From positions 62,001-126,000 of the forward strand of contig QPGO01000044.1 in the NCBI GenBank assembly GCA_008632985.1: DNA of 64,000 nt, written 5' to 3'. Each line of letters opens with the position of its first letter. Within the stretch, counting starts at the first letter, position 1. The position numbers and the translations under genes were made by a program. Below, one piece after another: positions 1-64,000 of this stretch. This DNA comes from Psammoneis japonica (lineage: Eukaryota). The notes under the pieces were generated by a model. It saw only the letters and a program-made list of their open reading frames with translations, was not told the origin of the DNA and did no database searches.

Positions 1-534
1 ACCCGATCAGGCCGGCCAAGCAAGGCGCTGTGGAGGAAGGAACAAACGCAGGAAAATCACCCTTGCCCCAACACAAGCTGCAGCCGCAGATGCTTTCTCT
101 CACAGTTGTCCTTGTGGACCTTGTGGAACTGCAGAAGACCAGCAGTCCGGGGCAGATGCGGAGCAATGGACTTGGCGTGCGTGCAGCAGGTTGGTCTGTC
201 TGTCAACCTGGGCAGGATCCGCTGAAGGGAATTTGGAACCCCAAGTGCCGGAGGATGTGGGAATTCCTGAGTGAACAAATGATGTCCATTGAGCTGACAC
301 ATTCAGCAAGGTGGGCACATGCTCCCACCCCAACAATGTGCTTCGTGGAAAAATTTCTCGATGACGATGATGAGCACTCAATGGACGAAGATGAGCGAGA
401 CTGTCAATCTGACAGAAATTGAAGACAACTGGGTGGAAGAAAACAGTGACTCCTTGCTGCTGTCCAAATGGCAGATGAGTCTCCGTGCAGAGACCGTTGC
501 AGGAGCCGAAAGACTGGCATCGTGATGTCAGTGC

Positions 535-795
535 TGCTGCTGTTGTTGTTCTTGTGAGCCAAGTGGCTCAAAAGCAAACCACATCGCGCATTGTGCGCGG
601 AACCAAGAGCACACACAATTGTGTGTGATGAGCTGGAATCTTGTTCAAATCCTGTCAATGTTGGCACTGCTGTTGTTGTTTTTGTGAGCCAAGTGGCTTG
701 AAAGCTGCATCGCATGTCACACACGGAACTGAGAGCGCACATGATTGTGCAGGACAAACTGAAACCTTGGTCAAATCCTGTCACTGCAAGAACAC
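535..795. repeat. Tandem duplication of ~130 bp inside decayed repeat DNA
   Basis: tgctgttgttgtt(c/t)ttgtgagccaagtggct ... tcaaatcctgtca occurs twice (about 535-665 and 666-795). Confidence 0.7.
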
Positions 796-1865
796 TTTGT
801 TTTTGTGATGCTTTTTGCAGCAAATTGGTGTGTCCATCTTGACATGAATGGCAGATCAACGGCAATCTTTCACACTGCAAAGTTGTTGCTCAGAGCCACT
901 GTGCAGAAACTGTGCAAACCACCAAGAAAAGACAACAAATTGTCTGCCCATCTTCCACATTTGTCTGCACACATGTGCCTGATCAGTTGCCAGTTTTGCA
1001 CCAAAGTGTGAGGAGACAACAGCTTTGGTGCAAAAAGGTGCAGGTTCTGCAGACATCCCCAAGCAATTTGTTGACTGCACGACACACCCACTTTCTTGTT
1101 CGCTTCCTGTTGAGACCATGTTTGTCAACATTTGTGAGCTGCTGAGTGCCCTGGGGTTGGCAATTAGAAGCAACTGTGCCCATCCATTGACGGTCAAATG
1201 TGCTTTGTTGTTGTTGATGTGGCCGCCGATGAAAAAGGGGGCTGTCGTTGTTGTTGTTTGTTGACATTGCTGCCAAGAAAAGAAGGAAGCTGCGATGAAG
1301 AAAAAATGATGTCCAGCATTGAACTGTTCATCTCAGGCTCCTTTTGCCAAGATCTTAAACTGGCCCTCTCCCAAGTGGCAACAAATGGCAACATTTCGCA
1401 TCCAATTTCGAGCACTTGTCAATTCAAACCATGTTGGCATGATTCGTGCAAAACGACAGTGCTTTTTCATCAGATTTGCCATGCAGGGTCATGTTGTCAG
1501 TGCTGGGCAGTTGTGTTGGGGTCTGAAAAGCCATGGGAAACACCTGCTTTGGCAAAAGTTAAAAAGGGGCAACATCAACGAACTGGTCTTCTGCGCAGAG
1601 GTGATGAGCTGGCATGCTGTGACCACATCCCAACTGACAACATGATCAACTGACACCACTCGACAATGTCTGCTGGACATGCCAGCCACAGGAGACATCA
1701 ACAACAGCACATGACGGACTGGTTTGGCAGGAGACCCACACGCATTTTAAAAAAATCACAATTTTCTTGTGTGATTTCACATTTGAATCTTTGTCGAATG
1801 AGAAAAACACATTCGGGAGAAAACGGTTGAGACAACATCTTTTTACTTTTGTTGTTCAAAGCTGT

Positions 1866-2213
1866 GGGGTGGTCATTTGTTGCTTTTCTTGGCTCAAATT
1901 TGGCCGAAAAGCTCATGATTTGCACGAATTTTCCTGAATTTCACCGTGCTTCAATGTGGTAAAAACATCAAGCCATGTGTCTGTGACAGAGATGGCCCGT
2001 CTTTCAACTCTCATCTTTTTCATGTTCGTTGTGCATTTTGAAGGTCGCATGTGCACCAACTGTTTGAGGACGGACCACTGCGTTTTTGGGTGCCTGATGT
2101 CCTCGTTTTCGTGTGCGATCGGGTGTGAATGCGAATGACTTTTGTAGTCAAAAAGTGCACACTATAACTTTTTTCAATGCCACGGTAATTCTAAGATAAA
2201 CGGGGGGATGACC
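1866..2213. mobile_element. MITE, decayed copy of the 2787-3173 family
   Basis: Colinear with 2787-3173 apart from one internal gap. Ends ...ggggatgacc followed by TTAA (2214-2217). Carries many TA->TG/CA and CG->CA differences in its left part. Confidence 0.8.
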
Positions 2214-2217
2214 TTAA

Positions 2218-2782
2218 GGTACGCGCATAAGTCGCGCACAGAAGTGCAATGTCGGACAGACGACGGCCGTGTAAGTGATTGCGATTTGCACGACAAATTT
2301 ATTACCGTTCGACGCCGACGATGACGATGACAATTTTCAGACGCTGATAGAGGACGACTTTGCAATGGGCACTTAACGTATAATCAATTACACTATAAAG
2401 AACATGCGTGTTTAAAGAAAGTCCCCTGACGAACTCATAATCGTTCGATAATCGAATGCATAAAACGATGGTCGAAAAACAGAGCTCTTGTTGGTATGAC
2501 GTTTTGCTTTCGAACGGAGGTTGCTCGCGGGGAGTTTCATGACTGAATACGTTCTTAAAGTTAAAAAACTAAATGTCTATAATGACAAAAGACTCTGGGA
2601 CACGTCGCTGTCATCGCTATCGTTACGACAACGCGCCACCGTCGCGTCACGTCGCCGATTTTTGGCGATGAGGCGCTACGCGCGCTACGCGCGCTACGCG
2701 CGCTACGCGTTTCTCGTACAGTAGAAAATCCTGAAAAATCAAATCGTCGTGCCTCACGTCACCCCTTTGTTCTGCGAATGCC
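2218..2782. mobile_element. Putative TTAA-flanked non-autonomous element
   Basis: Bounded by TTAA (2214-2217 and 2783-2786). Imperfect TIR: ggtacgcgcataa versus the reverse complement of the right end, ggcattcgcagaa. Contains the 9-mer gcgctacgc four times at ~2673-2709. Confidence 0.45.
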
Positions 2783-2786
2783 TTAA

Positions 2787-3173
2787 GGGGGGTCATTTGC
2801 TACTTTTTTTTAGCTCGAATTTGGCCGAATAGCTCGTGATTTTCATGATTTGTCCTGAATTTCACCGTGCTTCACCGTGGTGAAAACATCAAGCCATAAG
2901 TCTGTGACGGTCCGTCTACCAACTCTCGTCTATTTTATGTTTGTTGTGTATCAAAGGTCACATATATACCAAATGTTTGTAGACGGACCACTACGTTTTG
3001 GAGGAATATCGAGATTTCCGTCATCGTCGTGCTTCGATCACGGTGCTTGATGTTCTCGTTTTCGTGCGCGATCGGGTGTAATATAAATAATTTTTGTATT
3101 CAAAAATAGGCACTATAAAAAATCCTATTTAAATGCCTCAGTAATTCTAGGATAAACGCGGGGATGACCCCCC
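2787..3173. mobile_element. MITE with perfect 10-bp TIR and TTAA target duplication (Kolobok-like termini)
   Basis: TTAA|ggggggtcat ... atgacccccc|TTAA, no ORF. Purine-starting termini with a TTAA TSD fit Kolobok better than piggyBac. Confidence 0.85.
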
Positions 3174-4082
3174 TTAAAGAAAATCAATCACTGCCACTAA
3201 ATTAGAATGAAGGTTATTATTGCTGTTGCTCCAACTACTATTCGTGCTAAAGAAACGAGGCTGTCACAACGAAAGATAGTATATCTAAACAAATGATGCT
3301 ACCGGTAGGACGTCAGGGTATTATCTTTTTGGTTCTACACATGTCAACAGCAATCTTTCAAAACCGTAACAAAGTTTGCATGTGTGAAAAAGTAAATCTT
3401 TTGCACAAGCCTTCCTCAGAGGTTACGAAGATGAAAGACAGCAAAATTTGATCAGCCTTCTTTGGTTGGCTGGTTTGCTGCTCGCTCGCATAAGTGGTTT
3501 GTGTTTTAAATTTGTCTCTTGTTCACAAAACTGTCCATCTCAGGCTAATTAAGAAACACCTTATTGCTTTTGTTTCTCGAAGTTTGAAGAAAATCAATAA
3601 ATGCCATTGACATGTGGCAAAATAATCATATACAACAACGGCTGGTTCGTTCACACTACTTCTATTTCCGAATATTTGAACCGATGGATGAGAAAAGGAG
3701 GTTTATCGTTTTTTTTTTCAACTTTTTGCGAAGAACACATGGCTAAAAAGTAGAAGTTCTATCTTATGACAATAAGAATAACACCATTAGAATCGCCATA
3801 TTTTCTTAGTCTGTGGGTGCTATTTCTTTTGTCGTTGTGTGCAAATACAACAGGTTTATGGGGTGACTTAAGTGGTTGTCAAGTGAAAAGTTTTTGTACA
3901 CTTCTCGGGTTATTTCGAGTCCCTAATCTAAAAGCAAACAACATTAAGAATAGCACCATTGAATAAGTCGTATCTAAATTAGTCAGTATGGTTATTTCTG
4001 TGTCATGCAGATCTACTTTAGGGACCTTATGTGTCGACTTTCTATGATGCACATCAAGACCGGCAACATCATTTGAAGACAA

Positions 4083-4471
4083 AAGGTCTGTTGTAGAAGA
4101 ACTGCTACATACTTCGCCAATTCCTTCAAGAGACATATCATATCTACTTCAAATTATCAGTTGGTGTTACTCACACAGTCATGACATTGAAAGAAGTCAT
4201 CAAAAACAATCACAGACCGCCATGGCGACTTGATACGCGGTGCGTGAAGCGAACTTTGGATTGCTTTACTGGTGTCCTACGTAAAGGTCTGTTGTAGAAG
4301 AACTGCAGCATACTTCACCAATTCTTTCAAGAGACATGTCTCTACTTCACATTATCGATTGGTGTTACTTCTATAGTCGTGACGTAAAAAGAAGTCGTCA
4401 AAAACAATGACAGACCGCCATGGATGCGGTGCGTGAGGCGAACTTTGGTTTGCTCTACTGGTGTCCTACAT
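4083..4471. repeat. Tandem duplication of ~190-200 bp
   Basis: aaggtctgttgtagaagaactgc ... actggtgtcctac occurs twice (about 4083-4283 and 4284-4471). Confidence 0.85.
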
Positions 4472-7400
4472 AAACCAAGACGCATGTACGAAATGTATGA
4501 CAGCATACGGCCCACATCACTCTTTTCTCTTTTTCACGCTTCCAGGTTTGTGAAGAAAGAGTCTGACTCTTTTTTCCGTTTCGGCCGAGTTGAAAAGAGT
4601 CTAGAGTGAAAATCCGGGTAAGTTCGAGCTTTTCGAGCTCTTTCGTCTTTTTCATTTTCTTTTTTCGCTCAATTTTCGACAAACAATAAACAAACCGCCC
4701 GCCAGCCGAAAGGACATTAATGATGCATATTAAAATTAAAACCAATATAAAAGTTCGTTATAATAACAAAAGAATAAATAAGAAGTTTCAAAAAATCATC
4801 TTATCATACATACACCATAATGTACTACGTAATTCAGACTGCTGCCGGCCTATGTTTATATTTCAGAGGGTGATTCTAAGATAAAGTTTCCTCCGGTTGA
4901 GTCTGTTTTTCTACTTAATTTCTACGGGATTTTCAGAACTAGGAAATGAAGCTCCGACAACCGCATTCTGGCGATTTTGCCCTAAATTCTGTCTTGGGAC
5001 GATTAAACAATCAATCACAAAATTCCTCCTTATTCCTAATGGCTCTATAGAGATTCCGAACCTTTCTATTATTGTTGATTGTTTGGGTTGGTTGATCATA
5101 ATATCATCATGGACTGCTGAATAAGCGGCAGCGGCATCGCATTTCATCGTCATCGCTGGGTGAAGCTTTTCTGCCACTTAAAGTTTATCAGCCAGTATTA
5201 AACGCGTTTTTCTCGATTCGAGGTCGAGGCCACTAAGTCTCCTTTTCTCATCCGTCCGTTCATTTCTCCATTTTCACGCATCATGCACGCTGCGCCTGGC
5301 TTGTTGAAAAAATGGTATCACGCATTGAAAACAAAAATGTCCATCTCAGGCGAATTTTACTAAGACGTTAGGGAAGCATCTTTTTGCGTTTGGGCGCAAA
5401 GCTAAATTAATCTTTCAGGGTTTTTAAAGCCCACACACTCCAAAATTTGCATGTGTGATAAAATACATCTTTTGCACAAGCCTTCCTCGAAAGTCACGAG
5501 GAACAAAGACAGATATCTTTGATCGGTGGTCTTTGGTCCATTGCTTTGTTGCATGTTGCTTAGTTGGTAAATATTTCTCACCCACATTTATGGTTTGTGT
5601 TTTAAAAATTGTCTCTTTTTCCCCACCACTGCAGCTAAAAGTCGTGTCAAAACTCTAGCACTTATTCTTATTCTCATATTCCCTCACACAAGGAGGTGAT
5701 TAGGTCAGCTGCAAGCAACAGGCCTGTGTTATCCGTTTCAATTTCTTGATTTAGCTTTATCACAGTAGCCGAAACTTGGGAATGCTGAATTCCTCCCAAC
5801 ATAGCCGCCGACTTTTTTGCGTAGGTACGTGATTTCTTGATCCGCATTTTTAACAAGCAGAAAATAGAAGATAGGTACAATTTACCTTAGCAAATTCTGC
5901 AAAGAAAACAATCTTTTTAAGATTACAACGAGGAGTTTTGCTGGAAGATGCAGGTGGAGGCACGGTTAATTCTTGATATTCTTTAGTTTCCCTACCAGGA
6001 TGTATTGCGTGTTTTTCCTCTTATCGCATTTCGTAGAAAAAGTGCGACAGATCAAATCTTGTGTGATGAACACATCTTGTGCGATGAACATTCATTAAGA
6101 AACGCGTGAAAACAATGAAGCATCAGGATCTTACATAGTTTACAAGTTAGCTCCTGATCTTTCTGTTAAAATGATCCATAGTTCAACAAACCCTGTTAAA
6201 ATGATCTATAGTTCAACAAACATTTGCAGGCCACTGGCAATGCTGCTGAATTGCCTCCTCAATCCTTGATGACTAACACACCAGCCAAGCCGAAATCCTA
6301 CAACTGCATTGAGGGTGGGGGTCCGTCACTGCTTTTTGGATTGAGTTCAGCCAAAAATGGCTATCAAAAGTATGTAGACTGCAGGCTACATTTTAGAGAA
6401 TGATTGTCGTCATTGTCGTGCTTTGATCGAGTGCTTGATGTTTTCGTGTCCATGCGCCCGTGGGGTCTGAAATGATCACGCCATTTGCCATTGGTTCAAT
6501 TCTATTTATTTAAGGCGCTGCCATGCTTCCACCCTGCAACTCCGGCAACAAGCTAACCCACACCCCGGTATTGATAAACATGCCCCTCCTTTTCGGCTGT
6601 AGTTCATTGCAACAGACAGGCATCTTACGGTACCGTAGAGTTGTGTCACTTATAATTTCACAACTTGCCTCAACTTTGGATTTTTTTTTGTCTGCGCATG
6701 CCTCAGTCTGCGTTTATGACATATTCGTTCGAGGGGTCGGTGATGAGTGAGTTTTGTATTAACCTTGTTTCTACTGTACTGTATATATATATACACATCT
6801 ACTGGCGAGTGTCGCGGCTGGAGTCTACGACACCCTCACTGCAGGACAAGAATAATTGTCTTTGACGTCATGTGTGATTTTCGTCGTTTTGCGAGACTTG
6901 ATGACGTTGTGGGTCAGCCCCGCGTTTTGAGAAAAGGGGGGTTTATGAAGGGGAAAGTGTGTACTCTCTATTATGTACCGGTAGTTACGTAATGTAGTCA
7001 TACGAATAAGGGGTGGATTTCCCGCGGTTTTCGTCATCTGCGCGCGCGATTTTGAAATGAGAACTGGCGCGGTTTGCCGTATTAGGTTCCTCTACGTAGT
7101 GATGGTGTTTTGGCTGTCTTGGGGCTACATGTAGAGATCGTCCGTGAGTTGGTGTTTGGTATCTGTTCTTGGTAGAAAAGTCTGGCCCAAGTTGGGTCAT
7201 TTAGTGCTTGTATAGGGATAGAGGCCATCCTCCCACTGGGGACGTTAGTTATGGGAGTGTTTTATTTTTGACTTAAAAATTATTCACATTGGCGATTCAG
7301 GAAAAGTGCACACACATTTTTTCCTTTTTACACACAACGGCGCACATCTCTTGGTGTTGTAACTCAACAACTACTACACGCCCAGAGCCGTCTAGCCGTG

Positions 7401-8091
7401 TTTGGGAAACGGCTTTGTATGCTCTATCGATCTATAGTGTGAAAAATTGATGCTGGTACGTTCCAAAAAAGACATTGATAGAAATCGACTCGAGAATCTG
7501 TTGTTGTTCCTCCTATCGACGAGAAACGCCCCACGTTACCTGCTTTTGCCACGCATACAGATCTCCATTTTCAACACACTCTCTGTACCCCCCACTAGAG
7601 TAGAAGCTAGAACCTCTAGTTGTAAACGGCATGAGAAACAAATTATATATTGAGAATGCTCTTTCTGTTCTGACTTTCATTCTGCACCGCCCCTGGGTAC
7701 TTATGGCATAAATAGGACCACAGGTGTTGGAGATGGAATGTGCCAATGTTCCTATCTCCATTCTATCTCCAACAACAGGCACTAAAACTCGCGAGGAGCA
7801 CTATGCTACTGTAGAGAGGCCCCAGAGCAAGCCACAACACATATAACATCTCTCTTAGTCGGTTTGCGTTTCTCTTTGTCCCAATTCTGCAGGTTCATCA
7901 AACACCTCGCTCATTCAGTAGTAGTGTTAGCAGTAGTAGAGCCGCTCTAGCTAGCGCAGTAGTGAAATGTATTAGAGCTACTCGTTGAGTTAGCTTAGGA
8001 TCACCTTAACTCGGGATCTCTTCCTATAAATATGAAGACGAGCAATAGCGCGCGACAGATTACATTCTGCCCACAGCCCTTACCCTTATAA

Positions 8092-8277
8092 GATACGAAA
8101 CAAATGCCTAATAAAGGACTGCCAGTCAATCGTAGCCACTCCAGACCACAAACACGGCAGCGACCGTGAGAGGCTATCCTTATGCAAGATATGAAACAAA
8201 TGCCTAAAGGAGTGCCAGTCAATCCCTCCTAGGCGCTCCAGACCACCAACACGGCAGAGACCGTGAGAGCTATCACC
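8092..8277. repeat. Tandem duplication of ~95 bp
   Basis: gata(c/t)gaaacaaatgccta ... ctccagaccac ... gaccgtgaga(g)gctatc occurs twice. Confidence 0.8.
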
Positions 8278-8410
8278 ATGTGGATGGTAAGGAACGATCC
8301 GCCAGCAGACAGCTATGAACAAACAGCATTACCAACTTTTCACAATGTGTAAGATTTGAGGTTGTTTACTACAGCAATTATCCAGCGATTACAGCGAACC
8401 TTTTAACTCT

Positions 8411-9844
8411 TCACGCAAGGCCCACAGCAGTCAATTCCTTGCATAAGTTTGCAATGTCTGGGCGAAGCGGTGCATTGGCTTTAGCAAACAAATCAGCAAA
8501 GATGCACGCCTTGACTCGGCGATTCTTGTCAAAGCCTTGCGGATCAAAGCTGGCTTGCGCCAGTTTGACAATGTCCTCAAGAGAGGAGCTTGTGGTCAAA
8601 GGTCCATGAGTGAGACTAGTGGCTGCCAGGTTCATTGCATCAGCAAGCTCTTTGACGCGCCAGTCCGGTGGAAGCAACAAAGCCGGCGTTTCGGCAGCCA
8701 GAGCAATCATGTTCCCGTGTATTTTTGTTCCTATGACGAGGTCCACAGATCGAACGTCGTCATACCACTGATGCACATCAGTGTAATAGTGAAAAGTATC
8801 ATCGGGTAGATCAATCCCTAACTTCTGGGCTCTTGAGATGAATTTATTGGTCAAGTGTGGCTCCTGTACAACAACGAAGGATCCCGGAAGTTTTGCGATC
8901 AGTTTGAGCACCAGGGTGTCCATTTGAGGCATGCGATTGCTTTGATGAATGTTGAATGCAATTTTGATTCTGGACGATGACACTTTTGCCAGAAGACCTT
9001 TGTATTTCTCTCCAAGAACAGTGCCAAGATTTGGTCTCGTATTGAGAAACAAGCTGGGGCATCCTACGGAAACAGCTCGATTGAAACCGGCTTTTGATAC
9101 AACGGCAGCAGTGAAGTCTCCTCGAACCCCGTAACCCTTGCTGTGATGCTCCAGCTCATTCAAAAACTCCCTTGAAACATCACCCAGAATAAATGATGAA
9201 ACAGCCTCTTCCAGTTTTGTGGGTTTCTTGAGCTCATGGAGCTTGTCTGCTCTTGGAAGGTCGGTGTAACTTGTGTGGTGAGCTTGGTTCACTCCAAGTC
9301 CAAAACCAATCATGGTTGATTGATTGTACCCCTTGAGCAACTCATTGAACCCGATCATCCATGGCTTTGCTCCAGTGTTGTTAAGGAGAAATGGACCCAT
9401 GGCAAGATACAAAATGTGCTTGCCTGGACTGCCATAGTTTCGAAGCCTGTGGCGGCAATCTCCAAGGCCCACGTGAGTGCAGGATTCACGACTGATCATG
9501 GATTTTGCCATGTCATCACCCGCCCACACAACAGTCTTAGTTACATCAGGTGGCAACAACCAAGACATAGCAAACTGCCAGACCATGTTCCCGGTAGAAC
9601 CGCCAGAAGCGTAAGGCCGAGCTTCGTCTGGAGTCAGGCCTATGGGCCTCGGCAGCCACTCGTCGTAAAGAAAAGCAGTGTCAACATGCTCTGCTTTGAT
9701 CATCGTTTCAGCTTCAACAACCTTCTTTTCGAAGGGTTTCCATGACCTGTAAGTCCGAAAAGCGGCAAAGTCGAAGATGCACACATAGCTCAAGCTGAAG
9801 AAGGCCACCGTGAGAAGCGGCACCAGAGTTTTCCACGAGGTCAT
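8411..9844 (-). CDS. Polysaccharide pyruvyl transferase family protein, type II membrane anchored
   Basis: Intact ORF with motifs STGNMVWQFA, GVRGDFTA, GCPSLF and IGTKIHGNMIALAAETPA...DWRVKELA. The likely start is MTSWKT at 9844, followed by a hydrophobic anchor; the ORF track extends it to 9973. Confidence 0.85.
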   Translation of the reverse strand: MTSWKTLVPLLTVAFFSLSYVCIFDFAAFRTYRSWKPFEKKVVEAETMIKAEHVDTAFLYDEWLPRPIGLTPDEARPYASGGSTGNMVWQFAMSWLLPPDVTKTVVWAGDDMAKSMISRESCTHVGLGDCRHRLRNYGSPGKHILYLAMGPFLLNNTGAKPWMIGFNELLKGYNQSTMIGFGLGVNQAHHTSYTDLPRADKLHELKKPTKLEEAVSSFILGDVSREFLNELEHHSKGYGVRGDFTAAVVSKAGFNRAVSVGCPSLFLNTRPNLGTVLGEKYKGLLAKVSSSRIKIAFNIHQSNRMPQMDTLVLKLIAKLPGSFVVVQEPHLTNKFISRAQKLGIDLPDDTFHYYTDVHQWYDDVRSVDLVIGTKIHGNMIALAAETPALLLPPDWRVKELADAMNLAATSLTHGPLTTSSSLEDIVKLAQASFDPQGFDKNRRVKACIFADLFAKANAPLRPDIANLCKELTAVGLA

Positions 9845-12282
9845 CTTGCCGTCTACAATTTGCACCTGCTTGGCAGAAGTCAATGGCAATGAGAGCACCA
9901 CAGCACTAATTTTGTGCCGCCTTGTTTGTGTCAGCACAGCACAGCACCTGGCATTTGGTGTTTGTACCGGCATTCAACGGCTCACAAGAAAAGCAGGTGC
10001 GCAAGTGTTGTCAAGTGTGTGTGAACTTGAGGTTTGTTTTTTCCCAACGCCAATCCGATCGGTTGGATGCCTGTTGATCATTCACATGTCACTTGTCTCG
10101 TCATTCTGTCATGAACAGTCTATGGTGTCCGTTGAAAGATTCAACGGAAATCCGGTTAAAGTACGGTAAGAGGATCCGTTAACTCAACGCCAATCGCATG
10201 CGCGATTTTGCGGCCCACGTCTGGCCGCAAAATTCTTATCGCAAATTTTTGCGACCCACATGTGGGCCGCAAATCGGTCTTAATTTTTAAAACAAAGCTG
10301 TCTCGTCATTGTTTTTGTGGGAAAAATCAACGTTGGAAGTGATGTGACACAATCCGAACAACAACAAACCCATTGTTGCCACCAAACATCAACACTGCAC
10401 TGTCATTTCCCGAAGACCAAAATGCACAATCAATCCCTCTTGTTGTTGCTTTCCAAAAGTGCCTCTTGAACGAGACCCAAAAAGGGCAGACTGGGCAAGA
10501 GGGGTCATGATTGAAACTCAGGATGGCACTGCACTCTGACATGGTGGGGATGGTTTGGCATTCAAATGACAATGATGGATCATGGGCAGCCAAGACTTTT
10601 CCCAACAAGCCACTGGAGCAACGTGTGGTGGCGAATGACTGAGAACAGACATGTGAGTGTTGTTGTTTTTCAAAACCCGCAAGAGCAAAGATACAGTGGC
10701 AAAGACACAGTGGCATTTGCACCCTTGCCAATTCCCAAAGCCACTGGGAGCAACGATGCTGTCGGCACTCTTGAGCTTGTTCCACGCCTCCCCCTGCTCC
10801 GCTTCCACCTCGTCTTCCAATTGGTCGCCTCGACCAAAACCAGTTCCAAGTGACACTGACAACTAATGGCAGCATGCTGGAATGGTGAAAGAACACCAGT
10901 GAGCAATTGTTGCAAGCAACAACAATGCAAACTCATGTTTCTTCTTTTCCCAGTCCAAGCTTTGCTGCCTCTCTCTCTCTCTCTTGCTTTGCTGCACCAC
11001 CTTTCCTTTCTGTTCCACTGGCTCATGTTCACTAGATCTGCATTTTCAGAAGGATGCTGTGTGGATGTGTGAGGAGCACAGCACAGTTAAGAAAATCCTG
11101 ACAAACAAGCTGAGTTGGAGTTTCACTGAGATTTGGAAGAACTCGGTCCACCCGGCCTTCACTTCATTGTGTTCCCACCAGCACTGCCTTTTGTGAATTT
11201 GCTCTTGCAGCCAAATGGCAGGCCAGTTGCCTGGGCTATCTCTCTGCTCATTTGGCAACATCAACAGTCCAGTGCTGGGTGTTGAAGCACTCCCATCTTC
11301 TGGGAGATGTCCATCTGCTGCAAAACAGTCCGCGGAAGCTTGACACATGTGGCCCTTGCATTGGCGGGTCATCAGATCAAGATCTAGAAGATCCCACCTT
11401 TGGCTTGTGTTTTTAGATGGTTGCTTGACAAAAGCATTTCAAAGAGTGCATCACAGAACCTCTTAAATGAAGAACACACCAAATCATGTGCTTCAGCTTG
11501 TGTGCTTTTGGGGATGGCCCACAGAAAAGTTGACTGCCCAGTGGAGATCATTGGATGCATTGGAGCAGTTCTTGTTGCTGTCATGAGCTTGATTGCAGTT
11601 GTTGACAGCTGAGAGGGTGGCAATTTAACAGGTTGGCTGCAGACCAGTTATCTTCATCTATGAATCAGCTTGCTGTGAATGGTGAAAGAGGAGCAAAAAT
11701 GGGTGGAGTGTGGCTTTGGCTGCGAACTCCGTTCAAGTTGTAGAGGAGAGATCTTGTCTGCTTTGTCAGATGAACCCAGGTTCTAGATGTTGTTCCATGT
11801 CAGTGCATCTGGTTCCATCATCTTGAAGAAATTGTCTTAATCCACTTGCACCAGGCATTCATGTGAACCCATTCCAATCAACACTGCATGGAACATTTCC
11901 CATTGTGGTCTTGTGCCTCCAACAATGGTGCACAGTCATGGAGCAAAATGGGGCTCCCCCTGTTGCTTGGAACATGCTGAGGAAAACCGCTTCTCCTTCT
12001 AAACACATTGTTTGGCTTCACTCTGCAGGAGACTCATGCAGGACATCTCACAGTGAGCTCAATGTGTGGTCTGCATTGCCATTCAATGGGCGGCTTGTGA
12101 AGAAGCTCTTCCAGGCATTTGCCAGCAACATGGTGAGCAAACTGTCATTCTTAGAAGACTGAGACAACTTTCTAGAGCTTGCAACACATGACAATGATCA
12201 TCTCACAGTGTTGTCAACAATGTCCAATGTTGTTGAAAAATGACTGTTAACTTCAGTGCGCAAAATTGAATTCACCGAATGT

Positions 12283-12302
12283 CACACACACACACACACA
12301 CA
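12283..12302. repeat. (CA)n microsatellite
   Basis: About 10 CA units, at the point where the copia remnant ends. Confidence 0.9.
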
Positions 12303-12317
12303 GCCAAAACAATCTGT

Positions 12318-15300
12318 TCAACTGTCTGATTGTTTGTCCATCCCAATTTCACATGCCACATGCACAAACCACTCTGACTCAGAGGACCAACAAAGCATGG
12401 CAGCATCTGCACTCTTGATCCCTTCTGGGAACTGATCAATCATCTGGTGAATGCAGTTGGTCATGTCAGCCTTCATCTTGCCTTTCTTGTTGGTGAAGTC
12501 TAGGGTCACAGCAAGCCAGCCATGCTCCTTCCCTCATGCTTTTGGGTTCATGTGGGTTGCCAACAGGTCATCCACATGGAAATGCATGGCACGCTTCTTG
12601 CCATTGATGATCTGATTGGCAATGCACAGATTGTGTGGGTTGAACACAAACCAAATCTTTCCCAAGTCTTTGCAAAATTGCTTGTCCCACAGCAGAGCTT
12701 TTGCCAACATGCCATGCACAGCTCTGATGACTCTAACACAGAGAACTCTCTTCCCCTTCTCCATGACCACATGTGGCCCATGCAGGTTGGGAACAATGCT
12801 CACCAACATGTTGACCAATGCTCCTCTGCAATCTTCATCCTTGGGCTCCAGAATCAGAGTCTGCATGAATGCATTTGGTGCATCAGCATTGCAGTCTCTG
12901 CCGCTGGCTTTCCTTCTGATGATGCCATTGGGCTGGCTGACTTGTCCTTGTCTGGCCATTCTCCAATCAATTTCTCATTGTGAACCACTTGTCCTTTCAT
13001 GTGACCATCTCATTTCTCTGTTGGGAATGTGATCAAGATGACCACAGCCTTGGTCCTCTCAGTCACAACAATGTCCTTGACCAATGCTGCTGCTGGTGCA
13101 AAGCACACTTGGTCGTGCAGCTGTTTGGCATCTTTCTCTGAGGCATCATGCCCCTTCTGGTCAAGTGCTTTTAGGCCTTCATGTGGCAAGTGCTGTTGAG
13201 CAAAGGAAATGCCCTTCCCTGATTGGAGTTGGTTGTCAATCTTGCACATGAATTGTGCTGGCACCATTGCTGTTTCTGTGTTGCACCCAATGTCATCGGC
13301 TGGATTGGGGCTCATCTTTGTTTGTAAATGGCAACAGAACTCAAGTTAGTTTTGCTCTTACTCTGCTTTGGCATCTCTGCCACTCCTGCAAATTGAACTT
13401 TCTTTTCTCTGAATTGATGTGATTTGATGTTGAAGGATGCACCAATCTTCAATTTATCTGCTTCCCATCTTCTGTCTTTTGGGATTCATCATCATCTTAT
13501 GACTCTTTGTTGTTGTTGTCTTCTGACTTTTTGTCATCTTCATCTTCTTCATTGCCTTTTTCAGGACTTTCTCATTCTTGTGCTGTTGATTGGGGCTGGA
13601 TCTTTTGTTGGCTGGAGCCTTGTTTGCTTCTTTACACTCACAGTCTGAGTCTGCTTTGTCTCCACAACCTTTGTCTTCTGACTTGGTCATGTTGTTCATT
13701 TCTATTTTGATCTTTGTCTTTGCTTTCATTGCTGCTTTTGCTTTCATTGTTGTCTGCTCCAGTGGTCTAATCAGCATTGTGCAGATTGTCTCCATGTTTG
13801 CCATGAATTTGAGTTCTCTGATGCCTTGCACTGTGGCCATCATCTCAACACAGCTTGTGTGTGCATGTCAGTCAAGGGTGCAGCAATGCATTTGCAAGAT
13901 TCAAAAGCTTGCCCATGTGCAAGCTCATGGTGCAGGGGCCACCCATGGGCAAGAAATCAAAACATGGTTGCAGGTGGGTGATGCTGTCAACACCATGCAC
14001 ATGTCCACATTGTTCATTGGTTCATGCTCAATGTGAGATGGCACAAATTCCCCAAATGTGAACTTGGAGAGTTTGTTGCAATCAAAGCTTCTTCATTGCA
14101 TGACAGTGAATGTGTTGTAAATTCCCTCCTTCTGTGGCACATGTTCAACATGACAGTGTTCTTGGTCACAGCATGCTTGCACATCAACTTGGGTGTCATC
14201 TTGTGTGGCAGGTCATGCACAGTGGCTTGAGTTCACTCCTTGATGTTCAAGAACATGGTCGCTTGCATTTGTGGACATCAGCTCTAGATTCATGCCATCC
14301 ACGACTTCTGCCAACATTGCCTTGAACTCAATGAAATCAATCTTGAATGAAGCTGCATTGTGCTGTTGAAGAATCATGTCCAGTGCACCACAGATGTCAA
14401 CATGCTTCTTGGACTTCAGTCTTACACTTGATTTGTGCTCTGTCACTCTTGTCTGTCATGTGCAGCAGCTTGACACTGCATGGTTCCATGACATCAATGC
14501 AGAGGATCATGCCTTCTCTCTGCTTCTTGTGTGTCTCAGGTGGTGCGACCATGATGTCATTTCTCAAGTAGGAGTGTGTGCATGTTTGGTCTTGCCCTTT
14601 AATGTGTCCATTGTTGGATCCTAAATGGCCTTCATCTCCTGTCCATGTCTTTGGGTGCAATGGACAAGTTGTTCTCACCTGGTTTGAATGCAAAAATGGC
14701 TTAAAATCCCTCATGTTGGGCACTCCAGCCTTGCTGTGTGGTCTGAGTGCTCACTCAGCATTCGACACCTCCCTCTTGGTGTGGGGCCTTTGAAACTCTG
14801 CTCTGCTGTTTCCAGATGCACTCCTGTGCTTTTTGTTGCTTGCTGTTGTTGTTGTTCTTCTTTGACAGCATGCTCACATGTGACTTCTGCTTTCTCTTGG
14901 AAATCTTTCACATGTTTAAAGAACTTCTGGCTTGGTGGCTGCAAAGGTGCAAAGCCTTGTGTTGCTCACTTTGAATGCCACAGCTTGCTTGCCAGTCTTC
15001 TTGTCCTGTGGGCAGAGCTTGTTCACCACTTGGTTGTCACACGCAATGCAGCACTTGCTCTTTACATTTTTTAAACTGAGGATGTTTGCCATTGTCTTCT
15101 GTGATCTTAGCAGCTCATGCCCCCCATCCAGGCACGGTGCAGTTTTTGTCTAAAGTGTCCACTTCTGTGTTTGTGGACAAATCAATCTTGGTCTTTGCTG
15201 GTCACACATTGTGCACCAGTCTCCTGCTTGCTGCCATGCTGAGGGCAGAGCCATTGTCAGGAGGATGATTTCATCCTCTTCAATGCCTGCATTGGCTTGG

Positions 15301-16760
15301 TTCTTGCTCATCTCTGCTTTCTTGCTTGCCAGTTGAAACCTGTGCCATGCATTGCTTCTCCTGTTTCAGCTGGAGCAGGTTGATTGGTTGGATTTGGTGA
15401 TGTCAACACTCATGTTGTCACCATCCACCAACAAATGGTCAACACCTCTTGTCTGTGTGTGACTCTGTCCTCAAATGTCCAACTTTTTTGCTTCTGGTGT
15501 TCTTGAGCCAGTTGTCAAATGCAATGTCAACTCAATGCTTGCAGTCTGGGGGGCTTGTGATTTGGTTCACTGCAACAGCAACACACTGTGGCATTGCTCT
15601 GGGGTTGCTCTTCTGGGCATGGCTCTTGTCTCTTGGGTCATCAGACTTTCCATTTGTTCTCGTTGTTGCACTCTTCTTGTTGTTTGTGCACACTCATTGT
15701 TCCTGTCATTGTGTCATTCATGAGGATTGCTGTTTTTCAGATGGTTCAGCACTGCATCCATTGCTTTGTCTGGGGTCTTTGGATGGGTGGTGTCTTTGTC
15801 CAGGCTGCAGTCTCTCATGAAGTTTTTCTTTGGGCTCTTGCAGTGACAATCATTGCTGTTCTCCATGAACAGCAAGAAAGTTGCTTGTTTCTCAAATGTT
15901 GTCTCCTGCAGCATGTCTTGGGCTGTCACAGTGCCTTCCTTGCACTCCTTGGTGTTGGAAATGAGCTCATCTGGCATTCTGTTTCCCAGTTGCTTGCAGC
16001 TTCTTGCTGATTCTTGAATCTTGACAGGTGATCATTCCAGTGACTTGTTCTTCTCTTGCCTCACATCCAGTGTGTTCTTCAAGGACTTGGCAAGTGCAAT
16101 TGTCTTGTTGTCTTTGAGAGCTGCTTTGTCTTGTGACAGTGTTTGTGTGATGCCACTTTGTGCTGACACTCCATTTCTTTGTCTTCTTGCTGCTTCTCTG
16201 ACAGCTTGACTTGGTGTGTTGTGGGGTCCGAAGTTGCTGCCAATGTCCAGACATGTTCAAGTCAGGTCTCCAGGAAGTGAAATCCTTGCATTTCATGTCT
16301 TTTGAAGATCTTGCCAAGTGCATGCCTCATGCACACTCTTTCTGCATGTGATGGATGATCTTTTCTTTGATGCCTTCATGCGTTGCATGGTGAGAGTTGC
16401 CATTCAGTGGCTCAGGCTGGAACTTCACCTCAGGCTGAAAGCTCTTCTCAGGGTCAGTCTTTTTCTTGAAACAAGAGGACTTGTGACTCTTGTCACCTCT
16501 GGCTGCTGTGACCACAACCTTGGCCTTGGTCTTCGCCACTTGCCCCACCTCCTCCTCTGCCACTCATTTTGTGGGGTTCTGGTGCTGGCCCACTGCACAA
16601 GGGTCAGTGTCTGCAAGCACTGAGTGCAGTGCCAGCAACTCTTTGGACAGCGAATGTTGAACTGGCAAGTCAATGTCACCAAAAAGAAATCCTGCCAGGC
16701 TTCCTGTGCTGCTTGATGCACTTAAATTGCACAAACCAAATGACACTCTCCAAAGAGTGA
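12318..16760 (-). mobile_element. Decayed Ty1/copia LTR retrotransposon (gag, integrase, RT; 3' end truncated)
   Basis: RT remnants ADAPNAFMQT, RAVHGMLAKALLWDKQF, FNPHNLCIANQIINGK..FHVDDLLATH and MTLDFT..GKMKADMT. Integrase-like segments at ~14000-14550 and gag-like segments at ~15700-16560. Copia domain order; many stops and frameshifts. Confidence 0.9.
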
Positions 16761-16768
16761 GATGAAGT

Positions 16769-17058
16769 TGAAAGGTGAGAGGCTGGTGTCAACAAAATCT
16801 TGCTCACAAAGAGTTGTCAAATGAGCCATGGCAGGAGCCATGACATTTCTTTTCTTCAACACACCCAGGTTCTTTGTGCTTTAGCCATGACATGGACATT
16901 CCAACAAGAGGCAGGGGTGGCAGAGGACAAGAACCCCCTCTGGGCAAGAACAGGCCAGAAAGAGAGAACTCTGAACACAATGAGCACCAAATTGCACTTG
17001 GAGAACTGGAACTTGTCAAACAAGAACAGGAGAAAAATGCCAGCTGGAGGATGCTACA
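16769..17058 (-). repeat. Possible 5' LTR of the copia element
   Basis: On the minus strand it starts TGTAG at 17058, abutting the Ngaro tail repeat, and ends ...tttCA upstream of gag. No second LTR is available to confirm it. Confidence 0.3.
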
Positions 17059-17059
17059 A

Positions 17060-17920
17060 GATGCACTGTGGCTCTCTGGCAAAAACCAGAGGGGAGCTGG
17101 TGGCTCTGTTGTTGGACTGGAATGGCTTTGCCAGTGGATGCACAAGCCTCATTCCCAAAACCCAAGCTGGAATGACAGGGCCAGAGGGTGGGAGAGGTGG
17201 GAGCATTAAAAACTGTCTGTCTGCTTGTTGCTGTTGCTCTTGGTTGCTCTTTGAAAAAATGAGAAAGAGCACAAGGTGAAGAGCAAAAATGGCCATTGCT
17301 TCAATCTTGTGCAAGCACGTTCAAATTTTTCAAGGGCAGAAAAAAAGTGACCCAACGGTCAGCGTGGGTCATTTTGCCTTGTCAAATGTCACAAGGAGGG
17401 TGGCTGATGCTGCCCTTCTTGTTTGTTCTCCTGCGGCTCTCTAGCAATGACCATGGGGGAGCTGGTGGCTCTGTTGTTGGACCGACTAGAATGGCTTCAC
17501 TGGTGGATGTGCAAGCCTCATTCCCAAAACCCAAGCTGGAGCAGCAGGGTCAGAGGGCGGGAGAGGTGGGAGTGTCAAAAGTTGTCTGCTTGCAGCTGTT
17601 GCTCTTGGTTGCTCTTTGGAAGAATGAGAAAGAGCATGAGGTGAAGAGCAAATGGCCATTGCTTTAATCTTGCACAAGCACATTCAAATTTTTCAATGGC
17701 TGAAAAAAGTGACCCAACGGTCAGTGTGGGTCATTTTGCCTCATCAAATGTGGGTCATTTTGCCTCATCAAATGGCTGTCACTGCCCTTCTTGTTTGTTC
17801 TTTGCAGCTCTCTGGCAAAAACCAGAGGGGAGCTGGTGGTTCCATTGTTGGACTGGAATGGCTTTGCCAGCGGATGCACAAGCCTCACCTCCCAAAACCC
17901 AAGCTGGAATGGCAGGGTCT
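17060..17920. repeat. ~365-bp unit repeated about 2.4 times at the 3' end of the Ngaro-like element
   Basis: The block ggggagctggtgg...cccaaaacccaagctgga appears three times. The block aaaaaagtgacccaacggtcag appears twice here and again at ~24378-24400. Confidence 0.85.
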
Positions 17921-20900
17921 TCCAGCACCACCCACAGTGTGATGCACTTTTTTGAGGCATGCACCATTGGGAGGGTGGGTGGGGAAGGCTGGCTGTGGCA
18001 ATCCAGCCCTGTGAATCTTTTGGATTCATGAGGATGTCAGCATTTGGGTGCAGGGCAAAATTGCCACCAGTGAGCATGTTGTGAGCAAAGTTGCACATGA
18101 CAGGTTCTGCCCACAAGTGCAGGTGGCGTGCAACATTTCATCAGATTGCCAATGGCCCAAGAGCTGAGTGAAGTCTGCATTGACATTGGCACAGAGGAGT
18201 GCCATGGCACCAGCTGTGTGAAGGCACACCAAGCAGTGACATCTCAGGTGTTAAAGCCAAGATTTGCCAGATTGCAAGCAACAACAGCAGCGCACAAAGC
18301 ACACGTGACATGTCAGAAGGGGACACACAATGCCAGGCATCATTTTGAAAATAGATGCCAAGGGGTGTGTTGGGGAGTGTGCCATGAGATTGGAGATGTT
18401 AGACGCAGTGGACAAGTGCCTGGGTTGGGCACAAATTGGGGTGTCCCGAGTGGCCGAGTCCCAAAACTTTCCCGCGAATGCCATTCTTCTGCATGGTGAA
18501 AGTGAGAGTGGCAAATGTGGCAGCATCAAGCTGAGCATTGGTGGCTTGGAGAAGGTTTGAACAAATGCCACCTCTGGATGCCAGGCAGACATCAGCAAGA
18601 TGGACTGGTGTGGCATCGGATGGCGTGGTGGTGCTGGGATGCAGCAAACAAAAGAGTGTGATGGCAATCATGTCGGCAACAGCCTTTGCACCAGGGTCAA
18701 AACTGTTGGAGGCGGTGTGCATGACCCAGGTGAGGATGGCCACCGGGACCAGTTTTACATGGTTGGGCCTCTTTCTTGTAGAAACAGATTTGCCGGGTGA
18801 GGCAGAAATCCACGCCGCTTTGGGGTGTGCAGAGTGGGTCTGGGGACCCCATTGCAGCAAACATTTGGTCAACTGACCATTCAGCATGTTCAGCAGCATG
18901 TCCATGGATGGGATTTCTACATGGGGCAATGGCTCCTGTGCAGCATCAGTGGAGGAAGACTTGCAGAAAGACAACAGAGTCATCAATGTCTTGGAGTGGT
19001 GGGTCGAGGACCACAGTGGTGCAGAACTCACACACTTGTCCCAATGGGCATTGGCAGAGGATGCTCTTGAATTGGCAATGCCATGTGCCACAGCATGTTG
19101 CGCAGCATTGTTGAGATCACGAATGAACTCAATTCTGGTGGTGGTGTCCAAAGGTGCCAGGAGAGTGTCTGCGGGTGACAAAGGTTAAAATGGTGCAGAA
19201 ATTCATGGTTGGCCAGGGATTGCAGGTGTGAGGCATCATCATCAGCAGAGTTAAGGTGTCCTGGCCAGTGATCATGGAGACCAAGGTGCCGGTGGCAGCT
19301 TTGGTGGAATGCTTGGTGTTCTCAACAGCTCGGATGCTGGCTTGATGGTTGCAGCAGATCCTTTTTGTTGCCAGCACATCATGCCCAAGTTGTCAGTGCA
19401 GGAGAGGTTGGTGCACTCTCAAATGTCACAACAATCCGCCGCAGCATGTGATTGGATGACACTGCCTGCCAGTTTGAGGTCTGTGCCAGTGATTGGGCCC
19501 CAAGGGTTCTTGCATGTGGCAAGGTGGGACATGACACTTTTGGGAAAGGGGAGGCACCACACAATGGGGCCAGTGTCACATTGAGCACAGGTGCATCCAT
19601 TGCCAAAGCAAAGTGTGGTGGCACACAGGATGGTTGTGTTGGTTGGGAAGAGCATGCCCCCTGCTCCATGCTCTGCTGTGTCATGACAGCTGGTGACATT
19701 TGGTGTCAGCAGCACCAGCTCTGGGATGCAAGCTGGGCATGATTCAAGGATGGCCTTGAGCTTGCAAAAATTGTCTGGTGCCAAGTGGGCATTGGGCGTG
19801 AGGCAGACTTGTGAGTCTGGTGCAGTGTGGAGGAGGTTTTGCTGAAGTTCCAAGTGCAAATTGCATGAGCCCAGCACTCTGATGCTGAGGGAGCTTCTGG
19901 CAGTCAGTGATGGTGGCACGCTTTTTTGGTGCAAGGAAAAAGTCCTTGTGCAGCACAGTGCAAAGTTGTTCATGCTGACATGGTGGAAGGTGGAGGGTCA
20001 TGGACTGCATGTCAACAATGATCCAGCCCACAAGACTTCCTTCTGTGCTGACCAAGTGGCATCACCCTTGCAGAGCTTTTTGACAGATGCAGGCTCCTTG
20101 TGGGTGGCAGGGGTGGCAGAATCAAGTGGTCAAAAGATGTTGTCCAAAGCATGCAGGACGACCTGGTGGACATTGAGGCATGCGTGGCAGGATCCTTGAG
20201 AGGTGCCGATAAAATCATTGACACACACTTCAATGCAATGCAGACAATGATGGCGGTGGTGGTTTCAGTGGGGGTCTGGTTGCTCAGGGACAGGCACTGT
20301 GTGTGCATTGGAATTTGTTGGTGGTGGTTGGTGCTTGGGTGGTCGACCAGTCAGGTGACATTCCAAAGGGTGGGGAGGCATCTGCACTTTGTGCACAAGG
20401 TCCAAGTTGGCCATGTCAGCTGCCATCTTGGCAGCAGTGCCAAACAATGGTGGTAAGTTGGCCATTGGGAAATGGGTGGGAAAGGGCATGTGTGATCCAC
20501 AACAGGGTGTGGCCAGCAACCATGCTGTGGGACCACTCCAATGGGGCTGGGGTGCAGTCCTGGTGTGTTGCACACTTCTTCACAAGGAACAACCATCCAG
20601 AAACCCTTTTCCACCCTGCCGGCCATGTCTTCACACAAAAACTTGATGTGTTCACAGGCGGAGTTATGAGGTCCTCTGTCAACACTGGCATCTGGCTCAG
20701 CATGTGTCCATGGGGCATCAGTGATGGTGACTGGGGTTCCCTGATGCTTGAAGGCTGTCAGCAGTTGGTGAGCTGGGTGCCATTGGCTGTGGTTCAGCGG
20801 TCCCCAATCTCCTCTGCCACTGCAAGAACACATCAAGCAGCTGAGTCCTTCATGATGCAATGATGCATTGTCAGTTTTAATGTGCACACCCAATTCATCA

Positions 20901-23309
20901 TTGCAAATTGCAGCAGCCACATCCTGTCCATGTGTGGTGAGGCAGGTGTGCTGCCTTTTGAAACTCTCCACAAGTGGGGGTTGTGGATGTGCTGGTTGTT
21001 TGGCTGACACATGCAACAGCTCTTGCTGGCAACAAGTCCCCACATTCACACCATTGCCGAAGACCCATTCAGTCTCCCAGTGTTTCTCACCCCAGGCAAG
21101 GAATTGCTGCTGCTTTTTGTCATTGTGGTCATCATGGTGATCACAGCTGGAGCCACAGTTGGAGTTGCACTGCCCTTTGATGTGGCAAGGGTTGCAGCAG
21201 ATGTGTCTTTGGTTGTCTTTGGGCAGCTTGATCTTGTCCCAGGCACAATGCATTTTTACCTCACATGAGTGCACATTGGGGTGATTGTGCAGCATTGTGA
21301 AGCACAAGTCACAAGATGGGTTCTGAACAATGCTGTTGGTGCTGTGCAAGCAGAGTCCACAGGGCTGAGACTTGTGTGCTTGCCATGTCCAACTTGATGG
21401 CTTCCAATGTCATGCCAGCTGTGCTGGTGGGAAGCATGGTGGGTGGCAAGCTGAGGCACCAAAGCATTGTCCCCTCAGCTGCCTTGTGAATGATGCTGTG
21501 CCCCGTGAACAGGATCTCCTGGTGCACTGTTGCTTGAGACAGGAACCAATGACATGGCTCAACCTGTGCACATTGCTGGAAGTTGACAGGCAGGGTCAGA
21601 TGAAGTGTGTGCTGGTGCACCAGCTTGTCAGCACACCTGTCCATGTTTGTACACTGCAGAGTGAGCCACCACTGCACAATGTGGTGGTTTTCACCTGGGG
21701 TGGCAGAGCAGACAAGGCGGCATCAGTCATGTGATTGCATGGCTGCCTGCGCAGTTGTTGCCACCAGTGCCTTGTCCGGTGCCTTGAGCAGCTGCGCATC
21801 TTGTGGCAATGGCACTCCTGCTCCTCCATGGATCTGCGCATGCATTGCATTGTGGCAGGCAATTTGCTCAGTTGTGTGTGGGGTGGTGAGTCTGAACAAG
21901 AAAGGGTTGAAAGTTGCGCCAACTTGGTGATGAGGCTCACCATTGCTGGCAGGTTGAAATGCACCTGAAGGGCTTGACGCTGCTGGTTGATGGCATTCTG
22001 GACCATGGCCAGATGTCCTGTCTTTGGCGCGGGTGCCAATGCAGCCCACAGTGGAGACAGTGCAGCCTCATTGCATGTCTGGCACCAATGCAGGATCTTT
22101 GTAACCCCAAAGACTCCCCAGAACTCTGCTGGCATCTTGCCTCATGTGGCAGCCATGTGCCTTGCTCCTCATCCAACCGCTGCTGTCGCTGCTCTGTGGC
22201 AAGTTCCTTGATGGTGGCAATTGCAGGCTGGAACTGCTGTGGTTGGATCTGTGTCCTTCCCCTGTGGCCCTGCAGGTCTTGTTCTACCTTGCAATCAAAG
22301 AAACAGATTGGTGCATCATTGGGAGGGTGCATCATGGTTGGCCAAGGCTGCACTGCTGCTGACTGGAGCTGTGCATTCTGCATGGTGCAACACACAACCC
22401 ACAGGTGATCTACAAGTGGCTCCAGTGCCACAAGCTTGTTGGCAGCTGTGGCTGCTCAATGGTTCCTTACATGCATGTCCTTTGGGCCAAGGGGCACAGG
22501 CAGGAGCAGACAGATGAACCCAAAAGGCACAAACATTGCACCGCATCTCATCACCTCTTCAGAGTCCTGTGCATCAGCTTGCACGTGTGGGTGGAGGCCA
22601 TTCGGCACAGCCACAACATGTGCTTGAAGCATGTTGTTGTGTGTCAGAACCCAAGTCCCTTGACCAGTCAGAACAAACAAATTGTCCCCAAACTCCATGA
22701 GTGTGAACTGGCCATGTGTCAGATTGCCTGCAACAGCATGTGTGCCATCGTCCCATGGTTGTGCTGTCATCTCATGGTTGAGCCGGTCCCACCACAGCAG
22801 CCGGGCAAGTTGAGACATGATGCAACACCTGCGTTTGCCCTTCATTGGTGGTGCCATTGGTGTGCCATCGGGAGGTTGTCACTCGAAGCCAATGTGACCC
22901 TGCCTTGTGGCACACCTGGGTCACACCGTGATGCTCCTTGCGCAGGCACAGCAAAATCCAGCACAGCTTCAGTGCAGTCACCATGGTGTGGGTCTTGTTT
23001 GGTGTCTGACAAAAAATGGTCTTGGCAGTTTCACATTGCTGGTGGCACCACTGGGATGCCTCCCCTGGCGGTGGTGGTGGTGCGCGGTTGGGCTGGTCCT
23101 GTGAGGTGGCAGCGGCGCATTTCCCGCAGCTGCAGCTGGTTGTTGTGCTGGTGCTCGGCTCTGCCTGTGGTTGTGGCACCGCTGCATTTACGTTGGGGGC
23201 ATTCTGCCCCCCTTGTGCCCCTGGCACGGCTCTTTCATGTGGTGTGGCTCCTCCTGCGAACAAACAAGAGCGGAGGATGCTGTTGCTCTTGGTTGCTGTT
23301 GGTTGGGGA

Positions 23310-24325
23310 AACTACCTGGCAGCACGTGCACGTGAGAAGTTCACGTGCAATGTCACCCAGTGGCGCGGGGGGAGGGACAGACGTGGGGCAATGGTGGAAC
23401 GGAGTCATGTGGGTGGGAAAAGGGATGGATTTCGAGTTGGGGTTTGATGTTTGTGATTGTAGTTTGGTGGAGCAGCAGGTTAGTTGGTCAGCGAGCGATT
23501 TGGCATTCGCGAGGCTCAGGCTCTGTAGACCCCATTGTGATGGTGTTGAGGAGTGGTGGGTTGGGCCAAAGCATTCGGCAGAGATGGTTTGCCAAGTGGC
23601 GGTGGCAGTGGGGAGGATGGCAGATGGGGATTGTTGGGCGCAGGCGCACGCGGCGTGGGCAGCTGGGTGTTGAAAACAAGTTTCAGTGTTCCAAGGTGGG
23701 GCGGGTGGAGCAGGGATGGGGAGGTTTTGGTTGGTGCCAAAAAGAAGGCGGTGGGCGAAGTAGCCTGGAGCTCCTGGGTGGTCCATGGCAAAGGGAATGA
23801 GGTGGATGCCGGCGTTGTTAAGGGTGGATGTAAGGGTTGCTTCATGTTGGGTCTCGTGGGTTCCGTTGAACTTCCGTTTTGTGCTCACATGGTGTGCCTC
23901 GGAATGAGGGTTAAGGGTGGGGGCAGGCAAGCCAGGAGCAGGCAATGGGGGAGGTTTAGGGACAGTGACGTCAATGGCGAGGTGTTGGTGGCCAAGAGGG
24001 GAGGCAGTGGAGGCGGCTGGGGTGAGTTGGATGCCTGCGTCAGCAGGGTGTTTGAGGGGCGAATGAGGCATCAGATTGGCTGGTTTGTGGTGCGCGGCGG
24101 AAGAGTTGGCACAGATGCCGGAGAGTGGGGCAAGTGTTTGGAAAGCAGCGCAGAGGCCGTCGCGGATGGCGTTGGACATGGTTGTTTTGTGTTCGAGGGA
24201 TCGACAACAGAAGGCATGGTCACAGCATGGGTCAATGGTGCCAGAGCAAGAGGGGCAAGAGGTGGACTCGAGTTGGTGGGGCGAGATGGGGAGCCGCAGT
24301 TTGTGTTGCAGCATCAGGCAGAACT
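23310..24325 (-). mobile_element. 3' fragment of an RLE-type (CRE-like) non-LTR retrotransposon within the Ngaro 5' repeat
   Basis: LQHKLRLPI, CPSCSGTIDPCCDHAFCC..SNAIRDGL (zinc knuckle), HPADAGI, LAIDVTV, KRKF, LIPFAMDHPG: the pattern of a PD-(D/E)xK restriction-like endonuclease C-terminus. Confidence 0.7.
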
Positions 24326-24717
24326 GGGCCGTTGCTTTAATCTTGCGCGCAAGCGCGTTCAAATTTTCCAACGGCTGAAAAAAGTGACCCAACGGTCAGC
24401 GCGGGTCATTTCGCCTCGTCCATGTCACGAGGTGGGTGTCACAGCGCACCCAGTCGACAGGTGACGCGTTCATGTGGCTTCCACGTGTCAACGCGTGACA
24501 TCGTCGAAAACCGGGCGGTGAACGGCCGACTCGCATACATCCAGAAATTCAGAAAACAGATAAAAGATTCATTCAAAAAAGATCTTCTTTACAGTAGTAG
24601 GGCTATCGGTTCGCAATTACCAGCATAGCAGATAGCAGCAGCACCAACAACAAAAAACTGTTTGTGTGTTGACCCAGTCATCATCCTTGTTTATCATACG
24701 GTATTGTTATTCACACC

Positions 24718-26232
24718 ATGCCCAAGAAATCCATTTCCGACTTGACGGATGCCGACCTTGAAGGCAAGAAGGTCTTGGTTCGTTGTGATTTAAACGTTCC
24801 TCGTGAGTAGCCCTTGTTCTGCAGCTGCATCTTGGAAAGCCTTCTGCAAGGCTGATCCACAGGCATCCGTCACAAACAAGACTCGCTCAACCTTTCCATT
24901 GCCCGTTTTTCGTTCTTTTCGTTTCGTTCAGTGGACGGCAAGACAATCACTGACGATACGCGCATTCGTTCGTCGCTTCCCACTCTGAAATATCTCGTCG
25001 ACAAGGGAGCCATTGTTGCCGTGTGCTCTCACTTGGGCCGTCCTAAGAATGGCCCCGAAGACAAGTTTTCCCTCGAGCCGTGTGCCGCGCACATGAGCAA
25101 GCTGCTCAAGCCCGTCAAGTTTGTGTCGGACTGTGTCGGTACGGAGGTTGCAGAGGCGGTGGCAGCGGCGAAGAATGGAGACGTCATCATGCTAGAGAAC
25201 ACCCGTTTCTACAAGGAAGAAACCAAGAACGATGCGGCTTTTGCCGAGAAGCTGGCTTCTCCTTTCGATCTCTACGTCAATGATGCCTTTGGATCAGCCC
25301 ATCGTGCTCATGCCTCCACCGAGGGTGTGACTCACTTTTTGAGTCCCTGTGTTTCAGGCTTTTTACTTGCCAAGGAGCTCGAGTATCTCGATGGTGCCGT
25401 TTCGTCTGGCAAAAAGCCACTTGCGGCCATTGTCGGTGGTGCCAAGGTGAGCTCGAAAATCACCGTTTTGAACAGTTTGCTCGACAAGTGTGACTTGGTG
25501 GTGATTGGTGGAGGCATGGTGTTTACCTTTCTCAAGGCCAAGGGTCTCGGCGTGGGCACGTCGCTGGTCGAGGACGACTTTATCGATACCGCCAAGCAAG
25601 TTTTGGCCAAGGCGGAGGAACTGGGCAAGAAAATTTTGCTCCCCGTCGACATTGTCGTGGCGGACGCGTTTAGTGCCGACGCAAACACCAAGATTGTTCC
25701 CGTCGACGAAATCCCCGACGGATGGATGGGACTGGATAACGGCCCCAAGACGACGGAGGAGCAGAAGGAAGCTCTATCGAGCTGCAATGTAAGTGTTTGA
25801 AAAGATTCCCGTTTGTTTCATACTCGATTGTACTAAAACGTTTCGTTTTGAACTTTGTGCTTTTTGCCCTTGAATGGCTCAGACCATGTAAGTTGAATAC
25901 TCAGTGCCCCACGTCCAAGTCGTGCTGTGCCCTTTTCTCATTACATTTTCTTTTCTTACGCTTCCGTTCATTCTTAAAGCATTATGAATGGACCCATGGG
26001 CGTGTTTGAAATGGATAAGTTCGCGGCGGGTACCTTCGCCCTGGTTGGTATTTTAGCCGACTTGACTAAGGACAAGGGCGCTATTACGATTATTGGTGGC
26101 GGTGACTCGGTGGCGGCCACGGAAAAGAGTGGTCGCGCAGGTGACATGTCTCACATTTCCACTGGAGGTGGAGCCTCTCTTGAGCTTTTGGAAGGAAAGG
26201 TCTTGCCTGGAGTGGATGCTCTTGATGAATAA
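24718..26232 (+). CDS. PGK: Phosphoglycerate kinase, probably cytosolic; exons 24718-24802, 24932-25788, 25883-25887, 25980-26232
   Basis: [91 protein letters not shown]. All three introns are GT-AG and restore the frame. No presequence. Confidence 0.97.
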
Positions 26233-26574
26233 TTAGCTTATGGTCTTTAGAAGCAGAGTTTTACAATATCTTTTATGCTCTTCCGGTTGTGCGAAATTCT
26301 CTTGGTCGAATCCCCACGTTTTGAGTATAATCGCAGTCGAGAGCAATCAGCGTTCAAATGACGAGTTCAAGCTACAAAAATTATAAACTTTGCCCTTAAG
26401 AGATTTGGTGCTACAACCTGTAAAGGAGCTTAGCGAGGTGTAGGAAAGAACACATGCCCTGCACTTTTCGAATGCTGTACTGGATGTTGTCGGCAGCAGG
26501 GATTCAGTGCGGACATGACAAATAAATTATTATTTCAAGATGGTTGGTTGGCTATCTTATATCAAAGAAAGAAT

Positions 26575-27747
26575 TCAGCCATGAACAATCATATCCACGA
26601 CATCTGGGCGCATGTATATGCCATGCGACGGACTCGATCCTACATTGCATTTGCCATCATGCTGCTTTCCAAAGACTCCTTCCCACACCAAGTGATCCAA
26701 AACAAGTCCACCCTCTGAAGGTGACCTCAACATGGCCGCGTATTCCTCCTTGAGAGGTGCATTTGTTGTGCTTTTGATTCGTTGTTTTGCAGTATTTTGG
26801 GTCGCTTTTACTTTTCTGAGCTTTTCCGTTGCCATGACATGGTCTCGATTTTTGTCGACATCGTCTTCATCAATGAACATTGCCGTCAAAGCCAAAGCCT
26901 CCCCGACACACTCGGTGCGAAAGACAAAGTCAAATGTCTGTTTAAGCGTAGCAACGGCAGAGTCAATTCCAAGTCGGTTTGTTTCAACAAGCACACTCTG
27001 ATCCACATTTGTTTTTGGCGGCACGTCGCCGAAGCTTTTCACATAAAGGCTGCCAATACCTTTGACAAAGGCGGCCCACTCGTTCGACGATAGTTGGTTT
27101 GGATGAGTCAAGGTTTCGTTTCGACAAAAATACATCCAGTGGGACAGAATGCGCGACGCAGGCTCCCTTAGGGATGTTGTCAAGAGAACCCTTCGCTCTT
27201 GAGACCACATGGTCTTCATTAAATTTTGGACTTGCCACCATTGACGATCCGTATTTCGATCCTCATGGGCGCTAATCGCAATCGGTTTCGTTAGCCGTGT
27301 CTCGCCGACTTGTACAGCATCCTGCTCATTAGTTGGTCTGTGCGTGTCGAGCCATTTTAGTGCAATTGGCTTATCAATTTTGCGTTTTCCTTGAAATATT
27401 TCGATAAAGTCACTCATGAGAAGTCCCGAGAACCCATAGTCCACAAACAAACTGTTCTCGCCATGCTGCCATCGCTGTCCCAGTTGGTTCAATCCAAAAG
27501 AATAGCTTGTGCCGCCGCACTTTTCAAGGTGCACATAAACTAGACCATATCTTCCTTTCACATGGGCTGCAATCTGTTGGAGGACGCTTTTCTTTGGTAC
27601 GGCATTATCTGTCGAGATGGAATTGAAACCAGAATGGACATTTCGTCTGCTAAGGAAACGGAACTGAGAACATGTCTGAAAAATGACGAGACCCACAAGG
27701 GCCCAAGAAATCACGAGGTGCCTCTGTCCCTGCATTTTTTTATGCAC
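26575..27747 (-). CDS. Membrane-anchored (Golgi-type) sulfotransferase family protein
   Basis: Intact 390-aa ORF with an N-terminal TM segment, 5'-PSB-like YVHLEKCGGTS and 3'-PB-like TSLREPASRILSHWMY. Confidence 0.8.
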   Translation of the reverse strand: MHKKMQGQRHLVISWALVGLVIFQTCSQFRFLSRRNVHSGFNSISTDNAVPKKSVLQQIAAHVKGRYGLVYVHLEKCGGTSYSFGLNQLGQRWQHGENSLFVDYGFSGLLMSDFIEIFQGKRKIDKPIALKWLDTHRPTNEQDAVQVGETRLTKPIAISAHEDRNTDRQWWQVQNLMKTMWSQERRVLLTTSLREPASRILSHWMYFCRNETLTHPNQLSSNEWAAFVKGIGSLYVKSFGDVPPKTNVDQSVLVETNRLGIDSAVATLKQTFDFVFRTECVGEALALTAMFIDEDDVDKNRDHVMATEKLRKVKATQNTAKQRIKSTTNAPLKEEYAAMLRSPSEGGLVLDHLVWEGVFGKQHDGKCNVGSSPSHGIYMRPDVVDMIVHG

Positions 27748-28249
27748 TCCACTCTAGTAGAATGAGTTTCGACTGCGCAAAACTAGACTACTTAGTAAGC
27801 ACATAGCAAGGGAAAGTGGTTGTCAGTTCCAATTATTTGTGGGCAAAAAAAAAGTAACCCACCCGCACGCACGGAATTGGAATCTTATGCGTTAAGAATG
27901 ACATCGAAAATATTACGGATATGTAGATGTAACATTTAAAATATAAATAATGTTAACGGATCACATGCATATACCGAATATCTATTTGATCTCAAGCTCA
28001 CACTCTACTACAGTACTGTGTTTAAAATTTAAAATGTCAACGGATGATTATGTATAAGGTATTCATACATGAATGTTTTCTCCTATGTAAGTGTTGTTCA
28101 AAACGCCCATGCGTTGGAAATTGCCGGGGACTTCTGCCGGAAAGCGCCTCTGCGAGCCTGCCGGCCAAACAATGCACTGTCCGTCTGTGCGTTGGGGGCA
28201 ACATTTTTTGGAATTTTCGGCATTTTTACGGTGCGACGATACGAACGAC

Positions 28250-31200
28250 GTTGCACCATGACGGAAGCGACAGCGCATTGCCAACTCTGTGAAACAGAGG
28301 TTTCTGGCCAGTGCAAGCTGCTGAAAGTTGTGCTTGTGCCCACTCTTGATGGACAGATGGGCAGTGTTAGCTTTGTTGCTGGCCACCCACCAAAAACTTT
28401 GGTCGAGCAGGAAGTGGCACCCATCTTCAGAACAAAATGCAGCAGAAATCATCTTCACAAAGCTTGGCTCAGATCTGGCATCATCATCAAATGCCCCTGT
28501 GCTGATTGTGCCATCTGCAGACAAGATTGAAGCCCAGACTCTCTGATGAATCTAACACAAAGCTCTCCCAAGAAATGAAAAGAACAGCGTGTGGTTTCTG
28601 GAGCCCAAGAACGGCTCAAAAAGGAACTTGCACAATGCAGAAAAGCAGCCCAAGGCTCAGCTCTGTAAAGCCTTGGCTGCCAGGCTGCTCAGGGGGTGCT
28701 GCTTCTCACAAGCTTGGCTGCAATGAGGATGAGTTTGGGGGGCTTTGATGCATCTTTGCACTCTGCTGAGTGCACCGGGTGCGCCGCTGTTGAGATGTGT
28801 TCTGACAAGGTTGCTGATGATCAAGAAGGCTTTGCCATTTTAGAAACAAAGTGTTTTGCAGTGTTTTGCCTTTGTCCCAGTGACTTCTCTGACAAGTGCT
28901 CCTCCAACGGATGCAGTGAACAGCTCCTGACTGCAGAGAGCGCATGTTTGAGTTGGGAAAACACCTGGAGCCACCAAGCTCAGCAAATGATGTGCAGATG
29001 ACACCTGCAAATGCTGCAACCAGGCTGCTAAAGAGCAAGAAGCTGCATCTGTGGCTGCAGATCCAGATGCTGAAGATGGGCTTTGGTGTTGTGCACTGTG
29101 ATGATGGTGAGTGCAAGTTTGACCAAGATCTCCAAGACAGCAAAGCCAAAGATGAAACCAATGCCACAGATGAGCCAGCCTGTGACATGCTGATGAGTGT
29201 CAAGATCACCCTGATGAGTGCACAAGGTGATGCCACCATCTGCAATCAAGCCATGGATGTGGGTGATTTCATGGAACTTGTGGAAAGCAATTGCAGTCAC
29301 AATCACTGTGCTGCACAGCACCCACTGCAACGGTGGCTCTGAAATCACCACTGGAGTTTCTCCAATCAATGTTGCTCCAACTGTGTTGGAGACAAAGTGT
29401 CCCTTTGGCAACTCACTGGAGCACACTTTGACATGACCAACTCTGTGTTTTGCAACAAACACAAGTGGTGTGCCTCCTGTCTTGACAATGAACAAGAAGG
29501 GGCATGTGGGACATTTTTGATTGCCTTGTGTTTGCTTTGCACTTTGTTTGATCACTCTCTGCTTGAAGAGAGGAGTTGAAGCAAGCTTGCCTTTGCCCAC
29601 TCTGTTTTGTGTGAAGCAAATGATGATGACAGCAGCAACAGCCATCAGAGCAAGGGCTGCAATGACCCCAAAGTTTGGAGATTAGCCATGAGCTCCATGA
29701 GCGAAGTGCAAAGTGTTGTCAAAATCATCTTGTCTTTGACATCAGTGAATGTCAACACTGGTGCACTGGGTGTCAGACAAGCAATTGTCTGCCACCACTT
29801 TCTGCCCCAAGAGCACAATTTTTTTTGACTTTTTGCCCCTCAATGACTTGCATGTCTCTCATTCTTGTTTTCGTTGTGTCTGGTGGGGCAACAATCTGAG
29901 ATGCACGCCAGCATGACAAAATTTCCGTCATTTCAGAAAGTTGGATTTGTCTTGTGTTGTTAATTGCTTGATGCAAATGCTGCATGCTGGCATGCAGACA
30001 ACTGATGTTGTGCGTTAAGCCAAGCTGCAATCTTGCACGCTCATGCTTGAGTTGATTCATGCAACACAATCTTGTCACCTGCCACATGTCTTTTTTACCA
30101 CATGGTTCGTCCCACTCATTTTCATCTCACTTCTTATTGCAACTCAAACAATGGTGGCCCCCTTTGCCATCGGAAATGATTGTCCCAAGTGTGGCAAACA
30201 TTTTCTCCCAACTGGTCTTCAACACCACCTGAGAACTTGTCTCCCCTGCAAACTGGCCTTTTCTCAAAGCCTTTTTGACGTTTCTTCCGGTCAATCCGAT
30301 GCCGCTCATGACAAACATTCCCAAATGGGAGAATCAGATGAATGAGTGGACGTTGCTGCCTCTTCTACCCTTGGCTCTCCTTCATTTGAATTTCTTGCCG
30401 CCGGGCCCGACTCCAATGCCATGCCAACTCCACAAGTTTACACGAGACACAATCCCCGGCCATTGCGCTCCAATCATGCCATCTCATCTGTGCCAGAGCT
30501 GCGTGGTTCCCACAACAATTCCGTTCTTCCCCACGCCGATGATGTTTCAGAGTGCCAGTTTCCTGACAATGAAGAACTTGTTTCCAACACCAAGGGTTCT
30601 GCCACCACGGTTGCCAATTCTGTCCCTTTTGCCACACTTGATCAAGTTGGACACCTCTCCGCTGACAAGGACCTTGTGGTGCCCAAAGTTCACAACTGCA
30701 AAATTACATCCATGGTCCGCATGTTGAATTTGTGTTGCTCCAAGGGTGTCCCAATCAGTGCAACAGATGAATTGCTGAGAACTGTGCAGGAGGAATTCTC
30801 CAGTGGTGGGTTGTCTGTCACTGACAAAGTGCGACACGATGGGTGGCCTTGGATGCATTGCATCGACAAAGGGCATCCTGGAATGCGTGTTTTCCTGCCT
30901 CAGCTGGAAAATGACATAGAAAATGGATTTGGTTCACAAACTGTTGAGGCCACATGTGCTCAATGCTTTGTGAGAAACAGTGGAGCAAGACAACACATTG
31001 CAAATGTGGAGATGCAACTTGGGCAATCCCAGCTGCACTTTGATGAGGCGACACCGGATTGCAAGGCTGTTGCATCAGTTGCGAAAGAGACCACATTGAG
31101 GGAGCATTCCAGATGTTCAGTTTGCACAAAAAACTGGATAAAAGCAGAACATGCATCGACTCTTGGGCACTCAATTGTCATGTTGCGGTGGGACATGTGG

Positions 31201-33400
31201 GTGGTGCCAGGTTGCTGCAGGTGCAGCTTGCAACCATTTTTGAAGGAGTGGGTGCAAAACAACAGAATCCGTTGCAACATGTGCATGGACAAAGTGACTT
31301 TGACGCTAGATTTGGTTGACTTTGAAGTGGAGATGCCGGTCGACCTTGCAATGCAAAACCCTTGCATGATCATGATGGCTTGCCAAAAAAATGACATGGA
31401 GTGCTGGTTCCCAAAAATCATGTGTGCTCTGCCACCTGTCAGAGAGGATGCGGTGGTGCAAGAGATGACACCAGGTTGGACGTGGTTCATCTTAACGAAC
31501 ACGATGCCGGTGTAGACGTCCCCTGGCCTTTCGCAGAGTGACATTGCCCACCTCCAGTGAGCAGAGACTTGGCATTGCACTGGAAAGTGCTCTTGGGAAT
31601 GAGGGTGTTCTGCACAGGAGTGCACGCATCCAGAGAGGGTCACATCAGTGGATTGCACCAAATTGCGGAGAGTCTGTGCAAATCTTACGAAACAGCGAGA
31701 GAAGAAGCGGGTGTCATGGAGGAAGACAGAAGGGTGAGAGCAAGACTGGACGATGAGTGAGGGTAAAGAGATGAGCCTAATTTCCTAGAAAGTTTTAACT
31801 GGAGCTGGATGACCAAATCATGAAAATTTTAAAAGCACTGGCCAGTTGCAAACTGCCAGCATGTGAAACATTGCGGGTGACAAACAGGGGACAGCCAAGA
31901 GCATGGGGACCCAGACGGCAAAGCAAGATGTCGCAGGCCAGCTAAAAATGCAAAAAGAGGTGTTCGGACTACAGCCCTTTCATCTATGAAAACACGCCCA
32001 AAAAAAAAAATTAGATGGCGATTTGAAAATTCCAGCTAACAACAGTTGGGAGTGCCATTGTTCTTTGTGCGGATCATGCAAAATGTGGTGAACGGACAAT
32101 GTGAGGATGCAAACAACAACACCTGCCATTCAAAAGCAATGCAAAATTCATCAATTGATGTTCAACAATGAGTGATTTTTGAAAATTTTGGCATTCAAAG
32201 AGAGGGAGCATTTTTAAGAATGACAAACAGGCATGCTGGCAGGCATGCACTCCAGGACTGGGTTTGGTCTGAGGGAGGAATTTTGTTGGCACAAAACACG
32301 TTGGAGTGGGTGAGCAAACATGTCGGTGTGAAACGATTCATCAGGTACGTGCGTTGCACTGACGTTGCACAAACGGGTTGGCCTGCTTGTGCTGATCTTG
32401 TGTCCTTCGTTGCAGTTGGCACCCATGACATGGCAGAGACAGGATCACACAATGTGGAGATTGTGGGAATGTTGGTCATCAGCTTGGAGGCAGCAAGGAG
32501 AAAGTTCAAGACAAAGTTCGTGACACATGACAAGGTCGAGTTGGCTTTTGGGAGCAAAATGCAGAAAAAAGTTTGCAAACACCTCAACATGGATGCGAGT
32601 GACTGTGCAGTTTGGTGGGAGAGAACAAGGAGAAGGTGAGGAAAAGACCAAACAGGAGAAGAAACAACAGGCAGGAGGTTTTTAGAAAGAAGTTGGTTGG
32701 CAAGCACTGTCCAGGCTGTGCATGGATGAGATGGAGCAGTGTTCTCACAAATTGATTCTTGCTCAGAGATGGCCAGATACGATGGAATGCCAAGCGTCAA
32801 AGACATCAAAAAGGGCAGGGCGTTGCCTCAAATGCACTTCTGGTTCTTGGAAAATTGCTGCTCCCTGGCAGCAGGAATGGAACACTTTAAAACAGTGGAC
32901 AGCCAAGGTGTCAGCAATTGGCTGACAACAAGTGCAGAAGCTTTTGCCAGGGTGATGCATGACAACTGCTGCAATGCGGCCATGTCGGTGGCAGAGATCA
33001 AAGAGCAATTCGAACAAAATGGTGGGGTGCAACAACCAACCCAGCCGGTGGCCCCAAAGTGCACTTTCATGGGGAAAGGTGCAAAGCAAATCAAGGATGG
33101 AACCAGGATGGGATCGACAAGTGCAACAAACTCTACGATGCGGTGGCGAAGGAGAGAATGGATTGCAGCAGAGTCGATGCACAGCACCTGCAGACAAAAA
33201 ATCGGAGAGCACACACAGCAAGAAAAGAAAGAAGAAAAAGAAGGACAACATGAGGGGATGGGCAGCTCCAAAAACAGATTGGAGTGACAGCAAGGAGGAG
33301 GCCACAGGAAGGAATGACAAAGAGGGAGCAAAGAGGAAGAGACTCCAGAAGCAGCAGCAACTGACAACAGCACTTTGACACAAATGGGTTCTCAGAGGCA
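28250..33400 (+). mobile_element. Decayed DNA transposon, Plavaka/CMC-like, internally rearranged
   Basis: Zinc finger CPKCGKHF..LQHHLRTC and MLNLCCSKGVPISATDELL at ~30150-30810. Accessory-ORF motif TTSAEAFARVMHDN..KCT..GWNQDGIDKCNKLYDAVAKER at ~32900-33160. No catalytic core or termini recognised. Confidence 0.45.
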
Positions 33401-35299
33401 GAGCAAACAACAACCCGCAGAAGTGAGCGAGGATGCAACGAGCATGCGGGTGGCATGGCAGTGACGTTCACTGGCATGCAGCAGAAAACAACAACAGCAA
33501 AGGCATCAACCACAAAATCAACTCAGTTTGGCAGCTGCAACATCATGGAATGTGAGTTGGGCCGTTGACTGGAAAGAAACATTTTCATGGTGAAAAGCAT
33601 CCCAGTGTTGCACTGAAAAATGTCGGGAACATTGTCCGTGTGCTTGTTGGATTTAAAGAATGGTTTGAAAGCAATGTGAATCGGGGACCAGTCCGAAGGT
33701 AAATTGTCGCACGGTGAAAAGTGAGTGAGTGTTGCACTTGAAAATGTTGGCAATGTTCTCCGCATGGACATCACATTTAAATTTTCTTGCAACACATGAC
33801 AAGAAAAATTACATCAGAAGTAAGATTTCTGACAGCGTGCAAAAAATTTTAAATTAAATTAAAAAAATTCAGACATGACGGGCAAAAATGTCACACGCAA
33901 GTTCGCATGCGATGTCAGATTGTTGCCCCACCAGACGACTTGCACAGACCACCAACCAAAAGGCCAATGAAGAGCAAGTGCCAGCAAATGCATTGCAACC
34001 TTGAAGACTGGAGCTTGCAACAACAGCTGCAAGGTTGTTGTTGGCTGCCTTGGAGTTGCCCACTTCACACTTTTGAGCAACAAATGAGCTCATTGCCATG
34101 TCAAGAACCAGGTGTCAGATGCACCCCCCAGCCACATTGTTGCCCTTGCAATCCTTGGAGCTGGCTGCATGGCATTGTGGGTCACAGTGTGTGCCCTTTG
34201 CACTCAGCTCACTGGCAGAAACACACCTTGGAGGCACTGCAAAAGAAAGCACACTGGCCCTTCCAACATCACAAGGCAGACCTCTGGTGCTGTCCTTGGA
34301 AGGTCTGGCAGCAGCAACGTCAGCAACTCTGGCAAAAGAGACCCCCCTCTGTTCCAACTGTAACATTGATGTGTTTTTGTCCCAGGTGAGAAACAAGTGC
34401 ACAGCACTGAGGTCAGCTGTTGTGTCTCTTTCCTTCTTCCATCACTGTGCTTTTTGTGCAAGCAAATCTTGATGGACTTTCTGCCAATTTTTTGTTGCTT
34501 CTTTTGTCAGATCTGTTTGTTTTGAACCATGACATCTGTTGGTGCACAAGAACAGACTGGTTTGTGGTGGCTTGTCAACACAGTGTGAACTCATGCACAA
34601 TTTGTGTGTGTGCACCACAGTTTCCCGCTTTCACTTTGAAGCGATCTTCTTGACCTTTTCTCACAATCACAATGTCCAGTGTAACAACATCAGCAGCAAC
34701 AAAAAGAGCATGTCAATGCTGTCTGCTGTCACTAACTCTGCTGCCAGATGTGGTGCACATTCAACTGAAAGTCAAATCATCACCACAATGCTCTCAGCCA
34801 AGAGTCATTGCAGGTTGGGAGCCAAAGTGTCATGCTCCAACTGTCTCTGCAACAAAACAAAATGTTGCTCTCTTTTTCAAGAGTGACAGATTCCTCTTGT
34901 GCCACTGGCAAATCCCTCAACCCAATGAATGTGCATGTTTCCAGATTGTTGTGGTGTCTCTCATCCTCCACCTGTGATTTAGAGAGATCTGGCGCCAAGT
35001 TGATGCTTTTCCATTGATCAGTGCATCAACTGCATCCCTTTCTGTTTTCCGACAACCTGGGGCTGTGAACCTGAGAAAGAAAAGTGCAGTGGTGGCACAA
35101 CTTTTGTTGATCACACATCTGGCCATGTGCTCCTCCCAACTGGCCAACTTGGTCTCACTGCAGGTGAAACCATGCATGCCAAGTGCCCCTTTGAGCAGCT
35201 TGGTGATCCATTCGGGGTCTGAATCAAGAAGACATGCCTCACTGACAACATCCCTTTTGGCTCTTGGGCCTTCATGCAAGATCTTGAAAAAAAACTTCT

Positions 35300-37350
35300 T
35301 TGGCATTGGTGCCCATCATCAAAATGGCATTGCTAAGTGACCCACTCAATTTGTTGCTTCATGGGCATGAGCCATGCCACTGCATTCTGTCCTTGTGTGG
35401 TCAGATGCAACCAATTTGGAGTTGTGTCCATCATCTGTGACTCATGCAGCCTGCCTTTGGAATCATCTTCCAAAGGCTGACACTTGCACCACACCAGCAT
35501 CTGCAGGTGAAGGGCTGTCCAGTGCACGTTTTAGATCCCAAACCACAGGATGGCAAGAAGGTGCCAAAATGGGACCCACAGAGCAACTGGTGCAGCCAGT
35601 GCCTTGGTGCTTTCCCTGCTCACTTGGCTGATGTTGGTCTTGTTGATCCTGAACATGAACACCCAAAATGTCAGACCTTGATGCCACGTGGTTCATGACA
35701 GCCATTTTTCAACAGTGCCCAACAGCAACTCAAGCAGTTTTTTTCAAGACTTGCCTTTTTCCACTCTGAAGACCCTCTCAACTGTCTTTCAGCCTTTCAC
35801 AAAATGAATGGCTGACACCCAAAGAGTGCTGCCACTGCAACAACCACCATTGAACTCATGCACATCACTGCCGACAAGGCTCTGCTGTGCAGCATGCTCT
35901 TCCTGCTGCCAGCTCTTCCTCTTGCCTCTTCCATCACAGCTCCAGAGAGGGAGAACAGCAGCTGACTCAGGACATGCCACTCCATGGTCCTCAGAGTCTC
36001 TAGAGGGAGCAGAGCTTGATGAGTTTGGTGACAAGAGCAAAGATGAGTTGTCCCTTGTCAATCATCACAACTTGCCTGAAGATCTGGATTTCAATTTTGA
36101 GGAAGCAAAGCACATGCTGCCAGCAGCTTCAAATGCTCTTGCTGCTCATGCTTAGACTTGCAGTGGTGGCTGCACCATCAAGAAACCACATCGCATTGTT
36201 GAGTCCATGAAGACCAAAATCTGCACTTTTGACTGACTGCAAAAATTCCAAGCACTCTGTCAAGTCAGAAACATTGAGTGAGCATTTTCCAATGGCATTG
36301 CAACAGGAAAGTGTCATGAGTGCACTCAGATCAAAAGACTTGCTTGCTGTGGTCAATGTCTTCAACAAAAGCACCAATCAAGAACATGGCGCACTCGAAG
36401 AGATGCGCCCTTTGGCCCTTGCAGCTGATGGCAATTCTGCAGATGACCCAACTTGGTGAGAAGTCACAAGTGGACCTCATTGCACAGCCTGTCTTGAGGC
36501 TTGTGACATTGAAATTGATTTCCTTGTCAATGGAAATCAATGGAAAAGATGCCCGGGAAGAAGTCCACTGCCAACGCTGGATGAGCACACTGCCACCCGC
36601 TTGTGGCTGCCTTCAAATGCAAAAGACACCCTGGTGGGTCACCAGTCAGAAAACACAAAGCCCAATTCTGTGTCAGTGGAGATGAGCAACTGGAAGGCAT
36701 TGATCACTTGGACACTTTTGCACTGGTTGTAAATTGGACAACAGCCCAGTTGATTCTCACATTGTTTCAAATTTTGGAGCTGTCTCCTCCAAGCAAGTTG
36801 ATTGTGTCACTGCTTTTGTTCATGATCCAATTGACAAGGATCCAAAATGGGATGTCATGATGCTCAAAGAGCCAGAGCACTCTGGCTTGTGTGCACAGAT
36901 TCCACGAGGATGCTCCGAGCCTGACAAAGCATTGAAACTCAACAGGGCCATTTGTGGCCTCAAAGACCGCACAATCCCCCCTGCACCTTGAAAGCTTGAA
37001 GATGCTGGACTCCAATCTCAAGATGATGCGGATCCATGCCTCTTTGTGTCAGGTGAGGTCATCTGCCTTGTGCATGTTGAAGACAAACTTTTCTTTTCAC
37101 CGAAGCAAGAGCACATCGAGGAGGTGATCGAAAAACTCAAAATCGATGGCAGTCTGTCCATCAAAGTCGAAGATTCCGTCGCAGCAGGTTTTTCAGGCGT
37201 CCACATCGATCGCGACGCCGACAATGGTGCGATCAAGCTAACCCGGAGCGATTTGACCAAGCACGTCATTGATGCCATCCACCAAAGCCCGAACGCCTGC
37301 ACCAGCTGCTCCATTGGTCAAGGACACCGATGCAGACCCACCCATGGGTT
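35300..37350 (+). mobile_element. Decayed Ty1/copia pol fragment (integrase and RT)
   Basis: GIGAHHQNGIA, HAACLWNHLP, GCPVHVLDPK..DGKKVPKWDP, FKCKRHPGG..KHKAQFCVSGD, KQVDCVTAFVH, DPCLFV..ICLVHVEDKLFFSP. Confidence 0.92.
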
Positions 37351-38690
37351 GTAACGCAGAGTCCTTAAAGTGGCGCATGAGTCTGGGGATGGAAAAGCAG
37401 CACTTTGCACAGCTGTGCGGTCAGGAGACGTAAGCGCAGCAGGAGCATTGAGGAGGACACAAATGGGGACATGGAAAAATAGGCAACTTTCCTACATAAT
37501 CTATATTTTGCTACTCAACAGTGGTGCACGTCGGTCAAGAATGGATTGAATGCCCGATTCGCATTCTTTCGACTTGCACGCGAGGACCTTAAGCTCTTTC
37601 AAAATCTCGTAGTCATGACGATAAAAATGAGCAAGGCATTTTTCACCCAAAGATGATAGAGGAACGGGCTGCTGACTCGCAGAAGAGTGACGAGAAGCAT
37701 TTAACCCTACAGATAGATAATTCGGCGGGTTACAATCAAGGAGATGAACCCGATCGTTACGGACGGCCAGGTCGGAAGCATTGAAATAGCCCGAATTGCT
37801 GTTTACCCAAGAAATGATTTCGTCGATTTGAGATTTTATGTCAAAGCCTTTTTCAAGCACAATCGGCCGTAGTGATTGAGCTACGCTTTTCCAGCTGTCT
37901 CCTAGCCAATCTCCGATTGAAGACTGAGCATGTCCTATGTGATTTATATCATCGGCAACATGTTCTTGGTCACACAATGCTTCTGCAAGGAGGTTCACAT
38001 TGCGTTTGTACTTGTGAAAAAGTATTTCTTGCTCTTTATTTGGTCTCTCAATTGAGCCCTGACAATAGTTCTTTGGGTGTTTGTGACCTTTCCACTGAAC
38101 TCTCCACGGAGTACGCAGGTCTCCATCGGGGTTGCACAACATAATGGCTCTCCAATAAAAGGCGCTGACGAAGCGATCAATAGGATCCCGAACTGTGACG
38201 GCAAATAAAGCCCTGTCCTGAGATTCTGGCTTCAAACGTTCAGGACAAGGAAACGGATGACACTCCGTCGGATCAATCTTCCAAAACGTCTTGAATCGAA
38301 AGTTGAAAGTACCCCCTCCAGCTTTTCCAATGTGTAAGAGTGTGAATATTTCTTCCGGAAGTTGTATCATTTCCATACCTATGACCGGTTTCGATGCTCG
38401 AGAAAGTGAGCACGGATCATGTTTTCTACTGTCTTGCAACTTGATTGATTCATGTTCAGTGGTGCCTTCAAGCTTCTTTGACATTTCATCAGCATTAAAC
38501 AAGAATGAAATCGAAGCTACCATAGTAGCTGCACAAATAAATATGAATCCTTTAGATTTTGCCATCATAGTGAACGTACGACTAGAAAGGAACCAGAACG
38601 GTCTTACCGCTGTGAACGTTTATGATGCGTTGTGTTATGTTTATTTTCTTTCCGTCGAAAATAAAGTGGCTGCTGGCTGTGGGTTGACCG
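36890..38690. repeat. Segmental duplication, copy 1 (copia fragment plus sulfotransferase)
   Basis: Direct repeat of ~47459-49301. The shared right end is ggctgctggctg(t/c)gggttgaccg. Confidence 0.93.
37501..38568 (-). CDS. Membrane-anchored sulfotransferase family protein, copy 1
   Basis: Intact 355-aa ORF with an N-terminal TM segment, LLHIGKAGGGTF, VTVRDPIDRFVSAFYW and C-terminal FYRHDY. Confidence 0.85.
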   Translation of the reverse strand: MMAKSKGFIFICAATMVASISFLFNADEMSKKLEGTTEHESIKLQDSRKHDPCSLSRASKPVIGMEMIQLPEEIFTLLHIGKAGGGTFNFRFKTFWKIDPTECHPFPCPERLKPESQDRALFAVTVRDPIDRFVSAFYWRAIMLCNPDGDLRTPWRVQWKGHKHPKNYCQGSIERPNKEQEILFHKYKRNVNLLAEALCDQEHVADDINHIGHAQSSIGDWLGDSWKSVAQSLRPIVLEKGFDIKSQIDEIISWVNSNSGYFNASDLAVRNDRVHLLDCNPPNYLSVGLNASRHSSASQQPVPLSSLGEKCLAHFYRHDYEILKELKVLACKSKECESGIQSILDRRAPLLSSKI

Positions 38691-38771
38691 CACCTCGCCT
38701 CCTTGCTCGCTCGCGTTGTACACACGGTATGTTGGATGTAGGTTCCACTAAAACTGCCCTCGAAAATATTA

Positions 38772-41700
38772 TCGTTTAGTCGTGGCGCCAGAACCCCGGG
38801 TGCGGCACCCGTTTTTTTTTAAATTTTTTTAAAATAAGGAAATTATGCATTCGACCAAGAAATTACTGTTTTTAATACGGAACAATAGCCGTTGACAAAT
38901 GACACATGCGTCCGTTGAATCGATAAGATGTCAACACGATTGTTTACAATCATTTCGGGCCTCATATGTACTCTTACTTTAATAATTGAAGATCAAAATG
39001 AGGTTGATATACCCAGAAATGAAAAACCCGGGCGCCACGCCCTATTTCTGGTGACAGCTGTATCTATAGGCACCAGAGGGGGGGTGATATTTTGAGATAG
39101 TGACGTGTGCTTAGTTGAAGGGGGCGGTGCACTTCAAGTGCACTGGCATAGTTTCCGGTGCACAGCGGTGCACTGATAAGTAATTTTTGACTTTCTTTCG
39201 TCCCTAAGTAGCTTTGTCCAAAAGGTCATTCGAAAACTCGAGGGGCGCGCCAAAAGAAAATCATCAAAAACTCGCATTTCTCGTTCGCGAGAGAGAAAAC
39301 ACACACTCGACGATGACATCTTACGTTATTTTGAAGGGCGGCGGATTCAAAATAACGCAGCAAACCCGCTCTCTTGGTGAGTCGAGCTTGAATAAGACAC
39401 TGAAGAAGTACAAGCTTGACACAACGTCACCAAAACTTGCAATTACAGGAAAGAACAAAAAGACCGGCGAAGTAGGCACTGACGCTGTTGCGACTAGTTC
39501 TATTGCACGGTATGAACCCATATGGAGGCTTTTTCGTGACTTCTGCTACCTGATTGATGATTCTGAAAGTGCCATGCTGCCGGCACGTGACTTGTGTCCA
39601 TCAGATCCTTTTCCTTCGAATTTGGATACAGCAATCCAGTTTACTCAGTTCAGGACAAAACAAAAAGGCGAACCACTACTTCACAACCGCACGAACGCTC
39701 CTGTAAAGGACCGGTATGGAAACCCTATCACCTGCATTGGTGATTGGAAAGGTCATTCTTCCATTGGGCTCTTCCGCACTGCCATGAGCAAGCTTCACAA
39801 GCACTACGAAACGACCAATGGCGAATACCGAGAAATGTGCACTGCTTGTCATGAGATTGGCGAGGAGGAAGCCCGAAAGGGCACTGGATGCCGCAAACAC
39901 CCTGGTGATCCCCATTTCTGGCGTCGTGGAAACACCACCAAACATGAAGATTTCAAGGCTGCAATTGACCAATGGCAAGACTACGCATCAAACTACTACG
40001 AAGCTAGAAGTGCTTTTGCATTCTTGCCTGGCGAGGTGCGGGCTATTCGAGACTACTGTTTGTCACATAATGACAAGTATCATCTAATGCTTTGGACTAT
40101 CATTATTGTTGGTACAAAGTTATTTCTACGCTGTGAAGAAGTTTTGGAGATGACGGTTGAAAAGTTTGTCACCGAGTACTTCCAAGTGTCGGAAAATGCC
40201 GTCAAGGGTCTCTGCACCAAAATCCGTGGCAAGCGTGACGAGAAGGATCTTCATTTCATGATTTGGGACGATGAAGAATGTCCTGAATTCTCAGGAACTA
40301 TTGCTATTCTCCTTTGGATGCATTATTCCGGCATCAAGTCGGGCAAGTTGTTTCCCACTAGAGACGAGTTGGAGCTCAACAAGGAACATCACGACGAAAA
40401 TTTTCCATACGACTCGCTCCTGGATTTTTTCAAGTTTGCTTGCGAAACCATTCTGGGAAGAGACATTGATAAGATGTCAACTGAAATCATTGGAACACAC
40501 ATTCTTCGAAGGACTGGCTTTGCGTTTGCTGAATGGGGCTCTACGCGTGGCGGAGGGCGGCTGGGTGAGATGGCCGAAGCGAACACATTGCTGAGCGCTC
40601 GTCACAAGAATACATCAAGTACCGCGACTTACCTTTCTGACAGTGGTACACTGAAGGCTCTAGTTGATAGGGAAAAGGACAAGGATGCTCACCGTGTTGG
40701 TAAATGGGAGCCCATCCATATGAAGCATCTTTCTTCATTTGCATCCGTCATGGTAGACTCTGCCAGGTACCGCAAGCCTCTACCAGAACTTGCTGATTGG
40801 TGCGTGACGGAACTGCTTGGTGTGCAGCAGAGCAACTTATTGACTGTCAAGCAGCTGTTCACAAAAGCTACATCATACACCCCGGACTTGTCTGATGAAG
40901 AAGAAATGAAGCAGTTCTTGATTCGTGAGCTTGGATCTAGCAAGGCAGAGGTGGTGATGCGAATGCACGACAAGTCGGCTGCAGAAAGAGTGCGTGCTGC
41001 ACAGTCTACAACTTTTGAAGTACTCACCAATACCAACAGTGCAAGGGAGAAGCGAGCTGCTACTGACCCAGCTCAAGATGAAAGGAACACCAAAAAAACC
41101 AAGTCCACAGGTGATACCGTCGTACAGTTTGATCGTGACTACCAATCTGAATTTAAATCCACCAAGGACGCTGCTACCAAGGTTCAGGTATTTGTGGATG
41201 CATGCCAGGACGTGAAAGATCAGGTGCGCGCCGGTAAGTCCTTGGAAGATCCTATCAAAAGCTTTGCATATCGAGCCGCTAGGGTCGTACAGTGCCTTGA
41301 CGACTGCTACGACGGCAAGGTTGATTGTTTTTTGCAAGAGAATTCTGGGCCCCTGTCAAAGTTCAGGACGTGCAACAAGGGTGTCAATCACAAGCCTACA
41401 TTCGATATGGCAAAACTGTAAGAGGACAGGACTTACCAATACATAGAAATACATAGCGTTGTTCATCATTGTCTACAGTGGTATCGCGCCGTGCTTCACT
41501 CGTTCGCGTTTCGACGAGCGACTCTCAATTCTGGTGAGCGGCAGTGCCTCCGTTGCTTTTCTACGACTACAAGTACGACCAGGTACGATCAATACCACGA
41601 CTACCCACGACCACGCGTGACGTGTACTTCGGTCTATAGTATGCTCTGTAGGCGCCAGTACTGATTCTACGTGAGTGCACAGTGCACAGCACAGATGTGA

Positions 41701-41945
41701 TCTCTTGTAGAGTGCACACTTTGCCGTTGGTTTTCTATTGAGAAATATCTAGAACTAGACAGAGTATAAGAGGGTGGCGTTATGTTATATCGAAAGAGTG
41801 TTGGTAATGCCGAACAAAGTAGCCGAAAATATTAGTGCTCCGTATGAAAAAATCAATTTCTTGGTCGAATGCATAATTTCCGTATTAAAAAAATTAAATA
41901 AAAACCCGGGTGCCGCACCGGGGTTCTGGCGCCACGACTAAACGA
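38772..41945 (+). mobile_element. TIR-bounded element with TA duplication encoding a tyrosine recombinase
   Basis: TA|tcgtttagtcgtggcgccagaacccc ... ggggttctggcgccacgactaaacga|TA. Imperfect TIRs of ~110 bp (about 38772-38885 and 41835-41945) enclose one long ORF. Confidence 0.9.
39313..41421 (+). CDS. Tyrosine recombinase (Crypton-like), 702 aa
   Basis: Intact and intronless. Catalytic residues in order: R (KLFLRCEE), K (KIRGKRD), HxxR (GTHILRRTG), H (SARHK), Y (TATYLSD). CxxC..CxxH insert before GNTT. First ATG is at 39313; the track start at 39214 is TTG. Confidence 0.88.
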   Translation: MTSYVILKGGGFKITQQTRSLGESSLNKTLKKYKLDTTSPKLAITGKNKKTGEVGTDAVATSSIARYEPIWRLFRDFCYLIDDSESAMLPARDLCPSDPFPSNLDTAIQFTQFRTKQKGEPLLHNRTNAPVKDRYGNPITCIGDWKGHSSIGLFRTAMSKLHKHYETTNGEYREMCTACHEIGEEEARKGTGCRKHPGDPHFWRRGNTTKHEDFKAAIDQWQDYASNYYEARSAFAFLPGEVRAIRDYCLSHNDKYHLMLWTIIIVGTKLFLRCEEVLEMTVEKFVTEYFQVSENAVKGLCTKIRGKRDEKDLHFMIWDDEECPEFSGTIAILLWMHYSGIKSGKLFPTRDELELNKEHHDENFPYDSLLDFFKFACETILGRDIDKMSTEIIGTHILRRTGFAFAEWGSTRGGGRLGEMAEANTLLSARHKNTSSTATYLSDSGTLKALVDREKDKDAHRVGKWEPIHMKHLSSFASVMVDSARYRKPLPELADWCVTELLGVQQSNLLTVKQLFTKATSYTPDLSDEEEMKQFLIRELGSSKAEVVMRMHDKSAAERVRAAQSTTFEVLTNTNSAREKRAATDPAQDERNTKKTKSTGDTVVQFDRDYQSEFKSTKDAATKVQVFVDACQDVKDQVRAGKSLEDPIKSFAYRAARVVQCLDDCYDGKVDCFLQENSGPLSKFRTCNKGVNHKPTFDMAKL

Positions 41946-42049
41946 TAGTCCAACGGACGAGAGGGCCTCTGACTCATGCTACACGGCACCGGTGTGGTCA
42001 TTGGCGCTCAATGACAAAAAAAAAAAACCGTTGAAAATGATTCTTCCGA

Positions 42050-43545
42050 AGAGCGCAAGCAACAACTGGACAGCCAAAACGCCATCGAGGCTGAGGATGC
42101 CTTCAGCCGTTTGTCAGTTCGAACTTGGCTCGCAGGAACATCCATTGTGGTGACATGGCTGACCAGCAACCTGCTGCCAATGTGGCACAAAATGCACTGG
42201 CAGCCAGTGCTCAGAGCCGCGGTGTTCCAAGAAAACCAGCTGCCACCACTCTGGCAGCGCCTGGCTGCCACGCCCAAGACTGGGTGCATTGCAACCATCC
42301 AAAACACAGTGGACGAGCAGCGCCAAGCATGGAACATCTGCTTTGATGTCCCCATTTCTGTCAGCATGGTCACAAAATTGGTGCAGCTCACATTTGCCAG
42401 ACACAACATGTCGTGGGGCAGTGCAACACCAACTGTGGATCCCGCATGGATCATCACAAGGGAGTCACACTGAGGCAGACCAGGCAGTGCTCCTTGACTG
42501 GGGCACTGAGCATTGGAGGACCAAATGGGAATTTGGCAATGGGGTCGGTTCGGGGACAAATCACTGAGAGCCTCACATGCTGATGCCAGCAATGGAGTCA
42601 GTTCTGCCACCCCTGCAGGTGGAGAGTCTGCACGCTCAACAAGGCAACAACTGCCGCACACTGCATGGACAGGCTGTCACCAACACTGAATGAGACAAAC
42701 CTGGTGAGCAAACACTTGTTGAAACTTCTGCACTTTGTCAAAAAGATCTCAGTTGCCTCCTTTGCTGCCGCAAGAGAAGAGGAGACTGGGGAAAGCTCAG
42801 CAAAGCTGCAGGGCACTCAGCCCACAGGCTCTTGCACAATTGTTGAGCACAAGAAGCACCCATCACTGTTGCAGATCTTCCACAGACACCCCAAGAGCCA
42901 GAAGCTGGCATCAACAGGGGGCCTCACAAGCCCGCATTCAAGTGCATTGACCTCCTGTGGGAGGACATGTCTGACTGCATTGAGAAAGGTTTTTGGGTCA
43001 TGCTGCCACATGATGAGATCAAGCATGAAGAGGGGCTGCACATCAGCCCAATCGGTGTTGCACCACAGCATGCGTGGCACCCATGGCCGACAGCCAACCA
43101 CTCTCATTTTGGAGTCAACTGCAGGCCACTCAACCAAATGCACGATGGCTTTTGCTGAGCACTCCTCTTCTTGGAGGATCGCGCACTGCTGCTGGGAGTC
43201 TCCTTCCCAAACCTGCCAGGGGAGCCACACCTGGCAGCAATCTTGGTGTGTCTGCCCATGCTGGGATGGGCAAACTTGCCACTGCTCTTCAGTCTTAAGT
43301 TCGGCAATGGAAATGGTGGCAGATCTTGCCAACATGGAGCTGCTTTGTGACACCAAAGCGCCTCCACATCCTCTGGAGCACTGCACAACAAGTCCACCAC
43401 TGCCACACCAATGGACACCTCCATTGGATCCAAATCTGGTGGTGCCAGTCCCATCCATGCCAGACCCAAACCTCAATCACACCAAGCAACGATGCTTGGC
43501 ACATGTCAATGTGCATGTTGATGACTTCATCAGCACTGTTCAAGT
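42050..43545 (+). mobile_element. Decayed Ngaro/DIRS-type fragment (gag and RT)
   Basis: LPPLWQRLAATPKTG..VSMVTKL resembles the gag at ~21900-22130. RT remnants IEKGFWVMLP..HISPIGVAPQ and VNVHVDDFI. Confidence 0.85.
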
Positions 43546-46500
43546 CCACCAAAGAACAAGCCCTCAACAAACAGCTGATCTTTGACCTGATCCAGGTCAA
43601 TCGCAGATGCTCCATTGACGTGGCAGCAGACCTGCACTTCTGTCATGATCTGGTGGTCCACTCATGTGCATCTCTTGCAATGAGGAGCAAAGGAGCCCAA
43701 GAACCTCCCACAGTGTGCAAATTTACCACGCTCCAGAGCATGGAACACACTGCAAAGACGATTTGTGGAAGATCCAACACTTCCTTCAGTGAGGACCCAT
43801 GCGCCACTTGATTTGACCCATCACACTTTGATCCAGAAGACAAACCGCCACAAGGACTTGAACAAGGGAACAGCAATGTGCCACAGATGTGGGCAGCAGT
43901 CAGCACCCCAGTGCCAGAAATGATGAGAGCTGCAGGACAACATGGAGCTGCCTTGAAACTTGCCACAAGCAGAGAGTCAATCTGGCTTGTCGATTTCGCC
44001 TTTGTCAATTACAGTGATGTTGTTCATGCAGCTGCGGACCCGATGCAACCAAGCTGGGAGGTCACCACAGAAGCTCAACAAGAACTGGATTGCTTTGCAG
44101 GTGGCATGAGAGTCACCGGAGGGGATGTCCGACCAGACAAATGCTGGTGGCATCTGATCGAGTTTGAATGGAAGAATGGGAAATGGGGCTCTGCGCAGAA
44201 GAGACAATCAATCCAACTGATGAAACTGACCCACACATGTGTGTCCAGGATCAACACAGGAACAAGAAAATGACACCCCGGCTGAACCCAAGAGAAGCCA
44301 AAAGCACTCTTGGAGTGTGGCCAGCTCCTGACAGGAACTGCAAAAAGTGGTGGAGACCCTCCAGAAGCAAGCAGAAGGGTGGGCAAATTGGGTCCACTCT
44401 GGACACCTCTCAAAATCAGATGCCTGGTTGTCTCTCACACAGCAAATCTAGAAAGTGCTGGATTGCTCCCTTCTAGCTGTCATCCTGACCTCCAAAGAGT
44501 GCAAGCACATTGAAGCCCCAATTCTTTGGCAAGGTCTGCCGAGAGCCAGACTGTGCCGATCGTTTCCGAGAGCAGTTCTGCAGGGCCCAAAATGGTTTCA
44601 AGGCCTCGCATTTGAATCAGTTGAGTTCACCATGTTCAAGAAACACATTGAAGCATTTGCAAAGCATGGGAAACAAGACTGAATTACAGGAGAGCTGACA
44701 AGAGCACTGCTCGAGAAACACAGGCTCAAAGTCAGAATGGGAGGAAGGTTTCTCAACGCATCATGCTCAGAGCATGGCATTCTAGCTGCTCTGTCCTGGA
44801 TCAAGCATCTGTGGAAATTCATGTCCCAGCACAACATCATCATCCAGGAAGACACTGCACAACTCCAGAAAAGACAAGCAAATGACTCCTTCCTGATGGA
44901 GAGGTTCACCAATGAAGGGTTCCGTGGTGCAAGACTGGCCACACTCAACAGGTGCCACTCCTTTCTTTGCAGGCCATCACCCCAGCAGATGTCACATCAG
45001 GAGATGGGAAGAGCATTCCAGAGTCAGCCTGAAATGGAAAACCTGACCCCTCCTTTCAATCACCATGTCACTGGCCCATCCAAGGCACACCCTCCACCTC
45101 TGACTGGAATCTGTGGAGGACAGCTCTTCATGCCACATGCATGAGAGCATCCAACATCTGTGTTGGGCAACTGCAATGCCCCCTGGGTGCATGGACCAAT
45201 GAGGAAGCAACAGAACAGTCATGGGTCTGGCTCCATTTGCCAATGGAAGACCGCATCTGTCACCATGATCTGGCCACTGACAACTGGAGCTCATGCTGCC
45301 CAGCAAGCAGGAGATGCACATGCAGAGCTCACAGGGGATTTGTTCCTGCAGAAGCAACACCCCCACCTCTGGACATTCAATGCACATGGACCCACAACAG
45401 AGGAAATGACACTTGGGGGATCTGCCACATGGGCTCCTCCCCATGTCTGCCGACAACTCAGGCTGTTGCACCCACCACCACTCTCCAGGAAAGGATGCTC
45501 CAACACCAGCCAGAAAGCAATGTTGCAACTCCAGCATCAACACAGATGATGATGCAGCCTGCATTGCCAATGCTGTGTGCAACGGAGCTGCCATTGCAGC
45601 AAGCGATGGCCAGGTGAAAGACACACTCAGGACACCTGCGTTTGCTGTTCAAGGACCTCTGGACAGCAACCATGTTGCAGGAACGAATGTGATCACAGGA
45701 CACCCAGGTGATGTTGAATCTCACTGGGCAGAAATCAATGGCCTGTGCACCATCATCTGCACCTTCAAAGACATTTGCACACTTCATGGCATCCAGGATG
45801 GCATGGCAGAAGCAGTGTGTGATGGCAAACAAGCACTCCTCAAGACATCTGACCTGCACAAGAGAGTCACGCCAAGATCAAACAACTTCAACACACCAAG
45901 TGCAGCAAAACCAAGCTCACAAAAAGCCCCATCAAGTGGAAGTTCTGGTGGGTCAAAGGACACCAAGACTCATGCCCAGATGCAAGCTGGACAGATGGGC
46001 CAGACTCAACATCGAGATGGACAATCTTGCAAAAGCCAAGTGGCAACACACAATGAGTGACGGAGCATCATCGTGTCATATGTCAGTGCAATGTTGAAGG
46101 CAAAATGTGGCCAGTTTGCATGGGTGGATGCAAGCTCTCCACAAAGCTGCTCAAACAACTGTTCAGTCACATCTGCAGAACTGAGCTGCTGCAATGCTGG
46201 GTCCATCAGAAACACCACTTCACACCGGAGAGCTTCCATCGCATTGACCAGGATGCCACAGACAAAGTGGCTGACCAACTCGGCACAGGATGCAGGAGAT
46301 GGCTGGCAAAGCACACTGCTGGAATCTGCGGTGTGGGCAAATGGCTCCAGTGATGGAAGACCCAGGACCACTCCAGAAGATGTCCAAGATGTGACGAAGA
46401 GAACAAAGATGCCAACCATGTTGCATCTTGCCTGGAGGCCATGGCCAAATGGAACAACTCCTGTGAAAACACACTGAGTGGATCGACAAGAATGATGCCA

Positions 46501-47000
46501 CTGCTGGACTTTCTGAAGCCATGCAAGATCACCTCCAGGCATGGCGCACAACAACGGATGCTTTCCAGCCACCGCCAATCCTTTTGCCAGGCCAACCTTG
46601 GGCAGGGCTGTTGCAGTGCAATGCATCATTGGCTGGGACAGACTCGAAGAAGGGTGTGAGGCCAAAGAATGCGCAGCAGTGCAGAGCAAACAAAATGGGC
46701 ACAGATGTGGATGAAGCAACTGCTGGAAATGCCACAATGCCTTTGGAAGCACCGCAATGACACTGCCCACCCACAAATGAGCAAACAAGCTGTGCAAGAA
46801 CTGGGCGCCCATGCAAGTCATCACTTCTGCCATGGCAGAGAACAGCTGTCTCAGAAATTTGCCCGCTGCTTTCAGGGACACCTTGTCACACTCCTGCCCA
46901 ATTGTCCAAGGATCACACCTTCAAATGATTGTGGCTTGCCAACGTTGTGGCCACCTGTGAAAGACAATCCAGGGCTCTCAGAGTTGGCACACACCTGCAA
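43546..47000 (+). mobile_element. Decayed non-LTR retrotransposon with RT, RNase H and zinc knuckle (Ambal-like)
   Basis: QALNKQLIFDL..DLHFCHDLVVHSCASLAM, QGLEQGN..PQMWAAVS, FAFVNYSD, RVTGGDVRPDKCWW. RNase H: AASDG, SHWAEING, VCDGKQAL, WVKGHQD, LNIEMDNLAK. CPRC..H...C near 46380. Confidence 0.88.
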
Positions 47001-47458
47001 GCAGCACAGCCGCAAATGGGGTGCAGCGCTGCCTCGAATCAACAAACCCATGGAAAAAAGTGACAACAACAACACCCCATCTCATCTGCATCATTGCTCA
47101 CAACAACAGGAGGACAAGAAAAAAAGTGCGCCAACTGCTGCACCTCCGACTGGGACCTCATGCCACAGATTTCAAGTTTGGTTTGTTCAAAAAGTTGCCA
47201 GCTGCACCGGGGACCTGTTCCATCAAATCTGGAAAACCGATGGCTCCATTTCTGCCATGCAGCATCCTGTGCCACAGCCCTGCTCAGGTGGGTCAATCAA
47301 TGAAGATGCTCCTTGACTGCATGTCAAGTGTGCCTTGTTCAAATGTGCCCCTTCAGATGCTGGTCCAGAGCACTCCTCTGTGGAGCCCTGCAGCCAGCTG
47401 GCCAAAAGCCCGCAGAGGGTGCCAGAAACAACTGGTGATTGTTGAGTTGATTGTCTGC

Positions 47459-49301
47459 CATGCACAGATGCCATGAGGATGCTCCAAGCATGGCAAAGCA
47501 CTGAAACTCAAGAGAGCTGTTTGTGGCTGCCTCAAACAAAGACTGTGCAATTTGTTCCGCCTTGAGTCAAAGCTTGAAGATGCTGGACACCAATCTCAAG
47601 ATGATGTGGATCCATGCCTCTTTGTGCAGGATGAGGTCATCTGCCTTGTGCATGTTGAAGACAAACTTTTCTTTTCACCGAAGCAAGAGCACATCAAGGA
47701 GGTGATCGAAAAACTCAAAATCGATGGCAGTCTGTCCATCAAAGTCAAAGATTCCGTCGCAGCAGGTTTTTCAGGCGTCCACATCGATCGCGACGCCGAC
47801 AATGGTGCGATCAAGCTAACCCGGAGCATTTGACCAAGCACGTCATTGATGCCATCCACCAAAGCCCGAACGCCTGCACCAGCTGCTCCATTGGTCAAGG
47901 ACACCGATGCAGACCCACCCATGGGTTGTAACGCAGAGTCCTTAAAGTGGCGCATGAGTCTGGGGATGGAAAAGCAGCACTTTGCACAGCTGTGCGGTCA
48001 GGAGACGTAAGCGCAGCAGGAGCATTGAGGAGGACACAAATGGGGACATGGAAAAATAGGCAACTTTCCTACATAATCTATATTTTGCTACTCAACAGTG
48101 GTGCACGTCGGTCAAGAATGGATTGAATGCCCGATTCGCAATCTTTCGACTTGCACGCGAGGACCATAAGCTCTTTCAAAATCTCGTAGTCATGACGATA
48201 AAAATGAGCAAGGCATTTTTCACCCAACGATGATAGAGGAACGGGCTGCTGACTCGCAGAAGAGTGACGAGAAGCATTCAATCCTACAGATAGAGAATGC
48301 GGCGGGTTACAATCAAGGAGATGAACCCGATCGTTTCGGACGGCCAGGTCGGAAGCATTGACAAAGCCCGAATAGCTGTTTACCCAAGAAACGATGTCGT
48401 CGATTTGAGAATTTAAGTCAAAGCCTTTTTCAAGCACAATCGGCCGTAGTGATTGAACTACGCTTTTCCAGCTGTCTCCTAGCCAATCTCCGATTGAAGA
48501 CTGAGCATGTCCTATGCGTTTTACATCATCGATAACTTGTTCTTGTTGGTCACACAATGCTTCTGCAAGGAGGTTCACATTGCGTTTGTACTTGTGAAAA
48601 AGTACTTCTTGCTCTTTATTTGGTCTCTCCATTGAGCCCTGACAATAGTTCTCTGGATGTTTGGGACCTTTCCACGGACCTCTCCACGGAGTACGCAGGT
48701 CTCCATCGGGGTTGCACAACATAATAGATCTCCAATAAAAGGCGCTGACGAAGCGATCAACAGGATCTCGGATTGTGATGGCAAATAAAGCCCTTTCCTG
48801 AGAATCTGACCGCAAACGATGAGGACAAGGAAACGGATGACACTCCGTCGGATCAATCTTCCAAAACGTCTTGAATCGAGAGTTGAAAGTACCCCCTCCA
48901 GCTTTTCCAATGTGTAAGAGTGTGAAATTTTCTTCCGGAAGTCGTATCATTTTGATACCTTTGACCGGTTTCGATGTTTGAGAAAGTGAGCACGGATTAT
49001 GCTGACTAATTCCTTGCAGCTTCACTGGATCATGTTTTCTAGTGCGTTGCAACTTGATGGATTCATGTTCAGTGGTGCCTTTAAGCTTCTTTGACATTTC
49101 ATCGGCATTAAACAAGAATGAACTCCAAGCTACCATAGTAACTGCACAAATAAATATGAATCCTTTAGATTTTGCCATCATAGTGAACGTACGACTAGTA
49201 GAGAGGAACCAGAACGGTCATACCGCTGTGAACGTTTATGAGGCTTTGTGTTACTTTTCTTTCCGTCGAAAATAAAGTGGCTGCTGGCTGCGGGTTGACC
49301 G
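47459..49301. repeat. Segmental duplication, copy 2
   Basis: Direct repeat of ~36890-38690, including the copia RT fragment ICLVHVEDKLFFSP. Confidence 0.93.
48078..49181 (-). CDS. Membrane-anchored sulfotransferase family protein, copy 2
   Basis: Intact 367-aa paralogue of 37501-38568 with the same motifs (HIGKAGGGTF, IRDPVDRFVSAFYW). Confidence 0.85.
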   Translation of the reverse strand: MMAKSKGFIFICAVTMVAWSSFLFNADEMSKKLKGTTEHESIKLQRTRKHDPVKLQGISQHNPCSLSQTSKPVKGIKMIRLPEENFTLLHIGKAGGGTFNSRFKTFWKIDPTECHPFPCPHRLRSDSQERALFAITIRDPVDRFVSAFYWRSIMLCNPDGDLRTPWRGPWKGPKHPENYCQGSMERPNKEQEVLFHKYKRNVNLLAEALCDQQEQVIDDVKRIGHAQSSIGDWLGDSWKSVVQSLRPIVLEKGFDLNSQIDDIVSWVNSYSGFVNASDLAVRNDRVHLLDCNPPHSLSVGLNASRHSSASQQPVPLSSLGEKCLAHFYRHDYEILKELMVLACKSKDCESGIQSILDRRAPLLSSKI

Positions 49302-51179
49302 GCCGTGCTGTTGTTCGTGCGTTTAGAAGAGAAACAATGTTACTCATGAACGTATCACATTGTTCTTGACATTTTGATGATTCTCAACGCATTTATCAGT
49401 TGGAACGCTCGTGCGTTATGTGCGGTGGGCGCGGTGGCCCCCACTCCCCGCCGCGCCCTCGCGCAGTGCACGACGTGGACAACGTTTGGGGAGTGGTTGT
49501 TCGCAGAACTTAACACAAGACATTTCATTTGAGAGACCCACTGAATCTTGCAGTTAACTCATTGGTTGTCTTGCCCCAAACAGGACAGTCTTCAGTCTCA
49601 TGGCTGAGTTGGTTGAGACCATGGAAGTTGGTCAATTTTCACACCAAAGCTTTGCACAGAGCTCTGGTGCAGAGGCTGCGGAGCACACCACAAGGCTTCA
49701 TTTGTTTTTCACACACCCTTTTTGTCACACACATGTGAGACATGATCCATCACACTCTTCCTTCAGCACAACAAAAAAATATCAAAATTGCTCTCATTGC
49801 TGGCGATCTTGCAAAATGTGCACTTTGTGGGTCATGAGAGATGTTGCAGCTCTCGCGAAAATTTGTCTGATTTCATCGCTCTCTTCAGCTGCGCCCCTGC
49901 ACAAAGGAACAAAACATGCTCTTGTTTCGTTCCTCTTCTCAAAAATGACTGTGGTCCCTGACCTCATGTCACCATGAACAATGTCATGTTCAAACTCCCA
50001 AACTCAAAAACAAACGACACAAATGGCCCCAAACTTGCCATGAAACAGTGCACTCAAGCACCACTTGACAACTCCAGCTCATGCATGACCCTCTCAGCTT
50101 TTTTGGTGAGCTCAAAATTTGGCCTCTCCCAACAAAGGGATTGTGCACTGTGTGCACTGCCTGTGTGTGCAGGTGCCTCTCACATGAGACAGTGAAGATG
50201 ACCCCGCCCATGATGGCATCTCAAGTTTCCACCTTGTGACAACAAAAATGACCATTGGAACAACCACGTTTTTCTCAGTCTGTGGGTGCTGTTCTCTTTT
50301 TGTTCAGCGCAAATGCAGCAGACTTGAGCACTTGTTCATGTTCATTGGGATTGTCTGGTGCATGTGGGGTGACCTCATCGCGCAATGACCTCAACCCGCT
50401 TTGCTCCAGGTTGCCAGTTCAAGCATGTGCATGCAGCAAAAAAGCACCAGAAGCCAGGCTTGCAATCTGTTTTGGGAAAACGGGCTGTTCTGCTGCCTTT
50501 TTTTTAGTTGTCCTGGTCTCCAGGCCTTTGGGCGTGGCGGGGCACGGGGGCCACCTTTTTCCTGTGATCGAGCCACGCAAACTCTGTGCAGCACCCAGTG
50601 TGTGCACCCTTGGCCCAAGCACACACTCTTTCAGGTGCACATGCATTGAGTGTGGGGCCCCACCATGGGGGTGCCATCTTTTTTCTAAAAATCACCCCGC
50701 CACATCCAAAGGCCTGCTGGTCTCCATTGTTTGCAGTGGACTCACATGTTGTTTTGCCGTGCTTGCTTTGGCAACAAGGGCCAGCTCAATCAAGTTGAAC
50801 ATCACACTCATCCTGTGCAGGGTTCACTCTGCAAGCCATAAGTGCAAGAAGCAGGGTCTTGCACTGGCAGCAAGCAGCAACACCCAAACTGCATCACTCT
50901 CCATTGTGAGTCCATGCGCTGACTGTTGCATGCGTTCTTTGCACTCCCGGTCACCTCGTGGAGACTCTCAGAGAATGCAGACAGACTGTGCACAAGGGTC
51001 ACATGTGGGCAATGTGTTCCAGTGCTCTCAAGGATTCCAGCATGTTTCCACACACAAAAAAAGTCACTGTGCAGACTTGCACATGAGAAAACTTGCCAGA
51101 GGGCACCAGAGCACATCATCTGTCTGTGCTCATTCTCTGAGAGTCGATGTGACCCACAGAGGTGCACAAATTGTCATCT

Positions 51180-52920
51180 TCTCTCAATGCAAATCATTTG
51201 AAAACATCACAAGAGTCACAATTGACATTTTGCAGGAGGAAAAACACCAAATTGTGCAGAAATGTGTGCAATGTCAGGCAAGAAGGTGATTGGAGCCACT
51301 GACTTGCGGGAACTCAATTGAAATGTCATCTGATCCAAGGCATTTTGTTGACATTTACATGGTGAAGAGCAACACCTTTGACAAGACAACATGTCAATTG
51401 ATTTCCGAGAAGTTGACATTTGCACATGGATGAGCATGCAGACTGCATGCATCCATTTGACATGAGGGATGCATGGCAATGAGCCACTGTCAAAGCCATT
51501 CTCCCAGGTGCTGGAGCAGAGACCAAGGAGGTTTGTGTGATGACAGACCAGCTGTGCACTGGACCAAAAGCATTGGCCAGTTGAAAAAGCCAAGTCATGG
51601 TGGACCAAGGTGGTTGTCCCAGAGCTCACCAAGATTGTGATTCGCCACCCACAGACTGCTTCTGCCAGTCTGCAGAAGTCCTTGCAGCACCAGTGGCAGC
51701 ATGTCCAGTGCACAGTTGAAGATGCAGAGTGCGCAACACAGCAGAACTTTGTGCCAGAGTGCCAGCCGGTGAGAACTTGGCAGGCAACAACCCAAGACCA
51801 GCCCCATCTGCCCTTCCAATCAAATTTTTGGGACTGTCCATCCCTTGTCCAATGGAGTCTGCTGCTCAAAACTGTGAAGCAAGCACTCTCACATGCTCAC
51901 ATGTGATCAACTCACATTGCGGCTGCTCTCAATTCTCTTCCACAGTCCACAAGGACACCGCATGCAAAGTGAAACAAGAAGCAGCTAAACAGAAAGACAA
52001 AGTGCACAAGGAGACCCCAAAATGATCCTGATGACTCCACCCAACCTCAAGGCCAGAGCTGTCAAGTGCAGCACCAAGACTGGAGCATGGCTGCTGTCAG
52101 CACACCCATTGACACTGAACAGCACAGAACTCTCACACCAAGAGATGCATGAAGGGCTCTTCTTGCAGTGTGGTGGCACTTCTCTGGACCTTCCCGATTG
52201 CTGTGATGGATGCAGCTGCAAATTCTCCATCAACCATGCCCTTCAGTGCAACAAGAAGGGTGGTCCAGTCATCTCTCACAACATGACAAAGTGCGTGATG
52301 ACAACCCAGGCAACCCAATTGGAAAGGCTTGCAAGCCTTCCTGCGCACGCAACAAGAAACACCTCTTGTCAACCCCGCTGGTCTCATCTTGAGAAGCTCA
52401 AGTGCAACTTGCTCCAACAGTTCTCCAGTTGCCACAAACTCCAACAAGTCCAATGATGGTGATCGTGGAGACCTCCCAGCCAAGAGATTTTGGGGCAGAA
52501 AGACAGATGTGGTGCCACAGATGTTTGTGTTCTGGATGCAGACGTGAAGTCACACCTGTCCAAGACACCAGAGGGGGTTCCAGCAGACCACAAATGTGAG
52601 AAAAAGCACAAGTGCTGTCTCAAGCCCTGTCTTGAGTGACGTCATTGTTTTGCTCTTTTGCTTCCTTGTGCCACGCAACAGACTGTTTGGCAAAGAAGCC
52701 AGCAGCCAAGGCAGTGCTCAGCAAGATCTCATCAAAACTGGCCAGTGGGTGGCTGGGACCACATTCAGAAGCACACGGCTGCATCAATGCAAGGACAAGC
52801 ATCACAACAGTGTGGGAAACCCATTTTTGCCTTGGGGGGTCTCCCACCCCTTCATCCCAGGTCAGCTCCAGGTGTCCCCAGTGGGAAGGTGGCGCAGGTC
52901 TGTTCCTTTGCAGACATTGA
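51180..52920 (+). mobile_element. Decayed CRE-like non-LTR retrotransposon (RT remnants and RLE endonuclease)
   Basis: TGAWLLSAHPLTLNSTELS..LPDCCDGCSCKFSINHALQC.KKGG, RGDLPAKRFWGRKTD, ARTSITTV..THFCLGGS, PQWEGGAGLFL. Confidence 0.85.
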
Positions 52921-53446
52921 GGGACCTTAATTCAGCTGGGCTCCACTCATCAAGACAGAGCATTGACCTGCTGTCTACGGCAGAGACCACTGATGTCAAG
53001 CTGACAAGACCGCCAAACCCTCCTGCCAATGTGTTGGTTGCACCGGCACCAGAATCCATTCGAATTTCACATGCACAGACGGCGAAACTTGCAGGCAACA
53101 ACTGCCCCTTCTTACTCGCATGACTGCATTAGCTACATGTGCACACGCGCGGACGACAAAACGATTGTTGCAGGGCTGCAGTCAGACATAAATCCTTGGC
53201 TGCAGTCGCCTAGCTAGAGGCCAGTCACTCTCCATCGTGAGGAGGAGTCTATGCGTCGACCGCACCGCGCGAGCTTCGCACACCCGCCCCGGTCCGGAGG
53301 CGTGCGAATGGCGCGACACATACACGACACACGACCGAACAGCCTTACCGGTAACGGACGCATAGACTAACTCCTCACTGCCTGGAGAGTCGGTCAAACG
53401 TAAACGTTAACATACTGCATGCATAACGCAATAATCCAAAAGACTA

Positions 53447-54190
53447 ATGAGTAGTTGTTCTTTGAACCTCTTTCGTTTCATCAAGCTGCGATTCGCTGCA
53501 TCACTTTTGTTCTCGAGTGGCATTTTTGTGGATTGTTTTATGTTCAATACCTGCATGTCAAGGTCAATGCTTGCGAGAAATATCCTCCGGCCAATTGCAA
53601 CCAAACGCGCACCTCGTAGTGTCCGCCGTTGGGTGCAAACGTCAGAAAAGGGCGGCGAAATTTTCATTCACAACGAACAGGATGCACTTGTCGACTTGGA
53701 CATGACAAGACTCAAGGATACAGTTTCCCGCATTCGTTCCGAGCTGGGTTATGACCGATACAGTGTCACGCTCGTGTTGGTGGACGACGTTGAAATGCAA
53801 AAGGTCAATTTCGAAACCCGAAATGTGGACAGTCCGACAGACATTTTGTCGTTTCCTTTTCATCCATCCGTGACACCTGGTGTTTTGGTCGAACCGGAAT
53901 TTGAGAACATTCCTGATTTGTTCACCTTGGGTGACATGATGCTGGATGTGCCATATGTGATTCGGCGGTGTCGACAAGATGAAACAGAAAAGATTGAAGA
54001 TGACGATGAACGGGGCGTGTCGGGTGCCATGGCCCGTGTTTACAATCCAGAGACTCGTGTGCACATGCTCATGGTTCATGGCATGTTACATTTGGTAGGA
54101 TACGACCATATCGAGGACGAAGACTATGAGGTCATGGTGGCAAAGGAGGAAGAGCTCTTGGAGAAACTTGGTCTTCCCACACAGAGATAG
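53447..54190 (+). CDS. ybeY: YbeY endoribonuclease (rRNA maturation), probably organelle-targeted
   Basis: MQKVNFETRNVDSPTDILSFP, LGDMML and the metal-binding VHGMLHLVGYDH motif. N-terminal basic/Ser-rich extension; the exact start is uncertain. Confidence 0.93.
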   Translation: MSSCSLNLFRFIKLRFAASLLFSSGIFVDCFMFNTCMSRSMLARNILRPIATKRAPRSVRRWVQTSEKGGEIFIHNEQDALVDLDMTRLKDTVSRIRSELGYDRYSVTLVLVDDVEMQKVNFETRNVDSPTDILSFPFHPSVTPGVLVEPEFENIPDLFTLGDMMLDVPYVIRRCRQDETEKIEDDDERGVSGAMARVYNPETRVHMLMVHGMLHLVGYDHIEDEDYEVMVAKEEELLEKLGLPTQR

Positions 54191-54511
54191 CTTGAGTAGT
54201 AGACTGTGTGGCAATGGTATTTTGGAAGCACGGTACAGACCCTGGTACGTTTGAGACGGCTACATTTAGTTCTAAGAATTCTTGCGTTGGTTTATCTAGA
54301 TTTCCGTCGATGTGATTTTATCCGAAAGGGTTTGGAAACAGCAAGTGCACGTACCGTACTTCGCAATCACTGACGACGGCTCGTAGAGGATATACCAGCA
54401 TCTATTACGCAGGTTCTCCAGCGTAGAACGAGGAACAAGGGCAGAAACCGCATTTCATAACTACTTTTGGTTACATTACACCAGACACTCACACACAAAG
54501 GATATTGGGTA

Positions 54512-56361
54512 CTAATATTTGTTCCAGAAGCCGGTGATATGACCATGAGCCTTTGCGCAACTATCTGCATACACGCCTTCATGAGGCTTCGGATGCTGAC
54601 GTGAGTCACGAATTAACATTTCAAAGCAAAAGTGTGAGCAAGCAAAGAAAAACCTAGTTACTGTGGGATCAACTATTGGATTGCTTGATAAAGGGTGATG
54701 CCAACTTACATGGTGTTGCGTCAAACAACGGTCTGTGTTAGTGAGTGGACGAATGTCAAACTTGAACTCATGAAAGCTTCCTTTCTTTGCGACCCAACGC
54801 TGACGAGAACTCGCTTTGTTACAGCGCCGAAGATGCATAGCGCTACGGCCGGTCAATTCCATGCACAAATTTGAACTCGAATGTTTAATCATGTCCCCTT
54901 TTCCTGATACAAATAGAAACTCCCACCGGTCCTTGACTTTCCTGCATTCGTCGATCTTTACACCATTTTTGCTTGTTTTGTACATGCAATAGAACCTTTC
55001 TTTGAATGACTCCTGCCACCAGTATCCTTTTTGCCAGTAAAGTCTCGATTTTGGAGAAGAAACAGAAGAAAAATGGAGTTAGTGTAATGGAAGCGAGACT
55101 GAGGCAAGTTGTGGCACTGCGTGTTGGCGCTTTTTACCTCAATCGATGTGACTTTCCCGATGGTGGTTTGGGCGTAGGTTTCTTCGTAGGCTTGTTAGTT
55201 GGTTTCATCGTGGGCTTCCTAGTTGGATTTTTTGTAGGGCCGGGAGTGATCGTAGGCGGCTTGTGTTTTTTCGCATCATAACAATAATCAATGCGTTTCT
55301 TGCCTCGACCCCTTTGAAAAAGTTTAGATTATTAGATAATGATACGGCTGGGCTCATAGTGACAAATTCACAGTGTCATTCAGTTCGCCTCACCTGCAAC
55401 CGGGAACTGGCTCAAATCCGTTGCGATGATAGCACTTTAAAGAGCCAGCACATTCCCCATCGTGGTCGCAGCTGCAGGAAAAATTGAAAGGTCAAAATGT
55501 TGGCGCCCCTTTTGTGATGCGGAAAAAACCCAAAAATTCAAAAATCAGTTGCAAATTCAGAAATCATTCTACTCACTCTCCTCGGCACAGTTTCAGAGGA
55601 AACCGGTTTGCAACCCACAATGCTTGTTTCTTCGTAGGTTGCGGGGTGGGAGGCGGCGTAGGCGGAGAGCGGTCCTTTCTATAGCAATAATCAATACCTT
55701 TGCCTCCAATTCCTCTGCGATTTTAAATAGCAAGGTATGAGATAGAAATTATGAGAGCATCATAGGTGTTCCATTGCTGCAAGCAGCGTATGAGACTTAC
55801 GTGCAACCAGGCACAGCTGAAACATTTTGAGAAGAGAAAAGTAATATTGTTATCTCAACTTTTCGACAAAGATATGAACAATCAAATTTCTATTTGCTTC
55901 TCACTTACGCTCATATGCATGGCGCTGAAAACATGAAAGTCCTTTCCCGCACTCTTTATCGCTATCACAGCTTTAAGAAAAAACACACATGTGCTAAACG
56001 TGAACGAAGAACGATGTGACAATCAATCCCAAGTCGAAACCCCATGCGGTACTTACTCTCCTTGACAACGACCAAGAGGAAACCTATTTGCCGGTTTACC
56101 GTTGTTCCATCCTCGGTAAAAAAGAGGTTTGGAATTAGTTCTTCGTCGCTGGAGGGGTGCGGGTGAAAAGTTCGTCAACGTAACTGCACTATTAGAAAAT
56201 TCCTCGTCGAAATAAATCGAGCCGACACGACCCATCGCCGCAGAGCTATTGGAGAATTCCGTCGTTGGATTATTCACATCAGCATAACCGAACTCGCTTT
56301 GAGAAAGAAGAACCACTAGCCCAAACAAAATTTCCAGCGAAACATTCATAAAACACTTCAT
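54512..56361 (-). CDS. Secreted protein with two Cys-rich repeats, Pro/Thr/Lys linkers and a ricin-B-like C-terminal domain; exons 56361-56057, 55970-55909, 55816-55801, 55714-55577, 55471-55394, 55311-55138, 55043-54710, 54595-54512
   Basis: GT-AG splicing gives one frame: signal peptide, FPLGRCQGDCDSDKECGKGLSCFQR..PVPGC..DYCY, FPLKLCRGDCDHDGECAGSLKC..VPGC..DYCY, KPT repeats, RLYWQKGYWWQE, LCMEL..LRRC..QRW, CLTQHHHPK. Confidence 0.8.
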
Positions 56362-59338
56362 GATTTGTGGTCCTGCTGTAGTGAGCAGAAATAGACGTCA
56401 CACGCTCGTGAGAAAGAAACTCCTTGCCCAACCGACGCAAATTTTCCAATTGATTCGCTCTACGCATCGTGGTCTTACCTCTGTTGTATCTGAGGCAACA
56501 ACAATCATCGGTAATTTCGGTCTCTTTTGTGAGGCTGTTTTTGCGAGGCGTTGTTGAAATGATGTGATCCCTCTCTACTTGATATTGCGTTTTTCAGCAT
56601 CGGCTTGATTGTACAAGAGATAATCACATTAATTTATTCGAGTGTGGAGGTAAATATTTTTTCAAAATTTCAACACGTGGTTTCAAAATTTCAAAATTGT
56701 TGCATTCTCTGCCGGCGAAGTGAGCAAGGTGTTGCGGTGGCTGTCAAGATGGGAACACCAGCAGAGTGACTGGGTGCCACTTCTAATCATGCCATCTGAC
56801 CATGGAAACAAAGAGCAAGTTCTCTTTGCCAGCGAGAGAAAAGTGTCTCTCTGGGCGGAGTCGGCTGGGCTGGGTGAGGGGTTGAGAAACAAACTCATCA
56901 ACAGAGCAAAAAAAAAAAGTCTGCATCGTGGCCAATGTTCAGCACATGGAGCCAGACCACAGCACTGGATAGGGTGCAAAAGTTGCTTCTGGAAAGCAAG
57001 ATTACTTTGGGCCAAATGGCTTGGTTCCCTCTGTGTGTCATGGTCTTGCCTCTGCAGCATGACCAGAGGCAACAACAGCCGCCAGCAACTGCTGTCTCTG
57101 TTGCAAAGCTCTTTTTGTGGGAATTTTTGTTTTGAGCACTGCCATCATTGACCACAATGTTTTCCCTCTTTGCTTTGTTGGGTGAGTGTTTTGGGGCAAA
57201 GTGCTTGTTTCACAAGAAACCCCGTGCCAACACTTGGCTTCGAAACGGCAAAAATGTTGCGCTCTGCCTCAGCCAGCAAAGTGAGCAAGATGCTGTGGCA
57301 GCTGCCAAGATGAGAACAACAGTGGAGTGGCTGGGCTGCTTCTGTTTGTGTCATCTGAACATGGACATGACAGCACTTGAGAGCAGGGCTTCGTCCTCAT
57401 TCTCCCGCCATGAACTGTGTGGTGGCTCGCAAATCAAGCGTGTGCACATCAACTGGTGCCTGAACCATCAAGAGGTGGTTTGCATGCCAAAAACAAGCCA
57501 ATGGATGATGGGCAAAGATTCAAAAGACAGCAGGACAATGTGCCCGCAACAGTGCTGCATCAGTTGTCACCAAATCAGCTGATGCAGCAACATCTGTTTG
57601 GCATGATGCGTGCTTCATTTCAGTGGCTTGTTTGATTTTTAAAGTGTCCCTTGCTGCTGCCATCTCATTCATTGCAAGCCCATTTTTCTGCTCCTGAAAG
57701 TTGGCATTGCTGCACATGTCCTTGTCCTGAGCCACACATGATTTTCTGGTGCTGCAGAGTCTTGGTGGTGCTGATTCTGTGCAGCGAACTTCTGAGTGGT
57801 TCAACATCAAGTTCTGGCACTGGGCCTGCTTTGTGGTGCTTTCTGCAGGAGGAGCAATTTGCTGCCAATTGCCATTGTGGCAATTTTGACAGCAACCGTG
57901 CTCCACACACAAGTGCCCCCCAACCAGCACATGGCAAAATTGGGGTGATGGCTTTTTGCCTCTGTCAACAGGTTGGTTGCATGTGAGCACTGCTTCATTT
58001 CGTCAGTGGCAAGTTTCGTGTGCTGCAAAAGTGCCAAGCCGCTGCTGAGTGGTTCAATTTTTTGCCCGAGTGGCGTCAGTTGTGCATGATTTGTTGTGCA
58101 CACAGCACCAGCTTGTCACACACAGGCATGTGTGCTTTCAGCTCCATGCACCATCATGCACATGATGTGGCTTTGCTCTCAAGCCACACAGCTCACAAGA
58201 GTGATGGCACAGCACTGATTTCATGATGCACAACTTTGGCCCCTGCAACAGCAGTCTTTGCATGGAGACTCATCTGTCACACAAAGACAGCAGCAAGAGG
58301 CCATTGTTTTTCTTGAGCTGGCTTTTCTTCATCACTTTCTGTCAGGTTGACAGTTTTGCTCATTGTTTGGCCAATTTTGCACTTCAGCATCACATCATCA
58401 TTTTTTGACAAGAATGTCCCCTGCATTGGTGGAAGTGTGCTCAGGATTGCCTCATTGCTGGAAATGCCAATTGCACCCTCATTGCCAGGTGCATTTGCTT
58501 CATCTGGAATTCCTGGCTTTCCCAATGTTTGAGGTCCTGAACTCCCTCTCGCTGTTCCTGCTCAGGGGAGTTGCCAGACAGACCAGCCTGCCCAACTCAG
58601 GCTTTTGTGCTCCCGGTGCATTTTGCATGCATGCATGGCATGCATGCACCCCGACTCTGGCCCTGCCACATGCATGCTGGCTGAGTCTGCTGCTCCATGT
58701 CTGCGCTTGACTGCTGATCCTTCTGCAACTCTGCAAGGTCCATGAGGGCAACTGCAAGAGAAAGCAGCCATGACTGCAGTCTGCACTGGAGTTTGGAGGC
58801 AAACTTCCCATGTTTGTTTGTTTGTCCTCAGGCGTCTGTTTGGGCCATCCAACCAATGTAAAATGACAAAGGTTTGGGGAAGTTGCACACCTGCTGTGAG
58901 CTTGCTTGCAGGGGTTCTAACTTGGCACCCTGCTGGCAAGCAACCCAGCAGGCTCAGATGTGCCAGCACAACTCCTCTGCAGACTGGACAGCAAGCTTGG
59001 CACTCAACTGCAAGTGGGATGGCAAAGCCCAGTGGCTTTTGATTTGCAACACAGCTCAAGATCTCAAGTCAGGTCAAGTTTTTCTTCCAGCTTCTGGCCC
59101 AAGCTCCAGCACTTTCTCTTGCCACTGTGGCTCTTGTCTGGCAGCAGCAGACCAACGGCAGGTCTGACTCACACAAGGATTCACCAACATTCAAATTCAG
59201 CCAGATTGATGCTCTCATGTGTGCCAATGGTGCCAATCAACCCTCAGCCAGCACCACATGGTTGTGAAAGCCTCCCAGCAGATTTGATCAGCTTCTGCCA
59301 GCAACAGCCTCACTCTGTTCATGCATGAAGAATTTTGT

Positions 59339-59404
59339 GAGGACTGCCTTGGCCCTGATTGCATGGAGAATTCCATGAGGACTGCCTTGGTCCTGATTGC
59401 ATGG
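59339..59404. repeat. Short tandem duplication with 38-bp period
   Basis: gaggactgccttgg(c/t)cctgattgcatgg occurs twice. Confidence 0.8.
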
Positions 59405-59649
59405 CATCCCTCTCTTCTTTGGGCACAGCTCCATCCACTCTGATGCCTGGCTTGACACCACCCAAGCTGAGCAATCCATTGTGTGACTTCAGACATGGCA
59501 TCAAACATGACCCAACCACTTTCACAACTGAGGTCATTCAGGGGGCACCAGTTGTTGCACTCTGCCATGACCATGCAGATGGTTTGGCTCTTGGATTGGC
59601 AGCACTTGGAAGAGCTGTTGTGGTGATGATGCCTTCACGTTCAAGCTGA

Positions 59650-60400
59650 ACTCATCATGCTCATCATGCACACCCTTCACCCTCAACCCCAACATTGATG
59701 TCCCTCAAGCCCCTCCACCTGTGCTGTTCTTGTTCCAACACCACCCCCCAGCCACAGGTGCCCACCCACCTCTCCTTGCATTGCTTGGCTCTTCAACACC
59801 AAGCCATCAAGGGTGTTGCTGGACAGCCACTCTGCCCTCCAACTTGGGGCAGGAGATGGAGTCATCAGTGCCAGCAAATCATCTTCCACCCAATTTGTTT
59901 TTGATTGCCAATTGGCATGTCATCTCTGTCATTCCTGTGTGCAAAGAGGGTGAGTGGGGTGCACAAATTGGAGTGCACGCCACATCTGCATGATCCCAGG
60001 CCCTGCTTTGAAGTTGCTGCTGCTCTGTGACAATTTGTCATGGTGGTCAGAAACTCCCGCACTTGTGCCACTCACAAACCTTCACAAGCCAATGATCCAG
60101 CTGCATTTTTCCACACAGTGCAAGATTTCATGTTCACTCTTGCAGTGCCCACATTTAACTGGGTGTCCAATTTCCCTTGCAACCAGCCCAATGTTTGGAT
60201 GGAAAACTGGAAATGATTTCATGGAATGCCTTTTTTGCCCTTTGTGCAATTTGCCAAATCACTGTGACAATGTTCCACTGACTGCTTGGATGAGGCTTCT
60301 GGGAGTGTCACAGACACAATGCAAGCAACATGCAGTGACTCCACTTGATTGACAAGGGGGTCTTCTTCAGGACAAAATGAAGCCTCTTGTTGCAGCGGTT
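59650..60400 (-). mobile_element. Possible LINE C-terminal remnant
   Basis: NQKQIGWKMI and a CxxC..E..LHC-like knuckle resemble the C-terminus of the LINE at 46300-46800. Heavily decayed. Confidence 0.4.
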
Positions 60401-61299
60401 GATGCACCAACAAGAGTCTTGGGGCCTGATTGTGCTTGGTGGGGCTGCTTGCCACACAGCATGTGCACACAATGTTGCTTCCTCCATTGTTCATGAAACA
60501 GTGCTGTGTTTTGACTTCATGGCAGCATCTTCTGCTTTAGAGAGCACACCACAATTCTTCAAGCTGTGGCAATTTCTAACCCAGTTCAACAGACTTGGCT
60601 GCTTTGGAGCACTCACCCCAGCAGTTGCCTCTTTGTGGCTTCCCCCCTTTTTTGCTTTTTTTGGCTTGTTGTCTTTGGTGCTTGGGTCTTGGATTCTTGC
60701 TCTCTGGTGCTGCATTGGGTGCAAGTGTCAACAATGAGTGGTGAGTTGTGTTTTTGCATTGTTTCACAGCACTTCTTGTGTGGCATGCCCACTTGACAAA
60801 CAAGTCTTGAGCAAAAATCAAAGCACACAGAACACAGGCATGACATTTTCTGCTGGTGCTGCATGTGTCCAGCACCAGCCAGACCCTGCACAAATGGGAG
60901 AAGAGATCTTGCTTTGAGTCCATGACATTTTCAGGGGCAACAAGCTCAAACTGATTTGCCAAGCTGCAATCCAGAAAATCAACAGATTTCCAAATGGAGA
61001 CAAGGATCACAATGAGAGCAAGAGCATTTTCAGAACAGTCCAGGAGAAAAAAGCATTGGTGGCATGCCAGGTGTGAAAAAAAGCATGAAGCTGGGTGGTT
61101 TTAGAGAATGGCACCATGTTGGCAATGTTCTCAAACTTGACTCCACTGCCACTGTGAGCTCCCATGCAACATCTCTGCTGCCCACAACACCCAGGACAAG
61201 TGACCCTCCTGCTGCCAACCTGGGGGCACCATGATCATGGCAAGTGAGCAAGCTGGTTGCCAAGTGATGGCCAAAGGCAAAAACCCCATGGAACCAGGG

Positions 61300-62390
61300 T
61301 GGTGGACCTCCCAGAAAGGTTCCCAAGAAAAGCAGATGTAACACTCCACTTGGCCATGGCATGCCAACCATGCAAGAGCAAATTGAGAGCCGGGACAATT
61401 TGAGGACAGCATTGAAGGCATCTTCAAGAGCAGAACAATTGCTGTCACCACCCTTGTTCTTTTGGTCAGGATCAAGGTTTGTGCTGATTTCAACAACACC
61501 GGCATTTTTCCATTGCAGCAAGACAATGACCAGCACATTGTGGACATGGTGCCAGAGTTGCGCGCATTCACTGATTGGGGAACTCGGTGGGTAAATTGCT
61601 GTTAATTGCATCTGAGTGTCCTGACCTTGTCGGATGTTGTTTCACCAGATGGCACAGCTCTTGACAAATTCAAAGTCAAAGGTCAACTCTCTCTTCTCAG
61701 CAGCCATTCCACCTTGAATCCCATTGAACAAACTTGCCCATCTGCCAGGGCCTGGAAACAGTGGCATCGTGCTTGTTCCCCATTCTGTCATGAAGACTTG
61801 CTGGAACTGCACCATCCATCAGGTCAGTGGGTGGTGCCGGCAACCAGGACGCACATGTCACATGTCTCACACAGCACATCATGAGTCTTCAAAAGACTGT
61901 TTGTGCACTCAAACAGGTTCTGTTTCTCAGACATTTCTGCTGCTCAATGGACACGCCAGATCAGCAACTGCATTGGAAACTGTCCCAGACCTGTCTCCTG
62001 CTGCATCCCCGGTGTGTTGGTGAGCACTGCCCATGCTGGACATTGGCAGATCAAGTCCCTGGGTGCTCAGGTCTGTTTGATGCCTGCTCCTTCAGTTCCC
62101 AATGATTTTTTGGCTGTGTTGAAATCTCTCCCCAGATGGGAGTCATTGCTGTTTGATGACTTGACTTTGCACCTGTTGGCGTTTGAGATTGCAGACTTGC
62201 TGGTTCATCATCGGGCCTCAGTGGGTGGCGATGGATTGGCTCTGAATTTTTGGGGCACATTTGGTTGGACACTCACAGTTGATGGGAATCCATTGGTTGA
62301 TTGTGCTGGACTGATGTTTGGTTTTCACCCATTGTCTCATTGCGCTGAAGTGCACAGACTTTTGTCCTTTCTCTGTTTCCTGTTTTGATT
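61300..62390 (+). mobile_element. Decayed RNase H-bearing LINE fragment
   Basis: VLTLSDVVSPDG..PSARAWKQW..GQW, LPRWESLL, GDG..GTFGWTL..CAG..SHCAEVHRLLS (start of RNase H). Confidence 0.7.
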
Positions 62391-64000
62391 GATGGAGTGT
62401 TGTTGCAGAACATTTGCCAAAGGTGCAGACATGCATGGTGACAACTCATCACCAGTTCGCAATGTCTCCAATTTTCAGGTGTCACGTTCATCAGAGGCCC
62501 GTTTCCATGAATTGTCTTGTGGTCTGACCAATGGACATTGTTGCAGATGGCGTTTGTGAGCACCCATACATGCATTTATTTGTGATTGAATTGTGGCCAT
62601 TTAAAACACGAATCACACCAATTTGCCACAAACAACAGTCGTGATTGAAAACAAACAAATGTCACACCAACCAATGGATGGGCAGCTTGTCAAACAGTGT
62701 GGGGAAAGCCACACAATGACAACATTTAAGTGGGTGGTCATTCATTGAGTGAATTCCTCTTGTGTGGCTTATGACTTTATAAGCTGCACAAGGGAAGTTT
62801 GTGAGCTGCATGACGCAATGATTCAACAACCTGCTTTGTGCAGCTCACAACTTTATGAGCTGCAAAGGGGAGTTCACAAGCTGCACAAAGCAATGCATTG
62901 TGTGCTGCATGATGACAATCGATCAATTGCTCAACTCTTTGTTTGCCACAGCGACATGCACGCAATTTTTTTTTTGGCATGCAGCAAAACGTGGCCACCA
63001 TCAACAACACAAAAATGGAACGTCACCGTTCCAAGTCATTGCAACAGATGGCACCCCCATGCCATGCAGGGTGATCGTCAATGCGGCAAGGTGCATTGTG
63101 ACAGCTTGGTTTGGTTTGTTGTTGCCTTGGCGTTGTTTTTTCACGTCTCATCTTACCTGCTGTCGTGTCGGCATTTCTTGCATGACAACAGGTGCGACCA
63201 ACCAACATTGACAGAAATGGCATCATCATTTTCAGCATCTCACTGGCAGAATCTGGTGGGATGGCAAACAAATTGGTGAGAATGCAACACAGTGCTGTTG
63301 TTCTGTTGCATCAGAGTGTCCTTTTTCCCATTTCACATTCCCTCAGCTTGCTCTTGCTCTTTGTGCTGCTGTTTTTTTTTCTTTTCAGTGCAAAACAACC
63401 ATCTTTTGCGGTGTTGGCAACATGAGCATCAGCAATGTCATGGACATCATGGACATCTCCATGCTTGCGTTCAGCTCCGATGATGCATCCATGGAGGAAG
63501 CCAATTTGGAGTCCGGCGTTGCTCCCTTGGCCTCCAGACAATTGAAGCACCCAAGAAATTGCAAAATAAAAAAAGAGTGAGCAAAGATGATGCCCTTCCT
63601 CAAAACAACACAGGAAAAGACCACATGACGGCTGCAACAGCCAATGCCAGATTTTGCCACCAAACCTTTTCCCACCAACAATGCCAATGCATTGCATGCC
63701 ACATTTTGCTCTGACAAGCACACCCATGAAAAGAGACAGGTGACGATGTTCAAGTCCCAGGTGACGCACAAAAGGACAATCAATTTTGAACACAAATTGT
63801 GCATCTGTCGTGTGTGGAGCAATTGCATGTAAAACACTTAAAGGGAGGAGTTTTTGCAGATGTTTAGAGTGTGAACATTTAATTGGTTTTTTCATTGGCA
63901 TGCAAGTCCTCATGGGACATGTGTCACAAACTCCCTCAGTGGACTCAATGCTGATTTCAAGATTGTGTGCCAGTGCATTGCATGCAGAGATTTGGATGTA

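Follow-up and report, generated by a model that had tools for sequence, protein, structure and literature searches.

To our knowledge, no cellular process that specifically turns TpA into TpG or CpA in DNA was known before a chlorarachniophyte preprint of 2026. We begin by considering that system, the alga Bigelowiella natans. The main text of the preprint reports that, in mutation-accumulation lines, A>G or T>C accounted for 230 of the 231 single-nucleotide mutations of two integrated viral regions, that every A>G/T>C mutation there fell on TpA, and that a hypermutable viral region has a rho TA of 0.45, the 5% tail of 1-kb windows starting at 0.43 (Mettrop et al., bioRxiv 10.64898/2026.01.13.699255). 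For diatoms and other stramenopiles, a literature search returned no account of hypermutation directed at TpA.

The DNA analysed here is a stretch of 64 kb (hereafter the window) from a diatom-like alga, unrelated to the B. natans host, which is a chlorarachniophyte and a rhizarian. As far as the preprint describes its system, the two have in common the change of TpA to TpG/CpA on both strands, in local regions unlike the remainder of the genome, and, as the long-term signature, a paucity of TpA together with abundant CpA+TpG; a further likeness is the enrichment of transposon-type domains among TpA-poor coding sequences. Set against the same account, the mutations of B. natans are new ones arising in culture, whereas those in the window are fixed and near-saturated, with a rho TA of 0.07 over about 60% of 64 kb. 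From fixed, near-saturated erasure, which is what our evidence consists of, present-day activity does not follow. The described targets are viral in B. natans, while here they are a Copia-like remnant, MITEs and low-copy DNA, with no viral gene recognised. CpG loss overlaps with TpA loss here, and the main text of the preprint mentions neither CpG nor a wider context.

Other known processes offer partial likenesses. As in the RIP of ascomycete fungi, transitions are dense, the DNA is transposon-rich, edges are sharp with some spill to neighbours, and coding is lost. The direction, however, is opposite: RIP makes TpA from CpA/TpG, while here TpA is destroyed and CpA/TpG raised. The tract is also not delimited by the repeat, as its edge lies inside a MITE (2137-2145) and it continues into a low-copy flank. 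Methylation-driven CpG decay turns CG into TG/CA in the same general compartments, but it cannot remove TpA, its edges differ, and it is symmetric between two MITE copies. ADAR hyperediting is likewise A-to-G with U or T favoured before the edited A; unlike it, the changes here affect genomic DNA of a DNA-transposon derivative and of its low-copy flank, the requirement for a 5' T is near-absolute, and the survivors are enriched before purines.

We consider it probable that the window records an in-place mutational process which turns TpA into TpG/CpA within sharply bounded domains, with CpG decay overlapping. The following domains, given without strand, are depleted:

1 to 2140, TpA-depleted domain with 6 TpA in 2140 nt and a rho(CpG) of about 0.45, including the low-copy flank 1700-1861 (depth 69-130)
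10331 to 24440, TpA/CpG-depleted domain, from composition
28239 to 37349, TpA-depleted domain in which CpG recovers earlier, at about 37090
42050 to 47925, TpA/CpG-depleted domain whose right end contains the duplicate of the Copia-like remnant
49545 to 52980, TpA/CpG-depleted domain, from composition
56786 to 64000, TpA/CpG-depleted domain, from composition

Erasure is confined to these discrete regions, which make up 41.4 kb or about 60% of the 64-kb window, and the remainder is normal; the edges fall within 50-100 nt, and within 8 nt in MITE copy A. The rho values of TA, CG and TG/CA are 0.07, 0.23 and 1.81 in the depleted domains against 0.61, 0.98 and 1.18 in the normal domains (22.1 kb), and the other twelve dinucleotides are near-equal in the two. 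Counted per kb, the normal domains hold 45.8 TA, 50.1 CG, 74.5 TG and 72.0 CA (sum 242.4), and the depleted domains 4.3, 14.1, 115.8 and 110.8 (sum 245.0). Because this pyrimidine-purine sum is constant, the depleted domains can be described as normal sequence in which about 91% of TA and 72% of CG have become TG/CA. Judged from composition and from the MITE pair, that is, from fixed differences rather than new mutations, the changes are almost exclusively A>G or T>C. The balance of TG against CA is modestly skewed (-0.17 to +0.19 per 2 kb), both strands being affected about equally. The highest rho TA of any 1 kb in the window is 0.91, and an excess of TpA is seen in neither MITE copy nor any domain.

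The survival of TpA, relative to the normal domains, is 0.018 for RTAY, 0.068 for YTAY/RTAR and 0.266 for YTAR; the surviving TpA are thus enriched before purines, and loss is fastest before a pyrimidine. As a predictor of the TG or CA outcome the 3' neighbour failed, fitting 5 and not fitting 5 of the 10 paired sites read by eye.

TpA erasure and CpG decay occupy overlapping, non-identical domains. In the region 1-2000 rho TA is 0.00-0.08 while rho CG is about 0.45, and the region 37090-37349 is TpA-poor yet CpG-normal. The window also contains a duplication (36892-38690 and 47461-49301, 92% identical). Its TpA-free state is common to both duplicates, so that erasure there is older than the duplication. 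CG to TG/CA changes are still accruing between 36892-37083 and 47461-47660.

We turn our attention to the left edge of this map, where the boundary runs through one of two related elements:

1866 to 2213, + strand, MITE copy A, 348 nt, of which the left 272 nt lie in the TpA-free domain and the right 73 nt retain TpA
2137 to 2145, without strand, edge of the TpA-free domain inside copy A, with the last converted site at 2136-2137 and the first retained TpA at 2145
2214 to 2785, + strand, spacer between copies A and B, a TpA-normal dispersed repeat with TTAAG at both ends and depth up to 6677
2786 to 3173, + strand, MITE copy B, 388 nt, ending in 10-nt terminal inverted repeats and flanked by TTAA left and right, in a TpA-normal domain
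6362 to 6457, + strand, third, partial MITE copy in a TpA-normal domain, a third sequence for polarity

Copies A and B are TTAA-flanked copies of one MITE, which is short, non-coding and present in many copies, with terminal inverted repeats and a TTAA target duplication that we take to be piggyBac-like (a putative superfamily name). Their identity is 72% with gaps counted, 84% over aligned columns and 91% in a purine/pyrimidine alphabet, so the differences are mostly transitions; an internal stretch of 40 nt present in copy B and in the fragment 6362-6457 is deleted from copy A. The string pairs quoted in an earlier reading made from the sequence only are in place (catatatacc at 2961-2970 and catgtgcacc at 2048-2057; ccactacg at 2988 and ccactgcg at 2075), as are gtgtat/gtgcat, ttttatg/tttcatg, aataat/aatgac and ctcgaa/ctcaaa. 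When the pyrimidine-purine steps aligned in both copies are counted, 12 TpA of B left of 2140 have become TG (8), CA (3) or CG (1) in A and none is TA, while at and right of 2140 six of seven are still TA and one is TG (Fisher p=2.6e-4 for retention left versus right of 2140). The sole TpA of A left of 2140, at position 1960, is TG in B, and the asymmetry of loss there is 12 versus 1 (binomial p=0.003). The CpG differences inside the domain are symmetric: the 14 CG of B are CG (9), CA (3) and TG (2) in A, and the 13 CG of A are CG (9), TG (2), CA (1) and TA (1) in B. From 2145 onward TA is back in copy A (actataac, ggtaattctaagataaa), and the mutated domain ends within the element, just as the sequence-only reading had it.

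A k-mer contig of run X1 (depth 69) matches 1700-2338, edge included, without a difference or a gap, so the edge is not a junction that only this assembly has, although run X1 may be the assembly's own data. At a likeness of at least 80%, 656 contigs of this run match 1700-3300. The summed k-mer depth reaches 28,897 over B against about 52-69 in the flanks; over copy A it is 90-450 versus thousands over B, few contigs being attracted by A.

The next question is "which copy has changed?" The earlier claim that the pair directly shows the conversion holds for the difference but not for its direction, as two sequences cannot polarise it, and the evidence for the direction lies outside the pair. 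It comes from another element:

34983 to 37349, + strand, Copia-like remnant (integrase to RVT_2) in a depleted domain, whose homology stops where TpA returns

RVT_2 is present in all 15 long homologs of this remnant. Over 274 consensus columns in the codon test, none of the five consensus Tyr is kept, three being now Cys (TGY) and two His (CAY), against 179 of the 257 other columns that are neither Tyr nor Arg (Fisher p=0.003); the five lost include the two Tyr columns of highest conservation (15 of 15 and 14 of 15 homologs). Opposite the Tyr of a homolog (185 cells), the window shows Cys 64 times, His 49 times and Tyr 0 times. Consensus Arg codons are now Gln, His, Cys or stop. In the control, the PGK gene of a normal domain, all 4 consensus Tyr are kept, as are 7 of 8 Arg. 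The remnant, read with this control, supports the direction TAY to TGY/CAY, i.e., a loss of TpA. Pfam finds little in depleted DNA: the 40 ORFs of at least 45 aa on 32100-37420 yield no more than sub-threshold matches to RVT_2 (E 0.019) and SH3_retrovirus (E 0.014), and the 34 ORFs of at least 60 aa on 42050-47860 RVT_2 alone (E 0.024), located in the duplicate of the remnant. Composition, the Tyr codons and a copy B that is not TpA-rich together support the earlier proposal that A:T to G:C transitions are aimed at TpA, apart from CpG decay.

A second repeat pair allows the same comparison:

50227 to 50326, + strand, copy, in a depleted domain, of a 100-nt repeat found again in a normal domain at 3757-3858

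By an alignment read by eye, about 9 TpA of 3757-3858 are TG (5) or CA (4) in 50227-50326. For other genomic copies, 40 of the 192 sites at which another letter dominates are listed; among these, 13 of the 20 A>G or T>C differences lie on a TpA of the window (expected 18%, p=4e-6), and only 1 of the 9 G>A or C>T differences would create TpA. This majority-letter polarisation is confounded, in that the majority is the mutated letter if most copies sit in erased domains. In a metagenome scan with a conserved core of the MITE, 21 nt long, 2 loci came up, matching over 21-24 nt only, as expected by chance.

The other copies also qualify the earlier list of differences as changes made in place in A. 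At 2967 (89% of depth), 2981 (67%), 3008 (90%) and 3085 (58%) of B most other genomic copies have TG/CA, as does a loose-end consensus covering 2993. At these sites the copies show a single state per site and not a mixture. Independent conversion predicts a mixture, and one state per site is better explained by a mutated master copy or by a gain of TpA in the lineage of B; a minority of the A/B differences (4-5 of 12 sites) may thus be inherited rather than made in place. Extended to the whole pair, this becomes the account in which A descends from, or recombines, a master copy that was TpA-erased elsewhere, the process being real and the pair not its direct record. The single TG/CA state prevailing at those 4-5 sites favours it. 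So do the edge of about 8 nt, as of a recombination joint, and the fragment 6362-6457, which sides with B against A and the majority even at the non-TpA site 3047, a grouping that implies subfamily structure in the MITE family. We judge this account to be rather improbable as a whole: the TpA-free state is continuous from A into 1865 nt of flank that is partly low-copy, at 2964 and 2966 TATA is still found in the loose-end consensus of the other copies, against TGTG in A, the other in-domain sites are absent from the 40 listed of the 192 sites with another letter dominant, and the right part of A is no nearer to B than the left (11 differences in about 70 positions).

The pairwise asymmetry of 12 to 1 would fit equally well if TG/CA were ancestral and copy B, with the other normal-domain repeats, had gained TpA by a RIP-like C-to-T change at CpA, and at 13 of the 40 listed sites most other copies do have TG/CA where the normal-domain copies of the window have TA. 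This gain, which the sequence-only reading had named as what would overturn it, is rejected and in our judgement scarcely credible. For 2001-3000 rho TA is 0.70, TA/AT 0.79 and (CA+TG)/(AC+GT) 0.90, in the range of the gene-bearing normal domains; B is neither TpA-rich nor CpA/TpG-poor and hence not the target of such a process. The Tyr test points the opposite way, and a RIP-like gain leaves unexplained the change of Tyr to Cys/His in the Copia-like remnant, the lack of TpA in the low-copy flank and 41 kb of the window, and the 6 of 7 TpA retained in A right of 2140. That a base modified in silent chromatin, at TpA and CpG, was misread in sequencing deserves hardly more credence, even if both are classic sites of base modification and the sole run containing the region may be the assembly's own data. 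Misreading on either strand should mix TG and CA at each site and break contigs such as the depth-69 k-mer contig over 1700-2338, which has 0 differences, and the site-specific TG or CA states are fixed and common to the 92%-identical duplicates.

Editing before integration, by an ADAR-like activity on retroelement dsRNA or through edited cDNA, would make the domains patches of mutated copies. One depleted domain does end exactly at the end of the Copia-like homology (37349), and ADAR prefers U before the edited A, as the preprint notes (bioRxiv 10.64898/2026.01.13.699255). We find this origin very unlikely, as copy A is a DNA-transposon derivative and is converted only in part, the low-copy flank is converted as well, and the strands are about equally affected (skew -0.17 to +0.19). 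The 3' neighbour that ADAR prefers is G, unlike the loss seen here, which is fastest before a pyrimidine. More room has to be left for another chemistry with the same direction, in which the thymine of TpA is modified (e.g., oxidised to hydroxymethyl- or formyl-uracil) and pairs with G, giving T-to-C. T>C at TpA on one strand is indistinguishable from A>G at TpA on the other, and nothing from the window speaks against it. We regard it as unlikely, the adenine route being preferred only by analogy with B. natans and tRNA deaminases.

The in-place explanation that we prefer would work as follows. Acting on DNA within sharply bounded domains, A:T to G:C transitions on either strand would convert TpA until almost none remains, while ordinary CpG decay would proceed in overlapping but non-identical domains. 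Copy A would straddle a domain edge, with its left 272 nt stripped of TpA and its right 73 nt, together with B at a distance of 920 nt, spared. As in the proposal for B. natans, an enzyme may deaminate adenine to inosine where the context is 5'-T-A; the targets would be silent, transposon-rich chromatin, and the role would be genome defence. As to the enzyme behind the observed pattern, which is directional and sharp-edged, affects pyrimidine-purine steps only and spares recognisable host genes, an adenine deaminase is the candidate that we infer by analogy.

The window suggests a process of the B. natans type in an unrelated, diatom-like alga, near-complete over most non-genic sequence, and in the depleted/normal split of this window transposon coding capacity is destroyed and genes are untouched. 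If this holds genome-wide, it would offer a second system, independent of the first, for identifying the enzyme and the signal behind its targeting, and a natural A-to-G editor of DNA with a strict dinucleotide rule. It would also explain the abundance of six-frame ORFs in such DNA, which abound because TAA/TAG stops are gone, and would warn annotators that homology searches fail on depleted DNA, the systematic rewriting of tyrosine codons and of many arginine codons being the cause. A bolder reading, to which we give somewhat less than an even chance, is that the window and B. natans have the same system, a domain-targeted DNA adenine-deaminase defence (a "reverse RIP") that has removed roughly nine of every ten TpA across most non-genic DNA and spared the genes. 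TpA-directed editing of silent DNA would then be an old and widespread eukaryotic defence, found at least in stramenopiles and rhizarians. The natural substrate of tRNA wobble-adenosine deaminases is U-A in the anticodon loop, and under this bolder reading the slower loss of TpA ahead of purines would indicate that the enzyme descends from them.

Recognisable host genes are spared by the erasure in this window. PGK, pyruvyl transferase, YbeY, the Ricin-B lectin domain and the sulfotransferase-like ORFs all lie in normal domains, and the nearest named relatives of PGK are diatoms, at about 78-80% identity. None of the 144 ORFs of at least 110 aa in the depleted domains reaches a Pfam gathering score, with three weak matches at chance level, and no viral domain is found among them. 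The ORF 22363-23670 has nothing in the protein atlas (best score 0.79). For the ORF 45410-46057, protein searches gave no relatives at the thresholds used, and it yields no second polarity test; in the atlas it comes near RNase_H and RVT_3 clusters (0.87-0.91), below unnamed clusters (0.92-0.94), which is a lead only.

A point that counts against the in-place explanation is the edge inside copy A. At 8 nt it is sharper than would be expected of a chromatin boundary, and copy A could be a recombinant between an old copy that was mutated and one that was not.

In 1-kb intervals, the window alternates between two composition states: normal domains, and depleted domains that are poor in TpA and CpG. 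The normal domains lie at 2141-10330, 24441-28238, 37350-42049, 47925-49544 and 52981-56785.

Dinucleotide composition of the two states (normal domains, 22.1 kb; depleted domains, 41.4 kb)
rho(TA): normal 0.61; depleted 0.07
rho(CG): normal 0.98; depleted 0.23
rho(TG), rho(CA): normal 1.18; depleted 1.81
TA per kb: normal 45.8; depleted 4.3
CG per kb: normal 50.1; depleted 14.1
TG per kb: normal 74.5; depleted 115.8
CA per kb: normal 72.0; depleted 110.8
TA+CG+TG+CA per kb: normal 242.4; depleted 245.0

Because the sum of the four steps is conserved and the remaining twelve dinucleotides are nearly equal in the two states, the depleted DNA matches normal DNA in its purine/pyrimidine skeleton and differs in that about 91% of TA and 72% of CG have become TG or CA. 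The conversion to TG and CA is about equal on both strands, and the domain edges are 8-100 nt wide. TpA is absent from positions 1-1164 and occurs six times in 1-2140. Since TAA and TAG cannot occur there, long open frames are found on both strands and in several frames of depleted DNA; none of 144 depleted-domain ORFs of at least 110 aa matches Pfam at gathering score. Every recognisable host gene of the window lies within a normal domain:

8414-9973, polysaccharide pyruvyl transferase
24856-25800, PGK (E 1.9e-110)
53435-54187, YbeY
54515-55078, Ricin-B lectin domain
sulfotransferase-like ORFs, also in normal domains

For PGK, identity to the closest relatives is about 78-82%; those with a name come from diatoms, and no identical protein was returned. 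A 3.2-kb unit (38770-41947), with an inverted repeat of some 120 nt (83-87% complementarity) at either end, contains a 737-aa ORF (39208-41418) for which Pfam gives no family. The unit, possibly a DNA transposon that is young or active, is TpA-normal, and a depleted domain begins about 100 nt past its right end.

We turn to a short non-coding transposon derivative with two copies at or near the first domain edge:

1866-2213, copy A, 348 nt, with its right end and the TTAA there kept
2786-3173, copy B, 388 nt, with a 10-nt inverted repeat at its ends and TTAA on both sides

Between the copies, identity is 72% when gaps are counted, 84% over aligned columns and 91% in a merged purine/pyrimidine alphabet, so that their differences are mostly transitions. 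All strings quoted for them in the sequence-only reading are indeed present at the positions given. When all pyrimidine-purine steps aligned in both copies are tabulated and split at copy A position 2140, the 12 TpA of copy B on the left read TG (8), CA (3) or CG (1) in copy A and never TA, and the single TpA of copy A (1960) is TG in copy B (12-to-1 asymmetry, binomial p=0.003). On the right, six of copy B's seven TpA are kept and one is TG (retention left versus right, Fisher p=2.6e-4). The last converted site is 2136-2137 and TpA is kept from 2145; the mutated domain therefore ends inside the element, as had been proposed. CpG behaves differently: copy B's 14 CG are CG (9), CA (3) or TG (2) in copy A, and copy A's 13 are CG (9), TG (2), CA (1) or TA (1) in copy B. 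This symmetry is that of ordinary decay, and the separation of the TpA change from CpG decay is borne out. The observation holds, far beyond what chance would give.

In the single public sequencing run containing the region, one contig spans 1700-2338 with zero differences, so the edge is not specific to the assembly, although the run is possibly the assembly's own data. A sequencing artefact is unlikely as the source of the TG/CA letters, since misreading on either strand would give mixed TG and CA reads at a site and not a clean contig at depth 69. In the same run 656 contigs match 1700-3300 (at least 80% likeness), and summed k-mer depth reaches 28,897 over copy B versus about 52-69 on unique flanks. 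The 572-nt spacer between the copies is a dispersed repeat too (depth up to 6677). Within it, 2672-2710 is a short tandem array of a 9-nt CpG-rich unit, and rho CG in 2001-3000 (1.64) is the highest of any 1-kb interval in the window.

The next question is in which direction the change ran. The pair had been said to show this directly, a claim we do not uphold: the ancestral state is not readable from two sequences, and a gain of TpA in copy B, as in fungal repeat-induced point mutation (RIP), would yield the identical table. RIP leaves a TpA excess, however, which is absent from copy B and its surroundings; these are ordinary (rho TA 0.70, (CA+TG)/(AC+GT) 0.90 over 2001-3000). For the direction itself we use a test independent of the repeat family:

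33972-37349, depleted domain
34983-37349, plus strand, Copia-type retroelement remnant, colinear from integrase to reverse transcriptase

An exhaustive HMMER search with the stop-free piece 36992-37351 gives 360 relatives at E<=0.001; Pfam RVT_2 is present in 15 of 15 long relatives checked, and the tblastn order along the window is colinear. Consensus columns (at least 6 homologs aligned, at least 60% agreeing) number 274, of which 181 are unchanged in the remnant. None of the five consensus Tyr is kept. They have become Cys (TGC, TGT, TGT) or His (CAC, CAT), the exact products of TAY to TGY or CAY, while 179 of 257 residues other than Tyr and Arg are kept (Fisher p=0.003). The five include the two most conserved Tyr columns (15/15 and 14/15 homologs), which we take to be the tyrosines of LYGL and YVDD, two motifs of reverse transcriptases in this family. 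By a looser count, the window has Cys in 64, His in 49 and Tyr in none of 185 cells with a homolog Tyr, and 15 of 24 window codons aligned to Tyr in at least three homologs are Cys or His. Consensus Arg reads Gln (4), stop (TGA, 2), Arg (2), Cys, His, Asn and Ser (1 each), the changes being as given by CGN to CAN or TGN. In PGK, a normal-domain control, Tyr is kept at 4/4 and Arg at 7/8 columns. As the ancestors of the remnant were working enzymes, TpA is ancestral and TG/CA derived, opposite to the RIP reading. A depleted-domain ORF at 45410-46057 may be left from a second retroelement: RNase_H and RVT_3 clusters are among its language-model neighbours (0.87-0.91). Neither Pfam nor either of two protein searches gives a relative.

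Other repeats carry the same signature. A purine/pyrimidine self-comparison with decoy controls pairs 3757-3858 (normal) with 50227-50326 (depleted), where about nine TpA have become TG (5) or CA (4), as read by eye from the alignment. Among the 40 of 192 places listed for the sequencing run, TpA in those copies of the window that lie in normal domains is the site of 13 of 20 A>G or T>C rows (expected 18%, p=4e-6), and only one of nine G>A or C>T rows would make a TpA.

The proposal that A:T to G:C change is targeted at TpA stands in substance through the Tyr test, but a few of the sites listed for it are possibly inherited. Some of the 12 differences between the copies may have been present in a master copy that had mutated earlier, or may have arisen as gains of TpA in the lineage of copy B. 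At B 2967, 2981, 3008 and 3085 one TG/CA state makes up 58-90% of the other copies' depth, where independent conversion of many copies would be expected to give a mixture, and a loose-end consensus of seven contigs has TG at 2993. A third partial copy (6362-6457, normal domain), which shares with copy B 40 nt absent from copy A, has TpA with copy B at 2967-68, 2980-81 and 2992-93 and TG with copy A at 2963-64; it also sides with copy B against copy A and the majority at 3047, a non-TpA site. The family therefore has subfamilies. Against inheritance, a loose-end consensus of other copies keeps TATA at 2964 and 2966, where copy A has TGTG, and the remaining in-domain sites are absent from the majority differences among the 40 of 192 places listed. 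A recombinant copy A would also fit, given the very sharp edge (8 nt). Its right part shows no sign of being younger, with 11 differences from copy B in about 70 positions. Change in place is favoured by the TpA-free state, which extends without interruption from copy A across 1865 nt of flanking DNA, partly near single-copy depth.

Surviving TpA is not a random sample: its depleted/normal density ratio is 0.018 for RTAY, 0.068 for YTAY/RTAR and 0.266 for YTAR (chi-square p=2e-24). A purine 3' of the A, on either strand, slows TpA loss about threefold. A neighbour base deciding between TG and CA is unsupported, with 5 of 10 informative paired sites fitting. TTAA accounts for 44 of 179 surviving TpA in depleted domains versus 71 of 1013 in normal ones; because the MITE family of copies A and B inserts at TTAA, recent target-site duplications could explain some of these survivors.

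Loss of TpA and loss of CpG affect overlapping stretches and yet can be told apart. Over 1-2000, rho TA is 0.00-0.08 and rho CG about 0.45; at 37090-37349, in the retroelement remnant, CpG is normal with one TpA, the two edges lying about 260 nt apart. A 1.8-kb segmental duplication (36892-38690 / 47461-49301, 92% identity) shares the TpA-free state and has extra CG-to-TG/CA differences between its copies, so TpA erasure there predates the duplication and CpG decay continued after it. The duplication carries the remnant's end and a sulfotransferase-like gene on the minus strand (37504-38619 / 48081-49217), and both copies cross the domain edge at the identical point.

The process is thus directional, TpA-specific, transition-only and confined to domains; a retroelement, DNA-transposon derivatives and low-copy DNA are affected, whereas genes are spared. 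We infer that adenine would be deaminated enzymatically to inosine in a 5'-T-A context, perhaps as a defence of the genome that acts in silent chromatin; modification of the thymine would leave identical letters and may be the route instead. RIP, the nearest classical analogue, changes DNA in the opposite sense and stops at the limits of the repeat, unlike the change seen here. The sole directly relevant paper found in our literature search is a 2026 preprint on Bigelowiella natans (bioRxiv 10.64898/2026.01.13.699255). According to it, 230 of 231 single-nucleotide mutations in two integrated viral regions of mutation-accumulation lines are A>G or T>C, every one of these on TpA; 124 TpA-poor clusters are mapped and an ADAT2-like deaminase is proposed. 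Its main text makes no mention of CpG, wider context or diatoms. The TpA to TG/CA signature is the same, while the targets are viruses there and transposons here, rho is 0.45 in a viral region versus 0.07 over about 60% of the window, and the overlap with CpG decay and the effect of a purine after TpA are features of the window. The host is apparently another organism, the named best PGK relatives being diatoms. Our results extend this very recently described hypermutation to a second major lineage, where TpA erasure is near saturation over most of the 64 kb.

Three further repeats lie in depleted domains. The inverted copies of an unclassified repeat (3-636 / 58108-58856) are 70-75% identical in four letters versus 88-91% in purine/pyrimidine, as expected if each copy was converted independently. 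An inverted 670-nt repeat (20521-21184 / 42407-43072) is detectable in the purine/pyrimidine alphabet only (80% identity). A tandem repeat of about 365 nt (17066-17919) has 80% identity (92% purine/pyrimidine), and a 110-nt piece of it recurs at 24327-24438, the right edge of a depleted domain.

Follow-up and report, generated by a model that had tools for sequence, protein, structure and literature searches.

Depletion of TpA and CpG in repeat-derived DNA blocks points to a probable in-place TpA hypermutation and a probable separate CpG decay

Within the window, i.e. the whole 64-kb stretch of DNA analysed here, about two thirds of the sequence (41.5 kb, 65%) lies in six blocks that are extremely depleted of both TpA and CpG, and this depletion is real. 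It is probably best explained by hypermutation of TpA in place, combined with a separate decay of CpG, in old silenced transposon DNA. So far such a signature has been described only in a preprint of 2026 (Mettrop et al., bioRxiv 10.64898/2026.01.13.699255), which deals with Bigelowiella natans, an unrelated alga. Judged by the accessible part of that text, the signature in the window is the same but saturated, affects retrotransposons and comes together with CpG decay. A first-pass annotation of this DNA had proposed a dual, RIP-like genome defence. Its depleted blocks, their confinement to repeats, the direction of change, the loss of catalytic residues and the involvement of two processes are borne out by our analysis, but its view that no pathway removing TpA has been described and the likeness to RIP in the strict sense are not supported.

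The edges of the blocks, all six of which had been named by the first-pass annotation, were refined on the basis of TpA. Where counts refer to the originally proposed extent, that extent is given.

Positions 1 to 2100, block 1: runs off the start of the window, CpG only half depleted, edge at about 2100 (1-2140: 6 TA, observed/expected ratio (O/E) 0.04; 60 CG, O/E 0.49)
Positions 10350 to 24450, block 2, the block originally flagged: CpG recovers from about 23100, TpA is low until about 24450 (10300-24300, 14,001 bases: 76 TA, O/E 0.09; 166 CG, O/E 0.19)
Positions 28300 to 37238, block 3: CpG is back at about 37100, TpA only at 37239 (28260-37050: 52 TA, O/E 0.09; 135 CG, O/E 0.27)
Positions 41981 to 47816, block 4: TA-free gaps 41980-43296 and 46079-47817 (42000-47650: 8 TA, O/E 0.03; 89 CG, O/E 0.23)
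Positions 49500 to 53100, block 5: 10 TA, O/E 0.04; 52 CG, O/E 0.23
Positions 56700 to 64000, block 6: runs off the end of the window; 28 TA, O/E 0.06; 79 CG, O/E 0.18

Pooled over the six blocks (41,485 bases with 180 TA and 581 CG), the O/E is 0.07 for TpA and 0.23 for CpG, but 1.79 for TpG and 1.83 for CpA, with ranges from block to block of 0.03-0.09, 0.18-0.49, 1.68-2.03 and 1.66-2.02, respectively. In contrast, the five gene islands between the blocks have TpA O/E values of 0.49-0.67 (pooled 0.61) and CpG O/E values of 0.95-1.06 (pooled 0.99). The longest TA-free gaps in the blocks comprise 1738, 1572 and 1316 bases, and the block edges are sharp, the transition taking place within about 100 bases. 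The fraction of pyrimidine-purine steps is unaltered, being 0.245 in the blocks and 0.243 in the islands, and thus only transitions occurred at these steps.

The undepleted islands house genes for phosphoglycerate kinase (PGK), YbeY, a pyruvyl transferase and sulfotransferase-like proteins, and the PGK gene illustrates how close to a block normal composition is found:

Positions 24652 to 26268, forward strand: PGK gene of normal composition, separated from block 2 by about 200 bases (PGK match 1.9e-110)

A spliced contig (X2) reveals two GT..AG introns in this gene (24803-24931 and 25789-25979). The PGK sequence is nearest to diatoms and the genes of the window are intron-poor. The window seems to derive from the nuclear DNA of a diatom-like alga with few introns, and the blocks are probably old, silenced transposon DNA. 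The repeat-derived status of most of the depleted DNA is deduced from only two observations, its raised read depth and the presence of two degraded, probable Ty1/Copia remnants:

Positions 12400 to 16100, reverse strand, inside block 2: degraded, probable Ty1/Copia remnant, reverse transcriptase (RT) plus weaker upstream polyprotein matches
Positions 34500 to 37348, forward strand: degraded, probable Ty1/Copia remnant from integrase to RT (tblastn coverage 34500-37350)

For the block 2 remnant the tblastn matches span 12396-16100, and its five homologues all have a precomputed RVT_2 domain. The second remnant has 442 homologues at E<=0.001 with RVT_2 in all five of those scanned, and its RT tail spans the CpG edge and stops at the TpA edge. 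The phmmer matches of the Copia remnants, with E down to 1.9e-40, carry RVT_2, gag_pre-integrs and SH3_retrovirus, whereas Pfam gives the window fragment no score at E<=1 and no transposon domain in the blocks; LTRs of the two remnants were not found within the window.

The remnants also indicate the direction of change. Conserved Tyr columns are kept in none of eight cases in the block 2 remnant (four His, two Cys, one Trp, one Asp) and in none of four in the second one (two His, two Cys), i.e. in 0 of 12 overall (six His, four Cys, one Trp, one Asp). Conserved Arg is kept in 2 of 10 and 3 of 14 columns, respectively, i.e. in 5 of 24, and 15 of the 24 read Cys, His, Gln or TGA. The motifs QVDC, ICGLK and LVHVED had been noticed in the first-pass annotation; the family consensus of 29 homologues has QVDY, SLYGL and LVYVDD in place of QVDC, AICGL and LVHVED. 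GCPVHVLD covers a conserved Tyr column (position 35525), and two further motifs of that annotation were located by sequence match in the window, GHWQS on the minus strand at 18143-18157 and HVDDFI at 43514. The His and Cys at conserved Tyr columns argue for a change of TA to CA or TG on both strands, and since a single element, the block 2 remnant, shows both kinds of Tyr replacement, both strands must have been hit. Together with the constant step fraction this supports TA to TG/CA and CG to TG/CA as the direction of change, although the pattern is an end state in which no mutation events were observed. The public homologues used for comparison are only 30-50% identical to the remnants. Of 164 mismatched conserved columns 51 revert by one TA- or CG-type transition; a different transition is required in 29, a transversion in 47 and at least two changes in 37. 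As only 51 columns are revertible in this way, much other divergence has accumulated, suggesting that the elements are old; their frames are broken by frameshifts and TGA stops.

Transposon and host DNA can be compared side by side in a 1.8-kb segmental duplication, which spans a host gene and a Copia tail:

Positions 36892 to 38690, copy A: Copia tail and sulfotransferase-like gene (37501-38619, minus strand)
Positions 47461 to 49301, copy B: Copia tail and sulfotransferase-like gene (48078-49217, minus strand)

The copies are 92-93% identical. Their transposon tails differ at 34 of 358 aligned bases (9.5%; 24 transitions, 10 transversions), their gene parts, which have normal TpA and CpG, at 67 of 1435 (4.7%; 31 transitions, 36 transversions). 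The greater divergence of the tails is an indirect sign that the local mutation rate may be raised. At the same dinucleotide of the tail one copy carries CA and the other TG, and at seven sites the copies differ as CG versus TG/CA. Comparison with paralogous contigs from the reads shows CA/TG swaps at 10380-81, 23609-10 and 23775-76 as well, and transitions account for 327 of the 423 listed kinds of difference between window and read contigs. These differences indicate that the change continued in place after the segmental duplication.

RIP of ascomycete fungi resembles this situation as it is an irreversible transition mutation of mobile DNA that leaves a block-wide dinucleotide scar beside normal genes. 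RIP is triggered by sequence duplication. Here, however, the duplicated host gene (within 36892-38690 and 47461-49301) is intact, with a transition:transversion ratio of 31:36, i.e. duplication is not the trigger. Moreover, bins in 18597-22894 (depth 76-178; single copy about 60) are depleted as much as bins at a depth of 800-1900, although heavy mutation itself hides old copies. Finally, RIP converts CpA into TpA, i.e. it creates TpA (RIPCAL, PMC2621366), whereas in the blocks TpA is destroyed and CpA is enriched. TpA loss, CpA gain and the spared duplicated gene argue against RIP in the strict sense.

TpA and CpG were not lost in parallel. Among 165 TpA-low windows of 250 bases CpG is low in 112, intermediate in 43 and normal in 10, whereas low CpG with normal TpA occurs in 0 of 256 windows. 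CpG is dense and TpA absent at 37100-37238, and CpG is kept where TpA is gone at 23100-24450. CpG loss is thus nested in TpA loss with different edges, and this argues for two superimposed processes rather than one, in line with the dual loss proposed originally. Whether a site reads TG or CA shows no correlation with its neighbours (lag-1 autocorrelation of -0.02), and the number of TG/CA label runs (4794 versus 4648 +/- 46 in shuffles) shows a slight excess of alternation.

The first process would be a near-saturating conversion of TpA to TpG or CpA (A:T to G:C) that acts on either strand, site by site, and stops sharply at host genes. It may be an enzymatic, chromatin- or RNA-guided defence. 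As to its chemistry, we tentatively favour, at somewhat less than even chances, a DNA deaminase, be it a nuclear TadA/ADAT2-like enzyme or another one, that would convert the adenine of TpA to hypoxanthine. The second process would be a slower decay of CpG to TpG/CpA only inside TpA-depleted DNA, the pattern expected from deamination of 5-methylcytosine (5mC) in methylated repeats, and the blocks accordingly may carry 5mC; diatom repeats carry repressive 5mC (as cited in PMC12344493). The 5mC-dependent CpG decay of vertebrates and plants is likewise a CpG to TpG/CpA change confined to repeats, with genes at a CpG O/E of about 1, but it accounts for the CpG half only. The outcome would be irreversible inactivation: Tyr codons turn into His or Cys, Arg CGN codons into Cys, His, Gln or stop, and TAA and TAG stops vanish.

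The closest counterpart of the first process is the TpA-only A:T to G:C hypermutation of integrated viruses in B. natans (10.64898/2026.01.13.699255), a measured spectrum that removes the claim that no such pathway has been described. According to the accessible part of the preprint, of the 231 mutations newly arisen in the integrated virus regions 230 are A to G or T to C, and these are placed on TpA. One of the two virus regions is single copy, and hypermutation there does not depend on copy number. The genome also contains clusters of 1-kb windows that are poor in TpA but rich in CpA and TpG and in which reverse transcriptase and DDE domains are over-represented. Both systems share the conversion of TpA to TpG or CpA on both strands, the restriction to foreign or mobile-derived DNA with host genes spared, and TpA-poor predicted genes mostly lacking annotation there, matched by spurious frames here. 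However, B. natans belongs to the chlorarachniophytes (Rhizaria) and its genes are rich in introns; the present genes are intron-poor with a PGK closest to diatoms. Further, the depletion is mild there (Rho TpA of 0.45 in the virus region, cluster cut-off 0.43) as compared with 0.03-0.09 here, and sparse, with 124 clusters over about 95 Mb as compared with 65% of the window. Finally, a rate was measured there whereas the window shows the end state only, and the accessible text makes no mention of CpG, i.e. the CpG half has no counterpart in it.

Instead of adenine, thymine may be the target, which we regard as unlikely. A TET/JBP-type oxygenase would produce 5-hydroxymethyl- or 5-formyluracil at TpA of silenced repeats and mispairing with G would result in T to C changes, CpG decay being separate. 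Oxidised thymine does yield T to C by mispairing, and the symmetry between strands fits; TA being its own complement, A and T are inseparable as chemical targets by sequence. To our knowledge, 5-hydroxymethyluracil (5hmU) has not been reported from diatoms. In dinoflagellates, a related lineage, it is tied to transposon silencing and prefers TA and TC, but the accessible text describes it as an epigenetic mark and not as a mutational scar (PMC11572971). Such a mark would lower TpC/GpA as well, and these are barely lowered in the blocks (O/E 0.97/0.94 versus 1.04/1.06 in the islands).

It is improbable that a single bifunctional deaminase attacks targeted DNA at two kinds of site, the A of TpA and the C of CpG. 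The confinement of CpG loss to TpA-depleted DNA is what it would produce, and according to reports cited in 10.64898/2026.01.13.699255 ADAT2 enzymes edit A as well as C in DNA. Saturation and edges differ, however, as CpG is intermediate or normal in 53 of the 165 TpA-low windows and outlasts TpA in the two stretches named above. In addition, the B. natans spectrum given in the preprint has no GC to AT component, and the target geometries are unlike, i.e. the base after T versus the base before G.

Even less probable is that retrotransposon transcripts underwent A-to-I editing of the ADAR or ADAT type before reverse transcription turned them into DNA. Both identified elements are retrotransposons, and ADAR and fungal editing usually prefer a U in front of the edited A (10.64898/2026.01.13.699255). 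Nevertheless, the sense strand of one element carries both T to C (Tyr to His) and A to G (Tyr to Cys), the changes went on in place after a duplication that took in a host gene, whole blocks are depleted with edges at host DNA, and in B. natans it is integrated DNA that acquires the mutations in the course of clonal growth (10.64898/2026.01.13.699255). ADAR hyperediting and APOBEC3 hypermutation in animals share with the blocks a deaminase-type transition signature directed against mobile or viral nucleic acid. These enzymes act on RNA or single-stranded cDNA, in strand-coordinated clusters and other contexts. Here resident DNA is affected on both strands, the neighbouring TG/CA choice is uncorrelated and one-strand clusters are absent, which argues against such editing of RNA or single-stranded DNA.

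It is hardly credible that the elements evolved TA and CG avoidance themselves, e.g. to escape a host nuclease or methylation. Avoidance of short words is known for mobile DNA, but the tyrosines of catalytic motifs are lost, frames are broken, copies differ by CA/TG swaps and relatives have normal TpA: TpA O/E is 0.43-0.89 in 49 of 50 related metagenome loci, and the Tyr content is at least 0.8% in 151 of 155 homologues of the family (median 2.9%).

A sequencing, base-calling or polishing artefact, in which systematic miscalls at two modified dinucleotides would look alike, is largely refuted; the first-pass annotation had named such an artefact as what would refute its reading. Contigs were built from exact 31-letter words of a public run of accurate reads (X1) at about 60-fold depth. 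X1 holds 0.95 of the sampled words, and the seven X1 contigs on block 2 have 0 differences over 8,953 bases at a depth of 49-69, as compared with 60 for a gene island. This identity at single-copy depth, which noisy long reads could not have given, excludes base-calling and polishing errors; X1, a run of unrecorded library type, may be the sample behind the assembly and does not represent an independent strain. Frameshifts, TGA stops and the other divergence of the elements also speak against an artefact.

Undepleted DNA in the window further includes a unit that directly adjoins the start of block 4 with its right end:

Positions 38770 to 41947, forward strand: 3.2-kb undepleted unit with inverted repeats of about 118 bases at its ends and an intact 737-codon frame

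Its inverted repeats (38770-38887 versus 41947-41833) match at 88%, and the 737-codon frame has 24 homologues.

The first-pass annotation had described a joint loss of TA and CG between 10300 and 24300 and in five further stretches of the window. Composition, measured over the whole window from a per-kilobase dinucleotide table and per-block statistics, bears this out, i.e. six depleted blocks alternate with five gene islands of normal composition.

Observed/expected (O/E) dinucleotide ratios in depleted blocks and gene islands
Six depleted blocks: TpA 0.03-0.09; CpG 0.18-0.49; TpG 1.68-2.03; CpA 1.66-2.02
Five gene islands: TpA 0.49-0.67; CpG 0.95-1.06

The depletion of the blocks is far beyond chance. 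The block at 10300-24300 contains 76 TA and 166 CG dinucleotides in 14,001 bases, the pooled blocks (41,485 bases) contain 180 TA (O/E 0.07) and 581 CG (O/E 0.23), and TA-free gaps extend over up to 1738 bases. Block edges are sharp, spanning about 100 bases at most. The residual TAs lie mainly in TTA or TAA (preceded by T in 95 of 179 cases, followed by A in 84 of 179), and ATA and TAT are nearly absent from the blocks.

The public sequencing run X1 contains 0.95 of the 31-letter words sampled from a 9.9-kb window probe. Seven of its contigs, compared over 10001-28400, match 8,953 bases of the block at 10300-24300 with neither a difference nor a gap, and the word depth is 49-69 on the depleted block as against 60 for the contig on the adjoining gene island. 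Agreement of exact words at 60-fold depth is only possible with accurate reads, which excludes an artefact of base-calling or polishing. The first-pass annotation had named reads retaining TA or CG as the observation that would speak against its proposal; the accurate-read contigs of X1 are instead identical to the depleted DNA, although X1 is possibly the assembly's own sample and thus not an independent strain. A second run, X2, is RNA-like, yielding a spliced contig of the phosphoglycerate kinase (PGK) gene, and nearly lacks cover on the block, which is no evidence of silence.

Pfam searches identified no transposon in the blocks. They returned no transposon domain for 104 long block frames (E<=0.01, with two weak sub-cutoff matches at chance level), no family at gathering score for seven further block frames (E<=0.001), i.e. 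none for any of the 111 long block frames, and no family for 12 read-through block frames with stops written as X; RVT_2 was missed on the Copia reverse transcriptase (RT) fragment even at E<=1. A HMMER search with the fragment 36704-37348 against 1.84 billion representatives retrieved 442 relatives with E-values down to 1.9e-40, and the long relatives are Ty1/Copia polyproteins in all five scanned. Two probable remnants were located in this way:

~34500-37350, forward strand: Copia remnant (tblastn)
~12400-16100, reverse strand: second Copia remnant, inside the block at 10300-24300 (tblastn with homologues)

The depth of X1 is elevated across much of this block (up to 1900 vs 60) and 1205 X1 contigs of 85-99% likeness matched the region, implying that most of the block occurs repeatedly in the genome. 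When the window was compared with itself by BLAST, only 13 pairs emerged, with paralogues almost absent inside the blocks, so that a family alignment within the window is impossible. The most highly repeated stretch is 22895-24450, beside the PGK start (X1 depth 800-1900 vs 60), which is poor in TpA and has kept its CpG. A ~110-base unit found at 24327-24438 occurs again in the stretch 17066-17919, at 17291-17402 and at 17654-17745, as part of a 370-base tandem-like array.

The blocks also abound in open frames. Of the 132 stop-to-stop frames of at least 120 codons in the window, 111 lie in them, i.e. 2.7 per kb vs 0.9 per kb in the islands, and their six-frame stops comprise 270 of the TAA/TAG type vs 1929 of the TGA type. 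The mutation has produced these long frames as a by-product. Since TAA and TAG hardly occur any more and Pfam matches are lacking, gene finders will call false genes in the blocks, and domain searches will overlook the transposons there.

The direction of change follows from composition and from conserved residues alike. Pyrimidine-purine steps make up the same share of all dinucleotides, 0.245 in the blocks and 0.243 in the islands, and TA plus CG decrease from 39.6% of these steps in the islands to 7.5% in the blocks. An equal step share combined with this drop indicates transitions at TA and CG, as nothing else gives such a pattern. The conserved columns of the two Copia remnants read as follows:

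Residues at conserved columns of the two Copia remnants
Tyr (12 columns): none kept; His 6, Cys 4, Trp 1, Asp 1
Arg (24 columns): 5 kept; Cys, His, Gln or TGA 15, other residues 4

The first-pass annotation had read Tyr as replaced by His or Cys in transposon motifs, and the consensus of 29 homologues agrees, having QVDY, SLYGL and LVYVDD where the window has QVDC, AICGL and LVHVED. The Copia family is not natively TA-free, since 151 of 155 homologues contain at least 0.8% Tyr (median 2.9%) and 49 of 50 related metagenome Copia loci have a TpA O/E of 0.43-0.89. For the fiftieth locus, L009 (positions 1-1693 of a metagenome contig bearing a related Copia RT), the O/E values are 0.21 for TpA, 0.54 for CpG and 1.47 for TpG/CpA; two of its motif tyrosines are kept and two read His or Cys. 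Judged by its sequence, it looks like an intermediate or partial stage of this scar, coming from a different sample. Of 164 mismatched conserved columns only 51 are restored when one TA- or CG-type transition is undone, the homologues being too distant to represent the ancestor. This low count is explained by old elements and distant public homologues, making it a weak test and no contradiction.

The losses of TpA and CpG are not coextensive. Division into 250-base windows gives 165 TpA-low ones among 256, and of these 112 are CpG-low, 43 intermediate and 10 normal in CpG, whereas none of the 256 is CpG-low with normal TpA. Moreover, TpA is gone and CpG kept at 23100-24450 and 37100-37238. Thus, CpG loss is nested inside TpA loss, is less complete and has edges of its own, which fits a fast, saturating TpA process accompanied by a slower CpG decay. 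The latter would be a consequence of cytosine methylation of repeats. Such methylation has been reported for diatoms (work cited in PMC12344493), and we infer that the window's blocks may be methylated as well.

Within one and the same Copia element Tyr has given way to His (T->C) as well as to Cys (A->G), i.e. both strands were hit. The choice between TG and CA at neighbouring sites along the blocks shows no strand coordination (lag-1 autocorrelation -0.02, alternation slightly above shuffles), which argues against processive single-strand events. A segmental duplication of 1.8 kb (36892-38690 and 47461-49301, 92-93% identical) comprises a Copia RT tail and a sulfotransferase-like gene. In the tail 34 of 358 aligned bases differ, 24 of them by transitions, among them seven sites with CG opposite TG or CA, and dinucleotides that are CA in one copy and TG in the other. 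Of 1435 aligned bases in the gene part 67 differ (31 transitions, 36 transversions), and TpA and CpG are normal there. After the duplication, changes therefore continued in situ and were restricted to the transposon-derived part, and as the duplicated gene part was spared, duplication as such is no trigger.

Mobile-looking DNA of normal composition is found next to a depleted block:

38770-41947: mobile-looking unit of 3.2 kb with inverted ends of ~118 bases (88% alike), composition normal
39208-41421, forward strand: intact 737-codon frame in this unit, composition normal

The right end of the unit adjoins the start of a depleted block. Its 737-residue protein has no Pfam match and nothing below E 0.08 in a PDB sequence search; there are 24 unannotated homologues (30-57% identity), mostly on contigs of 2.5-3.5 kb, and a tblastn search with the family for mutated copies in the rest of the window was negative. 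HxLRR...Y-like motifs were seen by eye in this protein and may recall tyrosine recombinases. The unit is possibly a mobile element that is either exempt or young, i.e. some mobile-looking DNA escapes or the unit arrived later.

Genes for PGK, a YbeY nuclease and a polysaccharide pyruvyl transferase lie on the islands, as do three sulfotransferase-like frames. In the PGK gene the spliced X2 contig delimits two introns, 129 and 191 bases long and both of the GT..AG type, and the product has an N-terminus without presequence. Its best matches are 77-82% identical, none reaching 90%, and the named ones are from diatoms (Chaetoceros tenuissimus, Nitzschia sp.). The PGKs of named diatoms are 77-88% identical among themselves over the same columns. 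Long uninterrupted frames of up to 737 codons suggest an intron-poor genome. By these sequence comparisons the DNA probably belongs to a diatom-like ochrophyte that is distinct from Bigelowiella natans and has no proteins of its own in the database.

Searches of the literature for TpA loss, for hypermutation and for RIP, whether in repeats, algae or diatoms, met the signature only in a preprint on B. natans (Mettrop et al., bioRxiv 2026, 10.64898/2026.01.13.699255), by whose main text the first-pass remark that no pathway removing TpA had been described is overtaken. There, of the 231 new mutations that mutation-accumulation lines show in an integrated giant-virus region, which is single copy, and a virophage region, 230 are A->G or T->C, put on TpA, and the rate is ~1000x background. 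The genome further contains 124 TpA-poor, CpA+TpG-rich window clusters in which reverse transcriptase and DDE domains are over-represented, and an ADAT2-like enzyme that deaminates adenine in DNA is the mechanism suggested by the authors; CpG and diatoms go unmentioned in the text, supplements aside. Besides lineage, B. natans being a chlorarachniophyte, the window differs in its target (probable LTR retrotransposons rather than integrated virus regions), its TpA level (0.03-0.09 vs 0.45) and the added CpG loss. From fungal RIP it differs by opposite chemistry and a different trigger.

Our best reading is that silenced transposon DNA underwent TpA-specific A:T->G:C hypermutation, in place and on both strands, with a separate CpG decay on top. 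The window joins a kind described once, by the preprint, in a distant alga. Thymine oxidation is a rival chemistry, as TA is palindromic, so that the sequence by itself does not show which base is targeted; in dinoflagellates 5hmU favours TA and TC and silences transposons (PMC11572971), but TpC is undepleted in the blocks of the window. GC-biased gene conversion was dropped, being not context-specific, as were UV TA-photoproducts, which give A->T and are not known to give transitions.

With rather more doubt than belief, we propose that the hypermutation is carried out by an editor dedicated to TpA in resident double-stranded DNA, either an adenine deaminase or a thymine oxidase, which would be guided by silent chromatin or small RNA and not by duplication, would be common to rhizarian and stramenopile algae as an equivalent of fungal RIP, and would here act to saturation and, together with cytosine methylation, kill transposons permanently. 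If such an editor is real, a gene-set comparison with B. natans would point to a natural A:T->G:C DNA editor. A TpA-erasing mutational genome defence is not known to have been described before this one chlorarachniophyte preprint of 2026, and the window has the same scar, saturated, on retrotransposons and in a seemingly diatom-like alga. If this holds, the process is no curiosity of a single species or of integrated viruses and is able to shape most of a genome region, and a comparison of two distant genomes with this scar in common offers a way to search for the responsible gene.

Scans of the window gave no Rfam match, no tRNA (ARAGORN) and no relevant tandem repeat. Two of the island genes named above lie on islands separate from those of the duplicated sulfotransferase-like pair:

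8411-9973, reverse strand: polysaccharide pyruvyl transferase
26575-27753, reverse strand: third sulfotransferase-like frame

Judging from their predicted products, the sulfotransferase-like and pyruvyl transferase genes may form a set for a sulfated or pyruvylated polysaccharide. The N-terminal half of the pyruvyl transferase frame (8850-9450) contains TA- and CG-poor patches (e.g. 9150-9299, with two TA and one CG), which could be the process leaking into a gene edge or merely local composition.

Follow-up and report, generated by a model that had tools for sequence, protein, structure and literature searches.

A Crypton-type tyrosine recombinase element, probably nested within a MITE with long terminal inverted repeats

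Cryptons are DNA transposons that were reportedly described by Goodwin et al. in 2003. In the excerpts of PMC3212892 used here they have 4–6-bp terminal direct repeats and no terminal inverted repeats (TIRs), and across species no conserved nucleotide sequence was found among them (Kojima and Jurka 2011, PMC3212892, same excerpts). CryptonF-1_cRei, which is active in Chlamydomonas, ends in CACCG, targets CAYCG and excises cleanly, leaving the target only, as given in an extract of PMC9977147. Inverted ends are known from other systems. MarCry-1_FO of Fusarium has 16-bp TIRs, TA duplications and its own mariner-type DDE transposase (excerpts of PMC3212892), and Tec1/Tec2 of Euplotes and the Starships of fungi have both inverted ends and a gene for a tyrosine recombinase (sections of PMC3212892 and PMC13465315). 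In the literature searched we found no eukaryotic element in which long TIRs accompany a tyrosine recombinase as the only gene.

Such a combination was proposed in the initial annotation of a 3.18-kb locus in the window, by which we mean the whole 64-kb stretch of DNA analysed. The locus was taken for a distinct family of TIR elements mobilised by a tyrosine recombinase or, failing that, for a Crypton captured in a mariner-type MITE. Our analysis favours a Crypton-type recombinase element nested in a TIR MITE of about 540 bp, a reading to which we give a probability of roughly 0.72. The outer element, or carrier, comprises the following features.

38770..38887, + strand: left TIR of the carrier (MITE), from blastn against 41947-41833
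41833..41947, - strand: right TIR of the carrier, from alignment and blastn
38770..39061, no strand: left part of the carrier (TIR MITE of about 540 bp), which abuts 41700 in a short form of the element
41700..41947, no strand: right part of the carrier (MITE), which abuts 39061 in the short form
39016..39067, - strand: degenerate third copy of the TIR tip inside the carrier, repeat family D1, inverted relative to the left TIR
38771..38772, no strand: left copy of AT, present once in the empty allele (target TATA), from a 615-nt contig of run X1
41945..41946, no strand: right copy of the duplicated AT, from the letters of the window and the run X1 contig

The inverted termini of about 110 bp that had been claimed are borne out: the two TIRs (38770-38887 against 41947-41833) are 118 nt long and share 88.2% identity over 119 alignment columns (blastn, E 4.6e-34). 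A 22-mer at the TIR tip occurs at only two places in the window, both of them TIR ends, where shuffles lead one to expect none, and no further copy of the TIR, the whole element or the ORF was found elsewhere in the 64 kb; any co-occurrence of TIR and ORF in the window is therefore judged from one element copy. The degenerate third copy of the tip shows 74% identity over 35 nt in the repeat search and 31 of 40 identical positions in a local alignment, and the left carrier part aligns with its own reverse complement at z 5.2. A candidate likeness between the TIR tip and 41633-41661 proved no better than chance alignments and was rejected.

Three further observations concern the letters of the outer element. 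Joining its tips would give a perfect palindrome centred on AT, shaped like the core site of a recombinase. Each TIR contains a GC hairpin and a T-run, picked up by a bacterial-type promoter/terminator scan that is uninformative for a eukaryote. The motif GGCRCCAG occurs 12 times in the window against 5.4 expected; four of these 12 lie inside the 3.2-kb element, where the TIRs contain two and the ends of the inner unit the other two.

The locus is polymorphic, as one contig lacks the whole composite. In this 615-nt contig, assembled from run X1 of the same sample, 38770 is joined to 41945 and 2 letters fit either side. Compared letter by letter, this single contig reads TATA where the filled allele reads T-AT-[element]-AT-A. 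Read literally, the duplicated pair is AT and not TA, because only AT reproduces the filled allele letter for letter from TATA; to obtain a TA duplication one must suppose that the alleles differ by a further 2 nt. TA is indeed found on both flanks (38770-71 and 41946-47), as had been noted, but the empty allele holds TATA and not the single TA that was anticipated, and the one contig does not give the TA target-site duplication of a Tc1/mariner carrier.

Because the allele without the element lacks all of the composite, the composite may have moved as one unit. An unseen transposase, acting in trans on the carrier TIRs after the nesting, could have transposed carrier and passenger here together, as their joint absence and the clean junction would suggest, and MarCry-1_FO, a Crypton between mariner-type TIRs in the excerpts of PMC3212892, is a precedent. 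We nevertheless regard joint transposition as rather unlikely: two insertions, one after the other on the same haplotype, would also produce these data; 573 nt of the empty-allele contig show 4 letter differences and 8 gaps relative to the window, which may mean that the alleles are old; and neither a second composite copy nor a transposase was found in the window.

The boundary between carrier and passenger is marked by a short form of the element among the X1 contigs, which defines three further features.

39062..39065, + strand: left direct-repeat copy of ATCT, putative crossover site, from the joint in run X1 and the letters
41700..41703, + strand: right direct-repeat copy of ATCT, the sole copy in the short form, from the joint in run X1 and the letters
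39062..41699, + strand: inner Crypton-type unit of 2638 nt, with the recombinase gene and its own conserved non-coding ends, absent from the short form

The short form is missing exactly 39062-41699 (2638 nt). Its joint, from 39061 to 41700, has a contig depth of 205.5 and can be placed on either side of the 4 letters ATCT; a second variant, joined from 39062 to 41701, has a contig depth of 50.6, and the flank contigs used for comparison lie at about 50–113. These joints and depths indicate several copy-equivalents of the carrier that hold one ATCT and lack the recombinase unit. The short forms, which carry the TIRs without the ORF, speak against a distinct family of TIR elements mobilised by the recombinase, as do relatives of the recombinase gene that have no TIRs. 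Among the X1 contigs listed, none was identified as a filled junction of the locus, and no joint from 41699 to 39062, by which the ends of the window's own unit would meet, is among the X1 joints listed.

Two other placements of the boundary were considered. The 7-nt repeat TCTATAG (39063 and 41633) was rejected as the inner boundary, the short form being joined at ATCT, and the idea that the left 300 nt are a complete small MITE with AT flanks of its own was dropped because the short form has carrier sequence, not AT, after ATCT. A 4-nt microhomology is also expected from internal deletion by gap repair, and the short form alone is indecisive.

The non-coding ends of the inner unit can also be compared with those of relatives of the recombinase, found at loci designated L001 to L008. 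Each end carries a motif module.

39100..39180, + strand: upstream module with GTGACGT, CTTAG, four GTGCAC and ATAAG, in a motif order common to L002 and L003
41617..41687, + strand: downstream module with GTGACGT, CTATAG, GGCGCCAG (41651), TACTG and a GTGCAC-A-GTGCAC pair, with a homologous block in L002

The four GTGCAC hexamers of the upstream module lie at 39127, 39138, 39158 and 39168, spaced by 10–20 nt, and the motif order recurs at 202-270 of L002 and 167-235 of L003. The hexamer pair of the downstream module (41675-41687) stops 12 nt short of ATCT; this module is homologous to 2750-2917 of L002 (z 8.6), and similar pairs with a 1-nt spacer occur in L003 and L004. The relatives with homologous ends are distant, at 36–40% protein identity, L002 being at 40%. 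Compared with these relatives, the inner ends reach z 12.6 and 8.6 (L002) and 6.3 (L003), values attained by none of 200 shuffles in each case, while the right inner end is only weakly similar to L003 (z 2.0, 8 of 200 shuffles) and L004 (z 1.7, 15 of 200). The array of four GTGCAC is present in the window and in two of five loci (L002 and L003); L001 has it 3' of the ORF, and L004 and L008 lack it. Similarity to the relatives ends at the boundaries of the inner unit: the TIR-bearing carrier parts show none to the relatives' DNA in six controls (z -1.1 to 1.9), with z 0.1–0.9 for the left part and -1.1 to 1.9 for the right part.

The position of the boundaries is conserved as well. Placed end to end, right before left, the ends of the window's unit are colinear with a contiguous junction in L002, 130 of 232 aligned columns being identical. 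The microhomology begins 12 nt after the GTGCAC pair in the window and 14 nt after it in L002, and 38 nt before GTGACGT in the window and 40 nt before it in L002, so that the unit ends, measured against conserved motifs, coincide within 2 nt. The L002 contig contains a direct repeat of 168 nt (1-168 equals 2750-2917, 99% identity, 2749-nt spacing), a head-to-tail junction that could be either a tandem or a circle; past the junction, its right flank opens within a repeat, and this repeat and the element end have AATATTC in common. L001 has an upstream-type module after its 3' region, as in a tandem array or circle. L003 carries ACTACGTCA at 115 and 3183, a 9-nt match that arose in 57 of 500 shuffles.

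For TIRs in the relatives' contigs, none of the five loci (L001-L004 and L008) gave a best score above that of shuffles; L005-L007, fragments of 1.2–1.9 kb, were excluded from this test. The contigs are short, and only L002 on its right side and L003 on both sides reach past the unit. There are no inverted repeats beyond the unit in the right flank of L002 or in either flank of L003, and the expected co-occurrence of TIR and recombinase fails in these relatives.

For the 3.18 kb to be a unitary autonomous transposon, with the recombinase acting on the TIR tips and the short form a non-autonomous copy that has lost its interior, the loss must have taken out precisely what corresponds to the whole unit of the relatives, within 2 nt at both ends. 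The relatives with visible flanks (L002 right, L003 both) lack TIRs, the TIR-bearing parts are unlike the relatives' DNA, and the 2-nt shared sequence is short against the 6–8-bp overlap usual for tyrosine recombinases (excerpts of PMC3212892). We consider such a transposon distinctly unlikely, even though it would account for the other allele's lack of the whole composite, with its clean overlap of 2 nt, for the palindrome formed by the joined tips, for the occurrence of GGCRCCAG in both TIRs and inner ends, and for the intact ORF.

Given the shared GGCRCCAG and a likeness, at chance level, of the TIR tip to 41633-41661, the carrier and the recombinase unit might still be related. The carrier might be a non-autonomous partner of the recombinase family and not an unrelated DDE-type MITE, the recombinase mobilising both the Crypton-style unit and TIR-ended elements. 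This proposal, which draws on the AT palindrome and on GGCRCCAG and GTGCAC in the carrier and the unit ends, we hold to be very unlikely; if true, it would mean a class of transposon that looks like cut-and-paste and is driven by a tyrosine recombinase. What looks like a coupling of long TIRs and a tyrosine recombinase most likely results from nesting, and we would not catalogue it as a new class.

The gene of the nested unit has the following features.

39313..41421, + strand: intact tyrosine recombinase ORF of 702 aa, from the ORF list, family alignment and predicted structure
Catalytic codons: R273 at 40129, K307 at 40231, H396 at 40498, R399 at 40507, H431 at 40603 and Y440 at 40630
39838-39900, + strand: Cys/His cluster of the N-terminal domain, the CxxC..CxxH insert
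41293-41391, + strand: second Cys/His cluster, C661, C665, C687 and H693

The reported single intact ORF of 702 aa is confirmed, since all other ORFs of at least 80 aa inside the element overlap it. Its full R-K-HxxR-H-Y set and CxxC..CxxH insert, also part of that description, are conserved across 22 aligned family members: no variation is seen at R273, K307, H396, H431 or Y440, and R399 is kept in 90% or more; in the insert, C176, C179 and C193 do not vary and H196 hardly does. The product also has a C-terminal extension of about 245 aa, which bears the second Cys/His cluster. As stated initially, there is no DDE, RT or gag: the ORF has no Pfam match to any of them, or to GCR1_C, and no TE domain, transposase included, is seen in 53 other ORFs of the window.

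A check of the structure for a tyrosine recombinase fold had been suggested, and the AlphaFold model of the 702-aa protein (mean pLDDT 83.6) is Cre-like. VIA-align superposes residues 23-456 of the model on both domains of Cre/Tre with Z 17.3 and rmsd 4.5 (313 of 327 aligned), and gives Z 12–14 for lambda Int, XerH and Tn1549 Int; the top Foldseek match is Cre (E 5.7e-4, TM 0.66 normalised by target length). His431 and Tyr440 are separated by 9 positions, the same spacing as between Trp315 and Tyr324 of Cre. By its modelled fold and its catalytic residues, the protein is a member of the tyrosine recombinase superfamily.

Sequence profiles detect this relationship poorly. A PDB sequence-profile search with the ORF returned only chance-level matches (best E 0.53), and none of the 22 aligned members matches a Pfam recombinase family, including Phage_integrase, even at E<=5, nor DUF3504 (CryptonA) or DUF3435 (Starship captain). 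The most divergent member, P0025, alone touches PHROG integrase families (E 1.3e-4 and 2e-4). No Pfam family at all was found in 16 longer or divergent relatives scanned for fused domains such as C48 peptidase or DDE, the NCBIfam search gave nothing relevant, and the three pattern matches in the viral contigs searched include no relative. Annotation pipelines that rely on Pfam may therefore miss this Crypton-type family, judging by the 22 members scanned.

The family is large and widespread, with 1791 clusters (50% identity, E<=0.001), which argues against the ORF being a domesticated host gene or dead relic with incidental repeats around it. Its single copy in the window would agree with such an origin, to which we give almost no credence: the element is missing from one allele, the catalytic set is complete, contig depth summed inside the unit is 268–1083 per bin against about 50–113 for the flank contigs of X1, and 73 of 212 placed contigs are at least 99% alike. 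The suggestion that the element is young or active is plausible on sequence grounds, given the intact ORF, the allele without the element and the many near-identical contigs.

Under the nested reading, the inner element (39062-41699) would be a Crypton-type DNA transposon whose single gene encodes a Cre-like tyrosine recombinase. Excision by the recombinase would turn the unit into a circle that brings its right end up against its left, placing the GTGCAC pair 12 nt before the crossover and GTGACGT with the four GTGCAC 34–70 nt after it. Site-specific recombination at a short stretch common to circle and target, here ATCT, would then insert the circle again and leave ATCT on both sides of the unit. 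The target would have lain within a non-autonomous element of about 540 bp with 118-nt TIRs, itself inserted earlier at TATA with a 2-nt AT duplication and dependent on a transposase not encoded in the composite. Nesting implies that neither the long TIRs nor the 2-nt flank are features of the recombinase element; both go with the carrier. The suggestion of a Crypton captured in a mariner-type MITE is thus retained as to the Crypton in a MITE and given up as to the mariner type, there being no DDE gene and the duplicated pair being AT, not TA.

The GTGCAC arrays on both sides of the crossover, kept at 36–40% protein identity, are concrete candidate binding sites for the recombinase or an accessory protein, in a group whose cis requirements are hardly characterised. 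With a polymorphic locus and head-to-tail junctions in relatives, excision and circle formation are directly testable.

Among the known systems, Starships are giant and cargo-carrying, with a DUF3435 recombinase (sections of the sources cited above), and DUF3435 is unmatched here. Tec1/Tec2 also encode a DDE transposase according to the same sections, whereas none is present in our element. MarCry-1_FO resembles the locus in having a Crypton recombinase gene between TIRs with a 2-nt flank, and differs in that here there is no DDE gene, the TIRs are 118 nt long and the duplicated pair is AT. CryptonF-1_cRei shares with the inner unit a terminal motif that equals the target motif and a single target left behind, as in the single ATCT of the short form (extract of PMC9977147); it is known to be active, while the inner unit is known from its sequence, and the CryptonF proteins carry GCR1_C in the excerpts of PMC3212892, a domain lacking in our ORF.

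CryptonS of oomycetes and Phaeodactylum is similar in having no GCR1_C, a conserved C-terminal region and terminal direct repeats of a few nt (excerpts of PMC3212892). By eye, the published alignment in those excerpts shows HSFRRG in CryptonS, with a Trp that precedes the Tyr by 11 residues, whereas this family has GTHxLRK and His431 9 residues before Tyr440.

With respect to Cryptons in general, the protein described here falls outside the Pfam recombinase families, has a Cys/His cluster in its N-terminal domain and carries an extension of about 245 aa with a second cluster; its non-coding ends contain conserved GTGCAC arrays, while the excerpts of PMC3212892 describe no nucleotide sequence conserved across species. 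The inner unit agrees with Cryptons in having a tyrosine recombinase as its only gene, without RT or DDE, and the family has a comparable length, here 2.6–3.1 kb. It likewise has no TIRs of its own and ends in short direct repeats that match the target, within a range of 4–7 nt: ATCT in this element and AATATTC in L002.

The element at positions 38770–41947 of the window ends in long inverted repeats (88.2% identity over 119 alignment columns, E 4.6e-34). Its terminal 22-mer occurs at two sites in the 64-kb window, both of them element ends, where shuffled sequences are expected to hold none. Every other ORF of at least 80 aa inside the element overlaps the 702-aa ORF, and the inverted termini and single intact ORF reported in the initial annotation are thus borne out.

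Features of the element (window coordinates)
38770–38887 against 41947–41833, inverted: terminal inverted repeats (TIRs)
38770–39061 and 41700–41947: outer, TIR-bearing parts (the proposed carrier)
39062–41699: inner unit, 2638 nt
39313–41421, + strand: recombinase ORF, 702 aa, between the inverted repeats

Each TIR contains a GC-rich hairpin of 5–6 pairs followed by a T run (38797–38820 and 41896–41922), with a weaker third copy of the hairpin at 39030–39042. Searches of the rest of the window recovered no further copy of the inverted repeat, of the whole element or of its protein, and none of the 53 other window ORFs scanned has a transposase, RT or integrase domain. Otherwise the genes recognised in the window are ordinary cellular ones, for phosphoglycerate kinase, YbeY and a polysaccharide pyruvyl transferase; next to the element there is a weak match of sulfotransferase type. 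Two GC-richer stretches (0.51–0.57), at 42000–47500 and 20000–24500, contain long overlapping ORFs, on either strand, that match no Pfam family; perhaps these stretches are the "wrecked TEs" of the initial annotation.

Profile searches of the 702-aa protein against Pfam, NCBIfam and PDB returned nothing relevant, and the recombinase families of Pfam match 0 of 22 aligned family members, even at E≤5. The most divergent member (P0025) is the sole one to touch PHROG integrase families (E 1.3e-4 and 2e-4). The AlphaFold model (mean pLDDT 83.6) aligns over both domains with Cre/Tre (Z 17.3, rmsd 4.5, 313 residues, model residues 23–456), ahead of lambda Int, XerH and the Tn1549 integrase (Z 12–14), and Cre also gives the best Foldseek matches (E 5.7e-4). 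The 22-sequence alignment keeps R273, K307, H396, H431 and Y440 in every member and R399 in nearly all. The CxxC..CxxH insert noticed earlier corresponds to C176, C179 and C193, all invariant, and the nearly invariant H196; a second Cys/His cluster (C661, C665, C687, H693) lies in the C-terminal extension. The recombinase fold and the catalytic residues are therefore directly supported, as the annotation of the protein had proposed.

A word-indexed search retrieved 25 relatives of 30–57% identity, mostly 700–770 aa long, and a profile search reached 1791 clusters (50% identity) at E≤0.001, 505 of them at E≤1e-30. In 17 of these 25 cases the relative's longest contig measures 2.5–3.7 kb, about one unit length, as is expected from collapsed multi-copy or circular units, or from transcripts. 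Contigs of X2, a run of the window's sample that is DNA by guess only, skip 40541–40632 (92 nt, in an 818-nt contig), which ends exactly at the Tyr440 codon, and 41353–41436 (84 nt; contig of 409 nt). Read on the minus strand, each segment starts with GTAAGTC and finishes with AG, and the pair resembles introns removed from a transcript that runs antisense to the recombinase ORF and that, once spliced, holds no ORF above 171 aa in this stretch. Alternatively, copies may differ by deletions at these places.

Three sequencing runs of one sample, as contigs, were compared with 36500–44500; contig depths are rough, and absences from such data prove nothing. A 347-nt contig (depth 205.5) joins 39061/39062 to 41700/41701 and skips 2638 nt, with four (or three) letters, ATCT, fitting either side of the joint; a variant contig of this short form has depth 50.6. 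The TIR-bearing outer parts therefore occur without the ORF, at a depth several times that of the flank contigs (50–113). Contig depth summed over the ORF region is also high (268–1083 per bin), and 73 of the 212 contigs on 36500–44500 are at least 99% alike, which makes the inner part multi-copy as well.

In a 615-nt contig of depth 50.4, position 38770 is followed directly by 41945, two letters fitting either side, and the contig continues into the right flank. This empty allele reads TATA, against T-AT-[38773..41944]-AT-A in the filled allele. On this one contig, only an AT duplication reproduces the filled allele letter by letter, and not the TA duplication initially annotated. The latter would require a further 2-nt difference between the alleles; such a difference may exist, because the contig also differs from the window elsewhere (4 letter differences and 8 gaps over 573 nt). 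As TATA is palindromic, the TAT/ATA extension of the inverted repeat is only apparent and comes from the target. Both the empty allele and the short form are read directly from contigs of run X1. At full depth, X1 contigs and the window disagree at numerous positions of the flanks (36500–38200 and 41948–44500; for example 37564, 37940–37960 and 42012–42013), with depths of about 93–113 left of the element and about 50–57 right of it. Two diverged alleles, the window being the one dropped by assembly simplification, or uncorrected window errors would fit this pattern.

The other allele lacks the entire composite, which may therefore have moved in one piece. A 4-nt microhomology like that of the short form is also typical of internal deletions, GGCRCCAG (12 sites in the window against 5.4 expected) has four of its sites in the element, one pair in the TIRs and the other pair at the inner ends, and the TIR tips, if joined, would form a perfect palindrome around AT. 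On these grounds we retain the unitary reading, in which a single recombinase transposon extends from TIR to TIR, as an unlikely one.

Pattern scanning of metagenome contigs yielded 60 matches, eight of which encode relatives (L001–L008). We analysed the five loci with most of the gene (L001–L004 and L008) and left out L005–L007, fragments of 1.2–1.9 kb. None of the five has terminal inverted repeats above shuffle level. In L002 (40% protein identity) positions 1–168 recur at 2750–2917 with 99% identity and a spacing of 2749 nt; a unit end therefore runs straight into the next unit start, head to tail, as in a tandem array or circle. Local alignment of the ends of the inner unit was scored against 200 shuffles.

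End comparisons (z; shuffles reaching the score)
Inner left end vs L002: z 12.6; 0/200
Inner right end vs L002: z 8.6; 0/200
Inner left end vs L003: z 6.3; 0/200
Inner right end vs L003: z 2.0; 8/200
Inner right end vs L004: z 1.7; 15/200
Six controls, TIR-bearing parts: z -1.1 to 1.9; 13 to 191 of 200

Compared with the controls, these scores directly support homology of the inner ends to the relatives and none for the outer parts. The sequence that accompanies the gene from one family member to another thus ends at 39062 and 41699, precisely the joining point of the short form. The right inner end followed by the left one is also colinear with the contiguous L002 junction (130 of 232 columns identical), itself directly observed.

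The non-coding sequence around the gene is organised alike in the window, L002 and L003. Upstream of the gene stand GTGACGT, CTTAG, four GTGCAC at intervals of roughly one helical turn, and then CTAAG or ATAAG; downstream, a block closes with a pair of GTGCAC-like hexamers separated by one base. This organisation is not universal: L004 has the downstream pair, and neither L004 nor L008 has the array of four hexamers. In L001 an upstream-type module stands on the 3' side of the gene, some 150 nt from the contig end, and the contig begins only 47 nt ahead of the ATG, which would fit a circularly permuted unit. The window's ATCT begins 12 nt past the hexamer pair and 38 nt ahead of GTGACGT; the corresponding distances for AATATTC, the sequence shared in L002, are 14 nt and 40 nt. 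Past 2917, L002 enters a 20-nt tandem repeat sharing AATATTC with the last letters of the element. That repeat (2911–2970, 3 copies, 95% identity) has AATATTC in each unit, so the family may favour repeated targets. L003 has a direct repeat of 9 nt (115 and 3183), which starts 13 nt after the hexamer pair and is only suggestive, since 57 of 500 shuffles hold such a match. To the left of ATCT the target resembles the joined ends, with ACAG.TGT in both, a likeness judged by eye that would suit site-specific recombination. Across the window GTGCAC is in excess (62 sites against 37.7 expected; 0 of 100 shuffles reach 62); it clusters at 39127–39173 and 41675–41717, and the excess extends beyond the element.

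The simplest account is a Crypton-type element at 39062–41699, with ATCT on both sides, nested in a ~540-bp TIR element of which the short form represents uninterrupted copies. The initial annotation had preferred a family of TIR elements mobilised by a tyrosine recombinase, a reading at odds with TIR parts that occur without the ORF and with five relatives' loci in which no TIRs exceed shuffle level; its alternative, a Crypton inside a MITE, agrees with inner-end homology that stops at the short-form joint. That the recombinase mobilises the TIR carrier as well seems to us more improbable still than the unitary reading. Under the nesting account, the inner unit would be excised as a circle by crossover at ATCT, and the GTGCAC arrays may be binding sites of the recombinase or an accessory protein on either side of the crossover in the circle, or may just form a promoter with its TGACGT box. 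The nature of the carrier's transposase is a part of this account that we infer. A large recombinase family, unmatched by the recombinase models of Pfam in the 22 members scanned, and its conserved end architecture are useful outcomes, and the polymorphic locus is a place where excision and circle formation could be tested.

No paper listed by the full-text searches reports a eukaryotic element that pairs long TIRs with a tyrosine recombinase as its sole gene, and on the nesting evidence the window locus is not one either. Cryptons have a tyrosine recombinase as sole gene, no TIRs, and terminal direct repeats of 4–6 bp matching the target (PMC3212892; PMC13465315). The one case with observed activity, CryptonF-1_cRei, has CACCG at its end and CAYCG as its target, and its clean excision leaves one target copy behind (PMC9977147). 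The inner unit falls within this structural definition and works like a Crypton. By Pfam its recombinase matches neither CryptonA nor the Starship captain (0 of 22 members), and by eye it differs from the published CryptonS alignment in its motifs near the catalytic His/Trp and Tyr. The closest published case of a Crypton gene lying between TIRs is MarCry-1_FO, but this element itself encodes a DDE transposase and makes TA duplications (PMC3212892).
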